Positions 1 to 64,000 of a stretch of 64,000 bases of DNA are shown here, one piece after another; positions within the stretch are counted from its first letter, which is position 1; every line of letters starts with the position of its first letter. Position numbers and translations under genes: made by a program. The notes beneath the pieces were generated by a model. It saw only the letters and a program-made list of their open reading frames with translations. It was not told where the DNA came from and did no database searches. Source of the stretch: Methanocellales archaeon (lineage in GTDB: Archaea; Halobacteriota; JAWCLZ01); contig JAWCMA010000001.1 in NCBI GenBank assembly GCA_038850285.1, positions 27,880 to 91,879 on the forward strand. Direction: 5' to 3'.

Positions 1-3000
1 TTGTGCATATTCCGCGAAGAGGTGGTCTTCTATATTTTTGATTGCATTTCACGCAGCGCATCTGCTGCTTGGAGAAAGAATGTAAATTGCCAATTATATC
101 TGGCAGAAAGTGATGGTTTATTACTCGCTCAGCAACGTCTTTTTCATCCACTGCGCGTATTCTGCGGGCAAGTTTTAACTGTGCCTCCATTTTTTCCATC
201 ATTGTGGAAAGGGTTTTATATGCTGAAACCACTGGTCCCATTGCAATATTGCTAGTGCTATGGGTGAATTTAAACCCTTGATATTTATCCTGACCCTCGA
301 GTTTTGAGGCAATTATTGGGATCATCTGCTCGAATTCCTTTGGATTCCTGTGCTTAAGTGTGGCTTCATAGAATTCAAGTGGATAGCAAGCTGCTATATC
401 TATATTATGCGCTTCCTTATCAACCTCTTTGGGATCTACTCGAATGGTTAAAACCAAGGGGGCATCCATCTTTCCCCCGCGTTTCTCTGGTAAATATGAG
501 CAGGAGAAGTTAAGCAGTGCATCAAGCAGCAGCATAACGCTATCTTCATCTCCATCGCAATTCCGCCTCTTTGCCGCGTGGAAATAGGGATGAGCGTAGC
601 ATGCTGAGGCGCTGGTAAATCCTATGATTCTCCCAAGTACGCCAGCGCTGGTATGCGGTGCGAGTCCTATAATTAGTTTTCCTATCAAACCTTGAGGCTG
701 TTCAACTTTATAGTATGGTTCGAGTTTGTAGTATTTAACCAGTAAATCGTCTATGAAACTCGCAACTCTAACGAGGTACTTCCCAGCTGCTTGAGAGAGT
801 ATCACATCTTGCGGTTTTAATTCGACTAGCTGTTCCTCGCTCTTTAATGGCTCTCCTGCTGCATCATATTCATAGCCCAGGTCTCTAAGCTTGTCAATGG
901 ATAGGTTGATTTCTTTTGGTATGAAGTGAGTTAACGGTAAATCTGTTAGGTCATAGCGAATGGTGCCATCTTTGAAGACATATACATCGTGCTTTGCTCG
1001 CAATATGCCTTTCTCAATTGGCTCTGGGGTTTTATTTTTAGAGATGAGACCTGCGACACCCTTTAAAATTTCATAGTTCTCCTGCTCGTCTAAGGAGTGA
1101 AGGGCTTCTCTATATAATTCTTTTAAATTTATTTTCTGTCTAATGACGCTTGTAAGAATGCGGTGACAATGGGGACAAGTTTCAGTTGGGGATATCAAAT
1201 TGCAGTGGGAGCAGATATTCGCTGGAGCTGTGAATGAGCCGCATTTGCAGCGATTCTGAAAAGTTAGTTCTCCGCATTTAGGACATTTTCTAATTCCCAT
1301 TTCCACTTCGATCTCGCCAGCTCTATTTAAATTTGAATTAGAGTATTCCATTGCCTCCTGCAAGGATCTCCTTCTCCCTCCAGCCTCGCCTATTGGGAAA
1401 AGGACGTGTACAGGCGGCCTCATTTCTCTCTCCTTTGACTTCTCCGGCCTGCCCATTCGCCCCCCAATTCTAGTAGGTGCTCTTTCTCGTACTATTAATC
1501 CGCTTACAGCATTCACCGCTTCAACTGTGCTTTGAAATTCAAGCGAATTCCATTGCTTCTTTAAATTCTGATCCAGTCCCAAGCAGCGTATGAGTGCTTG
1601 GGGTTCTTCGATTATTATGCAATCGCGAAGTTTATGAGGCACTAGCAGTTTCTCTAAGATTTGCTTGATCTCTAGTTTTTTGGGCAGTAGCAAGCAGTTT
1701 TCTTCAAGTTTGCCATTTTCTGCTACGTATTGAGAGAGCGTTTGAAATTCATTTAAATCGATATCGTGCCATAGATAAGTATAGCTTGGATGAAGCGGTA
1801 TTCCTAGTTCTTCCGCCATTTGAACTGCTTGCTCTGCTTGCACTGGATTTATTATAGTCTGCTTTACTTCTTGCGTCCACCATTCGATGCAGTAACTCGA
1901 GGGTAGAAGTGGATGGTTGTTTTCCAGAAAATCGCCATAGTTTATTAAAATCTCTCCCACGTCTAAGATCTCTTTTACTTCTTTGCGAAGGGCATATGCT
2001 TGCTCCATTGATTGCACGCGTACAACATCGCCATTTGCGAGTTTAACAGTTGGCCCCTCGATGCCATCTACAGGTACAATTCCAGCGGCTTTACCTGGTT
2101 TCTCAAGCTTGAGCTGCGTACCAGTGGCGATGAAGTCATCGAGAAGTATCATGGTTGCGGGATGCACACCAGCTGCAGCGAACCCTGAGTTGCGAGCACG
2201 GCCATATCTCAATCTAAAGCCCCCTGCTCTAGATGGATGTGAAAATACCGGTCTACCTGCAATTAGATCATGCAGGAATTTCTCCTTTGGTTTCTCGAAT
2301 TCTTCATCCTCAATATCAACTGGGTTTCTACTGCTGGTGATTAGCATGTCAAGCCATTCCCAGTCGGTAAGCTTTAATTTTTCAACGTGTTTCTTAATCT
2401 TAGGGGCTTTGAGCACTATACCCTCTGCTATTACCAGTGCCATTCCACCTCTCACGCGGTTTGTCTCGATTCTCTCCAAGTTTCGATGCCCTGAGACTTC
2501 GATATCCTCTGTGGGTTCGCCATCGATGCATACTGGGCAGTTCTGCACCACTAAGCGAATTTCTTCTTCGGTGGGGAGATATTGCAGGTGCTGAGCTTGC
2601 TCATACAATGGGATTTCCTCAATGCAGCGCTCAATTTCATCTTTCCTAGGGCGATAGCGATCGATGCCTATTGTTCGGCGCACATAGTCTGCGGCTAAGA
2701 CTGAGAGGGCTTGAGCAGTGCCGCCTGCGCTTCTAATGGGACCTGCGTAGTAGATCTTCAGATAACTTGTACCGCAATCGTTTTTTCCCACACCCACTCT
2801 AGCGATGCCCTCGATGGGTGCGGCCACTACGCCCTCGGTTAAAATTGCTACCGCGGTGCGAATAGCTCCCTCGAGGGCTTGAATTTTGCTTTCAAATTTA
2901 GCGATTTTTTCACTTGCAATTTCATAGCCAATTTGAAGGGCAAGTTCCTCTCGGCTTAAGTTTAACTCTCGAATTCTCCTAGCTATGCCTGCGATTCCCA

Positions 3001-3157
3001 CTAGTTTTTCAACTCTATCCGCGAGATCAATTGCAGGCATTATTTCGATAGCGGGCTCTGGGTCGCTTCCGCGCTTTCTTGCTTCATTTGCAATGCTTAT
3101 AGCTCGAGCGAGTTCTTGCTCCAGAGATTTAAAATAGGCTTCAATTAAGTTTGGCAT
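1..3157 (-). CDS. polC: DNA polymerase II (PolD) large subunit DP2, partial; the C-terminus lies beyond the window start
   Basis: Reverse-complement translation from the ATG at 3155-3157 gives MPNLIEAYFKSLEQELARAISIANEARKRGSD... Diagnostic DP2 motifs are read directly from the sequence: GGFRLRYGRARNSGFAAAGVHPATMILLDDFIATGTQLK, YAHPYFHAAKRRNCDGDEDSVMLLLDALLNFS, and a Cys4 zinc finger CPKCGEL..CKCG..CSHCN..CPHC. No in-frame stop occurs before position 1, which is why it is missing from the ORF track. No intein-sized insertion is present in the covered part. Confidence 0.9.
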   Translation of the reverse strand, partial: MPNLIEAYFKSLEQELARAISIANEARKRGSDPEPAIEIMPAIDLADRVEKLVGIAGIARRIRELNLSREELALQIGYEIASEKIAKFESKIQALEGAIRTAVAILTEGVVAAPIEGIARVGVGKNDCGTSYLKIYYAGPIRSAGGTAQALSVLAADYVRRTIGIDRYRPRKDEIERCIEEIPLYEQAQHLQYLPTEEEIRLVVQNCPVCIDGEPTEDIEVSGHRNLERIETNRVRGGMALVIAEGIVLKAPKIKKHVEKLKLTDWEWLDMLITSSRNPVDIEDEEFEKPKEKFLHDLIAGRPVFSHPSRAGGFRLRYGRARNSGFAAAGVHPATMILLDDFIATGTQLKLEKPGKAAGIVPVDGIEGPTVKLANGDVVRVQSMEQAYALRKEVKEILDVGEILINYGDFLENNHPLLPSSYCIEWWTQEVKQTIINPVQAEQAVQMAEELGIPLHPSYTYLWHDIDLNEFQTLSQYVAENGKLEENCLLLPKKLEIKQILEKLLVPHKLRDCIIIEEPQALIRCLGLDQNLKKQWNSLEFQSTVEAVNAVSGLIVRERAPTRIGGRMGRPEKSKEREMRPPVHVLFPIGEAGGRRRSLQEAMEYSNSNLNRAGEIEVEMGIRKCPKCGELTFQNRCKCGSFTAPANICSHCNLISPTETCPHCHRILTSVIRQKINLKELYREALHSLDEQENYEILKGVAGLISKNKTPEPIEKGILRAKHDVYVFKDGTIRYDLTDLPLTHFIPKEINLSIDKLRDLGYEYDAAGEPLKSEEQLVELKPQDVILSQAAGKYLVRVASFIDDLLVKYYKLEPYYKVEQPQGLIGKLIIGLAPHTSAGVLGRIIGFTSASACYAHPYFHAAKRRNCDGDEDSVMLLLDALLNFSCSYLPEKRGGKMDAPLVLTIRVDPKEVDKEAHNIDIAACYPLEFYEATLKHRNPKEFEQMIPIIASKLEGQDKYQGFKFTHSTSNIAMGPVVSAYKTLSTMMEKMEAQLKLARRIRAVDEKDVAERVINHHFLPDIIGNLHSFSKQQMRCVKCNQKYRRPPLRGICT

Positions 3158-3251
3158 TGTGATTATCAATCATCGATCAACTAAAAAAAAGTTGTGATAT
3201 GGAAATTTTGCCATAGAAATTAATATATTTCAATAAGTCATATTTTGTATC

Positions 3252-3806
3252 ATGTCGATTGATCGCCAAGCTTTAAAGGAACTTGAACCCCGTGGAATTA
3301 CCCTTGTGCTAACCAAGGCAGAGAATTATCAAAGGGCAGTGCTTGAACTCATTGAATATCTTGTGAATGAGAGAAGAGAATTTGGGGTGTATGTAACTTT
3401 AAACAAGCCTTTCTTTTCCATGAAGAAACTGCTTGAACCTAGAATTGATTTGAGAAAGGTGATCTTCATCGATGGATTTACTAAACTCGCTGGGGGAAAA
3501 CCTGAGAAAATCGAAGGCGTGCTTTATATAACGAGTGTTGAGGATTTAACTGGAATGAGTTTTGCACTGGATCAAGCGGTTAAATCGATTCCAATTAGAG
3601 AGAAGTTTGTGTTCTTCGATTCTCTCTCAACTTTATTGCTCTATAATAAAACTGGCAGCGTGGCGAAGTTCATTCACTTTTTAACTGGAAAAATCAGGCT
3701 CTGGGATATTGATGGGATTTTTATCTCTCTGGGAGAGGAAGATGACCAGGTTATATCCAAACTCTCGATGTTCTGCGATAAAATTCTCCATCTAGATAGA
3801 GATTAA
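3252..3806 (+). CDS. RecA-superfamily (KaiC/RadB-like) fold protein with a degenerate Walker A
   Basis: 184 aa. A Walker-B-like FVFFDSLSTLL and a KaiC-like LYITSVED segment are present, but the P-loop position reads RGITLVLTKAENYQ with no GKT/S. Confidence 0.4.
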   Translation: MSIDRQALKELEPRGITLVLTKAENYQRAVLELIEYLVNERREFGVYVTLNKPFFSMKKLLEPRIDLRKVIFIDGFTKLAGGKPEKIEGVLYITSVEDLTGMSFALDQAVKSIPIREKFVFFDSLSTLLLYNKTGSVAKFIHFLTGKIRLWDIDGIFISLGEEDDQVISKLSMFCDKILHLDRD

Positions 3807-4181
3807 AGGCAGAATCTTCTGCTGAAGGTAATTTAAATACATTCTCTCGCGCTCAATTTCAACCCCTAAGTTCTCAATTTCACTTGAATAGGAGTTGATC
3901 TGCTGAGTATACTCTTCAGGCGCGTTCAATTTCAACTCCAGTAAAATTTCAATCGCTTTTTTAAGCTTTTCTCTTTTTTCTCCTAGGTCTCGAATTCTTT
4001 TTAAATATTGCTCTATGTTGCTTTGATGTTCATTCTCAAGTTTTTTAATTTTTATTAGCTGTTTCTCACTCTCGAGGTTTGGGATATCTATTTTAGGTGC
4101 CTCTTTTGCTTCGCTGATCTTTCCACCGCTAGCTTTCTCTCTCAGGAGAGTGATGAATCGCCTTTCCACTTCTCCTTCCAT
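3792..4181 (-). CDS. Small coiled-coil protein, paralog 1 of a three-member family in this window
   Basis: 129 aa. The shared motif KKLENEHQS..I..Y.KRI..L..(E)KLK.AIEIL..LKLN.P.EY...N.Y..EI..L..EI..E+.YL.YLQ.K.LP matches the ORFs at 29793..30074 and 25163..25891. Confidence 0.6.
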   Translation of the reverse strand: MEGEVERRFITLLREKASGGKISEAKEAPKIDIPNLESEKQLIKIKKLENEHQSNIEQYLKRIRDLGEKREKLKKAIEILLELKLNAPEEYTQQINSYSSEIENLGVEIERERMYLNYLQQKILPLISI

Positions 4182-4227
4182 GTGTAATTAATTTTTATGA
4201 ACATCTATTAATGCTCGGTGTTCACGT

Positions 4228-4743
4228 TTAATCCGAACCAGCTACGCTTTTAAGTCGTTTTACACCGCCAACTTCCTCTATAACTTTTACCACTTCCTCA
4301 GGCACAAGGTGCTCCCAAGGTTCATCATTTAACATTCGCCTTCTAATTTCTTTGCCCTCGTATTTATCGCGTTCAAAGAGGGGGGGATTGCGTACCTCTA
4401 TTCCCCACTCTTGGAATAGCCTTACAACTAGTGGATTATTGGAATAGATGCATTTGAATGGTGGAACTAAAGAGCGTACGTGTGAAACATAGATGGAATT
4501 CTTGCGCACATCTGGGATAGGAATTACATAGTAGGGTTTTTTCAATTCCTTAAGCGCTCTGGTGACCATTACCACTCTCTCGCCAGCTGTGAAGGGATCG
4601 CTGACTTCATGGCTCTTTTGAGCACTGCCAATTCCAATTATCAGTTCATCGAGCGCAGCATCGCTAGCGATTCGCTGTATAACTGCGTGGTGACCTAAGT
4701 GATATGGCTGAAATCGGCCTAGATAGAGAGCTCGAGTTACCAT
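4228..4743 (-). CDS. nadM: Nicotinamide-nucleotide adenylyltransferase (archaeal NMNAT)
   Basis: 171 aa with an HxGH nucleotidyltransferase motif (GRFQPYHLGH) and archaeal NadM-like length and sequence. Confidence 0.85.
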   Translation of the reverse strand: MVTRALYLGRFQPYHLGHHAVIQRIASDAALDELIIGIGSAQKSHEVSDPFTAGERVVMVTRALKELKKPYYVIPIPDVRKNSIYVSHVRSLVPPFKCIYSNNPLVVRLFQEWGIEVRNPPLFERDKYEGKEIRRRMLNDEPWEHLVPEEVVKVIEEVGGVKRLKSVAGSD

Positions 4744-4876
4744 TGTTTTATGAGATCATAGTTTTAATATATAAGCTCGCGGTTTTAAATGATAGTTGAA
4801 ACTAATCATAATTTTCGCATTCAACACTTATTATAATGCTATCTTCAAACCAAGTTAGACATCATCTTAACCATAC

Positions 4877-4936
4877 AAAAATAAAAATAAAAATAAAAAT
4901 AAAAATAAAAATAAAAATAAAAATAAAAATAAAATA
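4877..4936. repeat. (AAAAAT)~10 hexanucleotide microsatellite; it reads (ATTTTT)n on the transcribed minus strand, so it is a probable oligo-T terminator
   Basis: T occurs every 6 nt at 4882, 4888, ... 4930. The run begins immediately after the hdrA-mvhD stop at 4939 and lies upstream of the nadM start at 4743. Confidence 0.9.
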
Positions 4937-4938
4937 GT

Positions 4939-7683
4939 TTATTTCTTTGCGGCTAGCTTTACAACCTCAACCGTGCCATCGGGTTTCTTGGAAATACCAA
5001 GTCCAGCTGGTTTGAGGAGTGCTAGGAATTCTTTCATTGGAACTTGATCTCGATCATATCTAGCCTTTGCCTCCGCCAGTGGCACGATCTTTAGCTTGCC
5101 ATCGGAGATCTCAAGGGCAAGTCCCATTTTCTCCAACGATTCAACAATGCCTTTAGCTGGGAAGAATTTTTCAACAGGTGGAGGCACTTCTTTGGGTACA
5201 AGTCCAAGTCTCTTCTCCAAATATGGCCTCAATTTTTCATTCTCAGCTTTAATCCTCTCCACGCCGAGTTCCTTTATAACTCTATCCAGTTCCTTAATTG
5301 TATTAGCATAGACAGTGCTCATTGCAGCTGAGATCCACCGCCTCTGCATCCTCTCAGGGGTTAAGCCCTGCTTCACCAATTCTTCTTTAATCTTATCGAA
5401 CCTAGGCCCTGAGATCTTATTTCCTGATACATAGTGGCAGGTGCCAATTTCACATCCACCCATGAAGAAAGCTCCAGCTCCTCGCCTGAAGGCTTCATAG
5501 ATGAAGTCTCGGTCCACTCTTCCTGAGCACATTACTCTTATTACCCTTGCTGAAGTGGGCTGCTGAATTCGACTCACCCCTGCTAAGTCAGCTGCGCCAT
5601 AGGTACACCAATTGCAGATTATAGCAACTATAGTCTGCTCTGGATTGCGAGCAGTGGCTTCTCTTATTTGAGCCATGATTTGCGCGTCTGTGAAATGCAT
5701 TTGCTGCATTGCACTGCTAGGGCAATCGGCCACGCAGGTGCCGCAGCCATGGCATTGAGCTGGATTGATCTTCGCAAGCTTCTTCTCCCTACCTGGTACC
5801 TCTATCAGCGATATCGCTTTATATGCACATCTCTCCACGCACATACCGCAGCCTATGCAGAGTTTATCGTCCACAACTGCAACTATGGGATCGATCTTCC
5901 ATTTATCTTGAGACATAACTCTGGTTGCTCTAGATGCAGCGCCGTGTGCCTGCGACACGCTATAGGGAATATCTTTCAAGCCCTGGCAGCAGCCAGCTAA
6001 AAATATACCATCTGTGGCAAAGTCAATTGGCTTGAGTTTGGGGTGTGATTCTATGAAGAACCCGTGCTCGTCGGTTGGTACATTTAAGATCGCGCCGAGT
6101 TCACTTGAATCTGGATTGGGAACGCTTGCCTCTGCTAGAACAACCATTTCAACCTCGAGTTCCACAGGCTGATTTATGAAGGTATCAAATACCTTTATTA
6201 ATAGATTCTTATTTGGAAGTTCGATTATCTCAGAAGGCCTTCCGCGTACGAAGGTTATACCTTGATCGCGTGCTTTAATATAGAAGTCCTCGAAGCCCTT
6301 GAAGATGGTTCGCATATCCATATATACTATATAAATCTCAGCATCGGGCCAGTGATCTTTCCAGAGGTTCGCCAGTTTTAAGGTGAACATGCAGCAGAAG
6401 TTACTACAATACGGCTTGGCTATGCCCTTGGGATCCATTTCCCTGCTGCCAACGCAGGTTATGAATGCCACTTTCTTAGGTTCTTTTCCATCTGAAGCTC
6501 TAACCACGTGCCCCTCAAGCGGTCCAGAAGCACAAATCAATCGCTCGAGCTCAAGCGAGGTAATGACATTATCATACCTACCATAGCCATATTCTTTTTT
6601 CTGAGTGGCATCCCACATCGAATAGCCAGTGGCAACCACGATTGTGCCAACCTCGAGCTCAATGATTTCATCCTGCATGGTGAAGTCAATTGCCATGCGG
6701 TCTCCGCATGCTTCCACGCATTTGAAGCACTTGATGCAGTGCTTCAAGTCAATGGTATAGGTATTTGGAACAGCCTGCGGTAGAGGTATATATATTGCTT
6801 TTCTCGGGCCAAGGTTTACATCATATTCATTTGGCACTTCCACTGGGCAAGCTTTTGCACAATCGCCACATCCAGTGCATTTTTCCTTCCTCACATATTT
6901 GGCTTTTTTAAGAACTTCTACTTTGAAGTTACCTATGAAGCCGCTGACTTTTTTAACCTCAGAATAAGCCAGCAATTCAATGTTAGGGTGCCGCCCCACT
7001 TCAACCATTTTAGGTCCTTCTATGCAGATGGAGCAATCTAGGGTTGGGAAGGTTTTATCCAACTGAGCCATTCTGCCGCCAATTGATGGTTCCTTCTCAA
7101 CTAGGTATACTTTAAAGCCGTGGTCAGCGATATCAAGCGCTGCGTGTATACCTGCGACCCCTCCGCCTATTACCAGTGCTTTCTTGGTGATTGGCACGTA
7201 GAATGGCTCGAGTGGCTGGAGATATCTTGCCTTTGCAACTGCCATTCTAACGTAATCCTTCGCTTTCTCAGTTGCCTCCTCTTTATTAGCATAGTGAATC
7301 CAAGAGCAGAATTCTCTGACATTTGCCATTTCAAATAGAAATGGATTCAATCCTGCATCTTGACAGGTTTTTCTAAATGTTGGCTCATGCATCCTAGGGG
7401 AGCAAGCTGCTACTACAACGCGATTCAATTTATGCTCCTTAATTGCTTTCCTTATTTCAGCCTGCCCGACATCTGCACAAGTATATTTATTGGTTTGAAC
7501 CCAAACTACATCTGGTAGGGTTCTTGCATAAGCAGCAACTGCTTCCACATCGACTGTGCCAGCGATATTTGATCCGCAGTAGCAGGGGAATACGCCTATT
7601 CTAGGCTCAGTGATCTCTATGCCACCAGGTCCAATGCCAGCTACTTTTTCCTTTTCTTTAGCTTCAGCTTTAACCTCAGTCAC
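4939..7683 (-). CDS. hdrA: HdrA-like flavoprotein fused to an MvhD-like domain, with an extra C-terminal region of about 150 aa
   Basis: 914 aa. It contains the HdrA N-terminal 4-Cys domain (FPCYCGSNIAG..C..C), an FAD Rossmann fold (VIGGGVAGIHAA), an inserted ferredoxin (CTGCGDCAKACP..CIKCFKCVEACGD), a C-terminal 2×[4Fe-4S] ferredoxin (CIGCGMCVERC..CHGCGTCVADCP) and an MvhD-like segment (IVAIICNWCTYGAADLAGVS...VMCSGRVD...GGCEIGTCHY), followed by about 150 aa that I cannot assign. It overlaps the upstream polyferredoxin gene by 4 nt. Confidence 0.85.
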   Translation of the reverse strand: MTEVKAEAKEKEKVAGIGPGGIEITEPRIGVFPCYCGSNIAGTVDVEAVAAYARTLPDVVWVQTNKYTCADVGQAEIRKAIKEHKLNRVVVAACSPRMHEPTFRKTCQDAGLNPFLFEMANVREFCSWIHYANKEEATEKAKDYVRMAVAKARYLQPLEPFYVPITKKALVIGGGVAGIHAALDIADHGFKVYLVEKEPSIGGRMAQLDKTFPTLDCSICIEGPKMVEVGRHPNIELLAYSEVKKVSGFIGNFKVEVLKKAKYVRKEKCTGCGDCAKACPVEVPNEYDVNLGPRKAIYIPLPQAVPNTYTIDLKHCIKCFKCVEACGDRMAIDFTMQDEIIELEVGTIVVATGYSMWDATQKKEYGYGRYDNVITSLELERLICASGPLEGHVVRASDGKEPKKVAFITCVGSREMDPKGIAKPYCSNFCCMFTLKLANLWKDHWPDAEIYIVYMDMRTIFKGFEDFYIKARDQGITFVRGRPSEIIELPNKNLLIKVFDTFINQPVELEVEMVVLAEASVPNPDSSELGAILNVPTDEHGFFIESHPKLKPIDFATDGIFLAGCCQGLKDIPYSVSQAHGAASRATRVMSQDKWKIDPIVAVVDDKLCIGCGMCVERCAYKAISLIEVPGREKKLAKINPAQCHGCGTCVADCPSSAMQQMHFTDAQIMAQIREATARNPEQTIVAIICNWCTYGAADLAGVSRIQQPTSARVIRVMCSGRVDRDFIYEAFRRGAGAFFMGGCEIGTCHYVSGNKISGPRFDKIKEELVKQGLTPERMQRRWISAAMSTVYANTIKELDRVIKELGVERIKAENEKLRPYLEKRLGLVPKEVPPPVEKFFPAKGIVESLEKMGLALEISDGKLKIVPLAEAKARYDRDQVPMKEFLALLKPAGLGISKKPDGTVEVVKLAAKK

Positions 7684-8720
7684 TTACCACCACTACCCCT
7701 TATTTTTAATAATGTGTTAATCGTTCTATTATATCCTTCTGCTTGTAATTCCTTGGCATAAGCCCTAGTGCTAGTTAGATTGCCTAGAGCTCTAAACCAA
7801 GTGCCTGAATGCGCTTTTGTATGTCGAATTCTTTCCCTAGTTATTGTAATAGCGCCATTTGGGCATGCATTCTTACACGCGCCACATAATATGCAGTATT
7901 CACTTCGATAGACTAATGGTGAACCATGGAGTGCCCCGCAGGGACATGCATCTATGCAAACTGTGCAAACTTCAGGACACTTAGCTGTGTCTATGGTTAA
8001 GATGCCCTCGAAAGGAGTGGTAACAGCAAGTACTCCATTTGGACATACACCCTCGCACCAGCCACAGGTAACGCATTTATCTAGATCTACTTTAACCAAC
8101 TTTTCTCTTCGCTTCTCTCTATTGATAGCAATCGCACCCTCTGGGCATTTTTCAAGCGCTTTGAGGGTTTCATCGGTGAATTTATCATAGTTTATGTAAA
8201 CTCTATCCGTGATTTCAACGCCTGGAGCTTCGCATTTTCTGCATAAATTGCAGAGTTCATCGTTGATCTGGACATCTAAAATTTCAATTTCTCTCTCTCC
8301 ATCTTCATACTTCAAAGCTTCAAATTTGCATGTTTCTTGACAGAGAGTGCAAGTTGGATCGCATTTCTCTTGATTTACATATACCTCTCGAATTAACTTT
8401 GGAAAGTCATCCTGCAGCACAGGTGGAGATGGCTTACCGTCAATTCTGAACTCAATCGCGTGATATGGACAGACTTGCGAGCAAACTCCGCAGAAAGTGC
8501 ATTTATTTTCATCGATAACTGCCTTATTCTTCTTAATCAACTTGCCATCTTTGATCTCCGCGCCACTGATATTAATTGCCTCCTCAGGACAGGAGGTTTT
8601 GCATACCTCGCAGCCTTGACATTTAAGTAAATTATGAATTACCTCATGCAAGCGGAAATACATCTTTCGCTTAATTATTTGCTGCTCGTCTTTAACAAGC
8701 CTAATAGGTTTTCCTCTCAT
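7680..8720 (-). CDS. Polyferredoxin (multi-[4Fe-4S], MvhB/FwdF-like)
   Basis: 346 aa with about 7–8 CxxCxxCxxxCP-type motifs (CQGCEVCKTSCP, CTFCGVCSQVCP, CVTCGWCEGVCP, CILCGACKNACP and others). It is translationally coupled to hdrA-mvhD. Confidence 0.8.
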   Translation of the reverse strand: MRGKPIRLVKDEQQIIKRKMYFRLHEVIHNLLKCQGCEVCKTSCPEEAINISGAEIKDGKLIKKNKAVIDENKCTFCGVCSQVCPYHAIEFRIDGKPSPPVLQDDFPKLIREVYVNQEKCDPTCTLCQETCKFEALKYEDGEREIEILDVQINDELCNLCRKCEAPGVEITDRVYINYDKFTDETLKALEKCPEGAIAINREKRREKLVKVDLDKCVTCGWCEGVCPNGVLAVTTPFEGILTIDTAKCPEVCTVCIDACPCGALHGSPLVYRSEYCILCGACKNACPNGAITITRERIRHTKAHSGTWFRALGNLTSTRAYAKELQAEGYNRTINTLLKIRGSGGK

Positions 8721-8888
8721 GCAAACACCAGAATCTATTGATTAGCCATTGATCTTGATATACATCCATATAAATTAATTGATTTTTTTCAAATAGCAAG
8801 CCTTAATTAAACTATGAATAAAATCGATTCAAAAAGAAAATTGTATAAGCGTTGCGGTTAATTGATAAAAACTTGGGAGCGTTTATTG

Positions 8889-9947
8889 ATGACTGAAAAA
8901 AAGATACTCTATGCTGATTTGACTAAGAATAGCTTGAGTGTAAAAGTGGAGAAAATCGAGGCAATAGGCGGAGCTGCATTGGCATCGAGATTATTAAAGC
9001 AAGATTCATTGATATTTGCAACAGGAGTATTCTCAGGAACCCTTATACCTGCGGGAAGCGTTGTAGGTGTTTTCTCTCCAAATGGAGAGCATTACTTCCC
9101 AGGTAATTTTGGCACTCAAATGAGGCTAGCTGGTTTAGATGCCATTGTAATCAGCGGTAGAGCTGAGAGGCCAGTTGCACTTTGGATAGATGATGATGGC
9201 ATTGATATAGAGCGTGCTGATAAACTCTGGGGCCTAGATTGCTATGAAACAGTTGAGAGAATTTTAAAGGATGCAAATGACCCTACAATTGGAGTAGCAG
9301 TGATAGGCCCGGCTGGCGAGGAGCAGGTTAAATTTGCAAGCATTTACTGCGATGACCAGCTTGATATAAGTGGACTTGGCTATGCAATGGGCGCTAAACT
9401 TTTGAAAGCAGTTATTGTGAGGGGATCGAATGATGTTAAAGTAGCGCATGGAGATGATTTGATAAAGGCTATTTCAAAGAAAGAAGTGCCAAGTAAAATC
9501 AGAAAGGATTTAATTGCTAAAAAACTTCCCAAGAATAGCTCTTGCTTGCAGTGTAATATTGCATGTCGAGAGGTATTCAAGGCAAATGGATCGATAACAG
9601 CCATATTCCCAGAGGAAGCTGAAGCATTCAACGGGTACAAGGCTGAAGAAGTGATTGAAGCAATTGCTCTATGCAAGCGACTTGGACTTAATCCAATTTA
9701 CACTGGCGCTCTAGCTAGGGCAGTGAAGGCTGAGAAACTGAGTGAATTCATAAAGAGCCTTGCTGTTAAATCAGAAGCAGAAAAGGCGATAAAGGCAGTT
9801 AACATAAAAATAGAAAAACCATTGCCTGGAAAACTTGATAAATTATTTAATTCTCTAATGATATGCAAGCGCGCACCTTATGATGGAGACGAGCTTGCAA
9901 AGCTATACAAATTTGTGACTGGCGAAACGATGCCAAGGGAAGGGTGA
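8889..9947 (+). CDS. Truncated aldehyde:ferredoxin oxidoreductase-like protein: AOR domain 1 plus a CxxCxxxC motif, with the tungstopterin-binding domains missing (BamB-like position)
   Basis: The likely start is MTEKKILYADL at 8889; the ORF-track start at 8862 is a TTG. Residues 1-200 align with AOR domain 1 (AGLDAIVISGRAERPVALWI, IGPAGEEQVKFASI, GAKLLKAVIVRGS). The motif CLQCNIAC resembles the AOR [4Fe-4S] ligand motif. The protein is only about 350 aa, against about 600 aa for a full AOR. Confidence 0.65.
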   Translation: MTEKKILYADLTKNSLSVKVEKIEAIGGAALASRLLKQDSLIFATGVFSGTLIPAGSVVGVFSPNGEHYFPGNFGTQMRLAGLDAIVISGRAERPVALWIDDDGIDIERADKLWGLDCYETVERILKDANDPTIGVAVIGPAGEEQVKFASIYCDDQLDISGLGYAMGAKLLKAVIVRGSNDVKVAHGDDLIKAISKKEVPSKIRKDLIAKKLPKNSSCLQCNIACREVFKANGSITAIFPEEAEAFNGYKAEEVIEAIALCKRLGLNPIYTGALARAVKAEKLSEFIKSLAVKSEAEKAIKAVNIKIEKPLPGKLDKLFNSLMICKRAPYDGDELAKLYKFVTGETMPREG

Positions 9948-9952
9948 TAAAT

Positions 9953-10411
9953 ATGGGGACTAAATTTTTAGCTGCAGATCCAGCGCTTTGCATTGGTTGC
10001 CACACTTGCGAGCTGGTCTGCTCATATAAAAAAGAAAATGTTTTCAATCCCAAGAAAGCGCGAATTAAAGCAGTTAGCATACCTCCGCTTACAAGTGCTC
10101 AAGCGTGCAGACTTTGCAAACCAGCACCTTGCTTGATAAAATGCCCTAGAAGAGCAATTACTCAAGATGAGAAAACTCTGGTTATAAAAATAAATGAAGA
10201 TAAATGCGATGGCTGTGGTTGGTGCGTTGAAGCTTGTGAATTTGGAGCCATGTCCATGCATCTTGATAGAAAAAAGGCATTTGTCTGCGACCTATGCGAT
10301 GGCAAGCCAGCTTGCTTGGAATTCTGCCCAACTAAAGCAATAGATTTTGTTAGCGAGGAAGAACTAGCACGGAAGGTTCAATCAGCGTTCAGTATAGTAA
10401 AGGGTGTTTAA
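9953..10411 (+). CDS. Four-cluster [4Fe-4S] ferredoxin (BamC-like position)
   Basis: Motifs CIGCHTCELVC, CRLCKPAPCLIKCP, CDGCGWCVEACEF and CDLCDGKPACLEFCP. The start is an ATG at 9953, overlapping the upstream stop. Confidence 0.75.
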   Translation: MGTKFLAADPALCIGCHTCELVCSYKKENVFNPKKARIKAVSIPPLTSAQACRLCKPAPCLIKCPRRAITQDEKTLVIKINEDKCDGCGWCVEACEFGAMSMHLDRKKAFVCDLCDGKPACLEFCPTKAIDFVSEEELARKVQSAFSIVKGV

Positions 10412-10413
10412 CA

Positions 10414-11556
10414 TTGATCTCTAGGGAATTTATTAAAAAGATCTCAGCTATCCCAGGCGGCGAGCAAGCAAAGATGTGCTATAAATGTGCTGAGTGTACT
10501 TCAGTTTGCCCAGTTGCAAAGGAAACCAACTATGAGTTCAAGCCCCATGTCTTGATGGGGATGATCAACTACGGCTTAAAAGACTTAATACTCCCGTATC
10601 TCTGGTACTGCATAACTTGTGGTAAATGTACAGTGCTATGCCCTCAAGGTATTAATATTCAAGAAGTGGTTAGAAGCGCTAGGACTCAAGCAGTCCAGGT
10701 ACCATATGCCCATAAGGGTATCTTTCACACCATGCATAGAATAATGGCTAGAGGAAAGGCTCCTGATAGAACAAAATGGTTTGAAGAAGCTGGGATTGAT
10801 TTAAATAAAAAAGGAGACAAGCTTTTTTTCGTGAGCTGCATTCCACTGTATGAGCTGTTCTTCACGGATTTGAACTTCGATGCAAAGGAAATGGTGAGAA
10901 GCAGTGTGAAGATCTTGGAAAAATTGAATATAAACTATCAAATATTTGCTGATGAACGCTGCTGCGGTCACGATGTTTTTTGGGCTGGTGACTTTGAAAC
11001 ATTCAAGGAATTTGCAAATGTAAATGCAAAGCTATTCAAGGAACGTGGAGTGAAGGAGATAATTACATTTTGCCCAGAGTGCTATCGAACTTTTCTTTTA
11101 GATTATCCAAGGGTAATAAAGGGCTTTGACATAAAAGTTAAACATATCACTGAAGTAATAGCAGAAGGCATAAATAGCGGTAAAATCGAAATCGCTAGGT
11201 CTAACGAAATACTCACTTATCAAGATCCCTGCCGCCTCGGCAGGCATTGTGGTATTTACGATTCTCCAAGGATTATTATGGAGAAGCTTGGTAAATTTGT
11301 TGAGATGAAGAATACCAAGGAAAAAGCAGACTGCTGTGGGATAAGTGCTTGGCTTAGCTGCGAGCCTGAGACCAAGATATATAGGGAGCAGCGGTTGAGG
11401 GAAGCGAGGGAAACAGGTGCGCAAACATTGGTTACTGCTTGCCCCCACTGCTTGATTCATTTCTCTTGTTCAATCTGCGAGGACCAAAAGATACCAGTGC
11501 AGCATAACATCAAAGTTAAAGATATAGTTACACTTGTAGGGAGGCAGATGAAATGA
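10414..11556 (+). CDS. HdrD-like Fe-S protein: two [4Fe-4S] motifs plus two CCG domains (BamD-like position)
   Basis: 380 aa. The N-terminus has CAECTSVCP and CITCGKCTVLCP. The CCG signatures are ERCCGHDVFW...FCPECY and DPCRLGRHCG...DCCGISAW...CPHC. The TTG start is uncertain. Confidence 0.75.
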   Translation: MISREFIKKISAIPGGEQAKMCYKCAECTSVCPVAKETNYEFKPHVLMGMINYGLKDLILPYLWYCITCGKCTVLCPQGINIQEVVRSARTQAVQVPYAHKGIFHTMHRIMARGKAPDRTKWFEEAGIDLNKKGDKLFFVSCIPLYELFFTDLNFDAKEMVRSSVKILEKLNINYQIFADERCCGHDVFWAGDFETFKEFANVNAKLFKERGVKEIITFCPECYRTFLLDYPRVIKGFDIKVKHITEVIAEGINSGKIEIARSNEILTYQDPCRLGRHCGIYDSPRIIMEKLGKFVEMKNTKEKADCCGISAWLSCEPETKIYREQRLREARETGAQTLVTACPHCLIHFSCSICEDQKIPVQHNIKVKDIVTLVGRQMK

Positions 11557-14516
11557 AGGGATCGGTATTAGTTATAGGTGGAGGCATAGCTGGAATGGTT
11601 GCCTCTTTAGACCTAGCTGACATTGGCTATAAAGTTTATTTAGTCGAGAAACTCCCGAGCATAGGCGGGAGGATGGCTCAGCTTGATAAAACCATGCCCA
11701 CGCTAGATTGCTCAATGTGCATTGAAGCACCTAGAATGGTGGAGGTAGCGAGGCATCCAAATATAGAGTTGCTGACCTATGCTGAGGTGAAGCGAGTTAA
11801 AGGTAAACTTGGGGATTTCAAAGTCGAGGTAATTAAGAAGTCTCGATATGTTGATAAAACCAAATGCACTGGATGTGGCGACTGCGCTCAAGCCTGTCCA
11901 GTGGAAGTGCCAAATGAATACGATGCTAATACTAAATCGCGAAAGGCAATATATATTCCATTTCCCCAAGCTGTTCCAAATACATATACCATTGATATGA
12001 AGCACTGCATCAAATGCTTCAAATGCGTTGAAGCATGTGGAGATAGAATGGCAATTGATTTTACAATGCAGGATGAGATAGTGGAGTTAAACGTTGGTGC
12101 TATAATCGTAGCCACTGGATTTGATATGTACGATCCCTCGGTGCTGCGCAATTATGGCTATGGGGTCTTGGAAAATGTATTAACAGGACTGGAATATGAG
12201 CGCCTATTAAATGCTGCAGGTCCAACTGAGGGGGTTATCTTAAGGCAAGATGGCAAGCATCCTAAGCATATTGCATTCATTCAATGCGTTGGAAGTAGGG
12301 ATAGCAAGCACAAGAAATACTGCTCGCGCTTCTGCTGCGTTTACGCTGTGAAGGAAGCAATTTTAACTAAGGAACACGATCCTGAGGCTAAATGCACAAT
12401 ATTTTACATGGACATGAGAGCTCATGGAAAAGGACAGGAAGAGTTCTACAGGCGTGCAAAAGAGGAATTTGGCATTGAGTTTATCAGGAGCAAGCCCGCG
12501 TATATAGAGCAAATTGGGGATAAACTGCGAATTACTTACGAGGACACTAGTTCAAGTGAAGTTAGAACAATGGAAGTTGACATGGTTGTGTTGGCTAACG
12601 CAATAGTACCAAGCGTACCAACCTCGCTTAACATCGAAGTAGATGCAGATGGCTTTATCTCAGAGAAACTCGGAGATCCCTCGACCACGAATATCCCAGG
12701 GATATATGCAGCTGGAGTTTCACAAGCGCCAAGAGATATATCTGATTCAGTTGCAATGGGCAGCGCAGCAGCTGGTAAGGTATCTGCGGATTTGAGAGAA
12801 GCCAGAGGTACTGAGGTAGTGAAAAAAATACTACCGCCTGAGAGAGATGTAACTCGTGAACCACTTAGGATTGGCGTTTTCCTATGTCACTGCGGTATAA
12901 ACATCGCTGGCGTCGTTGATATGAAAGCACTTGAGGAATACTCTAGAACTCTACCTAATGTTGTATTTGTCCAACGTAATCTCTACACCTGCTCTGAAGA
13001 GGGCAATCGCCAGATTAGGGATGCCATTAAAGAATATAATTTGAATCGCGTTGTAGTAGCAGCTTGCACTCCGCGAACTCATGAAGCACTCTTTAGGGAA
13101 ACATGCATGCAAGCTGGATTGAATCCCTATTTACTTGAATTCGCAAGCACTAGAGAAATGTGTTCTTGGGTGCATATGCGCCAGCCTAAGGAGGCAACTG
13201 AGAAGGCTAAGGATATAGTGAGAATGGCAGTCGCTAGAGCAGCTTTGCTTGAGCCTCAGAAGCCAGGTGTAATTCCAGTCACGCCAAAGGTAGTGATAAT
13301 CGGCGGTGGCATAGCTGGCATGCAAGCAGCCTTGGGATGCGCGAGAAATGGTTTTCAAACCTATCTCATTGAGAAAAGCGCTGAACTCGGTGGAATGCTG
13401 GCTAAGCTTCGCTCTATGGTTCCCACTTATCTTGATCCAAGGGAAATTGTGAGGGAGAAAATTGCAGCAGTGAGGCAAAATCCATTGATAAAAGTTTATA
13501 CCAATACCGAGGTCAAGAATATCTCTGGCTTCATAGGAAACTTCATAGTGGAACTCTCAAATGGCGAAAAAATTGAAGCTGGGGCTATAGTGGTTGCCAC
13601 AGGTGGAAAGGAGTGGAAGCCTGATGTATATGACTATGGCAAAAATCCAAATGTTATGACCCAGCTTGAGTTTGAAGAAGCTCTTTTAAAGGGAGAAATA
13701 AAGCCAGGTGAGAGAATTGTTATGATACAATGCGTGGGATCTAGAGATGAAAAAAGGCCTTATTGCTCGAGGATTTGCTGCGGCGTTGCAGTTAAAAATG
13801 CTCTAGAGCTCAAAAAGCGATATCCTGAGAACCCAGTTTATATATTATATAATGATATGCGAACCCACGCTAAGGGAACGGAGGAACTATATCTAGAAGC
13901 TCGGGAGAAGGGAGTGGAATTTATTAGATTTGAACTTGAGAATAGACCAACTGTTAGAGGCAATAAGGTAACGGTCTTTGATAGTTTCCTGCAAACCGAG
14001 TTTGATATACCAGCGGATAAGATAGTGCTATCCAGCGCTATAGTGCCTGATGAAAATGCACCTCAGCTTGCGAAGATGCTTAAAGTGCCTCTTGATGTTA
14101 ATGGCTTCTTCCTTGAGGCTCACCTCAAACTCAGACCTGTTGACTTCGCCACTGATGGAATATTCGTAGCTGGTGTAGCACAGAGTCCAAAGGAGTATTA
14201 TGATTCAATTTCACAGGCAGATGCAGTGGTGGCTAGAGTGGCTAGATTACTAGCTAAGCCTGAGTTTGAAACAGAAGCTATTACTTCTATAGCTATGGAG
14301 GAACTCTGCATTGGCTGTGCTCGCTGCGTTGCATGCTGCCCATATACAGCTATTACCATGGTGATGAAGAACGGGAGATATGTTTCAAGTGTTAATCAAG
14401 CCCTCTGCAAAGGCTGCGGTACTTGCGTGGCTGAATGTCCAACTGGTGCTATGAAGGCAAGGCACTTCACCACTGAGCAGATTACAAAAATGATAGATGC
14501 AGCATTGGAGGAGTGA
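11553..14516 (+). CDS. Tandem (double-FAD-domain) HdrA-like flavoprotein (BamE-like position)
   Basis: 987 aa. Order: FAD domain 1 (VIGGGIAGMVAS) with an inserted ferredoxin, then an internal HdrA N-terminal-type 4-Cys domain (VFLCHCGINIAG), then FAD domain 2 (IIGGGIAGMQAA), then a C-terminal 2×[4Fe-4S] (CIGCARCVACCP..CKGCGTCVAECP). Its start is an ATGA overlap with the upstream gene. Confidence 0.85.
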   Translation: MKGSVLVIGGGIAGMVASLDLADIGYKVYLVEKLPSIGGRMAQLDKTMPTLDCSMCIEAPRMVEVARHPNIELLTYAEVKRVKGKLGDFKVEVIKKSRYVDKTKCTGCGDCAQACPVEVPNEYDANTKSRKAIYIPFPQAVPNTYTIDMKHCIKCFKCVEACGDRMAIDFTMQDEIVELNVGAIIVATGFDMYDPSVLRNYGYGVLENVLTGLEYERLLNAAGPTEGVILRQDGKHPKHIAFIQCVGSRDSKHKKYCSRFCCVYAVKEAILTKEHDPEAKCTIFYMDMRAHGKGQEEFYRRAKEEFGIEFIRSKPAYIEQIGDKLRITYEDTSSSEVRTMEVDMVVLANAIVPSVPTSLNIEVDADGFISEKLGDPSTTNIPGIYAAGVSQAPRDISDSVAMGSAAAGKVSADLREARGTEVVKKILPPERDVTREPLRIGVFLCHCGINIAGVVDMKALEEYSRTLPNVVFVQRNLYTCSEEGNRQIRDAIKEYNLNRVVVAACTPRTHEALFRETCMQAGLNPYLLEFASTREMCSWVHMRQPKEATEKAKDIVRMAVARAALLEPQKPGVIPVTPKVVIIGGGIAGMQAALGCARNGFQTYLIEKSAELGGMLAKLRSMVPTYLDPREIVREKIAAVRQNPLIKVYTNTEVKNISGFIGNFIVELSNGEKIEAGAIVVATGGKEWKPDVYDYGKNPNVMTQLEFEEALLKGEIKPGERIVMIQCVGSRDEKRPYCSRICCGVAVKNALELKKRYPENPVYILYNDMRTHAKGTEELYLEAREKGVEFIRFELENRPTVRGNKVTVFDSFLQTEFDIPADKIVLSSAIVPDENAPQLAKMLKVPLDVNGFFLEAHLKLRPVDFATDGIFVAGVAQSPKEYYDSISQADAVVARVARLLAKPEFETEAITSIAMEELCIGCARCVACCPYTAITMVMKNGRYVSSVNQALCKGCGTCVAECPTGAMKARHFTTEQITKMIDAALEE

Positions 14517-14519
14517 GAA

Positions 14520-14939
14520 ATGAGGGAGCCGAAGATAATTGGATTGCTGTGTAACTGGTGTTCCTATGCAGGTGCGGATCTTGCTGGGGTAAGTAGATTT
14601 CAATATCCCCCTAATATACGCGTGATCAGAGTAATGTGCACGGGTAGGGTTGATCCCTATTTCGTGATCCATGCATTTGAGAGGGGCGCTGATGGCGTTC
14701 TAGTAAGTGGCTGCCACATTGGCGATTGTCACTATTTAAAGGGCAATGAATTCATGGTTCAGCGCATGGAAAACCTCGCAAAGGCATTGCCTATGATAGG
14801 TATAAATCCAAAGCGCTTCATGTATACCTTCGTCTCAGCTGCAGAGGGCAAGCGCTTCTCTGAAGTTGTAACTCAATTCGTAAAGCAAGTGAAGGAAGCC
14901 ATGCTTGAGGATGAAAAAGCTAGGGCAGCGGGTTCATGA
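14520..14939 (+). CDS. mvhD: MvhD-like [2Fe-2S] protein (methyl-viologen-reducing hydrogenase delta subunit family; BamF-like position)
   Basis: 139 aa with the motif IIGLLCNWCSYAGADLAGVS..VIRVMCTGRVD..SGCHIGDCHY. Confidence 0.85.
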   Translation: MREPKIIGLLCNWCSYAGADLAGVSRFQYPPNIRVIRVMCTGRVDPYFVIHAFERGADGVLVSGCHIGDCHYLKGNEFMVQRMENLAKALPMIGINPKRFMYTFVSAAEGKRFSEVVTQFVKQVKEAMLEDEKARAAGS

Positions 14940-15176
14940 ATCCTTGATATTTATAATATGCATCAATGGATAAGCTAATTTTTTATCATAGCTAAGTCCA
15001 GCTTTCACCATTACACTTCCAATCTTCACGGTTACCTCGACCTTTAGCATTTCTCCATCTAACTCGCAGTAGCCAAATTTATTTAGCTTTTGCATCACAA
15101 GTTTTCTATCGATATTTACTTTTATCGATTCCACGTGGGGTTGAAGAGAGATGCTCTCTTCAATTGCCTTTTGCAA
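14934..15176 (-). CDS. Hypothetical small protein (80 aa)
   Basis: An ORF only, with no recognisable motifs. It lies in a 360-nt gap between mvhD and pssA. Confidence 0.25.
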   Translation of the reverse strand: MQKAIEESISLQPHVESIKVNIDRKLVMQKLNKFGYCELDGEMLKVEVTVKIGSVMVKAGLSYDKKLAYPLMHIINIKDS

Positions 15177-15303
15177 ACTCTCAATTGTTTCAATGCTAAC
15201 TGGTGTGCCTGTGAATTGATGGTAAAGAGCACCTAGTTTTATTCCAGCTTCAAAAAGCGCCCTATCCCTATCCCTAATAATTTTATTTTTTATATTTAAT
15301 TCT

Positions 15304-16014
15304 TTATTTTTTATGTCTAATCCTCCCTACTGTTGGACTCAAGATGTAAAGAGTGATCAATGCTAGCATAACATAGGAACCAAATTGAAGCAACTGCTTT
15401 ATATCGAGATAATATCCAGTCAAAGTTAACATTAAAACAGCTCCAAGGAGAAACATCAATCTTATATCGCGAATCTTTGGATAAGTAATCCTACTTATCA
15501 TAAGATAAGATAGAATTAAAAGCAAGGGAATGATTAAGTTAATATAAGTAGAGTCTTTAAATGCGAGTACAAATAATGCAACAAATAGCCCAGCTGCAGT
15601 TATGGGCATGCCAATGAAGCTATCGGTTTTAGGCAAGATATTAAATCTAGCAAGCCTTAGCATGCCGCAGATTAAAAAAAGAGCTGAGCAAATAGCAGTT
15701 AAAACACTAGAAAGAAGGATATAGCATATAGCCACTGGAGCCAAGCCGAAGGTTATGAGGTCTGCGAATGAATCCAAATTCCCTCCAAGGATGCCTTGCT
15801 TTAATTTTCTCGCAAGAAAGCCATCTAAGCTATCTAAGCAAGCCCCGATTAATATAAAAATCGAGGCAAGCGTTGCTTGACCTCTATCCTGCGATAACAA
15901 AAAAACCGCGCTTAAGCCGAAGAGAGCATTGAGAATAGTAAACAAATCTGGGAGCCTTAAATATTTAAATAGTGCCTCCACTTCCCTCACTCCTTCTTGC
16001 AAGCACAGTTTCAC
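15304..16014 (-). CDS. pssA: CDP-alcohol phosphatidyltransferase (archaetidylserine synthase-like)
   Basis: Signature D-G-x2-A-R-x8-G-x3-D-x3-D is seen as LDSLDGFLARKL...GGNLDSFADLITFG. It is a polytopic membrane protein. Confidence 0.8.
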   Translation of the reverse strand: MKLCLQEGVREVEALFKYLRLPDLFTILNALFGLSAVFLLSQDRGQATLASIFILIGACLDSLDGFLARKLKQGILGGNLDSFADLITFGLAPVAICYILLSSVLTAICSALFLICGMLRLARFNILPKTDSFIGMPITAAGLFVALFVLAFKDSTYINLIIPLLLILSYLMISRITYPKIRDIRLMFLLGAVLMLTLTGYYLDIKQLLQFGSYVMLALITLYILSPTVGRIRHKK

Positions 16015-16582
16015 CAGCTTTAACTTTAGCCCCTGGTTTAACTATGATTGTATAACTCCTAGGAATTGTAACATCCACGCGGGAGCCAAAGCTAATCATC
16101 CCAATTCTCTGCCCCCTTTCAAGTTTATCCCCGGCTTTGACATAGCAATGGATCCTCCTAGCAAATATTCCAGCTATCTGCACCACTTCGACCTCTCCAT
16201 CACTGGTTTCCAGCTTAATTATATTCCTCTCATTATTCACAGATTCCCTTTTAAAAGCAGGTAAAAACCTGCCTTTTATATATTCCACATTTTTCACCAC
16301 GCCAGCTAATGGCGATCTATTCACGTGAACATCGTGCAGATTCATAAATATAGTTATTCTATCGCTAGCCACATCTAGTATAACTCCATCTGCTGGAGCT
16401 AACAAACCATCTCCCTTGGGATAGCGCTCCGGGTCTCGGAAGAAGATCAATAGAGAGAAGAAAAATAAAAAAGCGATTATTTCAACTAAAAAAAGAGAGT
16501 ACCAAGTCGCGATTAATGCAATAGCAATGGAAGCAATCACCCAAGGATAGCCACTTCTAGCGATTAGCGCCACTTTTAACAC
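15965..16582 (-). CDS. pssD: Phosphatidylserine (archaetidylserine) decarboxylase-like proenzyme
   Basis: 205 aa with an N-terminal TM segment and a PSD-like MISFGSRVDV self-cleavage-type motif. It lies between artA and pssA. Confidence 0.7.
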   Translation of the reverse strand: MLKVALIARSGYPWVIASIAIALIATWYSLFLVEIIAFLFFFSLLIFFRDPERYPKGDGLLAPADGVILDVASDRITIFMNLHDVHVNRSPLAGVVKNVEYIKGRFLPAFKRESVNNERNIIKLETSDGEVEVVQIAGIFARRIHCYVKAGDKLERGQRIGMISFGSRVDVTIPRSYTIIVKPGAKVKAGETVLARRSEGSGGTI

Positions 16583-17375
16583 CTCTTAATTCAACTGTAA
16601 ACATATCTATAATATTTGATATGAACTCAAGGAGCTCTGGAAGGATTTTAAAAACATAGTGTGCAATTAATATTAGGGCAGCTAGTGAGGCGAATTTTGA
16701 TATCACGTGATGCGCAATATAAAAACTCTGTTCAGCGTTGCCAAACCACTCGTATCCATATGCAATGATAACAAAGACATTGCGGAATAAATTCAATATA
16801 TAAACAACTGGCACTGAGATCAAAAAAGCAAGTACTCTATTTCGCAGGGGTGCATTAACGCAGAGTGTTAATCCTGCGAAGAGCGCCATGCTCTCAATAG
16901 CAGTGCAGGCCAATATTATCTCCACAATTTGACTATGCAAGTAAATATGAATGGGATCAAGCTTAATCGCTGGTATAGAAAAGATATTCAGCAGCAACAT
17001 AGTTTGATCTGTGACAACACTTCTAAGCCAGAAATTCAAAGGCTCGACCTCTGCGAATAAGAAATAATATAAACCACTTAATGCAGCAACTCTAGTAGCG
17101 GTGATCAAACTATCATCATTCCTCTTCTCAGAGTAAGCCTTGTAGGAGAAACAGGCTATGCCAAAGCAGAAAAAAGCACCCAGTAGAGTTAAAACTGCGT
17201 TGAAATAATCACCAAGGTATAGGAATTTAAATGGCTGAGTTAACCAGTAGACACCATATAGCATCCAAGCTAAACCAGCGATGGAAATGATATTCAAGAT
17301 CGAGGCTATTACTAGCAAGCTCATTACTAGCCAGAGTAATACTACGATCATCTCTACCTGAAAAATATAGTCCAA
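16557..17375 (-). CDS. artA: Archaeosortase (exosortase/archaeosortase family, ArtA-like)
   Basis: 272 aa polytopic membrane protein with a conserved Cys in ACTAIES and an Arg in LNLFRN. It is encoded next to pssA/pssD, as in Haloferax. Confidence 0.6.
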   Translation of the reverse strand: MDYIFQVEMIVVLLWLVMSLLVIASILNIISIAGLAWMLYGVYWLTQPFKFLYLGDYFNAVLTLLGAFFCFGIACFSYKAYSEKRNDDSLITATRVAALSGLYYFLFAEVEPLNFWLRSVVTDQTMLLLNIFSIPAIKLDPIHIYLHSQIVEIILACTAIESMALFAGLTLCVNAPLRNRVLAFLISVPVVYILNLFRNVFVIIAYGYEWFGNAEQSFYIAHHVISKFASLAALILIAHYVFKILPELLEFISNIIDMFTVELRGVKSGANR

Positions 17376-17426
17376 TGTAATATATCTATTCCTGTGTTAT
17401 TATGGAATATCTATTCCTGTGTTATT

Positions 17427-18098
17427 ATGGAAAAATCAGAAAAAAATTATAATCTATATCCCCTGTTATTTTCCCTTTGGATGATGGATCTCCATATTCA
17501 CTCCTCCCTCTCGGATGGCAAAGCAGGGATATATGAAATACTAGAGGAAGCGGAGAGGAAAAAGCTAAGCCTAATTGCAATAACAGATCACGGCCCTGGA
17601 CACGTTTGCGGAGCCACTAATAGAGAGCTGAGAAAGCTAGCTAGAGAACTCAAAGCAATTAGAAATTCCTATAGAGTAAAAGTGTTAATTGGTGTTGAAG
17701 CGGAGATTGACGAAGATGGATCAACAAATTTAGATGAAGATATAGATTTTGATGTCATACTGGCCTCGATACATAGAGCTGTGGGTGTAGAAGACTACTT
17801 CACGCGACTAAAACTCGCGCTTGCTAAATCTAGAATCGATGTACTTGCCCACCACGGCTTATATCTACCTCAAATAGATGCTAGTTTAAATCAAGAATTA
17901 GTTGAAATACTCAAGGAGAAAAAAGTGGCAGTTGAGATAAATTCATTTCACAGACTCCCTGACCTTGATTTCCTAGCCATGTGCGCTAGAGCTGGGTTGA
18001 AATATACCATTGGCAGCGATGCACATTCACTTGAGAGAATAGGCGATGTAGCTTGGGGGGAGAAAATTGGCAAGAAAATCTTTGAGGATTTGAAATGA
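17427..18098 (+). CDS. PHP-domain phosphoesterase
   Basis: DLHIHSSLSDG and ITDHG PHP motifs. The ORF track starts at a GTG at 17394; an ATG lies at 17427, and the true start may be MMDLHIHS at about 17481. Confidence 0.7.
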   Translation: MEKSEKNYNLYPLLFSLWMMDLHIHSSLSDGKAGIYEILEEAERKKLSLIAITDHGPGHVCGATNRELRKLARELKAIRNSYRVKVLIGVEAEIDEDGSTNLDEDIDFDVILASIHRAVGVEDYFTRLKLALAKSRIDVLAHHGLYLPQIDASLNQELVEILKEKKVAVEINSFHRLPDLDFLAMCARAGLKYTIGSDAHSLERIGDVAWGEKIGKKIFEDLK

Positions 18099-18517
18099 AG
18101 GTAAAATACCCTAGATTAACAGTCGACGTGGTAATTCTATATAGAAATAAATTTGTATTCATCAAGCGGGGAAATGAGCCATACAGGGGTAGATATGCCC
18201 TTCCAGGCGGCTTCGTTGAAGCTGGGGAGAGAGTGGAAGAAGCAGCTATTCGCGAGGCGAGAGAAGAAACTGGCCTTGATATTAGACTTATAAAACTTTT
18301 AGGGGTATACTCCGATCCAGATCGCGATCCACGCGGCCACGTGGTTAGCATTTGCTATCTAGCTGAAGGCACTGGAGAACTTAAACCAAGCACTGATGCT
18401 TGCGAGGTTTTGACTTGCTCTCTTGATGCTGCTATGAAGTTAAACCTCGCGTTTGACCACGATAAAATTTTGAGAGACGCCATAGCTGAGCTTCGTAGAA
18501 TAGGGAAATATTTTTAA
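18095..18517 (+). CDS. NUDIX hydrolase
   Basis: Nudix box GGFVEAGERVEEAAIREAREETGL. Confidence 0.85.
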   Translation: MKVKYPRLTVDVVILYRNKFVFIKRGNEPYRGRYALPGGFVEAGERVEEAAIREAREETGLDIRLIKLLGVYSDPDRDPRGHVVSICYLAEGTGELKPSTDACEVLTCSLDAAMKLNLAFDHDKILRDAIAELRRIGKYF

Positions 18518-18635
18518 ATATTGAGGGATGAAATAAATTGGGGTTGGTAATACTAATTTAAGGGGTGATGCTTGTCCCTATGTAGGACTATCTATTACCA
18601 GCCTTGAAATTCGACGGTGATGGGGGTGTTCGAAA

Positions 18636-18983
18636 ATGGGCATCCATATTGTCGTTGAATTTCTGGGCGTTGACCCGGAAAAACTCTCTAGAGTTGAAAA
18701 TGTAAAGCGAATTTTAGAAAGAGTATTGATTAATTCTAAGTTGAATGTGGTTGCAAATGTTTTTCATCAATTCTCGCCACATGGGGTTTCTGGAGTTTTT
18801 CTACTTCGCGAATCTCACCTCAGCATTCATACTTGGCCAGAGTATGAATATGCAGCCATAGATATCTTCACATGCGGTAGAGAGGAAGATGCACTTGAAG
18901 CACTATACTTACTTATAAAAGAGTTCCAACCCAAGGAAGTTAAAAAGGAAATAATCAGGAGGGAAGTTTCATGGAAAAAATAA
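18636..18983 (+). CDS. speH: S-adenosylmethionine decarboxylase proenzyme (pyruvoyl-dependent)
   Basis: 115 aa with the processing-site motif ESHLSIHTWPE. Confidence 0.85.
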   Translation: MGIHIVVEFLGVDPEKLSRVENVKRILERVLINSKLNVVANVFHQFSPHGVSGVFLLRESHLSIHTWPEYEYAAIDIFTCGREEDALEALYLLIKEFQPKEVKKEIIRREVSWKK

Positions 18984-20047
18984 GAGAATATATCTTAAAT
19001 GAATTAGCCACTTCTAATAAAAGCATCTGGGAACTCCTAGATAGCGCTTACTCGCCCTTAAAAGATTTCTTGAAGACTTTGAAAAATTTAATTGAAAATG
19101 AGGTGATTGCAAGTAATGGTAAAACTTTTTATTTAACTGAGAAAGGCAAACAAGAAGCTACATTAATTGCATTAAATCCATTTAAAAGTAATCTCTGCCA
19201 GTATTGCAATGGGAAGAGAATTGCCATTGAGGGGAAATTTAAGGAGATATTAAGTGAGTTTAAAGAAATAGTTAAAACCCGGCCCCTTGTGGATTTAAAT
19301 TTCTTCCAAGGCTATGCGATTGAGGAAGATGTAGTGAGAAGAGTAGCTTTAATGCATCACTATGGCGATTTACATCGCAAGGATCTCATTTTAATTGGCG
19401 ATGATGATCTATTAAGCATAGCTCTCTCTCTAACTCAACTTCCATCTAGAGTCGTTGTTTTAGATATAGATGAAAAACTAGGGGAATTCATAGCACGAGT
19501 AAGCAGGGAACATCGCTTTGATATTGAATTTAGAAAATACAATGTAGCTGATCCATTACCAAAGGATCTAGTGGGAAACTTCGATGTTTTCTCCTCAGAG
19601 CCACTTGAAACCCTAACAGGGCTTAAAGCATTTGTTGCAAGAGGCGTGAGTTGCTTAAGGGAAAATGGCGCGGGCTACTTCGGCTTAACCTTTCTCGAGG
19701 CATCTTTTAAAAAATGGCTAGCAATACAGAAAACCATAAGCAAGATGAACTGCGTGATGACAGATGTAATCCGGGGATTCACAGCTTATCCAATGAACTA
19801 TGAAAACTTGGATTATGAATCATTTGTAGAAAAACTTAAGGTTCCAATTGAAAGAAACCCTGGTATTAATTGGTATAAATCTGCATTAATAAGAGTTGAA
19901 GCACTAGGCAAGCCAAAGCTAGTCATACCACCGAATAAAAAATTGCGTGTGAAACTTGTTGATCCAATGGAAGACCTCACATATCCAAATAAAAAATGCG
20001 CCGGTCGGGATTCGAACCCGAGTTTGGGGCTTGGCAAGCCCCAGTGA
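18971..20047 (+). CDS. bpsA: Branched-chain polyamine synthase (N4-bis(aminopropyl)spermidine synthase, DUF43 family)
   Basis: 358 aa. The assignment rests on the DUF43/BpsA-like fold and its position immediately downstream of speH. The last ~51 nt of the CDS are antisense to tRNA-Gly. Confidence 0.65.
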   Translation: MEKIREYILNELATSNKSIWELLDSAYSPLKDFLKTLKNLIENEVIASNGKTFYLTEKGKQEATLIALNPFKSNLCQYCNGKRIAIEGKFKEILSEFKEIVKTRPLVDLNFFQGYAIEEDVVRRVALMHHYGDLHRKDLILIGDDDLLSIALSLTQLPSRVVVLDIDEKLGEFIARVSREHRFDIEFRKYNVADPLPKDLVGNFDVFSSEPLETLTGLKAFVARGVSCLRENGAGYFGLTFLEASFKKWLAIQKTISKMNCVMTDVIRGFTAYPMNYENLDYESFVEKLKVPIERNPGINWYKSALIRVEALGKPKLVIPPNKKLRVKLVDPMEDLTYPNKKCAGRDSNPSLGLGKPQ

Positions 20048-20068
20048 TAACCACTACACTACCGGCGC
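19997..20068 (-). tRNA. tRNA-Gly (GCC)
   Basis: The reverse complement GCGCCGGTAGTGTAGTGGTTATCACTGGGGCTTGCCAAGCCCCAAACTCGGGTTCGAATCCCGACCGGCGCA folds as a cloverleaf with anticodon loop TTGCCAA. CCA is not encoded. Confidence 0.9.
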
Positions 20069-20116
20069 ATGTATATTTTTAGCTGGTGAGGTATAAAAAT
20101 TTGATCTTCAATTGAA

Positions 20117-20189
20117 TGCCCTGACCCGGACTCGAACCGGGGACAGCCAGATCTTCAGTCTGGCGCTCTCCCAACTGAGCTATCAGGGC
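20117..20189 (-). tRNA. tRNA-Phe (GAA)
   Basis: The reverse complement GCCCTGATAGCTCAGTTGGGAGAGCGCCAGACTGAAGATCTGGCTGTCCCCGGTTCGAGTCCGGGTCAGGGCA has anticodon loop CTGAAGA. Confidence 0.9.
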
Positions 20190-20232
20190 ATTTTGAGTTT
20201 AGTTTGTAAATTTTAATTAATAAAGGTTTTGA

Positions 20233-20421
20233 CTAAGGCGTTGGCGCCTTTGGCCACATTCCAAAATAGGCATTTAATATCATGGCTGCTATGGCTGCAA
20301 CTATACAGGCGATGACCACTGCCCTTGGACTGATTCTTATTGCACTTTCCTCGGTTTCAAAGTAGCGCATTAAACCAGCGCTTGACATTAAACCGCTTAC
20401 TTTCTCCCCTTTCCTAGGCAT
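20233..20421 (-). CDS. secG: Preprotein translocase subunit Sec61-beta (archaeal SecG)
   Basis: 62 aa with SGLMSSAGLMRYFE followed by a C-terminal TM helix. Confidence 0.8.
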   Translation of the reverse strand: MPRKGEKVSGLMSSAGLMRYFETEESAIRISPRAVVIACIVAAIAAMILNAYFGMWPKAPTP

Positions 20422-20463
20422 GGCTATCTTTATATTAATTCAATACTTCATTTAAATTTTGTC

Positions 20464-21561
20464 ATGCGAGAGTTAATAATCTCTGGAACAATTTTATGCG
20501 GAGCTAATTTCACTCCACTTGAAGGGTATATCTGCGTGGATAGGAAGAATGGTATCATTAAGGAAATTGGTGAGGGAAAAGCCCCATCCAAGATCAAGGG
20601 AATAATTATACCAAGCTTTATTAATGCTCATACTCACTTAGGGGACTCCATTGCCAAGGATATTCCCTTTAATGATCTCGACGAGCTTGTGAAGCCACCA
20701 TTTGGAATTAAGCATCAAATATTGAAATGCACGCCTACGCGGAAGTTATGTGCAGCAATGAGAAGCTCACTTAAAGACATGCTTTACACTGGCACTTCTC
20801 ACTTCATCGACTTTCGAGAAGGCGGTATTAAAGGCGTGAAAGCACTGCAGAGAGCCATGCAGGACTCAATCCTTGAAGGCTTAATTCTAGGAAGACCCGA
20901 GTCTGAGGAAGAGGCTGAGCACCTCTTGAATCATTGTCATGGCTTTGGAATCAGTGGAGCCAATGACTTTGAATTAGAATATCTAGAAAAACTCAGATAT
21001 CTAGCGAAGCGCAGGGGTAAATACTTTGCAATACACGCTGGGGAAAAAGATAGAAGTGATATCGACACAGCACTTTCTCTAGAACCAGATATTTTAGTTC
21101 ATATGACCCACGCGTTGCCGCGGGATCTTAAAAAGGTGGCTGATAAAGGCATACCCATTGTACTCTGCCCTAGATCGAACTTCGCAACTAGAGTAGCTGG
21201 TTTTTCAAAGCCAAATGTGAGGAAAATGATTGATCTAGGCATATGCTTGGGACTTGGTACTGATAATGTTTTGATCAATTCACCTTGCATGTTCACTGAG
21301 ATGGAATTCCTTTCAAAGATTTTCCTAGATGGAGAAATTGAGGTATTGAGGATGGCAACTTTAAATGGAGCAATTATTCTAGGCATGGAAAATCAAGTTG
21401 GTACAATTGAAACAGGGAAAGCTGCTTGTCTCATAGTAATAAATAAGAACTCAAACAACATAAGATATACGAAAAATTTACCTCGAACAATTGTGCGGAG
21501 AGCAAGACCTGATGACATAATTGCAGTTGTCAATAAAGGTAAGATACTAAGGAGTGATTGA
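20464..21561 (+). CDS. Metal-dependent amidohydrolase family protein
   Basis: INAHTHLGDS metal-binding motif; 365 aa. Confidence 0.7.
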   Translation: MRELIISGTILCGANFTPLEGYICVDRKNGIIKEIGEGKAPSKIKGIIIPSFINAHTHLGDSIAKDIPFNDLDELVKPPFGIKHQILKCTPTRKLCAAMRSSLKDMLYTGTSHFIDFREGGIKGVKALQRAMQDSILEGLILGRPESEEEAEHLLNHCHGFGISGANDFELEYLEKLRYLAKRRGKYFAIHAGEKDRSDIDTALSLEPDILVHMTHALPRDLKKVADKGIPIVLCPRSNFATRVAGFSKPNVRKMIDLGICLGLGTDNVLINSPCMFTEMEFLSKIFLDGEIEVLRMATLNGAIILGMENQVGTIETGKAACLIVINKNSNNIRYTKNLPRTIVRRARPDDIIAVVNKGKILRSD

Positions 21562-22014
21562 ATGGGTGAAAAATTCAATAGCATTTTAATTGCAACAGAT
21601 GGCTCACAGCATACTAAAAGTGCAGTTAAACACGGCCTAGCGCTTGCAAAACTTAGCAATGCAAAGGTATATGCAGTATATGTGATTGACATTGGCATGT
21701 TTGCCTCTATACCAATGGATACAACCTTGGAGAATATGCATGAACTCCTTAAGAAAGAGGGGGAACTTGCAACGAGGAGTGTCGAGGAAGAAGCAAAAGC
21801 GCTGGGTATTGAAATCGAGAAAATCATCCTCGAGGGTAATCCAGCGCAGGAAATTGTTAAATTCGCAAATGCCAATAATATTGATCTCATCGTTATGGGC
21901 ACGCTAGGCAAAAGTGGACTGGAGAGATTTCTCTTGGGCAGTGTGGCAGAGAAAGTTATAAGAACAGCTTCTTGCCCAGTAATGGTGGTAAGAAGCAGAG
22001 CTGGAGGAAAGTAA
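21562..22014 (+). CDS. Universal stress protein (UspA family)
   Basis: ILIATDGSQHT...VMGTLGKSGLERFLLGSVAEKV. Confidence 0.85.
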   Translation: MGEKFNSILIATDGSQHTKSAVKHGLALAKLSNAKVYAVYVIDIGMFASIPMDTTLENMHELLKKEGELATRSVEEEAKALGIEIEKIILEGNPAQEIVKFANANNIDLIVMGTLGKSGLERFLLGSVAEKVIRTASCPVMVVRSRAGGK

Positions 22015-22043
22015 AAATATAAGGAACAATAAGGAGCATAAAA

Positions 22044-22895
22044 ATGCCGCAGATCGATATTGCTGTTAAGGAAATAATGACTAAAAATGTAATATACGCT
22101 GAAGTACCTGGCTCGCGCGATGAAGTTTTGAAGATAATGAAGAAAAAAGGAATCAGCGGCTTGCCGGTGGTGAAGGGCAAGAAGCTGGTTGGAATAGTAA
22201 CAAGACGAGACATCTTAAGGCATCCTGAGGAAGAGCAAATTGCACTTTTGATGACTAGAAATCCAATAACTGTAACCCCTGAATCCAGCATTAAAGAAGC
22301 TGCTAAGCTGTTCTTAAATCATAAGATTCGCAGGCTTCCAGTGGTGACCAATTCCAATTTAGTGGGCATTGTTACTGTGACAGATTTAATTGCAGCAATG
22401 GGGGATATGAATATCACTAAAACTATTGAAAGCTATGTGGAGAATTCAGTTGTCGTGGTATGGGAAGAGACCCCGCTGCCAGTGGTGGCAGAGATCATGC
22501 GCTTGGCTAAAGTGGATGCATTGCCGGTGATTAACACTGCAAATGAACTCGTGGGGATAATCAGTGACACAGATCTAATTAAAGTAAGCAAAATAGAGGA
22601 CTCAGTAGAGAAATCAGATATGAGTGCTGGGAGTGATGAGGATGCTTGGACTTGGGAGAGTTTAAGGGATACAATGAGTTTGTACTATAGTGTCTCTAAG
22701 ATAAAATTCCCTGAGGTACCTGTGAAGGAGATAATGGTGAAGAAAGTGATCACAGCTGCGATGAACTCAGAGGTTAGTGATTGCGCTAAAAAAATGAGGC
22801 GATATAAAATCGAGCAGCTTCCAGTTGTAACTGCTCATCAAAAAATCACAGGTATGCTGAGAGACTCAGAATTAATACGAGCACTCCTTGAATAG
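22044..22895 (+). CDS. CBS-domain protein (four CBS repeats)
   Basis: Repeated segments of the type IMTKNVI..V......GISGLPVV..KLVGIVT..D. Confidence 0.8.
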   Translation: MPQIDIAVKEIMTKNVIYAEVPGSRDEVLKIMKKKGISGLPVVKGKKLVGIVTRRDILRHPEEEQIALLMTRNPITVTPESSIKEAAKLFLNHKIRRLPVVTNSNLVGIVTVTDLIAAMGDMNITKTIESYVENSVVVVWEETPLPVVAEIMRLAKVDALPVINTANELVGIISDTDLIKVSKIEDSVEKSDMSAGSDEDAWTWESLRDTMSLYYSVSKIKFPEVPVKEIMVKKVITAAMNSEVSDCAKKMRRYKIEQLPVVTAHQKITGMLRDSELIRALLE

Positions 22896-22953
22896 AGAAA
22901 ACCTTGAAAAAATAAAAATTTACTTTATAAAATTAAAAACTTTGTTTGATCAT

Positions 22954-23250
22954 TCATTTTTTCTTCATCTTTACTGCTGAGATGAACTCATCGATCCCAA
23001 TTGCTCCTAGAGTAGTGGTCTTCAAAGTCCCTCGCGAGCCAAGTTCAACTGCGACTCTAGCTATGGTTTTATTATCAGGTGCCTCGAGAATGTTCAAAAA
23101 GTCATATTCCCCTAGAAGTGCATATTGCGCGAGTATCTTCACACCCATAGCCTCAACTTCTTTATTGACTTCTTTTATCCTCTCAGGATTCTCTTTAATC
23201 GTCTCTAGACCCTTATCTGTTAGCGTAGTCAGCATAACGTAAACAGGCAT
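22954..23250 (-). CDS. GYD-domain protein
   Basis: 98 aa with MPVYVMLTTLTDKG...LGEYDF. Confidence 0.7.
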   Translation of the reverse strand: MPVYVMLTTLTDKGLETIKENPERIKEVNKEVEAMGVKILAQYALLGEYDFLNILEAPDNKTIARVAVELGSRGTLKTTTLGAIGIDEFISAVKMKKK

Positions 23251-23303
23251 AACATAACCTCCATTTTTTAAATATGAGCTAGAGCTATATAGATATTTTT
23301 AAT

Positions 23304-24122
23304 TTAAATGTAATTTTTTAAAATGTAATTTTTTTCGCGATCTAGATATTTTGCATAGAGCTTGGAACGTCTATCCTTGAAAACTTGAATCTCTCCCCTC
23401 ACTTTATCAATCATACTCAGGTCTACATCGCAGATCAACTCAGCTTCATCCTCTCCAGCTTCAGCTAAGAAGCTACCATCTGGAGCTGCAACGAGTGAGT
23501 GACCGAAATAACTCTGCTTACCAGATGCTCCAACTCTATTGCAGGCTGCAATGAAAAGCTGATTCTCAATTGCTCTAGACGCGAGCAATGTGCGCCAGAT
23601 ATTCAACCTAGGCTTAGGGAACTGAGCAGGCACAAAGATGATCTTCGAACCTTTAAGCGCAAGTATCCTCGCCACTTCTGGGAAGCGAATTTCATAGCAA
23701 ATCATAACACCAATTCTACAGAGTCTACTGCTAAAAGTTTTAATAGCACTGCCAGCGGAAAGATATTCATTCTCCCCCATAGGGCTGAAAAGATGGCACT
23801 TGCGATATTTACCAAGAATTCTACCCCCCTCAAGTACATAAGCACTGTTATAAATTTTTTGCTTTATCTCAGGAATGGATCCAGCAATAATGCAAGCTTG
23901 CTTGGTTCTTTCCATGATTAAATTAATTGCACGCTGGCAATCTTGAGGTGAAAGTTTTTTAATTATTCCATAGTTAAACCCAGCTAGCCACATCTCAGGA
24001 AGTAGAATAAAATCAGCTCCCTGCTTGATGCAGGATTCAATGCCGCGTATAGCTCTATTTAAATTCTCCACAATGGAATTGGATACCTCAATTTGAACAA
24101 GCCCAATTTTTACACGTCGCAT
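23304..24122 (-). CDS. Carbon-nitrogen hydrolase (nitrilase superfamily)
   Basis: E-K-C triad context: LPEMW, and a Cys in VMICYEIRFPE. Confidence 0.8.
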   Translation of the reverse strand: MRRVKIGLVQIEVSNSIVENLNRAIRGIESCIKQGADFILLPEMWLAGFNYGIIKKLSPQDCQRAINLIMERTKQACIIAGSIPEIKQKIYNSAYVLEGGRILGKYRKCHLFSPMGENEYLSAGSAIKTFSSRLCRIGVMICYEIRFPEVARILALKGSKIIFVPAQFPKPRLNIWRTLLASRAIENQLFIAACNRVGASGKQSYFGHSLVAAPDGSFLAEAGEDEAELICDVDLSMIDKVRGEIQVFKDRRSKLYAKYLDREKNYILKNYI

Positions 24123-24246
24123 AGCATTATGAGTTCTACTCCTTATTTATTTACCATGCCATTCTATTCTTACCATATCCCAAGTCTTTATCTATATCTA
24201 AATTATCCAAAAAGCTATTAACCAATACTTTCATAAAAAACTAATA

Positions 24247-24603
24247 ATGGAAGAAGAAAAAATCCAGAAACTCGCAAGGATGCTTGAGAAAGGCGGGAAG
24301 ATGCTAGCAGCTCACTGCGCTTGCAATGCACCGCTATTCAAATATCACAATGAAATAATCTGCGCTGCTTGTGGAAGGCAGTATGAAAAAAAAGGTGATG
24401 AATATATATTAAAAACCCCTGCAGTGGAAGCAACGGCACCGGCAGTGAAGGGAGACATGAGTTCAGTGGAGCTTGCAATAATTGAGAAACTCAATCAAAT
24501 TGCAAGTGATTTGAAGAATGAACGCGATCCAAGGAGAATTCAAGAGCAATTTCAGTGCATTGAACTCGGTGTTAAAATACTGCAGAGCTTGAGAAAAACC
24601 TAA
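24247..24603 (+). CDS. Zn-ribbon protein, UPF0148-like
   Basis: 118 aa with CACNAPLF...CAACG. Its stop abuts the tRNA-Ser 5' end. Confidence 0.45.
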   Translation: MEEEKIQKLARMLEKGGKMLAAHCACNAPLFKYHNEIICAACGRQYEKKGDEYILKTPAVEATAPAVKGDMSSVELAIIEKLNQIASDLKNERDPRRIQEQFQCIELGVKILQSLRKT

Positions 24604-24688
24604 GTCGAGGTATCCAAGCCTGGTATGGAGCAGGTTTGCTAAACCTGTGTCCCTATGGGACTCGGGGGTTCAAATCCCCCCCTCGGCG
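24604..24688 (+). tRNA. tRNA-Ser (GCU)
   Basis: GTCGAGGTATCCAAGCCTGGTATGGAGCAGGTTTGCTAAACCTGTGTCCCTATGGGACTCGGGGGTTCAAATCCCCCCTCGGCG with anticodon loop TTGCTAA and a long Ser-type variable arm. Confidence 0.9.
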
Positions 24689-24700
24689 TAATATAAAATA

Positions 24701-24742
24701 CAAGAATAAGAAATTAAGGATAGATTTATCCCTTATTCTTGA
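24701..24742. terminator. Perfect 10-bp inverted repeat (caagaataag ... cttattcttg) between the convergent tRNA-Ser and a small-ORF operon
   Basis: Read directly from the sequence, with a 22-nt loop. A possible bidirectional terminator or structural element. Confidence 0.3.
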
Positions 24743-24757
24743 TTGAGATGATCTCTG

Positions 24758-24949
24758 CTATTTTAAGTGCAGTTTCATTGGAATTGTCTTCGCTGATTTT
24801 TCAATCAAGGCATCCACGCCTAAGCTCTTAGCTATATTACTCAGTTTGTTGAAAATAGCACATAGCGCTAGGCCTTTGTCTAATGCTTCATCCTCAGCCT
24901 TGCCAATAAATATTTTTGTTCTTGCAATTGAAAAATGCTTTTCTAACAA
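24758..24949 (-). CDS. Hypothetical small protein (63 aa)
   Basis: An ORF that is the last of three co-directional minus-strand genes. Confidence 0.35.
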   Translation of the reverse strand: MLEKHFSIARTKIFIGKAEDEALDKGLALCAIFNKLSNIAKSLGVDALIEKSAKTIPMKLHLK

Positions 24950-24956
24950 AAATACT

Positions 24957-25154
24957 TCAACGTTGCAGCAAACCTGTTTCCACGTAAAACTCCTTCAATT
25001 CTTTTAGTTTCTTATATGCATCGTTCCAGTCTTCCTCTAAACTTAGGCGAGCTGCAATTTCTTTTATCTTCAGCAACTCCTCCTCAAGCAATTTAAAGGC
25101 TTCATCCAAGTTCATTTGCCTCATCTCAGCAATATTGCAATATCTCGCATCCAA
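24957..25154 (-). CDS. Hypothetical small protein (65 aa, helical and charged)
   Basis: An ORF 8 nt downstream of the membrane coiled-coil gene. Confidence 0.35.
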   Translation of the reverse strand: MDARYCNIAEMRQMNLDEAFKLLEEELLKIKEIAARLSLEEDWNDAYKKLKELKEFYVETGLLQR

Positions 25155-25162
25155 GTATCATT

Positions 25163-25891
25163 TCAATTCCCGCTTTCAACTGGCTTGATTCTTTTTAAAA
25201 AAGAAAATTCTCTATATCGCCTGAGGGTTGCAATTCCCAAGCACGTGAATATTATGATGTTGATTGCAATTAGCAATCCAACTGTTTTCACAGCACTGCC
25301 ACTTAATGCAAAGCTCAAGAGTAGCATGACTACTATGCTTAAAACCAAGCTGAATGCTGTTCTCTCTATCATATCCAAATGCTCTATATTTGGAAATATG
25401 ATTGCAAGTAATACATACCCTGGGAATAAGAGTAGCACTGGCAATGCAATTATTCTAAAGATGATCTCCTCGAAAGATGTTGCAAAAATCGCGGCATCAA
25501 TAAGTAGAGTTATGATTGCAATAGCAAACAAATCATGGCTATAGTTGAATTCTCTTTTGAAGAAGTTTCTATGCAGGTAATCCAGCAGCATTTTTTCCTG
25601 CCTTACGTGCTCCTGCAAGCTCTTTATTTGCTCTTCATACCCTCGTAGTTTACTGCTGCACTCAGGAGGAATAGATAGATTATTTAATTTGAGTACTTCA
25701 AGTGCATCTCGTAGCCTTGATTCCTCTATCCTTAGTCTCTGGATATCTGCAATGGCTTTTTTAATATTATGAACATGCTCTTTTTCCAGCAGCTTTAACT
25801 TGGGAATTATTTTATCAATAATCCATCCCCATTTTTTATTCAATTTGCCAATATAAATTTTTTTGCTATATAGACTGCTTAGCAATGGCAT
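25163..25891 (-). CDS. Membrane protein: an N-terminal coiled-coil domain (family paralog 3) fused to a C-terminal 4-TM domain
   Basis: The N-terminus LKLLEKEHVHNIKKAIADIQRL...LEVLKLNNLSIPPECSSKLRGYEEQIKSLQEHVRQEKMLLDYL is homologous to the ORFs at 3792..4181 and 29793..30074. The C-terminal half is hydrophobic. Confidence 0.6.
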   Translation of the reverse strand: MPLLSSLYSKKIYIGKLNKKWGWIIDKIIPKLKLLEKEHVHNIKKAIADIQRLRIEESRLRDALEVLKLNNLSIPPECSSKLRGYEEQIKSLQEHVRQEKMLLDYLHRNFFKREFNYSHDLFAIAIITLLIDAAIFATSFEEIIFRIIALPVLLLFPGYVLLAIIFPNIEHLDMIERTAFSLVLSIVVMLLLSFALSGSAVKTVGLLIAINIIIFTCLGIATLRRYREFSFLKRIKPVESGN

Positions 25892-27092
25892 AGGTTATGC
25901 TGGAATCAATAACTTTAACGTCAAACCACTTCCCGAGGGGGAGGTTTTCTTTGATCACAATATTTCTATAGCAATTGTCTCTCGCAATAGTTGTATTTTG
26001 CTTCCCTCTCTCAGTTGTGAGTACCTTCAGCTGCTTGCCTATTATTGACCTATAATATTCTGAGGTTATTTGATGGTGAAGCTGGGTCAAGATTCTAGAC
26101 CGCTGTTTTTTCAATCTCTCTAGCATGTCTGGCATTTCATAAGCTAAAGTATGGGGCCTAGGTGAGAAACGAGTGATGTTAACCTTTACGGGCTTGATTT
26201 CAAGTAGGTTTTTCTTGGTTAATTCAAAGTCCTCCTTACTCTCCCCTGGGAATCCAACTATGTAGTCTGTGGAGAGTAAGAGCTCTGGATAGCGAGCTCT
26301 AAAGGCATGCACAATTTCGCAATAATCTTCAATTCTATAGCCCCTATTCATTAGCTCTAATATTCTATTGGATCCTGATTGAACTGGTAAATGCAGGAAT
26401 TTAAAGACCTTGGGGGATGCAAAAGCATCTAATAACTCCTCGATGATTGGCTTTGCAGTCGCTGGATTCATCATTCCAACTCTGATCATAAAATCCCCTT
26501 TGATTTTAGAGATTTTCTTTATCAAAGCAGCTAGATTTGTGTTTAAATCAATGCCATAGGATGAAGTATCTTGAGCTGTGATTTGAATTTCCCTTGCCCC
26601 TTGTTCAACAAGTATTTTCACCTGTGCTTCAATTGCATCTGGATTATAGCTCCTTAATTTCCCTCTTGCCTTCTTCACTATGCAGTAAGAGCAAGCTCCC
26701 AAGCACCCCTCGCATATTGAGATATAACCTATAGCGCCAGTTATGCCACTCGGTGGAGTTCTATCTTCAGCTGCAATTTTGCTCCCGAGTTTTTCGCAGA
26801 TTTCATGTAAATTGCTGGGAGTAAGGGTTTCCACATTATAGTGCGCGAGAAGCTCAGGCTGGGCAGCTGGCAGGCACCCTGCGACTATCAATTTTTTCGA
26901 TGATAGATTTTTAATTCTCTTGAGCATTTTTCTCTCAGTGAACTTGGTAACCGTGCAGGTATTGATCACAGCTGCATCAGCTTGTTCAAAGCGATCAACT
27001 ATGGTAAATCCAGCTTTTTTTAATAGATTTTCCATCTTCTTAGCATCGCATAGATTAGAAATACATCCATAGTTCTCGATATATACCTTCAT
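25866..27092 (-). CDS. mtaB: tRNA methylthiotransferase (MiaB/MtaB family, radical SAM)
   Basis: The N-terminal MTTase domain has MKVYIENYGC..N..D; the radical SAM motif is CSYCIV; a TRAM-like C-terminus is present. Confidence 0.8.
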   Translation of the reverse strand: MKVYIENYGCISNLCDAKKMENLLKKAGFTIVDRFEQADAAVINTCTVTKFTERKMLKRIKNLSSKKLIVAGCLPAAQPELLAHYNVETLTPSNLHEICEKLGSKIAAEDRTPPSGITGAIGYISICEGCLGACSYCIVKKARGKLRSYNPDAIEAQVKILVEQGAREIQITAQDTSSYGIDLNTNLAALIKKISKIKGDFMIRVGMMNPATAKPIIEELLDAFASPKVFKFLHLPVQSGSNRILELMNRGYRIEDYCEIVHAFRARYPELLLSTDYIVGFPGESKEDFELTKKNLLEIKPVKVNITRFSPRPHTLAYEMPDMLERLKKQRSRILTQLHHQITSEYYRSIIGKQLKVLTTERGKQNTTIARDNCYRNIVIKENLPLGKWFDVKVIDSSITYAIAKQSI

Positions 27093-27140
27093 TTCAATAA
27101 TTTATTAACCCATTCAACATTTTATTTTTATTTTAGTTTT

Positions 27141-27848
27141 TTATTTTTTATGTTCAAGCATCCATTCTATGCTGCGGAGAATTCCATGTAGAGTAAATAT
27201 CTCCTGCTCAGTTAATTCTGCTCTCCCGCAGATCCTGCGGAGCATGAGCATTGTTTTCCTCCGCTTGTGCTTTGGATACTCTACTTTTTCAAGTAGCTGT
27301 TCTATGTGTGAATAAAACTGCTCAAGTGACCTATGAGATGCAAGCTCGATCTCTCCTCCTTCTACCTTGCTCAACTCATAAAGTATAACTCCAGCTGCTT
27401 GTGCTAAGTTCATAACTGGATACACAGGATTAGCTGGGATATTTACCACGATATCGCATTTCTCAATTACTTCATTAATCAACCCAGTGTCTTCCCTTCC
27501 GAAGAGCAGTGCAATCTTGCCTTTTTTCCCCTCAAGTTTTTTTCTCAATTGCTCTGGCGTTAGAACTGGTCTTCTTTTAAATTCGCATTTTCCGGATTTC
27601 ACTGCAGTTGTGGCTATGATCAATGAGACATCCATAATTGCTTCATCAAGGGTATCAACTTTCCTAGCTTTTTCTAATACATCGAAAGCATGAGAAGCCA
27701 TAGCGCGAGCGAAGTCGCCAAGCTGAGGAGGCTTGACTAAAACCAACTCTTCGAATCCAAAGTTCTTCATAACCCTAGCAATAGAGCCTATGTTTCCCTC
27801 GTATTTAGGTTCAACTAAAATAACCCTGAGATTTAACTTGCTCATCAC
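27141..27848 (-). CDS. SpoU/TrmH-family RNA 2'-O-methyltransferase (TrmJ-like)
   Basis: RVILVEPKYEGNIGSIARVMKNFG matches the SPOUT N-terminal motif. Confidence 0.65.
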   Translation of the reverse strand: MMSKLNLRVILVEPKYEGNIGSIARVMKNFGFEELVLVKPPQLGDFARAMASHAFDVLEKARKVDTLDEAIMDVSLIIATTAVKSGKCEFKRRPVLTPEQLRKKLEGKKGKIALLFGREDTGLINEVIEKCDIVVNIPANPVYPVMNLAQAAGVILYELSKVEGGEIELASHRSLEQFYSHIEQLLEKVEYPKHKRRKTMLMLRRICGRAELTEQEIFTLHGILRSIEWMLEHKK

Positions 27849-28273
27849 TCACCTTTAATTTTCTCAATAACCTTTACCTCTGAGATGCGAGTAGTAGGAT
27901 AATTCCCAGTTTTATCTTTCTCAGCTGATTTCACCATATCCCATATAGCTAAGAGAGCAGTAGTAGCTCCAGTGAGTGCCTCCATTTCAACCCCAGTTTT
28001 TCCCAGCGATTTAACCTCAACTTTTACCTCAATACTGCGCTTTGCAATCTTAAAACTCACATCCACGCTGGTGATTTGAAGAGGGTGGCAGAGTGGTATT
28101 AACTCTGGAGTGCGTTTCACAGCCATAATGGCTGCTACTCTAGCAATTGCAAGTACATTTCCCTTCTCAACCTTTCCCTCCTCTATGGCTTTAACTGTAC
28201 TTGGCTTGAGGTAGATCCTCCCGCTGGCAATTGCTTTTCTCTCAACATCGCTTTTCCTGCTTATATCCACCAT
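27845..28273 (-). CDS. moaC: Cyclic pyranopterin monophosphate synthase MoaC
   Basis: GKTGVEMEALTGATTALLAIWDM. The start was chosen at MVDISRKS; the ORF track extends to 28348 and would overlap nnr. Confidence 0.8.
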   Translation of the reverse strand: MVDISRKSDVERKAIASGRIYLKPSTVKAIEEGKVEKGNVLAIARVAAIMAVKRTPELIPLCHPLQITSVDVSFKIAKRSIEVKVEVKSLGKTGVEMEALTGATTALLAIWDMVKSAEKDKTGNYPTTRISEVKVIEKIKGE

Positions 28274-28316
28274 CTTAACTCTGTCCTCCTTAATATGGCT
28301 GAATTTAATCCTCAAG

Positions 28317-29765
28317 TCAAACCCTCTTGGCAAGTGGGATATTTTCAATTACATCTGTTGCGAGAATTCCATAGTTCTTCTGCTCATAAGCAATATCCCC
28401 TGCTCTACCGCAGATGAAAGCACCAACTGAAGCTGCTTCAACTGGCCTGAACTTATGGAAGAGAGCCCCCACTATCCCAGCTAATACATCCCCAGTGCCC
28501 CCAACAGTCATAGCTGCATTTCCAGTGCGATTTACCTTTACAGTTTCTCCATCGGAAATGATATCCATTCTGCCCTTGAGTAGTATCGTTAAGTTATTTT
28601 TACGCGAGAACTGCTGCACTATACCCATTCTCTCTCTCCAGTTTATAGGTAGCTCTATGCCGCTAATCACCTTAAACTCGCCAGAATGGGGAGTGATGAT
28701 TGCACTGGTATTCTTGGGAATTGGTAGGTCAAGTGCGTGGAGGGCATCTGCATCTATTACCACTTTTCTGCATAGAGGAATTATGGCTCTCACAGCTCGC
28801 TTTGTATTCTCGCCTCTTCCAAGTCCCATTCCAATTATAGTTACATCGTGTCTTTCAATTAAGCTGGAGATTGCCTGTACATCTGCTTCAATCAAATAAT
28901 CTGAGGAGAGGGGAGATACAATTAAATTTGGCGAGAAAGAAGCTATGGTATAGGCAACGCTCTTGGGAGCTGCAATTGTTACAACATCCGCGCCTGTTCG
29001 GAGTGCAGCAAGAGCAGTGAGCGCTGGAGCACCAGTGTGCGTCCCCCCTCCTATCACTAGCACTCTGCCATTGTCACCTTTATGGCTTTCTGGATCGCGT
29101 TCAAATCTCAGGTCTCCAGGGCCTACGAATAATTCTGCTTCTAATGGAATTCCTATGTCAGCAACTTCTATTTTCTCTTCCTTTATATTTAGCAAGCCCT
29201 TCTTGAGTTTATGGAAGGTAACTATTAAATCAGCGTCCACGCATTTCTCAGCTTCCCCTGAATCAGGATCTAATCCGCTTGGGATGTCGATCGCTATTAC
29301 AAATCCCTTGCTTTGATTGATCAGATCTATTGCAGTTGAAGCTGGCTCGCGAATTGCACCGCGTATTCCAGTTCCAAATATTCCATCTATAACCACATCT
29401 GCGTTTTTAATCAAAGCTCCAATTTTCTCAAGTTCTCGAGAATCCTCTACTTCAATTATTTCAACCCCGCAGAATTCAAGTACCTCGAAATTTTTCTTTG
29501 CCTCTGGAGTTCTTATTTCATTTCTTCTACCAAGTAGGATTACTTTTACATCATATCCCTTTAAATGCCTAGCTGCAACAAAGCCATCCCCGCCGTTATT
29601 CCCTAGACCTGCGATGATCACAACTCTACCTTGCTTATATCTCCTTCTAACTGCATTTGCCACGCTTGCCCCAGCGTTCTCCATGAGTTGAAGTCTGCTG
29701 ACACCGAGATATTCACAGTTCCTGTCAAGCGCGGCCATTTGCTTTGAGGTAATATAAGCCCTCAT
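28317..29765 (-). CDS. nnr: Bifunctional NAD(P)H-hydrate repair enzyme (YjeF N-terminal epimerase plus C-terminal dehydratase)
   Basis: GLGNNGGDGFVAARHL in the N-domain and GGGTHTGAPALTALAALRTGADVV in the C-domain. Confidence 0.85.
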   Translation of the reverse strand: MRAYITSKQMAALDRNCEYLGVSRLQLMENAGASVANAVRRRYKQGRVVIIAGLGNNGGDGFVAARHLKGYDVKVILLGRRNEIRTPEAKKNFEVLEFCGVEIIEVEDSRELEKIGALIKNADVVIDGIFGTGIRGAIREPASTAIDLINQSKGFVIAIDIPSGLDPDSGEAEKCVDADLIVTFHKLKKGLLNIKEEKIEVADIGIPLEAELFVGPGDLRFERDPESHKGDNGRVLVIGGGTHTGAPALTALAALRTGADVVTIAAPKSVAYTIASFSPNLIVSPLSSDYLIEADVQAISSLIERHDVTIIGMGLGRGENTKRAVRAIIPLCRKVVIDADALHALDLPIPKNTSAIITPHSGEFKVISGIELPINWRERMGIVQQFSRKNNLTILLKGRMDIISDGETVKVNRTGNAAMTVGGTGDVLAGIVGALFHKFRPVEAASVGAFICGRAGDIAYEQKNYGILATDVIENIPLAKRV

Positions 29766-29792
29766 GATTTATATATTATTTTATTTATTTTA

Positions 29793-30074
29793 TCAAGTGA
29801 ATATAGGCAGCACTTTATTCTGAAGATAATCGAGATAAATTTTCTCGTGCTGAATTTCATTCTCAAGCGATTTTATTTCCTCGGGATATTGATTCAATTT
29901 ATGGCTGTACTCAGGGGGTATGTTTAACTTCAATTGCTTTAATATCTCAATTGCAATTTTTAATTTCTCCTCCTCTGTCTTCAATTCCTGTATTCTCTTT
30001 GTATAGATGTCTATCTTCGATTGATGTTCACTCTCAAGTTTTTTAAGTTGAAGCACAAATGATTTTTCATCCAT
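29793..30074 (-). CDS. Small coiled-coil protein, paralog 2
   Basis: 93 aa with LKKLESEHQSKIDIYTKRIQEL...IEILKQLKLNIPPEYSHKLNQYPEEIKSLENEIQHEKIYLDYLQNKVLPI. Confidence 0.6.
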   Translation of the reverse strand: MDEKSFVLQLKKLESEHQSKIDIYTKRIQELKTEEEKLKIAIEILKQLKLNIPPEYSHKLNQYPEEIKSLENEIQHEKIYLDYLQNKVLPIFT

Positions 30075-30157
30075 ATTTAAGCCATAGGAATATATAGGCT
30101 AATAAAAGTTTCTTAACACCAAAATCTCTTTATAGGAAATGGAAAGTTGAAAAATAG

Positions 30158-31321
30158 ATGTCAAGTGCATATGTTGCTATTCTCCTCCTTGGAATCGTTA
30201 GCTTGATGGGAGATGTTGTTTACGAAGGCTCTCGCGGGCTAGTACCTGATTACTTCAATTTCCTAGGTGCAACTGCATTCATAATTGGATTGTCTGGGGG
30301 AATTGGAGATTTCTTAGGCTATGCTTTAAGACTGGTAAGTGGGTTTTTAGCAGATACCACGCGGGCTTACTGGTTCTTCATATTTCTAGGCTATGGATTG
30401 ATCATCGCGATCCCGCTTTTGGGATTTATATATAGTCTAGAGCTGGCTATAATTCTAGTTATTCTTGAGAGAATTGGAAAAGCCCTGCGCTCTCCATCCC
30501 GAGACACAGTGCTATCCATTTTGAGTAGAGATCTTGGAGCTGGAAAGGCCTTTGGAATTCATGAATTTTTAGATCAAATAGGCGCAGTTGCAGGCCCACT
30601 TATAGTTGCCTTTGTAATGTTTCATAGCTCCAATAACTACCAACAGACTTTTAGCTTGCTAATGCTGCCTTTCTTAGTCCTCATAATAGTGCTTTTTTAC
30701 ACCTATAGCAAGATAGGTTCTAAGATAGCTGAACCCACGAGTATTAGTAGTAGCAGAGTGCTCCAGAAGCCTTTTTATATTTATACATTCGCTGTCATGT
30801 TAAATACAGTTGGACTCATTCCAGCTGCATTGATTTTATATAGAGCATCTGTCATTCTTCAACCTGAGCATAAGCAGTGGATGGTTCCTTTGATTTACCT
30901 ACTCATACAGGGAATAGATGCAATCGCTGCTTTAATCGCTGGATATGCCTTTGATAAATTCGGAATTAAAATTCTAGCGCTGTCCTTCGCACTTTCAATC
31001 TTTCCACCTATATTTACACTCAGCTCTCAAGGCTTCGAAGCACTGATAATTGCCTCGATTTTCTTCGGAAGTATTCTTGGAATGCAGGAGTCTATCTATC
31101 GCGCTGCGGTATCGAAGCTAGCACCACTTGCCTCCAGAGGCACAGCCTATGGGGTATTCAACGCTGCCTATGGAATTTCTATTCTAATGAGCGGCGCGAT
31201 TTATGGCTTGATGATGGATTACAAAGCCACGCTTGCCTCCTTACTCTTATTCATATTTACAATGCAAACAGCTGCAATAGCTTCTTTAATGCTTGTTGAT
31301 GAAAAAAGAGCTATGGAATAG
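30158..31321 (+). CDS. MFS transporter
   Basis: About 12 predicted TM segments and an MFS-like loop motif (RDLGAGKA). Confidence 0.7.
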   Translation: MSSAYVAILLLGIVSLMGDVVYEGSRGLVPDYFNFLGATAFIIGLSGGIGDFLGYALRLVSGFLADTTRAYWFFIFLGYGLIIAIPLLGFIYSLELAIILVILERIGKALRSPSRDTVLSILSRDLGAGKAFGIHEFLDQIGAVAGPLIVAFVMFHSSNNYQQTFSLLMLPFLVLIIVLFYTYSKIGSKIAEPTSISSSRVLQKPFYIYTFAVMLNTVGLIPAALILYRASVILQPEHKQWMVPLIYLLIQGIDAIAALIAGYAFDKFGIKILALSFALSIFPPIFTLSSQGFEALIIASIFFGSILGMQESIYRAAVSKLAPLASRGTAYGVFNAAYGISILMSGAIYGLMMDYKATLASLLLFIFTMQTAAIASLMLVDEKRAME

Positions 31322-33134
31322 TTAATAGAAGAGCTAAGAGGGACAGTGAAATGGCTGCGATTATCACTGAGGCAGCAAAAGCCCCTCCTATTGCTATTAT
31401 TGTATTGGCTGCAGTGGCAAGTTGAGCAGTTTTATGAGCGCCGAATACATATACATCAACCATCTCGCTCCTGAGCCCTGCTTCAACTTCCTCTAGGTCT
31501 TCAAGTGCTTCAATTGCGAGTTGCTTAACTGCGTTTATCAGCCTATCGTGATCCATATATGCACCGATGAAAATTGCACCTGATTTTATATTAACAGTAT
31601 GGGTATCAGTGGTCATAACTTCAGCTTCATCTATACCAAGTGCTTTTACCTCTTCCACGATTTTATCCCTTAAGCCTTTTACCATGTTATTGCCATCAAT
31701 TAAGATATACGCAGTTCTCTGGCCAAGTACTTCCACTATCGCGAGTAAGATACCTAGCTCTCCCATGCCTTCTTCTCTGGTGAAAATAGGAGGCTGCTTT
31801 GCTATTCCAATTCTAATTTTGCCAAGTTCTTCCCTAGAGAGAACTTCCCAAGCTCGAGTGACTGCTTTAATTAAATCATAAGAGGCTTTACTTCCAGGTA
31901 GTATGATCCTTGCATATGGCTCTGTGCAGTTATGTGCATCTATAATTGCAGCATCCTTCGCTCCAGCCATTTTCACACTTGCTAGTGCTGCAAGTCCAAC
32001 TCCAAATTCGATATCTTCAGTGGACTTGGGAGATAGGGTGGAGATAAATAGAGCTGAATCGCTGAATCTCTGAGCTAGAATCTTCACATCCCCCTCAGCA
32101 ATGCGAATAGATCTAGTGGCAAGGTTTGAGTATTCCATTTTAGATAGAGCTTTTTTCACCACCTCTATGATCTTAACTACCTCGCTCTTTGAAACCAAGT
32201 TGAAATCGTGATAGGCTGTGCCGTGGGGCACGAATACTGCGAAGTCAAAGCTCTTTGAGATCAACTGAGGAAGTGCTCCTCCACCTATATCCTTCATAGG
32301 CCCTGGGTGTACCATTGGTATAACGAATATAGCTTTAATTCTCCCCTCACTGCATCTGAAGCTCAATATACTCACAGGTATATTCGCTTCTTCTCCAAGT
32401 TTTTGAAAGATCCTCTCGAGCTCTTCACTCCCTTCATTGGTTTTTGAAATAAAGCATCTTATGAAGTCAAGCCCGCTTATTCCAAATAACTTCCGAAAAG
32501 GCCTATCCATGAACTTTGCATATAAAAAAGCCGCTAGGGCGAAAATTATGCAGTATAGAAGGAGGAGTAGAAGTGACTCAGCGCTGGGATAATAAAGCCA
32601 GAGCAGAGGTATGGAAATCAAGGTTTGAAATGAGGCTGGGAATATCACTCTAGCTATCTCTTTGCTTGATATCGTGATTAAAATTAACATGCGAAATGCA
32701 AATATTATTCCTATCCCCATTATAAAAATAATTAAAACTTCTCCTCTATGTAGAGTTTTAGCCGCAATTGCACCGATTCCTAGTATTAATCCTAGGATCA
32801 CTCCACTTGCGAGTGATAGGAATGCAGAGCGATTCAAGGTAAAGCTTTTATCGAATCTTAGAGCTAGTGGTGTCAAAAAAGTTGAAAGAACCGCGGGTAG
32901 AGCTATGAGCAAGAGTCCAGCTGCTAAATCTTTGGTTAAACTGCCAAAGTTAAAAACCCCTGCGCCTGTAATTGCCGCAAGGAAAATTAAAAAAGCAATG
33001 CTATGCTTCCAATTGGGCGCGGTGAATGCATATTTTGCGAGTGCTGCAGCTCTTTCATCGATTTCTCTTTTCACAGCCATTATTAAACTAACTCCGCTGT
33101 TTTTATTTCTAGAGTACCTCGATTGCCATACCAC
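31311..33134 (-). CDS. Large membrane protein: N-terminal polytopic domain plus a cytoplasmic domain, possibly DUF2070-like
   Basis: 607 aa. Hydrophobic segments at both the N- and C-terminus flank a soluble middle region; no enzymatic motif was recognised. Confidence 0.4.
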   Translation of the reverse strand: MVWQSRYSRNKNSGVSLIMAVKREIDERAAALAKYAFTAPNWKHSIAFLIFLAAITGAGVFNFGSLTKDLAAGLLLIALPAVLSTFLTPLALRFDKSFTLNRSAFLSLASGVILGLILGIGAIAAKTLHRGEVLIIFIMGIGIIFAFRMLILITISSKEIARVIFPASFQTLISIPLLWLYYPSAESLLLLLLYCIIFALAAFLYAKFMDRPFRKLFGISGLDFIRCFISKTNEGSEELERIFQKLGEEANIPVSILSFRCSEGRIKAIFVIPMVHPGPMKDIGGGALPQLISKSFDFAVFVPHGTAYHDFNLVSKSEVVKIIEVVKKALSKMEYSNLATRSIRIAEGDVKILAQRFSDSALFISTLSPKSTEDIEFGVGLAALASVKMAGAKDAAIIDAHNCTEPYARIILPGSKASYDLIKAVTRAWEVLSREELGKIRIGIAKQPPIFTREEGMGELGILLAIVEVLGQRTAYILIDGNNMVKGLRDKIVEEVKALGIDEAEVMTTDTHTVNIKSGAIFIGAYMDHDRLINAVKQLAIEALEDLEEVEAGLRSEMVDVYVFGAHKTAQLATAANTIIAIGGAFAASVIIAAISLSLLALLLTIP

Positions 33135-33751
33135 TTTGACTTGGCCTCTTTGATATTTATGCGTTTCTTGAAAAATGGAGCATTGGTAACAAATGTTTCA
33201 TACTCTCCCCCCTCGCCAGCTATGTTAATGCGGTATTTACTTCGCAGTTTAAGTAAATCAGCTAAAGCTGCTTCATCTAGCTTTCTCCCGAGCCAGCTTT
33301 CATTTAACCCCTCGGCTGCAACGTGTATTATTACTATCTCCATTGTTTTCACCATATCTCGCAGCAGCAGCTCTTGATCTTTTTTCCAGAGTGGGGAGAG
33401 CATTTCAATTCCAAGTTCACTGCAAATATGTTTTATCCTAGAGGCTTGGTATTCTGAGGCAATTGCACCTGTGATTATTCCATCGATATTTGCACGGGAA
33501 ATAGCTATTTTTAAGTCCTCTAGTTCCTCTTCCTCAATCCCGCTGGATTCTTGCATTATAAGTGGAATTCCACAGGCTTTTGAGTATAGTTCAAGGAGAT
33601 GCAAATTATGAGAGTGATACATATAGGAATCTTCTCGCTTGGGGCGAATTGTTATTAACTTTGCGATGTTAACTCCATTTTGAAGCGCTAGATATATTGC
33701 GTAGGATGAGTCTTTTCCTCCTGAGGTTAACGCTCCATATTTTGCGGCCAT
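33083..33751 (-). CDS. dph6: Diphthine-ammonia ligase (Dph6, PP-loop ATPase of the MJ0570 family)
   Basis: PP-loop ALTSGGKDS and EGGEYETFV. The start was chosen at MAAKYGAL. Confidence 0.75.
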   Translation of the reverse strand: MAAKYGALTSGGKDSSYAIYLALQNGVNIAKLITIRPKREDSYMYHSHNLHLLELYSKACGIPLIMQESSGIEEEELEDLKIAISRANIDGIITGAIASEYQASRIKHICSELGIEMLSPLWKKDQELLLRDMVKTMEIVIIHVAAEGLNESWLGRKLDEAALADLLKLRSKYRINIAGEGGEYETFVTNAPFFKKRINIKEAKSKWYGNRGTLEIKTAELV

Positions 33752-33762
33752 AGAGGGATGCC

Positions 33763-34107
33763 TCAATGCTTTATTTCCTCTACCTCTATAACCTTTAAAG
33801 GTATGTCTTTTAATGCTTTGCCAATTTCTTTTTTAGCAATTCGCTTAGCATGCTCTTCATTCTCAGCATTGTATACTTTTATCTCCAATAGCAAGCCTAC
33901 GAGTGCAATGTTGCCTGCGAGGAAAACACTATCAAGGGGTTCCCCGCAAGCTGGACAAGGTGTTGTGCCCACTGCGACTTCAACATAGCTTTTATCAGGA
34001 TTCAAGCGCTTCCCTACTTCTGCCACTGCCACGTTCATTGCATCTTCAACGGTCTTGACATCCTTAACTATCCAACCTGCCTCTAGAACTACGTAGTAAT
34101 CAGGCAT
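33763..34107 (-). CDS. UPF0212/DUF555 family archaeal protein
   Basis: MPDYYVVLEAGWIVKDV...TPCPACGE...VGLLLEIKVYNAENEEHAKRIAK. Confidence 0.7.
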   Translation of the reverse strand: MPDYYVVLEAGWIVKDVKTVEDAMNVAVAEVGKRLNPDKSYVEVAVGTTPCPACGEPLDSVFLAGNIALVGLLLEIKVYNAENEEHAKRIAKKEIGKALKDIPLKVIEVEEIKH

Positions 34108-34109
34108 TT

Positions 34110-35708
34110 TTAATTCCTTCTCCCGAATATCTTGGTGAATAAATCATCAACTGCAGTCTTTTTGGCTTGTTTTTCTTTTTCTCTTTCTTTCTTTCTCTCT
34201 TCCTCTCTGTCCTTCTCTTCTTGCTTTTTTCTCTCAGTTATATCCACCGAAGCTCCTCCATGGTGCGTGCGCCTTATGCGTATTGAAACAAAGATCGGCT
34301 TTTCTATATCGCTGCTTACAATAAGTGCAACCCCTGGGGGAAGTTGCTTTATTTCTTCCTCCACTTCGCTGCTCACTCCTTCTAGGCCTTTCATTATTGC
34401 TTTTACGTCAAGTGGATTTGTCACCTTCAATATGATTTGAGTGTTACATTGTGAAAGTACATTTTTATCTATCCTCGCTGGTCTTTGGGTTACCACAATT
34501 AATCCCAGTCCAAATTTTCTTCCCTCGCTAGCTATTGTGCGCAGGATTTCAGAACTAGGTGTTTTAGTAAATCCTTTCTCGGGACAGTATCTATGGGCTT
34601 CTTCAACTATTATCACCCCAGGGGGTATTTTATTTGATTTTCTCGCTTCAAATAGCTCTCTGCAAAGCCTTGAAACGATTATTTGCTGAAGATCTGGATT
34701 CACTCCTTTCATATCCACTATGCTAGCTCTACCTCTTTGCATGAGTTCTTCTACAGATGTGGGTTTTTCTGAGAAGATACCGCTATTCTGCAGCATATCT
34801 AGGGCGCTTATCACTGACCACTTAGCCTTGCTATGCACGTGGCTGAGTTCTTTAATTATATCCTCTACTGTGTAATGTGCTTTTATAGCTTTGAGGTTTA
34901 AAATTGCTTCATAGAGCACACCCATTACTCTGCTTGGGTCGCGCGAGATCAACTCAGCTAGTTCTTGAGGTTCGAGATTTGAGCTATTTAATCTGAAGAG
35001 CTTGTCTGCAGTTGGATTTACTTTGAAATTAGCAGGGGTATATACAACAACTTGCGATGCATAGCTTTTCGGTTCAACTCCAAAGCGCTTCATTAATTGA
35101 CGTTGCTCTATATTTCTATTCTCAATTTTCAAAGTGGCATACTCGCCATGGGGGTCTATGATTATAATTGGAACATTTTTCTCAAGAAGTTCTTCTATTA
35201 TTACTCCAACCGTATAGGATTTACCTCCCCCAGTTTTAGCTATAATACTACAGTGCTTCTGAACCAGTTTATTTATATCCAGTTTTACTTCCAAGTCATG
35301 TCCTTCCAACAAGCCTATGTAGGCATCTCCTCTTTCAAGTCCGAGACAGCGAGTTATTAATTCATTATCTGCTTTGAAAACCTTTGTACCAGGGCTAAAT
35401 GGGGTTCTTGGAATTCTAAGCAGTTGATTTTCATCTCTATAGCCTATAACTACTACTTTTGCTATTTCCCTCTCCCCTCCACTGAGGATTTTCTTCCCCT
35501 CCACTAGCTCCATTGCTGATTCAACAGAATTCAAATCACTTGCTCGCGTTATTGAAACAACTTGTCCCAATACCCAGCCTTCGCTCTCGTGCCACATTTT
35601 GACATAGTCGTTTCTCCTCACTTGGTCTGGTGCTGAAACTAAAAACTTAAACTCGTGTGGCTTAGTTTCACCAAATACAACGCCTGCTAAGTCCCTCAAT
35701 TGCCTCAC
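34110..35708 (-). CDS. HerA-like (DUF87) FtsK/HerA-superfamily ATPase
   Basis: 532 aa. An N-terminal HAS-barrel-like region is followed by the Walker A IIAKTGGGKSYTVG, a Walker B IIIDPHGEY, and a Lys/Glu-rich tail. Confidence 0.75.
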   Translation of the reverse strand: MRQLRDLAGVVFGETKPHEFKFLVSAPDQVRRNDYVKMWHESEGWVLGQVVSITRASDLNSVESAMELVEGKKILSGGEREIAKVVVIGYRDENQLLRIPRTPFSPGTKVFKADNELITRCLGLERGDAYIGLLEGHDLEVKLDINKLVQKHCSIIAKTGGGKSYTVGVIIEELLEKNVPIIIIDPHGEYATLKIENRNIEQRQLMKRFGVEPKSYASQVVVYTPANFKVNPTADKLFRLNSSNLEPQELAELISRDPSRVMGVLYEAILNLKAIKAHYTVEDIIKELSHVHSKAKWSVISALDMLQNSGIFSEKPTSVEELMQRGRASIVDMKGVNPDLQQIIVSRLCRELFEARKSNKIPPGVIIVEEAHRYCPEKGFTKTPSSEILRTIASEGRKFGLGLIVVTQRPARIDKNVLSQCNTQIILKVTNPLDVKAIMKGLEGVSSEVEEEIKQLPPGVALIVSSDIEKPIFVSIRIRRTHHGGASVDITERKKQEEKDREEERKKEREKEKQAKKTAVDDLFTKIFGRRN

Positions 35709-35745
35709 TACCTCCAGTATACTCTAGCCTTCAAGGTTAAATATT

Positions 35746-36162
35746 CTATCTATGCTCCATCAGTCGCTTGCGATCCAAGATATGGAAGACTTCAAAGCCA
35801 AGTTTGATGAGCTCGCTTGAGATAAACCTTCGATGGCAGCGAAAGAATAGTAATTGTGAGCACATGATAGCTGTTTGCTTATTGCGTGCAATTTCAAGTA
35901 GAATTTGCAATCCTTTTTTAAATTCCTCAGTCTGAGTGTATTTAAGATACCCCCCACTTCTATATCCACCAAGTTCTTTGATATGGATATATTCAATCCC
36001 TGCTCTTTCAATGTTTTCCTTCAAGTTTTCTTTTTTAAAATGCTCGAATTTAGAAGTTGGAAATCGGCGTACATCTATAAGGGCTTTTATTCCATATTCC
36101 TTGAGCAGTGAAATAAACTCCTCTAAAGTGCGATTGCTAGTGCCAATTGTATATACCTTCAT
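35746..36162 (-). CDS. DUF488 family protein
   Basis: MKVYTIGTSNRTLEEFISLLKEYGIKALIDVRRFP...IHIKELGG. Confidence 0.75.
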   Translation of the reverse strand: MKVYTIGTSNRTLEEFISLLKEYGIKALIDVRRFPTSKFEHFKKENLKENIERAGIEYIHIKELGGYRSGGYLKYTQTEEFKKGLQILLEIARNKQTAIMCSQLLFFRCHRRFISSELIKLGFEVFHILDRKRLMEHR

Positions 36163-36212
36163 TAAAACTTAATATAAAATAAGAATTATTTATTTTTTCC
36201 GCAGGTTTGCCT

Positions 36213-36728
36213 TCAATCAATTTCTTCTTCCACTATAAGAGTTTTTTCCCCTCTCTGAAGTGCAACCTTGCCAGTGCGAACCATCTCCTTTATGCCAAAT
36301 TGCTTCAGCAGTTGACTCATTGCATTGATCTTATTCTCATCCCCAGTGACTTCAACGATCAAGCTATTTGGCGCTACATCGATTATCCTAGCCCTGAATA
36401 TATCAACTATTTGCATGATTTCTGATCGAGTTTTTTGATCAGCATTTACTTTAATCAGCGCAAGTTCTCGACCTACTGATTCTTCATCCTCTAGATAGCC
36501 AACTTTTATGACTTCAATTAACTTATTCACCTGCTTCATAACTTGATCAAGCACTCGCTGGTCACCTTCAACCACGATTGTCATCCTTGAAATCTTGGGA
36601 TTCTCAGTTACGCCCACAGCTAAACTATCAATATTGAAACCACGCCGCCTGAACAAGCCAGCTGTTCTCGCAAGCACGCCTGGTTTATTTTCAACAATAA
36701 CTGATAGAGTATGCTTCATCTCCATCAC
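36213..36728 (-). CDS. ilvH: Acetolactate synthase small (regulatory) subunit, ACT domain
   Basis: LSVIVENKPGVLARTAGLFRRRGFNIDSL. There is no ilvB-like gene anywhere in the window. Confidence 0.8.
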   Translation of the reverse strand: MMEMKHTLSVIVENKPGVLARTAGLFRRRGFNIDSLAVGVTENPKISRMTIVVEGDQRVLDQVMKQVNKLIEVIKVGYLEDEESVGRELALIKVNADQKTRSEIMQIVDIFRARIIDVAPNSLIVEVTGDENKINAMSQLLKQFGIKEMVRTGKVALQRGEKTLIVEEEID

Positions 36729-36790
36729 TCATCGCGTATATCGAAGATAGCAGTTGCATAATATCAATCTTTTGGCGCGAAACTAAATTT

Positions 36791-36862
36791 ATGCCCCAGT
36801 CGGGATTTGAACCCGAGTCTTAGGCTCCGCAGGCCCAAAGGATATCCGCTACCCCACTGGGG
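36791..36862 (-). tRNA. tRNA-Arg (GCG)
   Basis: The reverse complement GCCCCAGTGGGGTAGCGGATATCCTTTGGGCCTGCGGAGCCTAAGACTCGGGTTCAAATCCCGACTGGGGC(A) has anticodon loop CTGCGGA. Confidence 0.85.
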
Positions 36863-36975
36863 CTCTTTTTAAATTTGAACTGCATTACCATAAAGCTGTC
36901 TATTGCTTATGCATTAACATTGCAAAACAATATTGGATTTAAAAACCAATATCTTTATCTCATTCAAAACAAATA

Positions 36976-38067
36976 TTGCTGCCGAAAATCTCGGCAATTA
37001 TGAATAGAGAATTAAAACTTAAGCTTCTATGTCAAGGAATGCGAATAGACCCAAGTAGTGGTGTAGGAAAGGGGAGGACAGCTGGAGCTGGGCCATTGGG
37101 GCAGTTCATTATAATAGATGGGCGGGGAATCAATGTTCCAACCAGTGGAGAAGCGGAGAATTCCCCTTTCCTATTGGTGAAAGAGGGGGGAAAGTTAAAG
37201 ATCAAGGCTGAGGAGATAGAGATAGAGGTAAAGCTCCCTGAGCGCGTTAAATATTACAGTCAAATTACCTCAGATGGCATACCAATGAGAATGATAGCCC
37301 TGCGCCACGGAATAGATGTGCTTGCATCCACAGTTTATCAAAAATGCTTGAATTGGGAATATGGTAAAGCATGCAAATTCTGTGCAATTGAAACTTCCTT
37401 AGAAAAAGGTATAACAACGCTCTTAAAAACACCAGCTCAACTTGCTGAAGTTGCAGAGGCTGCTTGGAAAAATGGAGATGCAGTTCACGCAACACTTACA
37501 ACTGGCGTGCCTAATTACGAGGATAGGGGAGCCAAGCTCTTGGGAGAGGCAACAAAGGCTATTAAAAAAGCAGTACCAGAAATGAAAGTGCACGTGCAAC
37601 TAACTCCGCCTTTAAACTATGCTTATTTTGACTACCTCGCTGATTCTGGTGTTGATACCATTGGCTTGCATTTAGAAAGCGCTGATATTGAAGTTTTAAG
37701 CAAAATCTGCCCAGCAAAGGCTGAACTTGGAGTTGAACATTTTTATAATGCAATAAAATACTGCGTTGGTATATTTGGTGAAAACCAAGTTAGCTCTTTC
37801 TTGATCGCTGGCCTGGGAGAAAAGCAAAGTAGTATCTTCAAAGCCTGTGAGCGTCTATCTCAAATTGGCGCTGTTTCCTACATAGTTCCTTTTAGACCCC
37901 TGCCGAGTACGCCTCTCAGAAGCTGGAAAATGCCAAGCTATGAATACATGCACGAGGTCTATGTGGAATGCGGCTTAATTATGAAGCAATATGGCATAAA
38001 GCCTCATAGAAACAAAGCTGGGTGCGTGCGCTGCGGAGGATGCTCTTTAATTCAAGATTATATTTAA
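36976..38067 (+). CDS. Radical-SAM-like Fe-S protein with a non-canonical Cys spacing (Cx8Cx2C); function unknown
   Basis: 363 aa. An N-terminal domain of about 110 aa precedes CLNWEYGKACKFCAIE; the C-terminus ends CVRCGGCS. Confidence 0.4.
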   Translation: MLPKISAIMNRELKLKLLCQGMRIDPSSGVGKGRTAGAGPLGQFIIIDGRGINVPTSGEAENSPFLLVKEGGKLKIKAEEIEIEVKLPERVKYYSQITSDGIPMRMIALRHGIDVLASTVYQKCLNWEYGKACKFCAIETSLEKGITTLLKTPAQLAEVAEAAWKNGDAVHATLTTGVPNYEDRGAKLLGEATKAIKKAVPEMKVHVQLTPPLNYAYFDYLADSGVDTIGLHLESADIEVLSKICPAKAELGVEHFYNAIKYCVGIFGENQVSSFLIAGLGEKQSSIFKACERLSQIGAVSYIVPFRPLPSTPLRSWKMPSYEYMHEVYVECGLIMKQYGIKPHRNKAGCVRCGGCSLIQDYI

Positions 38068-38092
38068 ATCTTTTAACTACATAAAAACGTAT

Positions 38093-38377
38093 ATGGAAAA
38101 ATACAAAGAAAAATACAAAGTTAGAATGAAGCAGGCTGACCTACGTGGAATACCACCTTGCTATCTTAAAAATGCCATCGATGCCATACCATCGATTTTA
38201 AAAGAAATTCTCCACTCAGAGGGCTGCAGGGAAGAGGGAGATAAATTCAAGTTTGGAGGGGGATATGTGAAGATAAGCAGTGATGCAGTTCTTGAAATTG
38301 AAGGATTGAGCCAAACTGAGAAGGAAAAAATATTATCCAAACTTAAGATATTTGAAGTTCAACGAATAGAAACTTGA
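38093..38377 (+). CDS. Hypothetical protein (94 aa)
   Basis: ORF only. Confidence 0.35.
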   Translation: MEKYKEKYKVRMKQADLRGIPPCYLKNAIDAIPSILKEILHSEGCREEGDKFKFGGGYVKISSDAVLEIEGLSQTEKEKILSKLKIFEVQRIET

Positions 38378-38384
38378 GAGAAAT

Positions 38385-39467
38385 CTAGAGAAATTTAAAA
38401 GGCTTTTTAATATACCGCCCTCTTATTAAAATCTCCAAGCCGCATTTTGGGCATTTTTTATCCTCGCCAAGTATATAATCCACAACTTGATATCCAACTC
38501 TAACTATCAAAAGCTCGCCGCAGTTAGGGCAGTAGGTATTTTCATATCTATGTCCGTGAACATTGCCAATGTAGGGATACATTATGCCCTCTTTCTTCGC
38601 AGCTTCATACGCCCTCTCTAAGATTTCAACTTTAGTTGGTGGCTTGCGATAAAGAAATGCAGGATAGTAGCGAGTGAAGTGAATAGGAATATCAGGACCT
38701 GCATACTTTAAATGCTTATGAATTATCTCTTCAATGCAGGCTTCATCGTCATTGACTTCGGTGACAATTAGAAACACAAGTTCTAAATGTAAACCTAGTT
38801 TTTTCGCCTCCATCACATTTCTCCAGATAGCTTCTGCTTTCACTCCTCCGCAGAACTTTTCATAAACTTGAGCATCGCCTTTAATATCGATCTTTAACCC
38901 ATCTAAGCCAGCTTCTTTTAAATTGCGAAGTGCCTCTAAACTCATATAGCCATTGGATACAAAGCAATTGTAGAGTCCTTTTTCTCTAGAGAGCTTGAAA
39001 CAGTCAAGTGCAAATTCATATAGCAAAGTTGGCTCTTGAAAACTTATGCAAAGTCCATTATCGTTTGATCGAAGCGCCATATCAACAATTTCACTTGGCG
39101 AGAAAAACCTAGCTCTTCTTGGATCAGGCTCGGCCTTAGATAGCGAGTGATTCTGACACCATGGACACGAAAAGTTACAGCTCCAAGTGGAAAATGTAAG
39201 CGCTGTGGAGCCAGGGTAGTAGTGGAAAAATGGCTTGATTTCAATGGGCCTGCTCTCCACAGCTGAGATATCTCCGTACACAAGGGTATATAACTCGCCA
39301 TCTAGGTTAACGCGAGTTTTACAATAGCCTTTTCTACCATCGCTGATTTCGCAGCCCCGCATGCAGAGTTCGCATTTAACCTTGCCTTCAGGGAGTTGCT
39401 TGTAGAGTTTAGCTGGCCTCACAACTGGGAAGCTCGAAAGGAGTACCATTATTAATAAAATGGTCAT
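38385..39467 (-). CDS. AmmeMemoRadiSam-system-type radical SAM enzyme (PflA-like activase fold)
   Basis: AKLYKQLPEGKVKCELCMRGCEI..G..GYC..R; radical SAM motif CNFSCPWCQN; C-terminal CPNCG..CPKCG. The true start may be an internal GTG. Confidence 0.65.
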   Translation of the reverse strand: MTILLIMVLLSSFPVVRPAKLYKQLPEGKVKCELCMRGCEISDGRKGYCKTRVNLDGELYTLVYGDISAVESRPIEIKPFFHYYPGSTALTFSTWSCNFSCPWCQNHSLSKAEPDPRRARFFSPSEIVDMALRSNDNGLCISFQEPTLLYEFALDCFKLSREKGLYNCFVSNGYMSLEALRNLKEAGLDGLKIDIKGDAQVYEKFCGGVKAEAIWRNVMEAKKLGLHLELVFLIVTEVNDDEACIEEIIHKHLKYAGPDIPIHFTRYYPAFLYRKPPTKVEILERAYEAAKKEGIMYPYIGNVHGHRYENTYCPNCGELLIVRVGYQVVDYILGEDKKCPKCGLEILIRGRYIKKPFKFL

Positions 39468-39546
39468 TTAAAGCTTATTCTTTTCCTAATTTAAAATCAA
39501 TTTGAGTCAAAATTCTTATTTTTAAGTAAATTTAATTGATAGGTAT

Positions 39547-40380
39547 ATGAAGCAGAAGCTGGAATTCTACAAGCTGCAGGCGAATGGCAATGATTTCATT
39601 TTAATCGATGAATTCAAAGAAATAGTAATTCCTGATGGAGAAAAAGCTAAGTTTGCAGTGAAATACTGCAATAGGAGATTTGGAATAGGTGGCGATGGGG
39701 TTTTATTTCTAGGCAGCTCTGAAATAGCTGATTTAAAAATGCGTCTTTTTCAACAGGATGAATCTGAAGCTGAGATGTGCGGCAATGGCGTGCGGTGCTT
39801 GGTAAAACATGCCATCGATAAAGGCTATGTAAAACTCGGGAGGTGCACTGTTGAGACTTTGGCAGGTGTAATTGCAGTTGAAACGCGAAGAGAACTTGGG
39901 AAAATCTTGGCAAAGGTAAATATAGGCAAGCCTAAATTCGACTGCAAATCCATCCCTGCCCTAGGAGAGGGTGAGTTTTTGGAGAGGGAAGTAGAGGGAT
40001 ATAAGATTTCAGCAGTGAATACAGGTGTTCCTCACGCAGTGATCTTCGTCTCCGATCTCGAGTTTCCAATAAATACAATTGCCCCGAAGATTAGGTATTC
40101 CAAAGTCTTTCCAAAGGGAGCGAATGTTAATTTTGTCAAGCTTGAAGAAAAAAGCCTGAGGATTAGAACATATGAGCGTGGAGTTGAGGATGAAACCCTC
40201 AGTTGTGGAACAGGTGCTGTTGCTAGTGCAGCGATAGCTAATAGACTTGGATTGATTGGAAATGAAGTTGATGTATATACAAAGGGTGGTTTGCTTAGAA
40301 TTTTTCTAAAAGATGGAAATGCATATCTCGAGGGAACTTGCGAAACTGTCTATCGCGGAGAGATTATGGAAAATGTATAA
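39547..40380 (+). CDS. dapF: Diaminopimelate epimerase
   Basis: Catalytic cysteines in MCGNGVRC and SCGTGAVASA. Confidence 0.85.
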   Translation: MKQKLEFYKLQANGNDFILIDEFKEIVIPDGEKAKFAVKYCNRRFGIGGDGVLFLGSSEIADLKMRLFQQDESEAEMCGNGVRCLVKHAIDKGYVKLGRCTVETLAGVIAVETRRELGKILAKVNIGKPKFDCKSIPALGEGEFLEREVEGYKISAVNTGVPHAVIFVSDLEFPINTIAPKIRYSKVFPKGANVNFVKLEEKSLRIRTYERGVEDETLSCGTGAVASAAIANRLGLIGNEVDVYTKGGLLRIFLKDGNAYLEGTCETVYRGEIMENV

Positions 40381-40459
40381 TTTTTTTAGTGTTTTTTCGA
40401 AAGGACAAGATTGACACTTTATTTGACAACTATATCTATATATCAATTGATTTAAATAG

Positions 40460-40765
40460 TTGCAGAAAATAAATTGTAATGGTGAATACCAAATGAAGCC
40501 CGGTGAGATACCGGTAAAGAGTATAGAGTTGAAGAGGGGGAAATTCGAGGTATATAGAGTTGGAAACATGCGATTCGAGCGGTTATCAGACTGCGGAGAG
40601 CCTGGGAAGGACCTGTGGATTGGATTCATCGAGAGTGGCGATAAAGATATACCTGTTTATGCTCGAAAAGGGGAGGGCTTTACATTAGAGGAAATTAGGA
40701 AATGCTGGGAATCAACGGGGAAATTTTTAGATAGCGTTGAGAAAAAAGTTAAGAAGACCAAATAA
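40460..40765 (+). CDS. Hypothetical protein (101 aa)
   Basis: ORF only. Confidence 0.35.
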   Translation: MQKINCNGEYQMKPGEIPVKSIELKRGKFEVYRVGNMRFERLSDCGEPGKDLWIGFIESGDKDIPVYARKGEGFTLEEIRKCWESTGKFLDSVEKKVKKTK

Positions 40766-40863
40766 TTTTAATAAATTTATATTTCTCCCCATTGCTGGAA
40801 AAAGTCTACATTGCTGGAAAAGTCTATTATCCTATAGCTCAATTCTTTTTTCCAAGTGAGAAT

Positions 40864-41841
40864 ATGAAGATGAAAACCCTAATTTTAACTTCTCAAGATG
40901 TGAAGAAAGTAATAAAAATGGAGCAAGTGATTGAAGCAATGGAAGAATGCTTTAGAGAACACGGCTTGGGAAAAACGATTATGCCTGCGAAGGTCTACAT
41001 CAATCTACCGCAATACGCTGGGGATTTCAGAGCCATGCCTAGCTATATTAAAGATGTTGCTGGAGTGAAATGGGTGAATGTTCATTTGAATAATCGAGAG
41101 AAAAATCTCCCAACGGTTATGGCAGTTTATATCTATAGCGATCCAACCACTGGTTTTCCCCTCGCTATAATGGATGGAACCTTGATAACAAGCTATAGAA
41201 CTGGTGCTGGAGCAGCAGTTGCCTCGAAGTACCTCGCGAGGGGGGATTCAAAAACACTGGGCTTAGTGGGCTGCGGTGTTCAAGCTTATACCCAGCTACT
41301 TGCCATCAGCAAGCTCTTTCAACTTGAGGAAGTGAAGATATATGATATCTCAAGTAAAGCAATGGATGAATTCGCAGAGAGAAATAAAGATTTCAACATC
41401 TCTAAAACTTCCCTCAAAAACGCAGTTGCCTGTGATATTGTTTCCACCACTACACCCTCTAGGTCTCCAATTGTGAAACGCGCTTGGATTAAAAAGGGCA
41501 CGCATATAAATGCAATTGGCGCAGACGCACCTGGCAAAGAAGAGCTTGACCCTAAGATTTTGCTCGACGCAAAAGTAGTGGTAGACGACTACGAACAAGC
41601 GTGGCACAGCGGGGAAATCAATGTACCTGCTAGTAAAAAAATCTTGACCCGCAAGGATATCTATGCTTCCCTAGGAGAGATCGTAGCGGGAATTAAAAAA
41701 GGCCGCATTGGTAAAGAGATAACGGTTTTTGACTCAACTGGACTAGCAATTCAAGATGCAGTTACCGCGAGAACTATTTATACTGCTGCGAAGCAGATGA
41801 ATTTGGGAATGGAAGTAGATCTAATTGGGGAGGGCACATGA
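40864..41841 (+). CDS. Ornithine cyclodeaminase/mu-crystallin family protein (possible archaeal alanine dehydrogenase)
   Basis: OCD-family Rossmann motif LGLVGCGVQA. The start was chosen at MKMKTLILT; the ORF-track TTG at 40792 lies inside a tandem duplication. Confidence 0.75.
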   Translation: MKMKTLILTSQDVKKVIKMEQVIEAMEECFREHGLGKTIMPAKVYINLPQYAGDFRAMPSYIKDVAGVKWVNVHLNNREKNLPTVMAVYIYSDPTTGFPLAIMDGTLITSYRTGAGAAVASKYLARGDSKTLGLVGCGVQAYTQLLAISKLFQLEEVKIYDISSKAMDEFAERNKDFNISKTSLKNAVACDIVSTTTPSRSPIVKRAWIKKGTHINAIGADAPGKEELDPKILLDAKVVVDDYEQAWHSGEINVPASKKILTRKDIYASLGEIVAGIKKGRIGKEITVFDSTGLAIQDAVTARTIYTAAKQMNLGMEVDLIGEGT

Positions 41842-42509
41842 TTTATAGAAAATGGCGCCACATTACTAAGTTAGATCCAGATCGAAAGATCACTCAAGGT
41901 GATATCGATAGAATAGCGACTAGTGGCACAGATGCAATAATGATCGGCGGTACTCAGAAAATAACTCCAGCGAAGGTGAAGCGCTTGATATCCATGCTCA
42001 AGAGGCATAAAATTCCTAAAATACTTGAGCCATCGAAGCCAGAAGCAGTATGCTATGAAGATGTAGATGCAGTCTTTGTGCCAAGTGTTATAAATACTCA
42101 AGATATAACTTGGCTGATAGGCAAGCATCGAGAATGGGTGCAGCACTACCAAGTGAGGTGGGAAAAAATCGTACCAGAGGCATATATAGTGCTAAACCCT
42201 GACTCAGCAGTTGCAAATCTCACTAAATCGAGAACAAATCTAAGCAAAGAAGAAGTCGCAGCCTACGCTAGACTCGCGGAGAATTACTTTAAATTTCCAA
42301 TAGTATACATAGAATATAGCGGTAAATATGGAGATCCAGAAGTCGTGAAAGCTGCGAAGGAGAGCTTGAAAAAAGCCGCTTTATTCTACGGCGGGGGGAT
42401 AGCCTCTAGAGAGCAAGCCCTTGAGATGAAGAAATACGCGGATACCATTATAGTTGGAAATGCAGTTTATGAGGCTGGGTTTGAAAGATTCCTTGAGACA
42501 ATAGTTTAA
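41838..42509 (+). CDS. Geranylgeranylglyceryl phosphate synthase (PcrB family)
   Basis: 223 aa with AIMIGGTQ and a C-terminal YGGGI; ATGA overlap with the upstream gene. Confidence 0.75.
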   Translation: MIYRKWRHITKLDPDRKITQGDIDRIATSGTDAIMIGGTQKITPAKVKRLISMLKRHKIPKILEPSKPEAVCYEDVDAVFVPSVINTQDITWLIGKHREWVQHYQVRWEKIVPEAYIVLNPDSAVANLTKSRTNLSKEEVAAYARLAENYFKFPIVYIEYSGKYGDPEVVKAAKESLKKAALFYGGGIASREQALEMKKYADTIIVGNAVYEAGFERFLETIV

Positions 42510-42583
42510 GCTGCTAATTATAAGCTAATTATTAAGCTAAATTAAGCTAATTATTAAGCTAATTTATTAAATATTAAATACCC
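42507..42583. repeat. About 5 imperfect tandem copies of AAGCTAATTATT
   Basis: Read directly: taagctgctaattat aagctaattatt aagctaaatt aagctaattatt aagctaatttatt. Confidence 0.8.
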
Positions 42584-42605
42584 AAAAGCTTTATATTAAT
42601 TTAAG

Positions 42606-43019
42606 ATGAATCCCATTTCCCTTATACCTGCTTTATTCATATTTGCAGTAATTGCAATCTTCATCCTCTTCATAGCTTTAGCTATATTCAGTGCAGCGAA
42701 CTTCGGTGGGTTAATAATGATAGGCCCCATTCCAATTGCATTTGGATCTACAACTGAGGTCACAACTATAGCAATGGTGATTGGACTCCTACTTATCATA
42801 GTTTACTTCCTATTCCTCTTCCTCCTCCGACGTGGAATGGAAAGGGAAATGGAGAAGCCAGAGCAGCTTGAGCGAAGAACAGAGGTCAAGGGAGGGGGCG
42901 TGGTAATGATAGGCCCCATTCCCGTAATATTTGGCTCAGACATGAGGTATGCTTCCTTGGCAATAGCACTAACTATAATTTTAATGCTCCTCGCGCTGAT
43001 ATTGATGTTTGCAATATAG
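42606..43019 (+). CDS. DUF131-family membrane protein with an internal duplication
   Basis: GGLIMIGPIPIAFGS and GGGVVMIGPIPVIFGS repeats flanked by TM segments. Confidence 0.65.
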   Translation: MNPISLIPALFIFAVIAIFILFIALAIFSAANFGGLIMIGPIPIAFGSTTEVTTIAMVIGLLLIIVYFLFLFLLRRGMEREMEKPEQLERRTEVKGGGVVMIGPIPVIFGSDMRYASLAIALTIILMLLALILMFAI

Positions 43020-43092
43020 CTCATTTAATTGCAAGTTTCTTCATTTAATTTTTGCAAGTTTCTTTATACTTGAACTGGTAATTCTATTAACA

Positions 43093-43914
43093 ATGGAGCT
43101 AAAAAGACTTGCAATTGTCACAAAACCTAGCTCGAGAGAAGCAGTTGAAATAGCTAGGAAAATAATAGCTGCATTTGAAGGAAAAGTGGATTTCACTTTA
43201 GACCCAAAAACTGCTCTAGCTCTTGGTATTGCTAAAGGCAAGCCTATTAGAAGGATGGATGTAGATTTAATAGTGGTTATCGGCGGGGATGGCACAGTTC
43301 TGCGCACTCTCCAAAGGCTAATTAAACCAGTTCCAGTGATTGGAATTAACATAGGCGAGGTGGGATTTTTAGCGGATTTGAATCCAGACAATGCTATTGC
43401 AGGGATCAACTCCCTGCTTCAAGGCTTTGAAGTAGAGAAGCGAATGCGCCTAGCTGTTAGCATAAATGAAAGATCACTCCCCCCAGCGGTGAATGAAGCA
43501 GTAATTGTAACAGCTAGACCCGCAAAGATAAGCCATTTTAAACTCTCGATTGATAATCGAAAACTCGATGAATTTCGAGCTGATGGTGTGGTTATAGCAA
43601 CCCCAACTGGCTCAACAGCATATGCAATGAGCGCAGGTGGACCAATAATTGATCCCAGAGTAGATGCCTTTATCATAGTACCACTTGCACCATTTAAACT
43701 CTCAGCTAGACCTTGGGTGGTGCCAGCTGAGAGCGAGATCTCAGTTGAAATACTCCGCCCTGATAAGGAATCAGTTTTGGTTGTTGATGGCCAATTCAAG
43801 CAAATTGTTAGAATGAATGATAAAATCAAATTCACTAAATCAAAATCTCCAGCGTTTTTCGTTAAAACCTCCAAGGATTTTTACTCCAAGGTTAGAGATA
43901 AACTTGTGATCTAG
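43093..43914 (+). CDS. nadK: NAD+ kinase
   Basis: GGDGT motif (VIGGDGTVLR) and NE/D short motif. The start was chosen at MELKRLAIV. Confidence 0.85.
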   Translation: MELKRLAIVTKPSSREAVEIARKIIAAFEGKVDFTLDPKTALALGIAKGKPIRRMDVDLIVVIGGDGTVLRTLQRLIKPVPVIGINIGEVGFLADLNPDNAIAGINSLLQGFEVEKRMRLAVSINERSLPPAVNEAVIVTARPAKISHFKLSIDNRKLDEFRADGVVIATPTGSTAYAMSAGGPIIDPRVDAFIIVPLAPFKLSARPWVVPAESEISVEILRPDKESVLVVDGQFKQIVRMNDKIKFTKSKSPAFFVKTSKDFYSKVRDKLVI

Positions 43915-43962
43915 AGAAATTAATTGTGATCTAAATGGAGAAATTAAAGTAATGTGATCTAA

Positions 43963-44388
43963 ATGGAGAAATTAAAGGCATATTTCGCTGGAGCCATGAA
44001 AGGAGGGAGGAAATATCTTGAGGAATATAAAGCAATTGTAAAACAGCTCCGGGATATGAACATCGATGTGCTCACTCAACATGTGATTGATAATTCACTT
44101 GATCTTGGCTTGACCAAGCAGCAGATCTTCCAACGAGACTTAAAATCCCTTCGAGAGGCGGATTTCGTGGTTGCTGAGGTCTCAATGCCAAGTTTGGGCG
44201 TTGGCTATGAAGTCTGCGAGGCTCTTCATTTAGGGAAGCCAACGCTATGCCTATGCCGTGAAGAGGTCGATCTATCTACATTGATAAATGGAAATCCCTC
44301 TCCCCTCATTAGAATACAGAGATATCGCGATGTTCAAGAATGTGCTTCTATAATAAAGGAATTCATAAGAGAGTTCATCCAACGCTAG
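43963..44388 (+). CDS. Nucleoside 2-deoxyribosyltransferase-like / DNPH1-like protein
   Basis: YFAGAM...DFVVAEVSMPSLGVGYEVCEALHLGKPTL. Confidence 0.55.
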   Translation: MEKLKAYFAGAMKGGRKYLEEYKAIVKQLRDMNIDVLTQHVIDNSLDLGLTKQQIFQRDLKSLREADFVVAEVSMPSLGVGYEVCEALHLGKPTLCLCREEVDLSTLINGNPSPLIRIQRYRDVQECASIIKEFIREFIQR

Positions 44389-44428
44389 ATGGAAAAAGAT
44401 TTATCGCTCTGCACCATCTTAGAAAAAT

Positions 44429-45073
44429 ATGGCTGGCTATCTTGAGAAAATAGAGGAAGCTGCGAAGAAATTCATGGAAAACTCTAAACCAGCTCATGAT
44501 TTTGACCACGTGAAGCGAGTGCTGCGCCTTGTAGAGCGAATAGGTAAAGCTGAAAATGGTGATCTTGAGATTCTACGTGCAGCTGCGTTTCTCCACGACA
44601 TTGGAAGAATAGAGGAGGAAAAAACAGGGGAATGCCACGCTGAAAAAGGAGCACTTCTTGCTAGGAAAATTTTAATGGACTGCGGCTTTCCAGAGAGCAA
44701 GATAGAAGCTGTGCTACACTGTATAGAGAGCCATAGATTCAGGGGCAATTTAAAGCCACATAGCTTGGAGGCAAAAATTCTCTATGATGCTGATAAACTC
44801 GATGCAATTGGGGCAATAGGAATAGCCAGAGCATATTCATTTGGAGGGGAAAGAGGCCAGAAATTATATACCAATAGCACCAAGGTGAATAAATTTGAAT
44901 TGAAAAAACAAATTGATCTAGAGCATACCCCTGTGGTGGAATTCGCTATAAAGCTGGGTAAAATAAAAGAGCACTTGTACACTAAAACAGCGCGGGAAAT
45001 CGCTAGAGGGAGACATAGGTTCATGGTTAAATTTTATGAGCGGTTGCAAAAAGAGGTCGAGGGCGAGCTTTAG
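44429..45073 (+). CDS. HD-domain phosphohydrolase
   Basis: H...HD motif: FDHVKRV...AAFLHDIGR. Confidence 0.8.
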   Translation: MAGYLEKIEEAAKKFMENSKPAHDFDHVKRVLRLVERIGKAENGDLEILRAAAFLHDIGRIEEEKTGECHAEKGALLARKILMDCGFPESKIEAVLHCIESHRFRGNLKPHSLEAKILYDADKLDAIGAIGIARAYSFGGERGQKLYTNSTKVNKFELKKQIDLEHTPVVEFAIKLGKIKEHLYTKTAREIARGRHRFMVKFYERLQKEVEGEL

Positions 45074-45112
45074 CTCGTGGGAAATTTTATATCTAAATAG
45101 TTCTAATTCTGC

Positions 45113-45499
45113 TTGGGTGCAATTGTTTTGACTAGCGAGATATCGCTGGTGAAGGGTGAGGGTAGAACAAAAATTTGCTTGTTAGCTAGAAAAATAGGCA
45201 GAGATTTAATTATAACCATAACAGGTGGGAGAGAGCACGCGGGTGCAATTGGGATTGGGTTATTTATAAATGACAAGGCAACTTCCTCGGTTATAACCCT
45301 TCCAAATCACAGGGAAGATGCAATAGCGAAGCAAGCAGCTGAGGAAATAGCTAAGGAGCTGAGGACAAATACAGTGGTTATAGCAGGTATTCACTTGGAT
45401 AATATTACTAGAGAGGAAATAGATGAAGTGGTAAAGAATTCAAAGACATTAGTCGCTGAACTTATCGCTGAATTTAAGAGAAGGGAGGGGGGAGTTTGA
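45113..45499 (+). CDS. Small protein co-transcribed with ubiX/ubiD (possible LpdD-like prFMN partner)
   Basis: 128 aa with a 4-nt overlap with the ubiX start. Assigned by context only. Confidence 0.3.
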   Translation: MGAIVLTSEISLVKGEGRTKICLLARKIGRDLIITITGGREHAGAIGIGLFINDKATSSVITLPNHREDAIAKQAAEEIAKELRTNTVVIAGIHLDNITREEIDEVVKNSKTLVAELIAEFKRREGGV

Positions 45500-46053
45500 G
45501 AATCGCAGTTGCAATCACAGGTGCAAGTGGAGTGCTATATGGCATTCGATTACTTGAGGTACTTAGAAACCATCGAGAGGTTGAAAGCCATTTTATCGTC
45601 TCCAAAAATGCTAAGCAGATAATTAAGATAGAGAGCAATAAAACCATTGAGGAGATAAAAGCACTGGCGAATTATTCATATGAAGAGGATGAATTACTAG
45701 CACCCATAGCAAGTGGTTCCTTTGAGTTGGATGCCATGGTTATAATACCCTGCAGCATGAAAACCCTAGCTGCGATTGCAAATGGCTATGCAGATAATCT
45801 GATAACTAGAGCAGCTGACGTTTGCCTTAAGGAAGAGCGTAGGTTAATACTCGTGACCAGAGAAACTCCACTTAGCACGATGCACCTTGAGAACATGCTT
45901 AAAGCTAGAAAAGCCGGTGCGATTATCATGCCAGCTTCACCAGCATTTTACATTAAATATGAAAAAGTAGAGGATTTAATTGATTTCATCGTAGGCAGAG
46001 TACTCGATCTTCTCCACCTTGAGCATAGCTTATATAAAAGGTGGGGCGAATGA
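45496..46053 (+). CDS. ubiX: Flavin prenyltransferase UbiX
   Basis: MRIAVAITGASGVLYGIRLL...PCSMKTLAAIANG. Confidence 0.85.
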   Translation: MRIAVAITGASGVLYGIRLLEVLRNHREVESHFIVSKNAKQIIKIESNKTIEEIKALANYSYEEDELLAPIASGSFELDAMVIIPCSMKTLAAIANGYADNLITRAADVCLKEERRLILVTRETPLSTMHLENMLKARKAGAIIMPASPAFYIKYEKVEDLIDFIVGRVLDLLHLEHSLYKRWGE

Positions 46054-47309
46054 GCTTGAGGGATTTTTTAGAGAAATTAAGGCTAGAGGGACTGCTCCTC
46101 AACATCGAGGAAAGGGTTTCACCTGAATTTGAAGCGCCTAAAATCGCTAGAGAGCACTCTAAACCGATTTTCTTCAAAGATGTGGCTGGGAAAAAAGCAG
46201 TGATGAATGTAATTTCAAGTCGGGAAATACTAGCACTTGCTCTAGGAGTAAGGAAAGAGGAAATAGTGAGATATCTCGCCGGGGTAAAGCCTGAGGGTGA
46301 AATAAAAATTGTGGAAGAGATGCCTTTTCTGGAGAGGCAATTCAAAGCTGATTTATCTAAGCTCCCTATAATGCGGCATTATCGAGAGGATGCAGGTAAA
46401 TATATAACCGCTGGAGTTGTGATTTCGAGACTTGGCGAGGAATACAATGCCTCGGTGCATCGCATGCTTGTGCTTGATAAGAGAACCCTTGCGGTTAGAT
46501 TAGTGCCACCTAGGCATTGCTATCTAATGCATAAAAAAGCCGCGGAGCAACGTAGGGAGCTACCGGTTGGAGTTGCAATTGGAGTGGACCCTCTTTTCTT
46601 GCTTGCAGCATGCACTAGAGTGCCTGAGTGCAGGGAATTTCAATATACTAGTGCACTATCTGGCAAACCACTTGAGCTTTATGAGCTTGAGAATGGAGTT
46701 CAAGTGCCAGATGCTGAAATAGTATTAGAAGGCTATGTAGACCCTGAGGCTAGAGCTAGAGAGGGGCCATTTGTGGATATAACTGGTACTTTAGATATAG
46801 TCAGAGAGGAACCAGTGATAAAGCTTAATAGAATATACATGCGTAGAGATGCAATCTATCAAGGTATACTCCCAGGTGGAAGTGAGCATAAACTATTGAT
46901 GGGCGTGCCATATGAACCTAAAATTTATAAAACAGTTGGCGAGGTTGCTCGAGTGAGAAATGTATTACTCACTGAGGGGGGGTGCTGTTATTTCCACGCG
47001 GTGGTGCAAATAGAAAAGCAAACTGAGGGCGATGGCAAAAATGCAATTCTAGCTACCTTCACTGCTCATCCGAGTTTGAAGCACGTTGTAGTGGTTGATG
47101 ATGACATCGATATTTATAATCAAGTGGAAGTGGAATATGCAATTGCCACGCGCGTGCGGGGAGATAGAGATATATTGATAATACCCCGCGCTAGGGGTTC
47201 ATCTTTAGATCCAGCTATTGCAGAGGATGGAACTACTACCAAAGTAGGGATAGATGCCACGAAGCCTTTGATTGGAAGAGAGAAGTTCAAGCGAGTTGAA
47301 ATGGAATAG
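46041..47309 (+). CDS. UbiD-family prFMN-dependent decarboxylase (possibly trans-anhydromevalonate-5-phosphate decarboxylase of the archaeal mevalonate pathway)
   Basis: 422 aa with a UbiD-like fold and coupling to ubiX. Confidence 0.7.
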   Translation: MGRMSLRDFLEKLRLEGLLLNIEERVSPEFEAPKIAREHSKPIFFKDVAGKKAVMNVISSREILALALGVRKEEIVRYLAGVKPEGEIKIVEEMPFLERQFKADLSKLPIMRHYREDAGKYITAGVVISRLGEEYNASVHRMLVLDKRTLAVRLVPPRHCYLMHKKAAEQRRELPVGVAIGVDPLFLLAACTRVPECREFQYTSALSGKPLELYELENGVQVPDAEIVLEGYVDPEARAREGPFVDITGTLDIVREEPVIKLNRIYMRRDAIYQGILPGGSEHKLLMGVPYEPKIYKTVGEVARVRNVLLTEGGCCYFHAVVQIEKQTEGDGKNAILATFTAHPSLKHVVVVDDDIDIYNQVEVEYAIATRVRGDRDILIIPRARGSSLDPAIAEDGTTTKVGIDATKPLIGREKFKRVEME

Positions 47310-47374
47310 CTTTAGGTTTTCAATAGCTAGTTTTTAATAGCTCTAGGTTTTTCAATAGCTAGTTTTTAATAGCT
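47310..47374. repeat. Tandem duplication (2 × ~32 bp) CTAGGTTTTTCAATAGCTAGTTTTTAATAGCT spanning the trm1 3' end
   Basis: Copy 2 encodes the Trm1 C-terminus (..LKTSY*). Copy 1 is a downstream ghost copy that includes the stop codon. Confidence 0.85.
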
Positions 47375-48437
47375 CTAGGATTTCCTTCAAATTTGCATTG
47401 GTTTTGAAGCCAATGCTTGAGAAATGCGTTCTACTTGCTTTAAAACCACACTTCATAAGTTTCTCTATAACCTCTTCTATTTTAAGGGGTGCTATTTTGA
47501 GTATTTTGCATAACTTATGATGGTTATAATAAGAGAAAACTTGGATTTCTTCCCTGCATAGTGAGAGTAATTTCCTAGCTTGCTCTTTCTTCCCGAGCTC
47601 TTTTTTCTCAACTTCCTTGAGAGTTTTGCTTAAGAATCTTTTATCCCCTAGCTCGCCCAACCAGAGGATACCTCCAGCTTTCAAAATCCCCCCACAGTTT
47701 GGGCACTTAGCTGGTAATTGTGGAATGATTCCCTTGATAGATGCTCTATATAGGCATGTGAAGCAGTGCACGAAATAGCCAAGTTTTTCTAATGTTAAAT
47801 CTGCCTTCGCTGCTCCCTTCTCTATCTTTATGTAAACTCTATAGTAATGCTGCTCTGCATATGAAAGCAGAGGCTTTGCTGCTTTATCATATTTCGCGAG
47901 CTCACGCGCGATTTTACCTATCAATATTCGCACTCCAACTTCATTGTAGTACTCAGTTTTAAGTGGAAATGCTTGATAATTGCGAATCCCTGCTTTGAGA
48001 TGTGAACCGCATAGTGGGGCTGTATCTGTTGCAGTAATGCAGAGCAGTTTTCTAGCTGATCTACAAGCTGCATCGAGAAATGGCACTGGAGATCCAAAGG
48101 GGTCGATATCAACGATGTCGAAGTGCTCCTTAATGAGGAGTATGTTTGCATTCATATTGCTTGGCCAGGCTAGGTCTTCTAAGCGATTGAGAGCTATATT
48201 TTGCTTAATTGCCTCGTAAGCGCTGGTATCTATATCATTCACAGTGCATTTGAGTCCAACTTCCTTAGCAATTCTAATTCCGCGAATCCCACTTGCAGCT
48301 AAAGCATCGAGAAATGTCATACCTAGGTTGGAGAAGGCTGCTATGCATGCTATGCTTATATCTCTATTTAGCTCCATTTTTGGGTTGTAGAAAACTTTAC
48401 TTGGTTTAATCACCACTTGACCTTCTTTAATCAGCAT
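47352..48437 (-). CDS. trm1: tRNA (guanine26-N2)-dimethyltransferase Trm1
   Basis: SAM-binding LDALAASGIRGIR and a C-terminal Zn motif CFTCLY...CPNCGG. Confidence 0.85.
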   Translation of the reverse strand: MLIKEGQVVIKPSKVFYNPKMELNRDISIACIAAFSNLGMTFLDALAASGIRGIRIAKEVGLKCTVNDIDTSAYEAIKQNIALNRLEDLAWPSNMNANILLIKEHFDIVDIDPFGSPVPFLDAACRSARKLLCITATDTAPLCGSHLKAGIRNYQAFPLKTEYYNEVGVRILIGKIARELAKYDKAAKPLLSYAEQHYYRVYIKIEKGAAKADLTLEKLGYFVHCFTCLYRASIKGIIPQLPAKCPNCGGILKAGGILWLGELGDKRFLSKTLKEVEKKELGKKEQARKLLSLCREEIQVFSYYNHHKLCKILKIAPLKIEEVIEKLMKCGFKASRTHFSSIGFKTNANLKEILELLKTSY

Positions 48438-48939
48438 TCAATCTCCCCGCTATCTCCCTCGCAAGGGAATCTCTATTATGCTCATTAAGCACATATACCT
48501 CGAAGGTGGATCGAATTCTCTGGATTAAAGGGTGTGTGGAACGCTGGTGAAATGTAACTAGCATGGATTTATTACTCTGCAGTGCAGTTTCAACTGCTAA
48601 TAGGAAGTCCTTTGAATACAGCTCCATTGGAGCAATTTCATCTATAACTATTAAATCACAATTCAAGGCATTCTTAATCGCTTCTACTCCAACTTCATTT
48701 AAATCCCTTAGGTTCACCTTGTATTTGCCAACAATTGGGCCCTCTTTTTGATTCACATGTGCAAGTATGCCTTTTTTACCAGTTGCGATATCAACTATTT
48801 CAAATCCAACTCTCTGCCTCCCAACTCTTATATCTCCGCTTATCATCCCACCTGCTTTTTTGCTTATGCTTGAGATCACTTTTTTGCAGAGAGTTGACTT
48901 TCCAATCCCAGGCCTGCCTGTGATAGCAATTCTAATCAT
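48427..48939 (-). CDS. Nucleoside-triphosphatase THEP1 (MJ1559 family)
   Basis: Walker A ITGRPGIGKST and Walker B LIVIDEI; 170 aa. Confidence 0.8.
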   Translation of the reverse strand: MIRIAITGRPGIGKSTLCKKVISSISKKAGGMISGDIRVGRQRVGFEIVDIATGKKGILAHVNQKEGPIVGKYKVNLRDLNEVGVEAIKNALNCDLIVIDEIAPMELYSKDFLLAVETALQSNKSMLVTFHQRSTHPLIQRIRSTFEVYVLNEHNRDSLAREIAGRLNAD

Positions 48940-48982
48940 GCAAAAGCAATATCACAGCGCAGGCATATTTAGATTATGAATT

Positions 48983-50140
48983 ATGAATATGATTTCAATT
49001 AAGATCAAGCAAGATGTGCTCTTCTGGATCTATTTCTCCATCTTTTTAATTTCACTCAGCTTAGGCGCTTATAATCCGCTCATCCCACTTTATGCTCAGC
49101 AACTTGGTGCTTCTTACTTGGACTTAGGAATAATTGGATCTGTTTGGGCTCTGCCCTATGTATTCCTCCCTATTTTAATAGGGATGTTTTCTCAGAAGAT
49201 AAATAGACAATGGATATTTTTCACTGGAATTGGAAGTAGTGCTTTAACTGCAGCTCTATTTCCATTTGCTCAAAATGTATCTCATTTAATTGCAATTCGA
49301 ATCTTTGGAGGCATAGCCTATGCATTTATGTGGCCAGTAGTAGAGGCAATAATCTCAGACATCACCACCAACGAGGCTAGAGCAAAAGCAATGGGTAGAT
49401 ATAGCTTCTCCTGGGGAATTGGCTTCTTAATTGGGCCAGCGATTGGGGGATTTGTTCTTGAAAAAAGCGGTTTTAATTTACTCTTCTTAATCTCCTTCTT
49501 AATTGGCCTCCTCGCAAGTATTATTGCAGTTAATTGCTTGAAAATTCCAAGTGCTAGGGGGGAAGTTGTATTTTCTCAGATTAATTTTTCAATGAAAACT
49601 CTTGCATCGCTCTATCTCGCAATAGCTAGTTACAGCTTAGCACTTGGCACTGTTTTCTCCCTCTTCCCTGCTTATGCCAGTGTGAAAGGTATTACTTCCC
49701 TGGAGATTGGCATTCTCTTCGCAGTTCTAGGCTTAGTTAGAGTAGTGGTTTTCCTTCAATCTGAAGCGATTTCGAAGATTGGGGAGAAAAAAGCTATATT
49801 AATTGCCTTGCTAGCGCAATCTTTGATATTGCCATTGCTACCTTATCTCCAGAGTTTCTTAGCCTTGCTTTTTGGCGTGGCTTTGCTTGGGATAACTCTA
49901 GGCATTCTCTCGCCCATAACCATAGCTGCAGTTTCAAAGATGATCCCTAGGGAAAAAATTGGACTTGCGATTGGTGCAGTTGAAACCACCTTTGGCATAG
50001 GGTGGACTCTAGGTCCGCTAATCGGGGGAATTGCAGCTCAAAATCTAGGCGAGGAATATCCATATATAATAGCGGGTTTCATCAGCTTATTCGTTGCAAT
50101 TCCAATTACTAGAGAAATCCTAAAGCATAAATATGGATAA
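48983..50140 (+). CDS. MFS transporter
   Basis: 12 TM segments and the MFS motif GRYSFSWGIGFLIGP. Confidence 0.7.
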   Translation: MNMISIKIKQDVLFWIYFSIFLISLSLGAYNPLIPLYAQQLGASYLDLGIIGSVWALPYVFLPILIGMFSQKINRQWIFFTGIGSSALTAALFPFAQNVSHLIAIRIFGGIAYAFMWPVVEAIISDITTNEARAKAMGRYSFSWGIGFLIGPAIGGFVLEKSGFNLLFLISFLIGLLASIIAVNCLKIPSARGEVVFSQINFSMKTLASLYLAIASYSLALGTVFSLFPAYASVKGITSLEIGILFAVLGLVRVVVFLQSEAISKIGEKKAILIALLAQSLILPLLPYLQSFLALLFGVALLGITLGILSPITIAAVSKMIPREKIGLAIGAVETTFGIGWTLGPLIGGIAAQNLGEEYPYIIAGFISLFVAIPITREILKHKYG

Positions 50141-50158
50141 GATTAAAAACCAACTGCT

Positions 50159-50644
50159 ATGAAACAGCTCTGGGCTCCTTGGCGAATGAAATACATAAAA
50201 TCTAAAAAAAAGCAGAAATGCTTCCTCTGCCTTGAGTCAAAAAAGGATGAAGAACTAGTGATATATAAAGGTGAGAAGTGCTTCGTTATCTTAAATGCCT
50301 ATCCCTATAACAATGGACATATCATGATAGCTCCCTATCGACATATCTTGAGGCTTCAGGACTTAAGTGAGGAGGAAACTCGAGAGTTCTTCGATCTAAC
50401 TAAGCAAAGCTTGGCAGTTTTGGATCAAACGATGAAGCCAGAGGGCTACAATATCGGCATCAACTTAGGTAAAGCAGCTGGAGCTGGAGAGGCACATTTG
50501 CACCTCCACGTAGTACCAAGGTGGGTAGGTGATACAAACTTCATGCCCATCTTAGCAGATGTCAAGGTAATGCCTGAGCATCTAGATCGAAACTGCAAAA
50601 TATTGAGAAGGGCATTTAAGAAGCATGGCACTGGAAGTATTTGA
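50159..50644 (+). CDS. HIT-family hydrolase
   Basis: Histidine triad HLHLHVVPR. Confidence 0.75.
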   Translation: MKQLWAPWRMKYIKSKKKQKCFLCLESKKDEELVIYKGEKCFVILNAYPYNNGHIMIAPYRHILRLQDLSEEETREFFDLTKQSLAVLDQTMKPEGYNIGINLGKAAGAGEAHLHLHVVPRWVGDTNFMPILADVKVMPEHLDRNCKILRRAFKKHGTGSI

Positions 50645-51170
50645 AGAGAGAAACGAGTCGAATTTCTCAGGCAGCATTATTCACATCGATACAGTTGGGA
50701 ATATTAGAAATGAGTTCACTAATTCTAGAAGATACTCTGAGTTATCGCCTTTTATTGTTGGATTAATCGATAGAAATAAACTCAAAATTATGTATGCCCT
50801 AGATAAACCAAGCATATCATTATTTCGCGGTCGAGTAATTGCGTTGATCAATGAATTCCAGAAGCCATACTTTGCCTTCAATGCAACGGTTGTTCAAGCA
50901 GTTCTATATCACTTCACTGGCCAGAAGATCGATATAGCTGGAGAGCTAAATAGAAAAGCCTTTGAAAGTAGGCTATTTGCAATCCACGCTTTAAACATAC
51001 CTCAATATGGCGATCCCTTCTCTGATCAAGATAAACTCTGCACTCAAGCTTGGCTCAAGGGAGAGATTGAGAAATGCGTGGCACACGTTAGAGCTTGTCT
51101 CTTAAAAGAACGGGATATATTTATAAAGCGCGGGTTTCGAAAGCCTGAGGAAATAAAGTTGAGGAGGTGA
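50625..51170 (+). CDS. Hypothetical protein (181 aa)
   Basis: ORF only. Confidence 0.35.
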   Translation: MALEVFEERNESNFSGSIIHIDTVGNIRNEFTNSRRYSELSPFIVGLIDRNKLKIMYALDKPSISLFRGRVIALINEFQKPYFAFNATVVQAVLYHFTGQKIDIAGELNRKAFESRLFAIHALNIPQYGDPFSDQDKLCTQAWLKGEIEKCVAHVRACLLKERDIFIKRGFRKPEEIKLRR

Positions 51171-51294
51171 AGGGGTTTAAAAGAGAAGTCTAAGGTTTAA
51201 AAGTGTAAAGGAGCTTAAAAAAGAAGTGAATTAATATTTTAAGAACTGATAAAAAGTGTGAATGTTAAAAAATTAAAAATGGAAAAGGTGTGAA

Positions 51295-51519
51295 ATGCGT
51301 GTAACGAGAAAACTTGAAACTGGCGATTCCTACTTCGATGTCTATTTCTGCGATGAATGCGGGAGAGAAGTGAATCCAATGATGTGCGTGGAAATAAGAC
51401 TGCCATTTAACCATGAATCAATACTATGGTGCCTTGCGTGCTTGAGAAAACTGGGTTTATATAATGTTATTATGCGCTATCAAAGTCACTTCGCAGATAA
51501 AGATAGAGTGTGGAGATAA
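51295..51519 (+). CDS. Small Zn-ribbon protein (74 aa)
   Basis: CDECG...C..C Cys4 pattern. Confidence 0.4.
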   Translation: MRVTRKLETGDSYFDVYFCDECGREVNPMMCVEIRLPFNHESILWCLACLRKLGLYNVIMRYQSHFADKDRVWR

Positions 51520-51533
51520 CTTGAGGAGATAAC

Positions 51534-52139
51534 TTGAGGGAAGAAGTTGTATTTCCAAGTGAGGAGGGCCTCTTATATGGCACGCTTTTTGGGGTTGGCG
51601 AGCTAGGTGTGGTGCTCTGTCCTCCTCATCCTTTATATGGTGGTTCTAGGTTTGACCATCGCTTAATTGAAATTGCACTTGAACTTGAGAGAAATGGAAT
51701 AACTGCCCTCACTTTTGACTACCGCAGAGAGTTCGCCCGTGGGAGAGGTGAAATTCAAGATGCAATATCTGCACTTCGCTATTTTCGAACCCGAGTTAAA
51801 AAAATTGGTATCTTTGGGTATTCATTTGGAGCAGTGGTTGCCTCCAACGCTGCCTTTAAATTTGATTTAAGCATAAGTGGAAGTGCATTCCTCGCGATTT
51901 TGAAGCAAACTGATGATATTCAAGCTATGGTGAATCAAAGGTCACCCAAGCTCTTCATACATGGAAAAAGAGATCAGATCGCTCCCTATGCTGAGTTCGA
52001 GGAGCTATATCAAAGTGCAAGCGAACCTAAGCAGTGCTTGATTCTTGAAGACGAAGACCACTTTTTCCACCATAGCGTTGAAGAAATTGCTATCTCAGTG
52101 GCGAAATTCTTCAAAAGGTGCTTCGAATTTTATAAATAA
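51534..52139 (+). CDS. Alpha/beta hydrolase (dienelactone hydrolase-like esterase)
   Basis: Nucleophile elbow GYSFGA and a His near the C-terminus. Confidence 0.7.
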   Translation: MREEVVFPSEEGLLYGTLFGVGELGVVLCPPHPLYGGSRFDHRLIEIALELERNGITALTFDYRREFARGRGEIQDAISALRYFRTRVKKIGIFGYSFGAVVASNAAFKFDLSISGSAFLAILKQTDDIQAMVNQRSPKLFIHGKRDQIAPYAEFEELYQSASEPKQCLILEDEDHFFHHSVEEIAISVAKFFKRCFEFYK

Positions 52140-52160
52140 CTCTATATTTTAACCATAGTT

Positions 52161-53783
52161 CTATAGCTTTTTAACTACCCTCTCTATAACTTCACTTGGG
52201 CTGATTGCTTCAAGTGTTCTAGCTGTTATATCCTCTAGCATGACCTCAATTGCCAATTTAAGGGCTTGCTCATCCACATATAAAATTCGATGTGCATTTG
52301 TCTCTCTACTTCTAGCTGAGAAATAAAAGGGAAGCGTCAGGGCAGAGGCAAGCTGAAGGCATTTATATATAGCGCGTGGAGAAGCGTGCACTAATTGATC
52401 TTCTTCCACGAATTCCTTTACGAAGATTTTAAGGCTCAAGGTAACTCTCTTGATTTGATCCTCTAGGAACTGTATCTTAGCTGGCTTGTATTTCCACATC
52501 CCAGTGTTTATGGCATAGATCAAGGTTACGTGGTCTCTAATTAGCTTTGGAGTTATCTCTTCATATCTACCTACACCTAAAGCGTGTCTCTCAATTGACT
52601 CCACTATAGAGAGGAATCTATCCTTGGTCATGCGGTGCAAGCGGCAGAAGCAGCGGTCTTCAATTGCACGGAAATTTGGATCAGGCACGGTTAATCTATA
52701 GCCCCTTCTCTCTACTTTTACATTGTAATTTGCATTCAAGAAGGAGGTGAAAACATATGGTCCAATTGTTTCATGCGCTGATTCATATTTCAATGGCTTT
52801 TGCTCCATCGCGAGTTTGAGTCTCTCCACCATTCCACGTTCATGGAAGAACCACTCATTGAACTCCGGGACTAAGAAGACCATTTTCTTGCCTTCGTAGT
52901 ACTGCCCCATTTGGAGAAACATATATGGAGTTATGCCCCCGCAGTATCTATATCTCCCAGGTATGCCATGTGGCTCGAGCTGGAGTTTTTCATTGCCCAT
53001 CACAAAATCTATACTGGAATAAGTTTTTCCAGTTCCAATATCCCCGAAGAAAGCAAGGTGAAAGCCTGTACTTGTGAGGCGCTCGCCATTTGGCTTGAGT
53101 ACTTCCACATCTGCAATTCCAAATAACTGGCTCCATGAGAGGAGTACGTCTATAGCTGCCACCCCACCATATTCCTCGCAGTATCTATAAATCGAGGTCA
53201 AGTCAATTTGCTTCGCGAATTCAATAACTTTCTCTTCATCAATTTCCTTGAGATAATTCTTCAAGCACGAGTCCATTTTTTTGACCAATATCTGCTCGCT
53301 GGGCTTGGTCTCTTCTTTTATAGTGGTCTTGGTTTTTCTTCTTATGTACTCCATGAGGTGCTTTGCATTTGGCACTATGTATCGAGCGAAGTGATGTTTA
53401 TAGCTCTCCACCGGGCGGATTTGAATTTGATAGGATTCTTCTTTTTCATGGAGAGCAATGAAGAAGTAATGCTCATAGGTATGCAGCAAGCTTGAAATTG
53501 CATCTTTAATTAACTTTTCATCCGCATAAGTTTTGTCAGCTTCAATCACAATTCCATCAGGTGCTATTTCTATTACATCTCGAATTATCTCTCTCCCAAT
53601 TGCCATTCTAGCATTTCTCACTAGTTCTTCCCATTCTTCTCTACCGAAGAGGAAGGTGCCAGCTTCATCGTTTATGCTACGAGTCGCTAGTTCCTCTGCA
53701 GTAAAAATGCCTATGCTATTGAGATCTTTCATTCGCTTTCTACCTATTCCAGAGATTTCAAGCAGCTCCATTTCGAGGATCAC
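52161..53783 (-). CDS. Uncharacterised protein: an N-terminal helix-hairpin-helix motif plus a central P-loop NTPase domain
   Basis: 540 aa. The N-terminus ELLEISGIGRKRMKDLNSIGIFTAEELA is HhH and RadA-N-like. The Walker A FFGDIGTGKTYS sits at about residue 250. The gene lies co-directionally downstream of the DNA ligase. Confidence 0.5.
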   Translation of the reverse strand: MILEMELLEISGIGRKRMKDLNSIGIFTAEELATRSINDEAGTFLFGREEWEELVRNARMAIGREIIRDVIEIAPDGIVIEADKTYADEKLIKDAISSLLHTYEHYFFIALHEKEESYQIQIRPVESYKHHFARYIVPNAKHLMEYIRRKTKTTIKEETKPSEQILVKKMDSCLKNYLKEIDEEKVIEFAKQIDLTSIYRYCEEYGGVAAIDVLLSWSQLFGIADVEVLKPNGERLTSTGFHLAFFGDIGTGKTYSSIDFVMGNEKLQLEPHGIPGRYRYCGGITPYMFLQMGQYYEGKKMVFLVPEFNEWFFHERGMVERLKLAMEQKPLKYESAHETIGPYVFTSFLNANYNVKVERRGYRLTVPDPNFRAIEDRCFCRLHRMTKDRFLSIVESIERHALGVGRYEEITPKLIRDHVTLIYAINTGMWKYKPAKIQFLEDQIKRVTLSLKIFVKEFVEEDQLVHASPRAIYKCLQLASALTLPFYFSARSRETNAHRILYVDEQALKLAIEVMLEDITARTLEAISPSEVIERVVKKL

Positions 53784-53991
53784 TATAGATTGTTTTTTGA
53801 AGATAAAAACTTTTACATAGGGGAAAAAAGAAATAAAGAAATTGGACTATGGGTTTGTGTTTAGATTGTAGAATTAAACTTGAAGCTAAACTAGCTGAGG
53901 AGGATATATTTTTTGAGTTTTTAGAGGCTTTTCAAGAGAAGCCTAAGCACGTTGGAGAGATCTGCGAATGCTGTGGAAGGCAATTCTTTGA

Positions 53992-55716
53992 TTAGCCTCT
54001 GGCTCTCTGCTGTTCATACATTTCGATGATCTCCTTCACTGTATTTGCATCTCCAGCGCTTTTATCCTGCCTTATGAATCCCACCGCGCGGGGGAAGCGC
54101 AGAGCGTAACCTATTTCTTTTTCAGTTCTCCCGCAAGTGTGAAGGGGGGAGCGGGTTATTTCATCAGCCATAACTGTTATGACGTACTTCGGTTCAACCC
54201 ATACATCTGGGATGATGAGGGAATCTACTCTAGCGTGGCGATGTGGAATTGCAATTTCATCAAGCATCCCCTTGAGTTTTACCCAGTTTTCCTCGCTGAA
54301 TCCAGATCCAACTTTTGCAATTGTCTTGAAGGTATCGCTTTCTTCATCGTAAACTGAGCATAAGATAGCTCCAATTCCAAGTTTTGCTCTAAAGCCCTTT
54401 CCCTTGAAATAGCCCACTATACAGACATCTATAGTATCAGCTAGTTCGCCTTTGTAGCTTCTCTTGAGCTTTATCCAGTTAAAATTTCGAGCACCTGCAG
54501 AATATGGAGCATCTAATCTCTTTGCAACAACTCCCTCCAGGCCTTTTTCCACGAATTCCTCGAAATAGTTTTTAATCTCCGTGGGATCGCCTGTGTAGAT
54601 CACCTTTGCAACATCTATTGGTCCATCTGATGTGATTATTTGCTCCATTTTCTCGCGGCGCTCAATATATGGCTTTTGAGTATAATCCACTCCATCCACA
54701 AATAGTAGTTCGAATGCAAAGAGCTTCAAGGGATATTCCTTGGCTAGTTCCTCCACGCCGTGTTTGCGCTTGCGTGTTATTGTAACTTGAAATGGAAAGA
54801 GCTCTCCTGTTTCTTCATTATATGCAAGGGCTTCTCCTTCTATAATTGCTTGCTTCGCTTTAATTTGCCTCTTAGCTGCTTCCACGATCTCTGGGAACAT
54901 CGCGGTGGTGCGCTCGAGATTTCTCGAGAAAATTTCCACCTTATCTCCATCTTTATGTATCTGGCATCTAAAGCCATCGTATTTAGGTTCAATCGCAGCT
55001 TTACCTATCTTTTGAACTATATCCTCGGATGAGGGGAGGCGCTCGCAAAGTGCCATTCTAATTGGGGAGAAAACCTTTATTTTGAATTCCCTTATTCCCT
55101 TTTCTCCCTTCTCAAAGAGGGTTTTAGCTACTAGTCCTAGGTCTGAGCATAGGTTATATGCTCGCTCAAGTTCAGGTCGAAATTTTCTAGTTCCAGCTTT
55201 AGCTTGTGCTAGAGCGTCTAATATGGTTGGATCTCCTATTCCAAGTCTTAGCCTTCCTGCTACGAATCTAGCGATATATTTTGATTCAATGGGTGAAGCA
55301 TTGGAAAATAAATTAGCTAGAATTGTTATCTTTTTCTCAACGCTTCCTTCACCAGTTGTTAGAGCCACTTTTAAAAGTCGGTCGTAAACCTCGCTTACCT
55401 CCAACTCTGAGCCTTTGCTTCTGGAAAATTTCTCAGCTACGATTCCCAAGTCACCTGCATTCTTGAATTCCTCCTCAACCCTCTGGAGAGTTACTCCAGC
55501 TGATTGAGAAATCGCTCGAATAAGCAATTTCTCGCTAACCCCCATTTCAACTCCGCGAAATGGAGGTAGAATTTGCTCTTGACATAGATATATTATCTTC
55601 TCAATTTCATTGCTATCCGCTTTCTTGAAAAGCTCAGCTAGAATATTGAACATCTCTAGCCTCTTTGTAGTTGCCTCGAGTTTTTCAAAGTAACTTGCTA
55701 GCTCTGAAAATTTCAT
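53992..55716 (-). CDS. lig: ATP-dependent DNA ligase (replicative Lig1-type)
   Basis: Adenylation motif I EPKYDGFRCQIH, plus DNA-binding and OB domains; 574 aa. Confidence 0.9.
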   Translation of the reverse strand: MKFSELASYFEKLEATTKRLEMFNILAELFKKADSNEIEKIIYLCQEQILPPFRGVEMGVSEKLLIRAISQSAGVTLQRVEEEFKNAGDLGIVAEKFSRSKGSELEVSEVYDRLLKVALTTGEGSVEKKITILANLFSNASPIESKYIARFVAGRLRLGIGDPTILDALAQAKAGTRKFRPELERAYNLCSDLGLVAKTLFEKGEKGIREFKIKVFSPIRMALCERLPSSEDIVQKIGKAAIEPKYDGFRCQIHKDGDKVEIFSRNLERTTAMFPEIVEAAKRQIKAKQAIIEGEALAYNEETGELFPFQVTITRKRKHGVEELAKEYPLKLFAFELLFVDGVDYTQKPYIERREKMEQIITSDGPIDVAKVIYTGDPTEIKNYFEEFVEKGLEGVVAKRLDAPYSAGARNFNWIKLKRSYKGELADTIDVCIVGYFKGKGFRAKLGIGAILCSVYDEESDTFKTIAKVGSGFSEENWVKLKGMLDEIAIPHRHARVDSLIIPDVWVEPKYVITVMADEITRSPLHTCGRTEKEIGYALRFPRAVGFIRQDKSAGDANTVKEIIEMYEQQRARG

Positions 55717-55778
55717 TCACACCACATGGGATATCTTTTATAATCACGTCTAATAATTCTAATGGTGTAATCACAAGT

Positions 55779-56957
55779 ATGGCAAGCATCGAAGACCGAG
55801 TCCTTCTACTACTTTCAATCAAAGAGCCTGGGAAGAAAATCGATTTTGAGCATATAAGGGAAAAGATAGTTAGAGATGAGAAATCAAGGGATAAATCAAG
55901 GGATAAATCAAGGGATAAATCAAGGGATAGAGATACGATAGAGGATACAATAGAGAATGCAGCAGGTGGTTTAGTTAATGAATTGAAGAAGTGCCTTGAA
56001 ACTCTAGCGAGGCAGGGGTTAATTAAGGAAGAAAGAGGCAGCTATGCTATAACTGAGAAAGGGGAAAGGAGAATTCTAGAGCGGTTAAAGCAAGTGGGCG
56101 GGGATTTGAATCTATCCTATCGCTTGGTCTTGAAGGCCAAGAAATACTATCCAGTTATTGGAGAAGCAATGCTTCCATTCCTCAGGGATAGAGCTGTTAG
56201 TGTGATCAAAGTTTTCAGCGATGAAGTTGAGCCGTTGAGTAAAATAAAGCCACTCTTCGTTAGATATGCTCGCTATAAACCTATTCCAGTTTTCATAGAG
56301 ATCAAAGACCTTGAGACTTTATTGAGATACGTTGACCAACACGCCATTGATTTCATACCATATGTTCACAGACTTCAAGCTAGAGAGCCTGACTGGTTCA
56401 TCCTTGATCTCGACGCGGGTGAAGAACTTCAAAAGCACCCTATGAGTTTTGAGCTGATTAAAAATGTGGCTCAAAAGGCAGTTGAGGTACTAGAGGAAAA
56501 TGAAATCGAGCCTTGCATAAAATTTAGCGGCTCGAGAGGGATTCAAATCTGGGCAAAGTTTGATAATAGCAAGCTTCAAAGCGAGGGGGATTTATTTGCA
56601 GTTTATAGAAGACTTGCTGTGACTGTGCAGCAAAAAACTGAGCAAAAACTTCAGAAGGAGTTTAAAAACTTGATCAACCCCAACAAGCCAATTACCACTT
56701 CCCAAGTTGCTAAGAAAGAAGAAAGAGCTGATCAAATTTTGATAGACTGGAGCTCTATGAAGCCAAATGGAGATGTTAGAGCGCCCTTCAGCATGCACTA
56801 TAAAACTGCTTTAATCTCAACTCCTATACCTAAATCACATCTCCTTGAATTTGAAATTCAAGAAGCTCAGCCTGAGTATGTGATGAGAAATCTAGCTAAA
56901 TTAACCTCCGCCTTTGAACTTAGAGCTTCTAATCCGACTAAGCTGCTGAGGAATTGA
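55779..56957 (+). CDS. LigD-type polymerase/primase domain (AEP superfamily PolDom) with an N-terminal wHTH-like region and a KSRD×4 low-complexity linker
   Basis: The three PolDom motifs are read directly: WFILDLDAGEE (DxD), IKFSGSRGIQIWAKF (SGxRG) and ILIDWSSMKPNGDVRAPFSMH (IDWS...APFS). The ATG at 55779 was chosen; the ORF track's upstream extension overlaps the ligase start. Confidence 0.8.
   Translation: MASIEDRVLLLLSIKEPGKKIDFEHIREKIVRDEKSRDKSRDKSRDKSRDRDTIEDTIENAAGGLVNELKKCLETLARQGLIKEERGSYAITEKGERRILERLKQVGGDLNLSYRLVLKAKKYYPVIGEAMLPFLRDRAVSVIKVFSDEVEPLSKIKPLFVRYARYKPIPVFIEIKDLETLLRYVDQHAIDFIPYVHRLQAREPDWFILDLDAGEELQKHPMSFELIKNVAQKAVEVLEENEIEPCIKFSGSRGIQIWAKFDNSKLQSEGDLFAVYRRLAVTVQQKTEQKLQKEFKNLINPNKPITTSQVAKKEERADQILIDWSSMKPNGDVRAPFSMHYKTALISTPIPKSHLLEFEIQEAQPEYVMRNLAKLTSAFELRASNPTKLLRN
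55881..55928. repeat. 4 × 12-bp in-frame tandem repeat AAATCAAGGGAT encoding (KSRD)4
   Basis: Read directly within the PolDom gene. Confidence 0.9.
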
Positions 56958-56958
56958 A

Positions 56959-58197
56959 ATGAGGATATATAGCTTAAGCAGTAGCAATAGATGTGTCTTC
57001 TGCAAGGGATCTAAATTCCTCTGCGGCAAAGAGCGATGTCCCATTCTTGTGAAGCTATATGCGCAGCAGCAAACTAAGCCATTGATCGATTCCCTGAGTT
57101 TAGAGGGCTCCTCACCCCCTGGGGTTTTCATTGGTAGAATTGGCTATCCCTATGTTTCAATAGGTCCTTTAGTTCCACCTATCCAAGGTGATACTTTTCT
57201 ATTAGATACCCCTGAGCTCTGGGTGGGCAAGAGCATAGATGAAATAGTGAATTTCAGATTCCAGCTCGTTAGAGGGAAATATAGAGTGAATGTGAGAAAC
57301 GTTGAGGGTGAAAGGATAGTTGAGGCTACTCGAGAACTCGCTATGGCTTTAAACCCAGCTGATGTGGAGGTTGAGTTTCATAAAAAACCCCGGGTAGAAA
57401 TAGCGCTTGATGATGAAGTGCAGCCTCACGGCCCGAGTGCACCTTTGAAGAAGATTGATGTAAATTCAATTAAAATAGACAGGAGAATTGAAAAAGCATA
57501 TAGCGATACTGATTTAAAGGCAAGTGAAGCGGTTTTGAATCTCTATAGAAGTGGAGTGTTGATATCCAAAATACAGCGTGCCTTCAGCGCAGGCGTATTA
57601 GGGGAGAAAAAAGCTAGGCGATTTGTGCCAACTAGGTGGAGCATCACCGCGGTTGATAGCATTATCTCAAGTACATTGATGGAAAGAGTTAAAGCAAATC
57701 CCTTGATAAATGAATTCCAAATTTATGAATCAATCTCACTTGATAATAGATTCATCGTGATCCTCATGCCATTTTCTTGGAGCTATGAATTAATTGAAGC
57801 TTGGTATCCAAATACAATTTGGAACCCAACTGGTAGAGAAACTGTGATATTCTCTGACCACGAGGGCTTCTCAGGGAGAACCACTTACGCGAAAATTGGA
57901 GGATGCTATTACGCCGCGAGACTAGCTGTTTGCGAATATCTTGAAAAAATAGGGAGGCAAGCTAGAGTATTAATTCTTCGGGAAGCGCATCCTGGCTATA
58001 TAATGCCAGTTGGCGTGTGGAATGTGCGGGAGAGTGTAAGAAATGCTCTTCGAAGCGCACCTCATAGGTTTAGCAGTTTGAGGGAGGTATTCAATTATAT
58101 CACAGCCAAGCTCTGCATACCTATTCAAAAGTGGCTGCTTCATAGTACGCTACTCAAGCAGCTGCTCCATCAAAGGACTCTTGAGGATTATACTTAG
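56959..58197 (+). CDS. nreA: NreA-like archaeal DNA-repair protein (DUF650/DUF651 architecture)
   Basis: 412 aa with an N-terminal Cys cluster CVFCKGSKFLCGKERCP. It lies in a ligase neighbourhood, as nreA typically does. Confidence 0.45.
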   Translation: MRIYSLSSSNRCVFCKGSKFLCGKERCPILVKLYAQQQTKPLIDSLSLEGSSPPGVFIGRIGYPYVSIGPLVPPIQGDTFLLDTPELWVGKSIDEIVNFRFQLVRGKYRVNVRNVEGERIVEATRELAMALNPADVEVEFHKKPRVEIALDDEVQPHGPSAPLKKIDVNSIKIDRRIEKAYSDTDLKASEAVLNLYRSGVLISKIQRAFSAGVLGEKKARRFVPTRWSITAVDSIISSTLMERVKANPLINEFQIYESISLDNRFIVILMPFSWSYELIEAWYPNTIWNPTGRETVIFSDHEGFSGRTTYAKIGGCYYAARLAVCEYLEKIGRQARVLILREAHPGYIMPVGVWNVRESVRNALRSAPHRFSSLREVFNYITAKLCIPIQKWLLHSTLLKQLLHQRTLEDYT

Positions 58198-58206
58198 AGG
58201 GGAAAT

Positions 58207-59019
58207 ATGCAAGTGAGAATTAGGGAGATAAAATGTAAAACTGCACTCTCTCCCTCTCTTTTACCTGGCTATGACTATGCTTTAAATCCATATAGAGGCT
58301 GCGAGCATGCTTGCATATACTGCTATTCCCCCTCAGTGCTTAGATGCAGGGAAAAATGGGGGACATTTGTAGAGCCAAAGGTGAATATAGCTCGCGTACT
58401 ATCTCGAGAGCTAAGGGATAAGCCAAAGGGAGTTGTTGGAATAAGCAGTGTCACTGATCCCTATCAGCCTCTGGAGAGGAAATATGAGCTGACAAGGAGA
58501 TGCTTGGAATTACTTTTGAAGTATAATTTTCCCATCTCAATTCAAACCAAATCAGCATTAGTAATGCGAGACCTAGATTTGATCAAGCAGTTTTCTAATA
58601 AAGACGTTGGGTTAACAATCACCACCATTGAAGATGAATTGCGGAGGAAATATGAACCCATTGCGAGTAGCGTGAAAGAGCGATTGCTTGCTTTGAGAAA
58701 GATAGCTGAGTGTGGAATCACCAGCTGGGTCTTTATTGGTCCCATAATGCCATTTATAAGCGATAGAAATGGCTCTCTTGAAGAGCTGCTTAGAGCAATT
58801 GCAGATTCAGGGGTGAGCTACATCTTAATCGATAAATTGAGAATGAAGCCAGGGATCTGGGATAATATTGAAAAATTCCTCGTTGATTATGATGCAACAT
58901 TGATTCCTAGTTACAAGGAGATATTATTCAAGCGGGATGATAGTTACTTTATTAATGTGAGGCGTAGAGTAATGGAGCTATGCAAGCAGCTAGGTTTGAA
59001 GTGCGAGTCTTGCTTTTAG
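58207..59019 (+). CDS. Radical SAM protein of the spore-photoproduct-lyase / DNA-photolyase-like family (COG1533-like)
   Basis: CEHACIYC CxxxCxxC motif near the N-terminus; 270 aa; sits 9 nt after nreA. Confidence 0.6.
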   Translation: MQVRIREIKCKTALSPSLLPGYDYALNPYRGCEHACIYCYSPSVLRCREKWGTFVEPKVNIARVLSRELRDKPKGVVGISSVTDPYQPLERKYELTRRCLELLLKYNFPISIQTKSALVMRDLDLIKQFSNKDVGLTITTIEDELRRKYEPIASSVKERLLALRKIAECGITSWVFIGPIMPFISDRNGSLEELLRAIADSGVSYILIDKLRMKPGIWDNIEKFLVDYDATLIPSYKEILFKRDDSYFINVRRRVMELCKQLGLKCESCF

Positions 59020-59029
59020 GCATTAGCAT

Positions 59030-59215
59030 TCATTTCTTCTTCAAGCCCTTGAGCATTTCCTCGATTTTTGGCTCAGTAACGATGTGGCCTAGCAAGCGAA
59101 CCTCTACTTCAATGCTGCCGCATTTGGGGCATTTTTCAGGTCGCTCGACAGCTAAGAATTCGTGGCTGCATTTCTTGCATAGCCAGTTTGGCATAGGAGA
59201 AATATTAAGCTGCAA
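59030..59215 (-). CDS. Small Zn-ribbon protein (61 aa)
   Basis: CKKC...CPKCG. Confidence 0.4.
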   Translation of the reverse strand: MQLNISPMPNWLCKKCSHEFLAVERPEKCPKCGSIEVEVRLLGHIVTEPKIEEMLKGLKKK

Positions 59216-59272
59216 GGCTAATAAATATTTGGTAAAAATATTTGGTATATTTTTGGAATTAATCTAGGACTT

Positions 59273-59620
59273 TTAATTGAGGACTTTAAAGTCTTTCAAT
59301 TCGCTCTCCAGCTCGGCTTTCTTTTGATTTAATGCTTCAAATTCAGCATCGAGTTCATTTAACAGGGTTTTAAATGTCTTTTTCGCTACTTCGATGCTCT
59401 GGACGAAGCCTATGCTGACATAATTGTCCTTTATAGCTGTAAACTGAATCCCTTTTTTATTATCTATCCTCACCACTTTTTCAACTATTTTTGTAGAAAT
59501 TTCTTTCTCAAAAGTTACATCTAGGGTTATATTGCTTTCTGAAAAACAAGTGATTTTAAAATTGAAGCGAATTCCACTCTTTGGTAACTTATATTTATAT
59601 ATATTTTCCTCTTGCTGCAT
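59273..59620 (-). CDS. Hypothetical protein with a C-terminal coiled coil (115 aa)
   Basis: ORF only. Confidence 0.35.
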   Translation of the reverse strand: MQQEENIYKYKLPKSGIRFNFKITCFSESNITLDVTFEKEISTKIVEKVVRIDNKKGIQFTAIKDNYVSIGFVQSIEVAKKTFKTLLNELDAEFEALNQKKAELESELKDFKVLN

Positions 59621-60002
59621 TTCATCACTAAGCAGCTCAAATGAAATATAAATGTTTTAAAATTATTAAATTTTTGTTAAAATTATCAATTTTAAGAATC
59701 AAATTTGATATTATGTTAGTTTTTTCAATTTTGATAAAATTAATTTTAAGAATCAAGTTTGATTTTTGAATCAACAGCTTTATCTCAAGTCTAATTCAAA
59801 AATTTAATTTGGATTGAAATAATGCAAAGCACAGAAAGATATTATATAATTGGCTTGCTGTCCTTCACTATAGGAGAATTGATTCTCAGCTTGGTTGAAA
59901 GCGATTTCAAATTCCCCAGCTATATCGTAGTTTCCACCTTGTATACATATTTCTTCATAAAAGCTGCAAAAGCAGCGTTTAAAAAAGCCAAGACGAAAAA
60001 TT

Positions 60003-61310
60003 ATGAACTCTGAAGATGCAGTTTCAGATGCAATTGGATTCATTTCAATATTTGCCTTAACCATTGCCTCAGTGGGATTTATATTCACATTGAGCTTGCC
60101 TGAAATCCTCGATTCCCAAGAGGTTGTTAAACTACAAAATATTGAGCAAGCATTCACAGTGCTTGATTCAAAAATTAGCTTAAGCGCACTAGGCGAGTCA
60201 CCATCTCAAGTTGTAGCACTAGATACCTCCAGCGGAAGCGCTGCAATTTTAAGCGATAGTTCACTGAAAATCCTAATGCGTCAGAGCGGAGTGGATCATA
60301 TGATTTACAACAGCACCCTTGGAACTCTACTTTATGAATTAAATGGCGAAGAAATCGCATATGAAGGAGGCGGAGTGTGGAGGAAATATGCAAATGGAGG
60401 TGTGGTGATGGTAAGCCCTCCTGAGTTTCATTACAATGGCGAGACCCTTACCTTTCCAATTATAAGATTGAATGGCAGTGCTAGAGTTGCAGGTGGCATT
60501 GCAACACTGCATGCTAATTCAGAAGGGATAACTGTATTCTTCCAAAATACAACTGCAAATCCGCTATTCCAAAACCCTGTTTATGGGAGTACTACCATTG
60601 TAATTGTTAAAAGCAAATACTATAAAGCTTGGGCGGAGTATATGCAGGAGCGCACTGAATTTCATGGCGTGGTTGCTCACGATAATCTAAGCGAAGTAGC
60701 AGCTTATTTAAATTCAAGGCCAGCTCCATCGATGAACTTCACCATCCCGCTTGATATAATTGGTCTAAATACCTCTAACTCCACGCCAGTCAGCAATTTT
60801 ACATTTGAATTCTATAATGTGACCAGCAACTTCGAGCTTGAATTAATAGGCAGCAATTCTCAAGGAAGGAATTTGAGTATCACCATGCAAAAGAAATCAG
60901 GAGAGGGGACAGAGGGCATTGCGGTAGCTATATCTTATCAAGAGCAAGCCAAAGAAATTGAAAATTGGGAAGCAGTAAAATGGATTGCAATTGAAAATGA
61001 AACAGCCTTTATCAACCTTTTGAATACCTCCATAAATCTAAGTTATACAAGCAATGATAATTCCTGGAGCTGGCTCTATGAAGAGGTACCATATAATAAA
61101 AGCTATACCAAAGGCATGCAAATTGATCTACCCCTTGCAATTCAGCATTACTTCCGCTTGCTCGGCCCTACTTTCACATTTAATTATGGCTCAAAACATC
61201 AAGGATTTAATGAAACCTCGGGCAGGGTTTATCTTCAATATGAATGCATGCCTCCTGTGATTACCTTTTTACATATAGTGGAACATAAAGTGAATTTAAA
61301 TATAGTATAG
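60003..61310 (+). CDS. Archaeal type IV pilin-like surface glycoprotein (Pilin_N / class III signal peptide)
   Basis: N-terminal DAVSDAIGFISIFALTIASVGF matches the archaeal pilin N-terminal motif. The protein carries at least 15 N-x-S/T sequons. Confidence 0.6.
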   Translation: MNSEDAVSDAIGFISIFALTIASVGFIFTLSLPEILDSQEVVKLQNIEQAFTVLDSKISLSALGESPSQVVALDTSSGSAAILSDSSLKILMRQSGVDHMIYNSTLGTLLYELNGEEIAYEGGGVWRKYANGGVVMVSPPEFHYNGETLTFPIIRLNGSARVAGGIATLHANSEGITVFFQNTTANPLFQNPVYGSTTIVIVKSKYYKAWAEYMQERTEFHGVVAHDNLSEVAAYLNSRPAPSMNFTIPLDIIGLNTSNSTPVSNFTFEFYNVTSNFELELIGSNSQGRNLSITMQKKSGEGTEGIAVAISYQEQAKEIENWEAVKWIAIENETAFINLLNTSINLSYTSNDNSWSWLYEEVPYNKSYTKGMQIDLPLAIQHYFRLLGPTFTFNYGSKHQGFNETSGRVYLQYECMPPVITFLHIVEHKVNLNIV

Positions 61311-61355
61311 CTATTTCTAGAAAAGCTAATTGCCAATGAATATCTTTTTGAAATT

Positions 61356-61841
61356 ATGCATGCGAAAAGGCGCTTGAAGAGCTATAAATTCGATGGCGAG
61401 GTCAATTCCCTCTGGTACTGGCATAAAGTAAAAAATCCCATTCGAGTGATAATAAACTTTCTCGTGATCTACATCTGCCGCTTCATGCCCTCGCTCAGGC
61501 TAAAGAATCTGCTCTATCGCGCTATTGGGATTAAAGTGGGTAGAAATGTAGCTATAGGTCTAGGCGCAATGCTTGATATCTTCTTCCCGGAGCTTATTGA
61601 AATAGGTGAAAACAGCATAATTGGCTATAACTCAGTAATTCTTGCACACGAGTTTTTGATCAAAGAACTGCGCGTTGGCGAGGTGAAAATTGGCAGAAAT
61701 GTACTCATAGGGGCAAATGTAACCATTTTACCTGGAATTGAAATCAAAGACGGCGCAATTATATCAGCTATGTCTCTGGTGAATACAGATCTAACCTCAA
61801 ATTGCTTCGCCGGGGGAGTACCAGCTAGGGAGATAAAATGA
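61356..61841 (+). CDS. Hexapeptide-repeat (LbH) acetyltransferase
   Basis: Repeated [LIV]G.N..IG hexads (IGIKVGRNVAIG, IGENSIIGYNSVI, IGRNVLIGANVTI). Confidence 0.75.
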   Translation: MHAKRRLKSYKFDGEVNSLWYWHKVKNPIRVIINFLVIYICRFMPSLRLKNLLYRAIGIKVGRNVAIGLGAMLDIFFPELIEIGENSIIGYNSVILAHEFLIKELRVGEVKIGRNVLIGANVTILPGIEIKDGAIISAMSLVNTDLTSNCFAGGVPAREIK

Positions 61842-62422
61842 TGAAGCTCTGGGAGAAGCTTGTATCAGGGAAAGCGCTATCTATCATCGCAATTATAAAT
61901 GCAGGTGGAACTGCATTTGGATTCTATTACTATCGCCATCAACTAGCGGGCAGTTCACCCTGGCTATGGATCTTCATCCCAGACTGCCCGCTTTACACTC
62001 TTTTTTTCTTAATCTGGTATTTATTAACCTCAATCAAAAGGGAAAGTCATCTTTTCAGCCTTCTAACTGCAGCTGGCTTGATGAAATATGGATTCTGGAC
62101 CACATTGGTAGTCGCGCTATATCGCGATTATTTCCTCAGCTATAATTATCCCCTCTATGCCACTCTTTTCTTACTTCACATTGGCATGGCATTGGAGTCA
62201 ATTTTAATCCTGCCAAGCGTTGAAACCAGAAAAATGCAAGTTCTCGCCGTCCTCCTCTGGTTCCTGCTTAATGATTATGCGGATTATTATCTAAATACAT
62301 ATCCCTACATTCCAACTTCATTTTTAGATTTAATTAAAAATATCACCATAGCCTCTACCTTCGGATCCATAGCAATTGCAGTGCTCCTTGCAAAAAAACT
62401 TGCTCATCTACGCGCATATTGA
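61838..62422 (+). CDS. DUF1405-family membrane protein
   Basis: YYYRHQL...WLWIFIPDCPLY, with 4–5 TM segments. Confidence 0.55.
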   Translation: MMKLWEKLVSGKALSIIAIINAGGTAFGFYYYRHQLAGSSPWLWIFIPDCPLYTLFFLIWYLLTSIKRESHLFSLLTAAGLMKYGFWTTLVVALYRDYFLSYNYPLYATLFLLHIGMALESILILPSVETRKMQVLAVLLWFLLNDYADYYLNTYPYIPTSFLDLIKNITIASTFGSIAIAVLLAKKLAHLRAY

Positions 62423-63582
62423 ACACTTGCTTGCCAAAATCTCTCAAAAAATCTAGGATGAGCAACAGCGTGAATATGGGTATATTGAGCAATCGTGTTC
62501 TGCGCTATAATTCCATCTTTCTTTCCAGCAATTCCCTCCCCGCGCTTTACTTCAAATGCAAATTTTACATCATCCTCGACATATGCGCGGGAATAGTGAT
62601 ATTCATGGCCTCTTAAGATGTCGCCTTCCTCTGCAATTATGCAGTTCTCCCTTGCCCTTAACTCAACATAGCCTGCAAGTTTTTGCCCCATTTTAATATT
62701 AACGGGCACCACGCCTGCCATTTCATATCTCTTGCCTTTGATCTCTATCCATTGAGAAAGATAGATTAAACCCCCGCATTCGCCATATATTGGCATGCCT
62801 TCTTCAGCAGCTTTTTTAATGACCTGAAGCATTTGCTTATTCCTCGAGAGCTGCTCAGCATATAACTCTGGATACCCTCCGCCTATTAATAGTCCATTTA
62901 CCTCCGGGAGCTCATCATTCAAAGGAGAGAAATATATGATTTGAGCTCTCCTCTCAAGTTCTTCCAAGTTATAGGGATGATAAAAGCAAAAAGCTTGATC
63001 CCTCGCTACTCCAATTACAGGCTTATTTTCAACTTCCTTCTGAGTATTTTTAACTTCAAATTTGCATTCCCTTCCTAGCTTGATTATTCCCTCGATGTTT
63101 AAATATTGCGCGATCTCCAGGAGCTTTTCCACCCCTAGATTTAATTCATCTTCAAATCTAGCTCCAGCGAGCTGCTTTCTCTGGATCTCGACTTCTGAGA
63201 GGCGCGGTATTCTCCCCAGCAGGGTTTTCCCTGCTATAACTTTAATTGCTTCATTGCACTCAACAACAGCTATCACAGGTAAATTCAAAACCTCAGCAAT
63301 CTCCTTGCTTTCCGCGATATTTCTCTCGCCCTCGACCACTGCGAAGTCGAATTCATCCTTTTTCCTAGAATAAACATATCTAACTCCATTTCTGCCCATG
63401 GTGAAGATATCAAGGTTTTCCGCAGCTGTTTTCGCCAATAGAGAGGGATGACTTGGATGCGCGTAATCCGGGCCTGTTTTAAATGGCATCACTCTATAGC
63501 CCATATTTTTAAGCCTAGCTATCAACGCAAGTGCAATAGCTTTTCTCTGCTGGGTGTTGCCAGCTACCATGAATCCCTTCAT
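62404..63582 (-). CDS. cbiA: Cobyrinate a,c-diamide synthase (CbiA/CobB family) with an atypical nucleotide-binding loop
   Basis: FKTGPDY, and a GATase Cys in IYGECGGLIYL. The Walker-A position reads VAGNTQQRKA instead of GT.SGVGKT. The start was chosen at MKGFMVAG (ATGA overlap with cobQ). Confidence 0.7.
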   Translation of the reverse strand: MKGFMVAGNTQQRKAIALALIARLKNMGYRVMPFKTGPDYAHPSHPSLLAKTAAENLDIFTMGRNGVRYVYSRKKDEFDFAVVEGERNIAESKEIAEVLNLPVIAVVECNEAIKVIAGKTLLGRIPRLSEVEIQRKQLAGARFEDELNLGVEKLLEIAQYLNIEGIIKLGRECKFEVKNTQKEVENKPVIGVARDQAFCFYHPYNLEELERRAQIIYFSPLNDELPEVNGLLIGGGYPELYAEQLSRNKQMLQVIKKAAEEGMPIYGECGGLIYLSQWIEIKGKRYEMAGVVPVNIKMGQKLAGYVELRARENCIIAEEGDILRGHEYHYSRAYVEDDVKFAFEVKRGEGIAGKKDGIIAQNTIAQYTHIHAVAHPRFFERFWQASVQYARR

Positions 63583-64000
63583 CTCGCGCTTACCCCTGCT
63601 ATTTTGAAGATCTGGTCTATATCCACGCTGCACCTCACCAGATCTGCTAGTGCTTTAAAGGGATCTCTCTTTATACTGAGGTTAATATCAATATCTCTGC
63701 ATCCCTTTTGCTCCTTGAGGTACTGCAGAAAAGCCAGCCTAAAGTGTTCATTCTCAAATAAGCCGTGGAGATATGTCCCGAGAGTTAATCCTGAGTCATC
63801 GATGCAGCCATCGCTGCCAAAGATATGCCTCTTAGGTTGAGTTTCCGTCACTCCCATGTGTATCTCATAGCCCCATATATATCTATCCTTAATTCGACCT
63901 AAGATTGGCCCAAAGCCTCGAATTTTTTTGCGCACTTGCTTTGTTTGCTTTTCATAGCGCTCGAATCTAGTTAGAGCTGGTAGCAATCCGAGACCGCGAA
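63579..64000 (-). CDS. cobQ: Cobyric acid synthase CobQ, C-terminal GATase part (partial; continues past the window end)
   Basis: GYEIHMGVT and GTYLHGLFEN are CobQ-type GATase motifs. The ORF is open to the window edge. Confidence 0.7.
   Translation of the reverse strand, partial: RGLGLLPALTRFERYEKQTKQVRKKIRGFGPILGRIKDRYIWGYEIHMGVTETQPKRHIFGSDGCIDDSGLTLGTYLHGLFENEHFRLAFLQYLKEQKGCRDIDINLSIKRDPFKALADLVRCSVDIDQIFKIAGVSAR

Follow-up and report, generated by a model that had tools for sequence, protein, structure and literature searches.

We found that a cluster of five genes in a 64-kb archaeal window (the whole stretch of DNA analysed) combines separately recurring links, namely a DNA ligase with a winged-helix (wHTH) PolDom polymerase and an Nre-family gene with a SplB-like radical-SAM (rSAM) gene, which are here brought side by side. 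By analogy with mycobacterial Prim-PolC, we hypothesize that this arrangement may serve Ku-independent filling and sealing of short gaps during excision repair, linked here to Nre and the SplB-like enzyme, a reading to which we give about an even chance. The layout of polymerase, ligase, Nre and rSAM genes goes beyond the published NreB-SplB pair.

All five open reading frames lie where an earlier reading of the window, made from the sequence alone, had placed them (Table 1), and the 62-nt divergent spacer that it described between the ligase and polymerase genes is likewise present. The ATPase and ligase genes are separated by 208 nt, while only 1 nt separates the polymerase gene from the Nre gene and 9 nt separate the latter from the rSAM gene. 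By this spacing the polymerase, Nre and rSAM genes form a tight operon, for which co-transcription is implied. The spacer holds an A/T-rich TTTTATAA element, read directly from the sequence at 55736-55743, that lies 36 nt from the polymerase ATG and 20 nt from the ligase ATG and could be a candidate TATA box in either direction; the ligase gene and the polymerase operon may thus be co-regulated from this spacer.

Table 1. Features of the gene cluster, in window positions
Feature	Position	Strand	Basis
HhH-domain / MCM-fold AAA+ ATPase gene	52161..53783	-	profile match, motif, structure model
Three-domain ATP-dependent DNA ligase gene	53992..55716	-	Pfam, NCBIfam, structure-sequence matches
Divergent spacer, 62 nt, ligase ATG to polymerase ATG	55717..55778	.	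sequence
Winged-helix + AEP polymerase gene, first of three-gene operon	55779..56957	+	PF21686, motifs, model
Tandem repeats within winged-helix coding region	55881..55955	+	TRF
Nre-family gene	56959..58197	+	Nre_N, Nre_C
SplB-like radical-SAM gene	58207..59019	+	Radical_SAM, Cys motif

The polymerase, whose start codon was set by aligning homologues, belongs to a small uncharacterised archaeal family in which a winged helix is fused to a stand-alone AEP of the LigD/Prim-PolC fold. Besides the N-terminal winged helix, it matches LigD_Prim-Pol (PF21686) at 82 bits, above the gathering threshold of 27.4. The residues DLD (210-212), SGSRGxQ (250-256) and D323 are invariant and align with LigD motifs I-III, and the catalytic Asp residues are unchanged throughout 27 family members; in motif II the canonical His is replaced by Gln, as it also is in a Bacillus-type LigD. 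Foldseek searches with the structure model (pLDDT 92.6) gave as best matches Prim-PolC (5op0/6sa0), the Methanocella paludicola NHEJ polymerase (5dmu) and the PolDoms of M. tuberculosis (2iru) and P. aeruginosa (2fao), all of the same fold (E ~1e-10 to 1e-8, target-normalised TM 0.61-0.69; 0.62-0.69 for the NHEJ polymerase and PolDoms). These structures surpass primases by about five orders of magnitude, with PriS as a second tier. The ligD_pol equivalog model, however, scores 69 bits against a cutoff of 214.7, which together with E = 5e-6 against PDB PolDoms rules out a canonical LigD PolDom orthologue. The proposed LigD-type AEP is accordingly upheld for fold, motifs I and III and PF21686, but not for orthology.

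The ligase is a DBD-adenylation-OB ATP-dependent enzyme of the Lig1/replicative type, in agreement with the sequence-only reading. It matches TIGR00574 at 470 bits (cutoff 218) as well as the Pfam families DNA_ligase_A_N, _M and _C, carries the KYDG motif at residue 245, and aligns colinearly from end to end with the enzymes of S. solfataricus (2hiv, 494 bits) and P. furiosus (2cfm, 370 bits) and with human LIG1. Among its closest relatives outside the lineage, at 63-70% identity, are ligases of Nitrospirota and Thermoflexus whose gene surroundings are truly bacterial.

The second gene of the operon encodes, by its domains, an Nre-family archaeal DNA-repair factor (Nre_N 346 bits, Nre_C 144 bits), with an N-terminal Cys4 (C12/C15/C22/C27) that is invariant in our alignment (A3) and, read directly from the sequence, a C-terminal PIP-like peptide, QRTLEDYT (for the PIP consensus and Nre biology, see PMC4929162). 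The product of the gene 9 nt downstream is a predicted SplB-like radical-SAM enzyme resembling PA0069 and Rv2578c. It contains the CxxxCxxC motif as CEHACIYC (residues 32-39), matches Radical_SAM at 57 bits, and has its best NCBIfam matches, all below cutoff, to PA0069 (162 bits), Rv2578c (149 bits) and mobile-pair B (146 bits). With 26 bits for TIGR04070 (cutoff 400), it is no true spore photoproduct lyase; hence radical SAM stands, whereas “photolyase-like”, as it had been called, was overstated, the nearest families being the uncharacterised PA0069 and Rv2578c.

Among 80 Nre loci, 30 have a SplB-like rSAM homologue within 1.6 kb, consistent with the published NreB-SplB gene adjacency (Giroux & MacNeill 2016, reviewed in PMC4929162), with which the window pair shares the Nre_N/Nre_C architecture, the Cys4, the PIP-like C-terminus and the side-by-side placing of the two genes. 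The window pair differs in that a PolDom-family polymerase precedes it in the same operon and a ligase gene lies on the opposite side, an arrangement of which the review (PMC4929162) makes no mention. In none of the 80 Nre loci did we find a ligase within the fetched flanks, or the wHTH-PolDom polymerase. The expectation that nreA often lies next to a ligase gene is thus not borne out; the recurrent partner of Nre is the SplB-like rSAM gene.

Next, we consider the neighbours of the polymerase family, whose loci fall into about 35 synteny classes, counted by eye and without correction for kinship. Recurrent repair neighbours in these classes are the ligase, endonuclease V (EndoV), an Nth-like glycosylase, an EndoIV-like protein and Nre, and among 131 immediate neighbours in 80 genomes EndoV is the commonest Pfam family (12), with 6 cases of HhH-GPD and 4 of DNA ligase. 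The ligase adjoins the polymerase in four arrangements: the two genes are divergent in the window and its near relative L001 and again in L004/L048, an EndoIV-like gene separates the divergent pair in L167, and in L064 they overlap and run in the same direction. About 0.1 such adjacency is expected by chance, given ~0.002-0.003 per class of falling no more than two genes away from a single-copy gene, a comparison that shares the by-eye count and ignores kinship. Nre is adjacent to the polymerase, or one gene off, in three classes (window/L001, L002 and L168), and Methanosuratincola loci have a stand-alone LigD 3'-phosphoesterase (PE) and a photolyase 1.4-3 kb downstream. About 25 of the classes have transporters, HAD, DJ-1, SRP54 and similar genes instead of a repair neighbour.

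Because both recur in unrelated lineages, the PolDom-ligase and Nre-rSAM pairings exceed chance. The same does not hold for the five-gene unit, since the only other genome with the full arrangement is L001, whose synteny with the window extends for more than 12 kb and takes in unrelated genes; SplB-like rSAM and ATPase genes alongside the polymerase are also confined to L001. Neighbourhood conservation therefore supports the two pairs, and not the single module of five genes that had been proposed.

Collectively, the neighbour spectrum of EndoV, Nth-like glycosylase and EndoIV-like protein points to excision repair rather than end joining. Mycobacterial Prim-PolC is a stand-alone LigD-like AEP, operonic with LigC, that fills gaps of 1-3 nt with a 5'-phosphate in base excision repair (BER) without Ku (PMC5663958, PMC7442782). 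Prim-PolC is the best structural match of the archaeal enzyme, and both systems combine such a polymerase with an ATP-dependent ligase encoded alongside, BER genes nearby (FPG in mycobacteria) and a context devoid of Ku. They differ in that the polymerases share only 18-19% identity, the archaeal one has an added winged helix and Gln rather than His in motif II, and Prim-PolC Loop 3 and the 5'-phosphate pocket (N20/K23/Y25/K35) are not recognisable in its sequence. Furthermore, LigC is a two-domain enzyme, and the window system is archaeal and additionally tied to Nre and an rSAM enzyme. As the partner ligase is of the three-domain replicative type and not a dedicated LigC-like enzyme, the adjacency might reflect something besides a dedicated complex.

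Under the gap-filling hypothesis, a lesion would be incised or removed, with BER-type nucleases and glycosylases as candidates, and here perhaps Nre and the rSAM enzyme acting upstream of the polymerase on some adduct or crosslink. The wHTH-PolDom enzyme would then bind and fill the resulting short gap, presumably 5'-phosphorylated, and the Lig1-type ligase would seal the nick. The cluster proteins may be physically coupled, and PCNA could offer a platform for sealing via the PIP-like tail of Nre.

The sequence-only reading had left end joining and gap filling side by side as Ku-independent roles; gap filling linked to the ligase is the better supported by the Prim-PolC match and the four ligase arrangements. 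End joining, whether NHEJ or microhomology-mediated, would cast polymerase and ligase as a split LigD, as in Methanocella, with Ku encoded elsewhere or replaced by the winged helix. In structure, the Methanocella enzyme and LigD PolDoms match the model no less well than Prim-PolC. The nearest MAGs carry the label Methanocellales, and the only characterised archaeal NHEJ system comes from that order; a stand-alone LigD phosphoesterase also lies near the Methanosuratincola homologue. Nevertheless, we consider end joining improbable. The polymerase is no orthologue of the Methanocella one (profile E-value 0.004, 22% identity), is unfused to ligase or PE domains, and has a distinct C-terminal RAPFSxHxKTG motif common to its family and PriS; its neighbours are BER-type enzymes and not end-binding factors. 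As had been noted before, no Ku or phosphoesterase gene was detected in the window: a single bacterial Ku and a single LigD PE domain, used as tblastn queries, had no match, and neither Pfam Ku nor LigD_N was found in the genes of the cluster, in three ORFs flanking it or in 40 others (107-914 aa), a scan that left out ~17 larger ORFs. A Ku gene may sit elsewhere in the genome, beyond these 64 kb, but a single-sequence search found none within 10 kb of 83 polymerase homologues, and the family is widespread (for example in Nitrososphaeria, Hadarchaeota and Methanomethylicia), while Ku is reportedly missing from most archaea.

A mostly coincidental juxtaposition, with the cell's replicative ligase placed by lineage-specific rearrangement beside a polymerase, Nre/rSAM and ATPase of unrelated processes, is unlikely, though somewhat less so than end joining. 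It would fit the restriction of the full cluster to L001 and its long synteny, the lack of a ligase at most polymerase loci and all Nre loci, and the location of ATPase homologues elsewhere in other genomes. Against it stand the repeated ligase adjacency, involving ligases only 45-47% identical to that of the window, the prevalence of repair enzymes as the commonest neighbour theme, and the operon spacing. Fusions of wHTH and AEP domains are typical of plasmid and viral Prim-Pols, and the polymerase could instead be a primase or re-priming enzyme, or the replication initiator of an integrated mobile element whose winged helix recognises an origin. This would suit the JGI label “DNA primase/predicted transcriptional regulator” on homologues, the likeness to PriS in structure and C-terminal motif, and one homologue that lies directly beside cas6 and type I cas genes. 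We regard it as very unlikely: the flanks of the polymerase gene, in the window and in the loci examined, hold no genes of mobile elements such as helicase or integrase genes, its surroundings are stably syntenic on the chromosome within lineages, and primases trail far behind in the structural comparison.

The remaining gene encodes an HhH protein whose AAA+ ATPase core has a highly divergent MCM fold, which refines the HhH-plus-P-loop NTPase described before. It has a Walker A motif (GDIGTGKT, residue 247), and the HhH match is weak (HHH_5, 22 bits, below cutoff); the AlphaFold model has a mean pLDDT of 75, and translation probably begins at the ATG at 53771. Compared with MCM helicases (12-14% identity), it has no Pfam MCM match, carries HhH in place of the N-terminal OB/Zn domain, and has PEFN rather than DEFD as Walker B. 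The family comprises 74 archaeal clusters and has no Pfam model, and the HhH N-terminus is limited to this clade. Only in this lineage is the gene a neighbour of the ligase, with no ligase near a 61%-identical homologue or a Thermofilum homologue; its place in the repair cluster is doubtful, and it is probably a lineage-specific bystander. Finally, the in-frame tandem repeats in the polymerase gene (one 12-nt unit repeated 4.1 times with 100% identity, another of 12 nt repeated 2.6 times) encode a KSRD x4 / DTIE insertion that is missing from 26/26 aligned homologues, is unique to the source genome and is modelled at a pLDDT of ~57.

We found the five open reading frames of the cluster exactly where the sequence-only reading had placed them in the window. 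Because of the gaps of 1 nt and 9 nt that separate them, the polymerase, Nre and radical-SAM genes are almost certainly read as one transcript. The polymerase starts at the ATG at 55779 and not at an upstream TTG, as the aligned homologues open with MASIEDR. The spacer of the divergent ligase-polymerase pair contains TTTTATAA at 55736-55743, which could be an archaeal TATA box for transcription towards either gene.

Genes of the cluster, with their position in the window, product length and spacing
Gene	Position	Strand	Product	Spacing
HhH/MCM-like ATPase	52161-53783	minus	540 aa	208 nt downstream of the ligase
DNA ligase	53992-55716	minus	574 aa	
Polymerase	55779-56957	plus	392 aa	62 nt from the ligase ATG
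Nre	56959-58197	plus	412 aa	1 nt after the polymerase
Radical-SAM gene	58207-59019	plus	270 aa	9 nt after Nre

The polymerase scores 82.2 bits against the Pfam model LigD_Prim-Pol (PF21686, cutoff 27.4), and only 69 bits against the NCBIfam equivalog ligD_pol (TIGR02778), below the cutoff of 214.7. It carries an added N-terminal winged helix (HTH_45, 24.5 bits) that is modelled as helices with a beta-hairpin. When PDB structures were compared with the AlphaFold model (pLDDT 92.6), M. smegmatis Prim-PolC, the Methanocella NHEJ polymerase and the LigD PolDoms of Mtb and Pae matched best, at E values of about 1e-10 to 1e-8, and the primase small subunits five orders of magnitude more weakly. Sequence identity to Prim-PolC is 18-19%.

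Of the PolDom motifs that had been read from the sequence, I and III hold up in the alignment. Motif I (ILDLDAG, with D210 and D212) and motif III (LIDWS, with D323) are invariant in 27 polymerase-family sequences, the former aligning with LDLDPD of Pae and the latter with IFVDYLRN of Pae and VFVDWSQN of Mtb. In motif II, which is SGSRGIQ at residues 250-256 and reads SGSRG-x-Q without exception in the 27 sequences, the Ser of the LigD pattern SGxxGxH is kept and the His is replaced by an invariant Gln256. We rejected this replacement as the sign of a dead enzyme: an annotated Bacillus-type LigD on a Cytobacillus plasmid carries the same residue (SGNKGLQ), and the Gln need not be inactivating for that reason. 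In the region of the Mtb 5'-phosphate pocket (N13/K16/K26), the N-terminal SNPDK segment is without an alignable counterpart in the polymerase; the family has an invariant N111-x-S113-Y114, and basic residues whose spacing differs.

The same architecture of winged helix and polymerase domain, at 359-440 aa, was found in metagenome-assembled genomes labelled Methanocellales, Hydrothermarchaeota, Methanomethylicia (including Methanosuratincola) and Nitrososphaeria, with further homologues in those labelled Tardisphaera-like Thermoproteati, Njordarchaeota and Hadarchaeota. The family is small: a search of 1.84 billion representatives gave only 28 clusters at E <= 1e-30; in the same search a second tier consists of polymerases of about 260 aa that lack the winged helix, and canonical LigDs are matched at about 1e-11 to 1e-13. 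On the basis of these tiers, the motif alignment and the order of the structure matches, the polymerase family is a distinct branch inside the PolDom clade, separate from the orthologues of LigD and of the Methanocella NHEJ polymerase. In the literature that we searched, we found no description of such a compact archaeal family.

Two in-frame repeats lie in the winged-helix coding segment at 55881-55955 of the window, a perfect tandem repeat of the 12-nt unit AAATCAAGGGAT in 4.1 copies and a second 12-nt repeat in 2.6 copies. They insert KSRDKSRDKSRDKSRD...DTIEDTIE into the protein, a stretch missing from 26 of the 26 aligned homologues, and the repeats seem to have expanded recently, in frame, within a low-confidence loop. 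At the other end of the polymerase (window 56935-56957), the alignment shows a kept peptide S-D/N-P-x-x-L after the catalytic domain, in which P386 and L389 are nearly invariant. The peptide is non-canonical as a PIP box and is a candidate short linear motif for binding a partner.

To place the cluster in its genomic context, flanks of up to 10 kb per side were taken for 80 genomic homologues of the polymerase and of 6 kb for three more, with crude gene calling in the fetched loci. The full set of five genes was found in a single other locus, L001, from a close relative with synteny throughout, and the proposal of a conserved five-gene module accordingly falls away. As the proteins of L001 are 75-91% identical to those of the window and the synteny runs well past the cluster, this locus is uninformative on selection. 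The five-gene cluster is a lineage-specific arrangement and no new system by itself.

Smaller parts of the cluster recur more widely. Across the 83 loci the ligase adjoins the polymerase in four different arrangements. The two genes diverge across a short spacer in the window lineage and, as a separate case, in two Hydrothermarchaeota genomes (L004 and L048); they diverge around an EndoIV-like TIM-barrel gene in one locus (L167); and they are co-directional with an 8-nt overlap in L064, a member of a divergent Hadarchaeota-like subfamily. The ligases beside the polymerase homologues elsewhere are of the dnl1 type and 45-47% identical to that of the window. About 0.1 ligase adjacencies would be expected by chance, a rough estimate that ignores phylogeny. 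In an unbiased Pfam count over the 131 immediate neighbours of the polymerase, Endonuclease V is the commonest single family (12, mainly in Hadarchaeota); HhH-GPD/Nth-like glycosylases number 6 (in Methanomethylicia) and DNA ligase 4; an EndoIV-like protein occurs once among the homologue loci. Nre is divergent from the polymerase in one locus (L002) and one gene off in another (L168). Other neighbours are lineage-specific transporters, HAD, DJ-1 and the like, and the polymerase stands beside a DNA-repair gene in about 10 of about 35 synteny classes. In one locus from a 'Methanobacteriota archaeon' (L166, 6001-7859), the polymerase homologue P0007 overlaps cas6 by 4 nt and the locus continues into type I cas genes (DevR/Cas7, Cas5d and Cas3), a linkage that could be fortuitous or could mean that the polymerase family has a CRISPR-associated use.

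Previous studies have described the mycobacterial Prim-PolC/LigC pair, in which base-excision repair (BER) enzymes leave 5'-phosphorylated gaps of 1-3 nt, a stand-alone PolDom-like enzyme fills these and the neighbouring ligase closes them, independently of Ku (PMC5663958, PMC7442782). The window polymerase is similarly a stand-alone PolDom-like enzyme beside an ATP-dependent ligase. The association with BER enzymes is also shared, seen here from gene neighbours alone (EndoV, Nth-like and EndoIV-like), whereas the partner ligase in the window is a three-domain dnl1. By this analogy, the best-supported reading is that polymerase and ligase would form an archaeal counterpart of Prim-PolC/LigC. 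We consider the family a testable candidate for that role in lineages without Ku, because the polymerase is repeatedly found beside ligase, EndoV, Nth-like, EndoIV-like, phosphoesterase and Nre genes.

The sequence-only reading had proposed a Ku-independent end-joining or gap-filling module, and of these two the gap-filling half is favoured. End joining is a possible function: a Ku gene may be present in another part of the genome, and the closest metagenome-assembled genomes are labelled Methanocellales. It is nevertheless disfavoured by the spectrum of neighbours and by the distribution of the polymerase family. As the earlier reading had stated, no Ku-like or phosphoesterase gene was detected in the window. 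The tblastn queries were a single bacterial Ku, of limited sensitivity, and one LigD phosphoesterase domain; Pfam was scanned for Ku and LigD_N over the five genes of the cluster, three ORFs flanking it and 40 others of 107-914 aa, leaving about 17 larger ORFs aside. Ku was likewise not found in the 83 polymerase homologue loci by tblastn with a single query of limited sensitivity, and no fusion of the polymerase to LigD ligase or phosphoesterase domains was found. A phosphoesterase gene near the polymerase is limited, among the 83 loci, to four Methanosuratincola loci (L015, L017, L041 and L042), where a stand-alone LigD 3'-phosphoesterase (PF13298, 140 bits) and then a DNA photolyase lie at 1.4-3 kb, in a stretch about 1.4-4 kb on the downstream side of the polymerase, past one or two genes that include an MFS transporter.

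The ligase has the three Lig1-type domains (DNA-binding, adenylation and OB), each recognised by Pfam, with KYDG at residue 245, and scores 470 bits against TIGR00574 (cutoff 217.8). Its whole length aligns colinearly with the ligases of S. solfataricus (2hiv) and P. furiosus (2cfm) and with human LIG1; the S. solfataricus enzyme scores 494 bits against it and euryarchaeal ligases 370 and 295 bits. Among its closest relatives beyond the lineage, at 63-70% identity, are many genes from Nitrospirota and Thermoflexus, which stand alone (loci L169 and L170), and no repair genes were found around these bacterial relatives. Since they sit in clearly bacterial gene contexts, the Lig1-type ligase clade has crossed domains. 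Furthermore, a Hydrothermarchaeaceae ligase is 67% identical to that of the window, unlike the 45-47% identical ligases that adjoin the polymerase in L004 and L048, and some lineages may for this reason carry two ligases.

Next to the polymerase, the Nre gene encodes a canonical Nre protein (Nre_N 346 bits, Nre_C 144 bits) with an invariant N-terminal Cys4 (C12, C15, C22 and C27). Compared with the PIP consensus QxxhxxAA (PMC4929162), its C-terminus QRTLEDYT matches at Q, L and one aromatic position and ends in Thr, in keeping with the 'less clear-cut' PIP of NreB in the same review. Hfx. volcanii NreA is required for the repair of mitomycin-C damage in a PIP-dependent manner and is epistatic with UvrABC; attempts at Nre biochemistry have failed, and the adjacency of NreB to SplB is already published, with its meaning unexplained (PMC4929162).

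We recovered this adjacency among the 80 best-scoring metagenomic relatives of the window Nre (58-67% identity). A SplB-like radical-SAM homologue lies within 1.6 kb of Nre in 30 of the 80 loci, directly downstream and co-directional in 19, 0.5-1.5 kb further downstream in seven and divergent upstream in four. Neither a ligase nor the polymerase was near Nre in any of these 80 loci, and the statement that nreA commonly adjoins the ligase gene finds no counterpart in this sample. NUDIX is the second commonest Nre neighbour (9/80), and in the window adjacent PHP-domain and NUDIX genes lie at 17394-18517 on the plus strand.

The radical-SAM protein has CxxxCxxC at residues 32-39. It had been read as photolyase-like, akin to spore photoproduct lyase (SPL), and it falls below the cutoffs of both SPL models (26 bits against 400 for TIGR04070, 19 bits against 27 for PF20903); we rejected a true SPL and assign the protein, as a radical-SAM enzyme with CxxxCxxC, to the wider SplB-like group. 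The families that it matches best, PA0069 and Rv2578c, are uncharacterised and are likewise matched below their cutoffs. Sequence searches of the PDB with Nre and with the radical-SAM protein returned no relatives.

The ATPase stands apart from these genes. Its N-terminus is (HhH)2-like, akin to the Rad51 N-terminal domain and NusA-AR2; it matches no Pfam model, its Walker B is PEFN, and the HhH N-terminus is found in this clade only among its 74 archaeal relatives. The MCM helicase family takes an AAA+ core with Walker A/B together with an N-terminal OB/Zn region, a combination that the ATPase does not have. We rejected it as a member of the module as unsupported: in a Methanocellales locus (L081, 61% identical) and in Thermofilum (L082) it lies away from any ligase. 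In both loci it is two genes from a DHODB_Fe-S_bind/Pyr_redox_2 (Fer4_20) pair, and the unannotated genes beside it show no homology to each other. A HIT-family hydrolase at 50159-50644 on the plus strand of the window is three genes from the ATPase/ligase pair, a position kept in L001 only. Pure coincidence of neighbours is likely for the ATPase and unlikely for the polymerase-ligase and Nre-radical-SAM pairs.

The cluster bears on two matters in archaea: the choice of polymerase for the gaps of excision repair, and the roles of Nre and SplB-like enzymes. The arrangement in the window suggests, and does not show, that the Nre/SplB-like pair, almost certainly co-transcribed with the polymerase, would act upstream of gap filling in this lineage by handling the lesion beforehand. 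A further-reaching scenario, which we consider improbable, is that the winged-helix PolDom family would be the dedicated gap filler of an unrecognised archaeal patch repair, in which PCNA-tethered Nre and the SplB-like radical-SAM enzyme would process bulky or crosslink lesions and the Lig1-type ligase would seal. If true, the window would show this pathway in its fullest genomic form and would give the first mechanistic context for Nre and the archaeal SplB-like enzymes. In practice, the analysis yields a small set of proteins for co-purification and reconstitution.

Elsewhere in the window (4939-14939), a cluster of heterodisulfide-reductase-like genes, iron-sulfur genes of the MvhD/FlpD-fusion type and an AFOR-like gene fits an archaeon of the methanogen or alkanotroph type.

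Follow-up and report, generated by a model that had tools for sequence, protein, structure and literature searches.

The gene examined here lies in a window of 64,000 nucleotides (the whole stretch of DNA that was analysed) and encodes a protein in which a winged helix-turn-helix (wHTH) domain is fused to a LigD-type primase-polymerase domain (PolDom). It is preceded by a divergent gene for an ATP-dependent DNA ligase, the ATG of which is located at 55716 on the minus strand, and followed by genes for an Nre-family protein and a radical SAM protein resembling the spore photoproduct lyase SplB (Table 1). The latter also matches the PA0069/Rv2578c-type rSAM and photo_TT_lyase families. The intergenic region of 62 bp between the two divergent genes comprises a putative ribosome-binding site and the TATA-box-like candidate TTTTATAA, which is a possible promoter element of the wHTH-PolDom gene according to the general architecture of archaeal promoters.

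Table 1. Features of the wHTH-PolDom locus (positions refer to the window).
Feature	Position	Strand	Details
Three-domain ATP-dependent DNA ligase gene, divergent	53992..55716	-	DNA_ligase_A_N, _M, _C; TIGR00574 at 1e-140
TATA-box-like TTTTATAA (candidate)	55736..55743	.	read from sequence, ~39 nt 5' of ATG
GGTG, putative ribosome-binding site of the wHTH-PolDom gene	55764..55767		
wHTH-PolDom protein gene	55779..56957	+	392 aa plus stop codon; single open frame from ATG
N-terminal wHTH domain, residues 1-110	55779..56108	+	H1 4-13, H2 from 23, H3 to 78, wing strands 82-85 and 88-91, H4 93-109
Lineage-specific insertion in the H2-H3 turn, residues 34-64, EKSRDKSRDKSRDKSRDRDTIEDTIENAAGG	55878..55970	+	loop-length comparison
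Perfect tandem repeat AAATCAAGGGAT x4 encoding (KSRD)4	55881..55928	+	Tandem Repeats Finder (TRF)
Second, imperfect 12-nt repeat encoding RDTIEDTIEN	55926..55955	+	TRF: period 12, 2.6 copies, 89% matches
LigD-type primase-polymerase (AEP) domain, residues 122-373	56142..56897	+	PF21686
AEP motif I, D210-L-D212, metal-binding aspartates	56406..56414	+	invariant in 95 sequences
Gln256 at AEP motif II histidine position	56544..56546	+	invariant (95 sequences); profile alignment to 2fao, 2iru
AEP motif III aspartate D323 (LIDWS)	56745..56747	+	invariant (95 sequences); aligned to VFVDWS of M. tuberculosis LigD-Pol
Nre-family gene, NreB-like by context	56959..58197	+	Nre_N 3e-103, Nre_C 2e-42; starts 1 nt after PolDom stop codon
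Radical SAM gene, SplB (spore-photoproduct-lyase)-like	58207..59019	+	Radical_SAM and SPL matches; 9 nt after Nre stop codon

The only in-frame start codons upstream of the ATG are TTG 55671 and TTG 55695, both within the ligase gene. TTG 55671 was rejected as start because of this overlap and because the resulting extension occurs in no homologue. The possibility, raised together with the original prediction, that the N-terminal region belongs to a separate upstream ORF is ruled out by the continuous reading frame and by the fusion across the family: more than 200 homologues begin identically at MA(S/T)xEDR, each with wHTH and PolDom in one protein. Among the 120 best matches the proteins measure about 372-377 aa, with a query coverage of at least 93%, and 99-100% of the gene product is covered by homologues. 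The AF2 model of the full-length protein reached a pLDDT of 94.5 and a pTM of 0.91.

Domain architecture and distribution of the family

The assignment of the primase-polymerase domain is based on PF21686, which was matched with 82.2 bits (cut-off 27.4, E 5.7e-23). A phmmer search of the PolDom part against the PDB sequences gave no match, and the alignment to LigD-Pol was obtained via the family profile. The scores for NCBIfam ligD_pol (69 bits, cut-off 214.7) and NHEJ_ligase_prk were far below the respective cut-offs. At the structural level Foldseek returned matches with E values of 2e-11 to 1e-8 to Prim-PolC, to the LigD-Pol of P. aeruginosa and M. tuberculosis (LigD-Pol 2fao among them) and to the M. 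paludicola Pol 5dmu; the best of them was Prim-PolC 5op0 (E 2e-11, about 300 aligned columns).

The catalytic acidic triad D210, D212 and D323 is invariant in 95 sequences and aligns with the LigD-Pol motifs, motif I corresponding to LVFDLDPG in M. tuberculosis and VLDLDP in P. aeruginosa. The motif II histidine, in contrast, is replaced: SGSRGIQIW is found here, SGSKGLHLY and SGGKGMHLL in LigD-Pol. With Gln in place of His, the enzyme may or may not have normal polymerase activity. Its Pfam family (PF21686) and its fold are also those of two kinds of NHEJ enzyme, the bacterial LigD PolDom and the stand-alone Pol of Methanocella paludicola (2fao, 2iru, 5dmu). Furthermore, the conserved LNLSYRxVLxAKxYYP may correspond to the ...DYY region of the LigD-Pol 5'-phosphate pocket. 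Unlike LigD-Pol, the archaeal protein carries an additional wHTH domain and the Gln in motif II, and neither Ku nor a phosphoesterase nor a LigD-type ligase was detected in the neighbourhoods surveyed.

The original prediction of an N-terminal wHTH fused to PolDom is borne out by the domain search it had proposed, by profile alignment and by the AF2 topology. HTH_45 matches residues 68-106 only, equivalent to profile positions 35-72, and the model displays the order H1-S1-H2-T-H3-wing in one winged-helix fold. In the profile alignment to the wHTH proteins 2x4h and 3b73 the RD-(turn)-H3 segment falls at the site of the insertion described below. Conservation of H3 is low, and the domain is close to neutral in charge (median net charge about -1); thus sequence-specific reading of DNA by the wHTH seems doubtful. 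The invariant polar residues K15, H25, K29, R32 and D33 are located in H1 and H2. PadR/RosR/MarR-type wHTH proteins (HTH_45) act as free-standing regulators, whereas here the domain is joined to an enzyme.

An archaeal family with members in Methanomethylicota, Nitrososphaeria, Hadarchaeota, Hydrothermarchaeota and Asgard MAGs has the combination of wHTH and PolDom as its standard form. The 128 genomic relatives span at least eight archaeal phyla or classes, including Asgard and ammonia-oxidiser relatives. All full-length N-terminal matches of the wHTH profile belong either to fragments or to proteins with a length of about 350-390 aa. The literature on PolDom/LigD combined with a winged helix or HTH in archaea yielded no paper describing the architecture, and to this extent the claim that it is undescribed holds. 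However, a large archaeal family has this architecture as its norm and is already represented in public databases, where some members are automatically annotated as "DNA primase/predicted transcriptional regulator" or carry precomputed HTH_45 and LigD_Prim-Pol matches. Therefore, the architecture is no peculiarity of the gene at 55779..56957, and wHTH-PolDom is a widespread, uncharacterised archaeal family.

The (KSRD)4 array and the H2-H3 turn

The perfect in-frame repeat that had been noticed at first reading was recovered by Tandem Repeats Finder (55881..55929, period 12, 4.1 copies, 100% matches, score 98, unit AAATCAAGGGAT) and encodes K35-D50 as (KSRD)4. Within the window a pattern of two units occurs at the array only, in three overlapping occurrences, with 0 expected from 100 dinucleotide shuffles. 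The unit length of 12 nt is divisible by three, so that all copy numbers remain in frame and on/off phase variation does not result. The adjoining imperfect repeat (TIED/TIEN) is an older, decayed duplication and was found in no homologue compared.

Both repeats are part of an insertion in the turn between H2 and H3. The loop comprises 31 aa here, compared with 3-10 aa in 85 other genomic loci and 3-12 aa in 94 proteins, and a long loop was seen in one genome only among about 180 homologues. Across the family no other part of the wHTH domain is so poorly conserved or varies so much in length as this turn; between D33 and Y89 no residue outside the wing region is invariant, and conservation in the turn is near zero. 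The insert has a net charge of zero (9 K+R, 9 D+E). The AF2 models disagree on its structure: the full-length model prolongs H2 (23-42) and H3 (51-78) into a helical hairpin (pLDDT of the insert 67-84), whereas the domain-only model leaves the insert disordered (pLDDT <50). Since an HTH normally points its turn towards the DNA, the insertion could change binding. Judged from its position alone the (KSRD)4 array is probably selectively neutral.

As had been anticipated, the copy number differs between close relatives. The closest relative, L001, shares 91.9% nucleotide identity over the gene and contains a single GATAAATCAAGA copy at the array site, compared with four copies here. Since 62 of the 90 differences to L001 are located at third codon positions, both genes are under purifying selection. 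The differences at third positions amount to 16.7%; at this age a stretch of 48 nt should have accumulated about four substitutions, yet the four units are identical. The 31-residue loop found only here, together with the single copy in L001, thus points to slippage that has recently expanded the native turn. The array resembles other slipped-strand coding mini- and microsatellites in its perfect head-to-tail units, a unit length that is a multiple of three bases, its location in a surface loop and the different copy numbers of close relatives. It differs from frame-shifting contingency loci in its 12-nt unit, with which every copy number is in frame, and it was seen in one genome.

Further copies of the locus were sought in sequence collections. 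The exact PolDom protein (392-aa and 428-aa versions) and the adjoining Nre protein had no match in the collections searched, and a degenerate 29-nt pattern of the left flank of the array gave 0 matches in genome contigs and 0 in metagenome contigs. The seven matches of the two-unit pattern in metagenome contigs all belong to unrelated loci with other flanks and without PolDom homology and are chance 12-mer arrays. A word-indexed protein search with the N-terminal 112 aa returned no match, the low-complexity KSRD words having apparently swamped the candidate list; with the repeat removed it returned just four distant partial proteins, none of them a close fragment.

Gene neighbourhood and comparison with Prim-PolC

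The wHTH-PolDom gene is likely the first gene of an operon with the NreB-like and SplB-like radical SAM genes. The synteny of the divergent ligase with the PolDom, Nre and radical SAM genes is maintained in three relatives (L008, L009 and L010), and the PolDom-Nre arrangement also in L001. In Hydrothermarchaeum a divergent Nre gene adjoins the PolDom gene, while in three distant loci (L013, L058 and L076) a ligase gene does so. The adjacency of NreB and SplB has been described, the function of the pair being an acknowledged open question (PMC4929162).

Considering all loci, an adjoining ligase was found in 6 of 89 and an adjoining Nre gene in 7 of 89. The adjoining ligase is of the Lig1 type. 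Other lineages have other neighbours (23 loci): in 13 loci, spread over three phyla, the neighbour is endonuclease V, and in 10 it is an HhH-GPD (EndoIII-like) glycosylase. The repair neighbours are thus lineage-specific, and most loci show none. A universally conserved partner gene was rejected, since every neighbour family is limited to 17 of 81 loci or fewer. Neither Ku (PF02735) nor a phosphoesterase nor a LigD-type ligase was present in the Pfam-annotated neighbourhoods, and no recurrent Ku-like cluster was apparent in the neighbourhoods of 81 loci; the fusion or operon with these components that marks Ku-LigD NHEJ was accordingly absent from the neighbourhoods surveyed. The context of ligase, NreB and SplB, together with the endonuclease V and EndoIII-like neighbours elsewhere, therefore points to the filling of gaps in excision repair, which is the most likely role of wHTH-PolDom as judged from its gene neighbourhood.

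The mycobacterial Prim-PolC, the LigC-associated AEP (5op0, 6sa0, 6sa1), resembles wHTH-PolDom in its fold, in the catalytic DxD...D motifs and, as regards the few loci with an adjoining ligase gene, in its genetic linkage to an ATP-dependent ligase. Prim-PolC and LigC of mycobacteria are reported to function in excision repair (PMC5663958, cited in PMC12019639), and the endonuclease V and EndoIII-like neighbours in other archaeal lineages parallel the role of Prim-PolC in BER gap filling (PMC5663958, PMC12019639). However, the sequence identity is just 18-19%, the family described here is archaeal, Prim-PolC lacks an N-terminal wHTH, the adjoining ligase here is a three-domain Lig1-type enzyme and not LigC, and motif II contains Gln instead of His.

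Origin of the insertion and role of the protein

Taken together, we favour, with a probability of roughly three in four, a wHTH-PolDom family member that is encoded in an operon, serves in DNA repair and has recently acquired a neutral slippage expansion in its H2-H3 turn. The ancestral turn EKS[K/R]D would represent one GATAAATCAAGR unit, from which replication slippage would have generated (KSRD)4 by in-frame expansion of the native turn sequence. The insert would be tolerated in the turn as a flexible or helical charged protrusion. The protein presumably carries out short-gap filling or end processing, after which the neighbouring ligase would seal the nick.

The original prediction had instead pictured an N-terminal wHTH of some 70 residues and, apart from it, a second basic helical region, with a (KSRD)n linker in between; in the corresponding model the second region would also bind DNA, and slippage would tune the linker length and with it the spacing of the two. 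The repeat is real and in frame, its copy number differs between relatives and the segments on both sides are helical in the AF2 model. The fold, however, contradicts this arrangement, as there is one wHTH with the insert in its turn, and a linker between two regions is scarcely credible. An origin of the four units in errors of sequencing or assembly, with a different true copy number such as the one of L001, also seems very unlikely: the array of 48 bp is shorter than an ordinary short read, so that single reads would span both flanks, it is exactly in frame, similar tandem 12-mers occur naturally elsewhere, and the adjoining diverged duplication is independent of it and cannot have arisen during assembly.

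Somewhat more weight may be given to a functional, selected insertion, either as a charged helical arm with K/R-D (i,i+3) salt bridges touching DNA or a partner (NreB, ligase, PCNA), or as a length rheostat. The helical hairpin of the full-length model, the location where a canonical HTH approaches DNA and the two rounds of duplication at one spot are in line with such an arm. Nevertheless, we regard it as unlikely, considering the occurrence of the insert in one of about 180 homologues, its zero net charge and its disorder in the domain-only model. The perfect identity of the units would have left no time for selection, and a 12-nt unit does not switch the frame and hence does not provide on/off phase variation.

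For the preferred repair role, a more specific and rather doubtful extension is a Ku-independent archaeal repair polymerase, in which the wHTH would replace Ku recruitment or end synapsis by PadR/RosR-like dimerisation or docking of a partner and which might form a module for lesion processing, gap filling and sealing with NreB, the SplB-like protein and the ligase. If true, this module would be the first biochemical context for the enigmatic Nre proteins, and the KSRD array would offer a naturally lengthened wHTH turn with which to probe the role of the domain. According to PMC12019639, Ku/LigD is confined to very few archaea and there is no report of archaeal Ku-independent NHEJ. Polymerases of the LigD/Prim-PolC-like kind that bear a fused winged-helix domain are nevertheless present in at least eight archaeal lineages. 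The contexts with NreB-SplB here and with a ligase, endonuclease V or an EndoIII-like glycosylase elsewhere offer testable hypotheses on archaeal excision or break repair and on the function of Nre. The gene family is thus of more interest than the repeat, which is of little weight in itself and may mainly be used as a strain marker or as a natural insertion mutant.

Gene boundaries and polymerase domain

The wHTH-PolDom gene forms a single uninterrupted ORF of 392 codons counted from ATG 55779. This start was chosen because the N-termini of the homologues begin with MA(S/T)xEDR as does the protein read from this ATG, because a TTTTATAA element and a GGTG (12-15 nt) are located upstream of it, and because the sole in-frame upstream starts, TTG 55671 and TTG 55695, fall within the divergent ligase gene (ATG 55716). 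The assignment of the N-terminal region to a separate upstream ORF was considered and rejected. The 62-bp divergent intergenic region contains one A/T-rich element, CTTTTATAATC, which can be read as a TATA box in either orientation and might be a shared promoter element for the ligase and the PolDom operon.

Coordinates and loci of the features discussed
Feature	Position or loci	Strand	Remarks
540-aa HhH protein	52161..53783	-	beyond ligase
48-aa ORF	53849..53995	+	between HhH protein and ligase
Three-domain ATP-dependent DNA ligase	cluster start 53992	-	divergent, 62 bp upstream of PolDom
Divergent intergenic region	55717..55778		62 bp
TTTTATAA element	55736..55743		about 39 nt upstream of wHTH-PolDom ATG; putative promoter element
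wHTH-PolDom gene	55779..56957	+	
Perfect period-12 array	55881..55929		unit AAATCAAGGGAT
Imperfect period-12 repeat	55926..55955		directly 3' of the perfect array
Motif II Q256	56544..56546		
C-terminal tail of PolDom	56934..56954		
Nre-family (NreB-like) gene	56959..58197	+	Nre_N 3e-103, Nre_C 2e-42; 1 nt after PolDom stop
C-terminus of Nre	58174..58197		QRTLEDYT
Radical SAM gene, SplB/spore-photoproduct-lyase-like	58207..59019	+	9 nt after Nre
Tandem repeat (AAAAAT)x9.7, perfect	4877..4934		between ORFs
Tandem repeat, 12-mer x5	42513..42570		between ORFs
Tandem repeat, 32-mer x2.5	47305..47384		between ORFs
Endonuclease V neighbour of PolDom	L012, L074, L077-L089		homologous loci
HhH-GPD neighbour of PolDom	L004, L016-L020, L023, L025, L027, L055		homologous loci

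Residues 122-373 match the Pfam family LigD_Prim-Pol (PF21686; 82.2 bits versus a cut-off of 27.4), and the AlphaFold2 full-length model, for which 95 homologues were used, has high confidence (pLDDT 94.5, pTM 0.91). The best PDB fold match of the C-terminal domain was Prim-PolC of Mycobacterium smegmatis (E 2e-11); further top matches were the LigD polymerase domains of P. aeruginosa and M. tuberculosis and the NHEJ polymerase of Methanocella paludicola. According to the family profile, motif I (ILDLDAG; D210, D212) and motif III (LIDWS; D323) align with their catalytic counterparts in LigD-Pol. The motif II His is replaced by Gln in all 95 members of the family alignment (SGSRGxQxW; here SGSRGIQIW, Q256), the DxD and the motif III Asp being retained beside this substitution. 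The catalytic domain is followed by a tail of the form S-D/N-P-x-x-L, in which P386 and L389 are at least 90% conserved. It does not match a canonical PIP box, and it could represent a candidate partner-docking peptide.

The winged helix and its expanded turn

The original prediction of an N-terminal winged-helix domain was borne out. HTH_45 matched the isolated N-terminus (26.7 bits versus the Pfam cut-off of 25.5) as well as 23 of 31 homologous N-termini, and a profile of the domain retrieved exclusively wHTH proteins from the PDB (SSO2273, PhiH1 repressor-like, RosR). Residues 1-110 are thus one winged helix-turn-helix. The perfect in-frame fourfold 12-bp repeat was likewise confirmed: Tandem Repeats Finder reported 4.1 copies with 100% matches (score 98), and the array encodes K35-D50, i.e. 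(KSRD)4. Its two-unit pattern is unique to this array within the 64-kb window and did not occur in 100 dinucleotide-preserving shuffles. According to the ORF map the other high-scoring arrays of the window are intergenic (4877, 42513, 47305) or lie at gene ends or boundaries (17382, 43917), so that only this array falls inside a conserved protein-coding gene. The adjoining imperfect repeat (2.6 copies, 89%) encodes RDTIEDTIEN.

The two segments flanking the repeat had been taken for separate DNA-binding modules joined by a linker of tunable length. This reading is contradicted by the fold evidence. The HTH_45 match comprises residues 68-106 (profile positions 35-72), that is, the recognition helix H3 and the wing C-terminal to the repeat, while the preceding segment RVLLLLSIKEPGKKIDFEHIREKIVRD provides H1, a short strand and H2. 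In the homologues both segments are contiguous and together make up a normal wHTH of roughly 85 aa, and in profile alignments to wHTH structures the invariant R32-D33 closes H2 and is followed by the turn and H3. (KSRD)4 is therefore an insertion within the HTH turn of a single wHTH. In the full-length model H2 (23-42) and H3 (51-78) are lengthened into a helical hairpin (pLDDT 67-84), whereas residues 39-57 are unstructured in the domain-only model (pLDDT <50); the conformation of the insert is therefore uncertain.

Between D33 and H3 there are 31 residues here, in comparison to 3-12 in 94 other proteins and 3-10 in 85 genomic loci, and no other part of the wHTH domain is as poorly conserved across the family as this turn. 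Since close relatives contain turns such as RD-EKSKD-I, RD-EKARD-I or RD-EKDKSRYNKD-L, the KSRD unit corresponds to native turn sequence. The closest relative (L001, Logan SRR32459164; protein 93% identical) has one GAT AAA TCA AGA unit versus four units of the GAT AAA TCA AGG type in the window, in line with the slippage-type repeat originally proposed. Both genes share 91.9% nucleotide identity with 16.7% third-position differences, and 62 of their 90 differences are at third codon positions, indicating that both are under purifying selection. At that age a 48-nt stretch should have accumulated about four substitutions; as the four units are nonetheless identical, the expansion is younger than the split from L001. 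The decayed TIED/TIEN duplication shows that the same turn had been expanded at least once before.

In the simplest reading (KSRD)4 would have arisen in a permissive turn at the protein surface, through slippage during replication or through unequal recombination. The alternative of a functional arm or rheostat under selection is disfavoured, given that the insert was seen in one genome only, that its units are perfectly identical, that it is charge-neutral (9 K+R versus 9 D+E) and that its structural models disagree. No evidence of selection for the expansion was seen. It is very improbable that the fourfold array is an assembly artefact, since it is shorter than a typical read, exactly in frame and directly abuts an independent diverged duplication. 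The repeat in itself is ordinary. Tandem arrays of 2-4 copies of AAATCAAGGGAT were also found in seven JGI metagenome contigs (L090-L096); their flanks differ from the wHTH-PolDom locus and lack PolDom homology, and these contigs were rejected as unrelated, carrying coincidental arrays.

Family distribution and possible role of the winged helix

The best 120 of 266 database matches are about 372-377 aa long with at least 93% query coverage including the N-terminus. Among genomes scanned at one per GTDB species, 128 relatives were found, and the best 80 of them belong to a Methanocellales-labelled MAG, Hydrothermarchaeota, Methanomethylicota, Nitrososphaeria, Marsarchaeota, Bathyarchaeota, Conexivisphaerales, Hadarchaeota and the Asgard groups Njordarchaeota and Hodarchaeaceae; most of these 80 match query residues 1-390. 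When the wHTH profile alone was searched against 1.84 billion cluster representatives, full-length N-terminal matches were confined to proteins of about 350-390 aa or obvious fragments, and the remaining matches covered only H3 and the wing in unrelated multi-wHTH proteins. This type of N-terminal wHTH is therefore dedicated to PolDom.

The architecture had been regarded as undescribed. Indeed, no describing paper was found in a literature search whose reach did not include Iyer et al. 2005, but the fusion is shared by the whole family, is not new to this gene and has already been annotated automatically: some members are labelled ‘DNA primase/predicted transcriptional regulator’ by JGI, and the database proteins P0036 and P0076 carry precomputed HTH_45 and LigD_Prim-Pol annotations. 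The family, widespread in archaea, is apparently uncharacterised. It represents a variant of the LigD-PolDom/Prim-PolC type marked by a fused wHTH, the motif II Gln and the absence of a Ku context.

A classical sequence-reading role of the wHTH seems doubtful because the invariant polar residues (K15, H25, K29, R32, D33) are all located in H1 and H2, H3 has no invariant position across the family alignment, the domain is nearly neutral (family median net charge -1, pI about 5.8) and this genome tolerates an insertion of 21-28 residues in the HTH turn. A role in structure, partner binding, dimerisation or non-specific DNA contact would fit these features better. The pTM of the full-length model suggests that the wHTH may be packed in a fixed fashion against PolDom.

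Gene neighbourhood and presumed function

The ligase, wHTH-PolDom, NreB-like and SplB-like genes form a compact repair-gene cluster (53992..59019). The same arrangement was detected in the homologous loci L008, L009 and L010 (PolDom 79-81% identical by alignment), and the synteny is kept in relatives with 79-93% identical PolDom when L001 is included. The adjacency of NreB and SplB is known yet unexplained (PMC4929162), and that paper does not mention a polymerase (PolDom) or ligase partner. The putative operon of wHTH-PolDom with NreB-SplB, beside a ligase, provides a useful lead.

No universal PolDom neighbour exists across 81 non-redundant loci. Endonuclease V adjoins PolDom in 13 loci from three phyla (Hadarchaeota, a Hydrothermarchaeales MAG and a Hodarchaeaceae MAG), an EndoIII-like HhH-GPD glycosylase in 10 Methanomethylicota loci and a Mrr_cat-type nuclease in 15 loci, mostly of Nitrososphaeria, which suggests a link to excision repair. 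In L013, L058 and L076, three additional distant loci, the neighbour is a ligase, and Hydrothermarchaeum has a divergent Nre beside PolDom. Neither Ku nor phosphoesterase genes were detected in the Pfam-annotated PolDom neighbourhoods.

Prim-PolC is described as a LigC-associated enzyme filling gaps in excision repair (PMC5663958; PMC12019639). Based on the repair-gene neighbours, the absence of Ku from the annotated neighbourhoods and the top fold match to Prim-PolC, a similar gap-filling or end-processing function is considered more likely than a role in classical Ku-dependent NHEJ. This inference from context is weakened by the lineage-specific nature of the contexts.

The Nre protein has an N-terminal Cys4 cluster (CVFC...C...C) and ends in an imperfect PIP-like motif (QxxLxxY-), both consistent with the published description of the NreB type. 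Just beyond the ligase, a 540-aa protein with an N-terminal HHH_5 (E 1.7e-4) and a P-loop-like GDIGTGKT, without family assignment in Pfam and NCBIfam, keeps its position in L008-L010 with 91-93% conservation and may be part of the repair cluster. The adjacent 48-aa ORF contains two CxxC pairs (zinc-ribbon-like), and in L008 and L009 a gene of 48 aa was called at the corresponding position.
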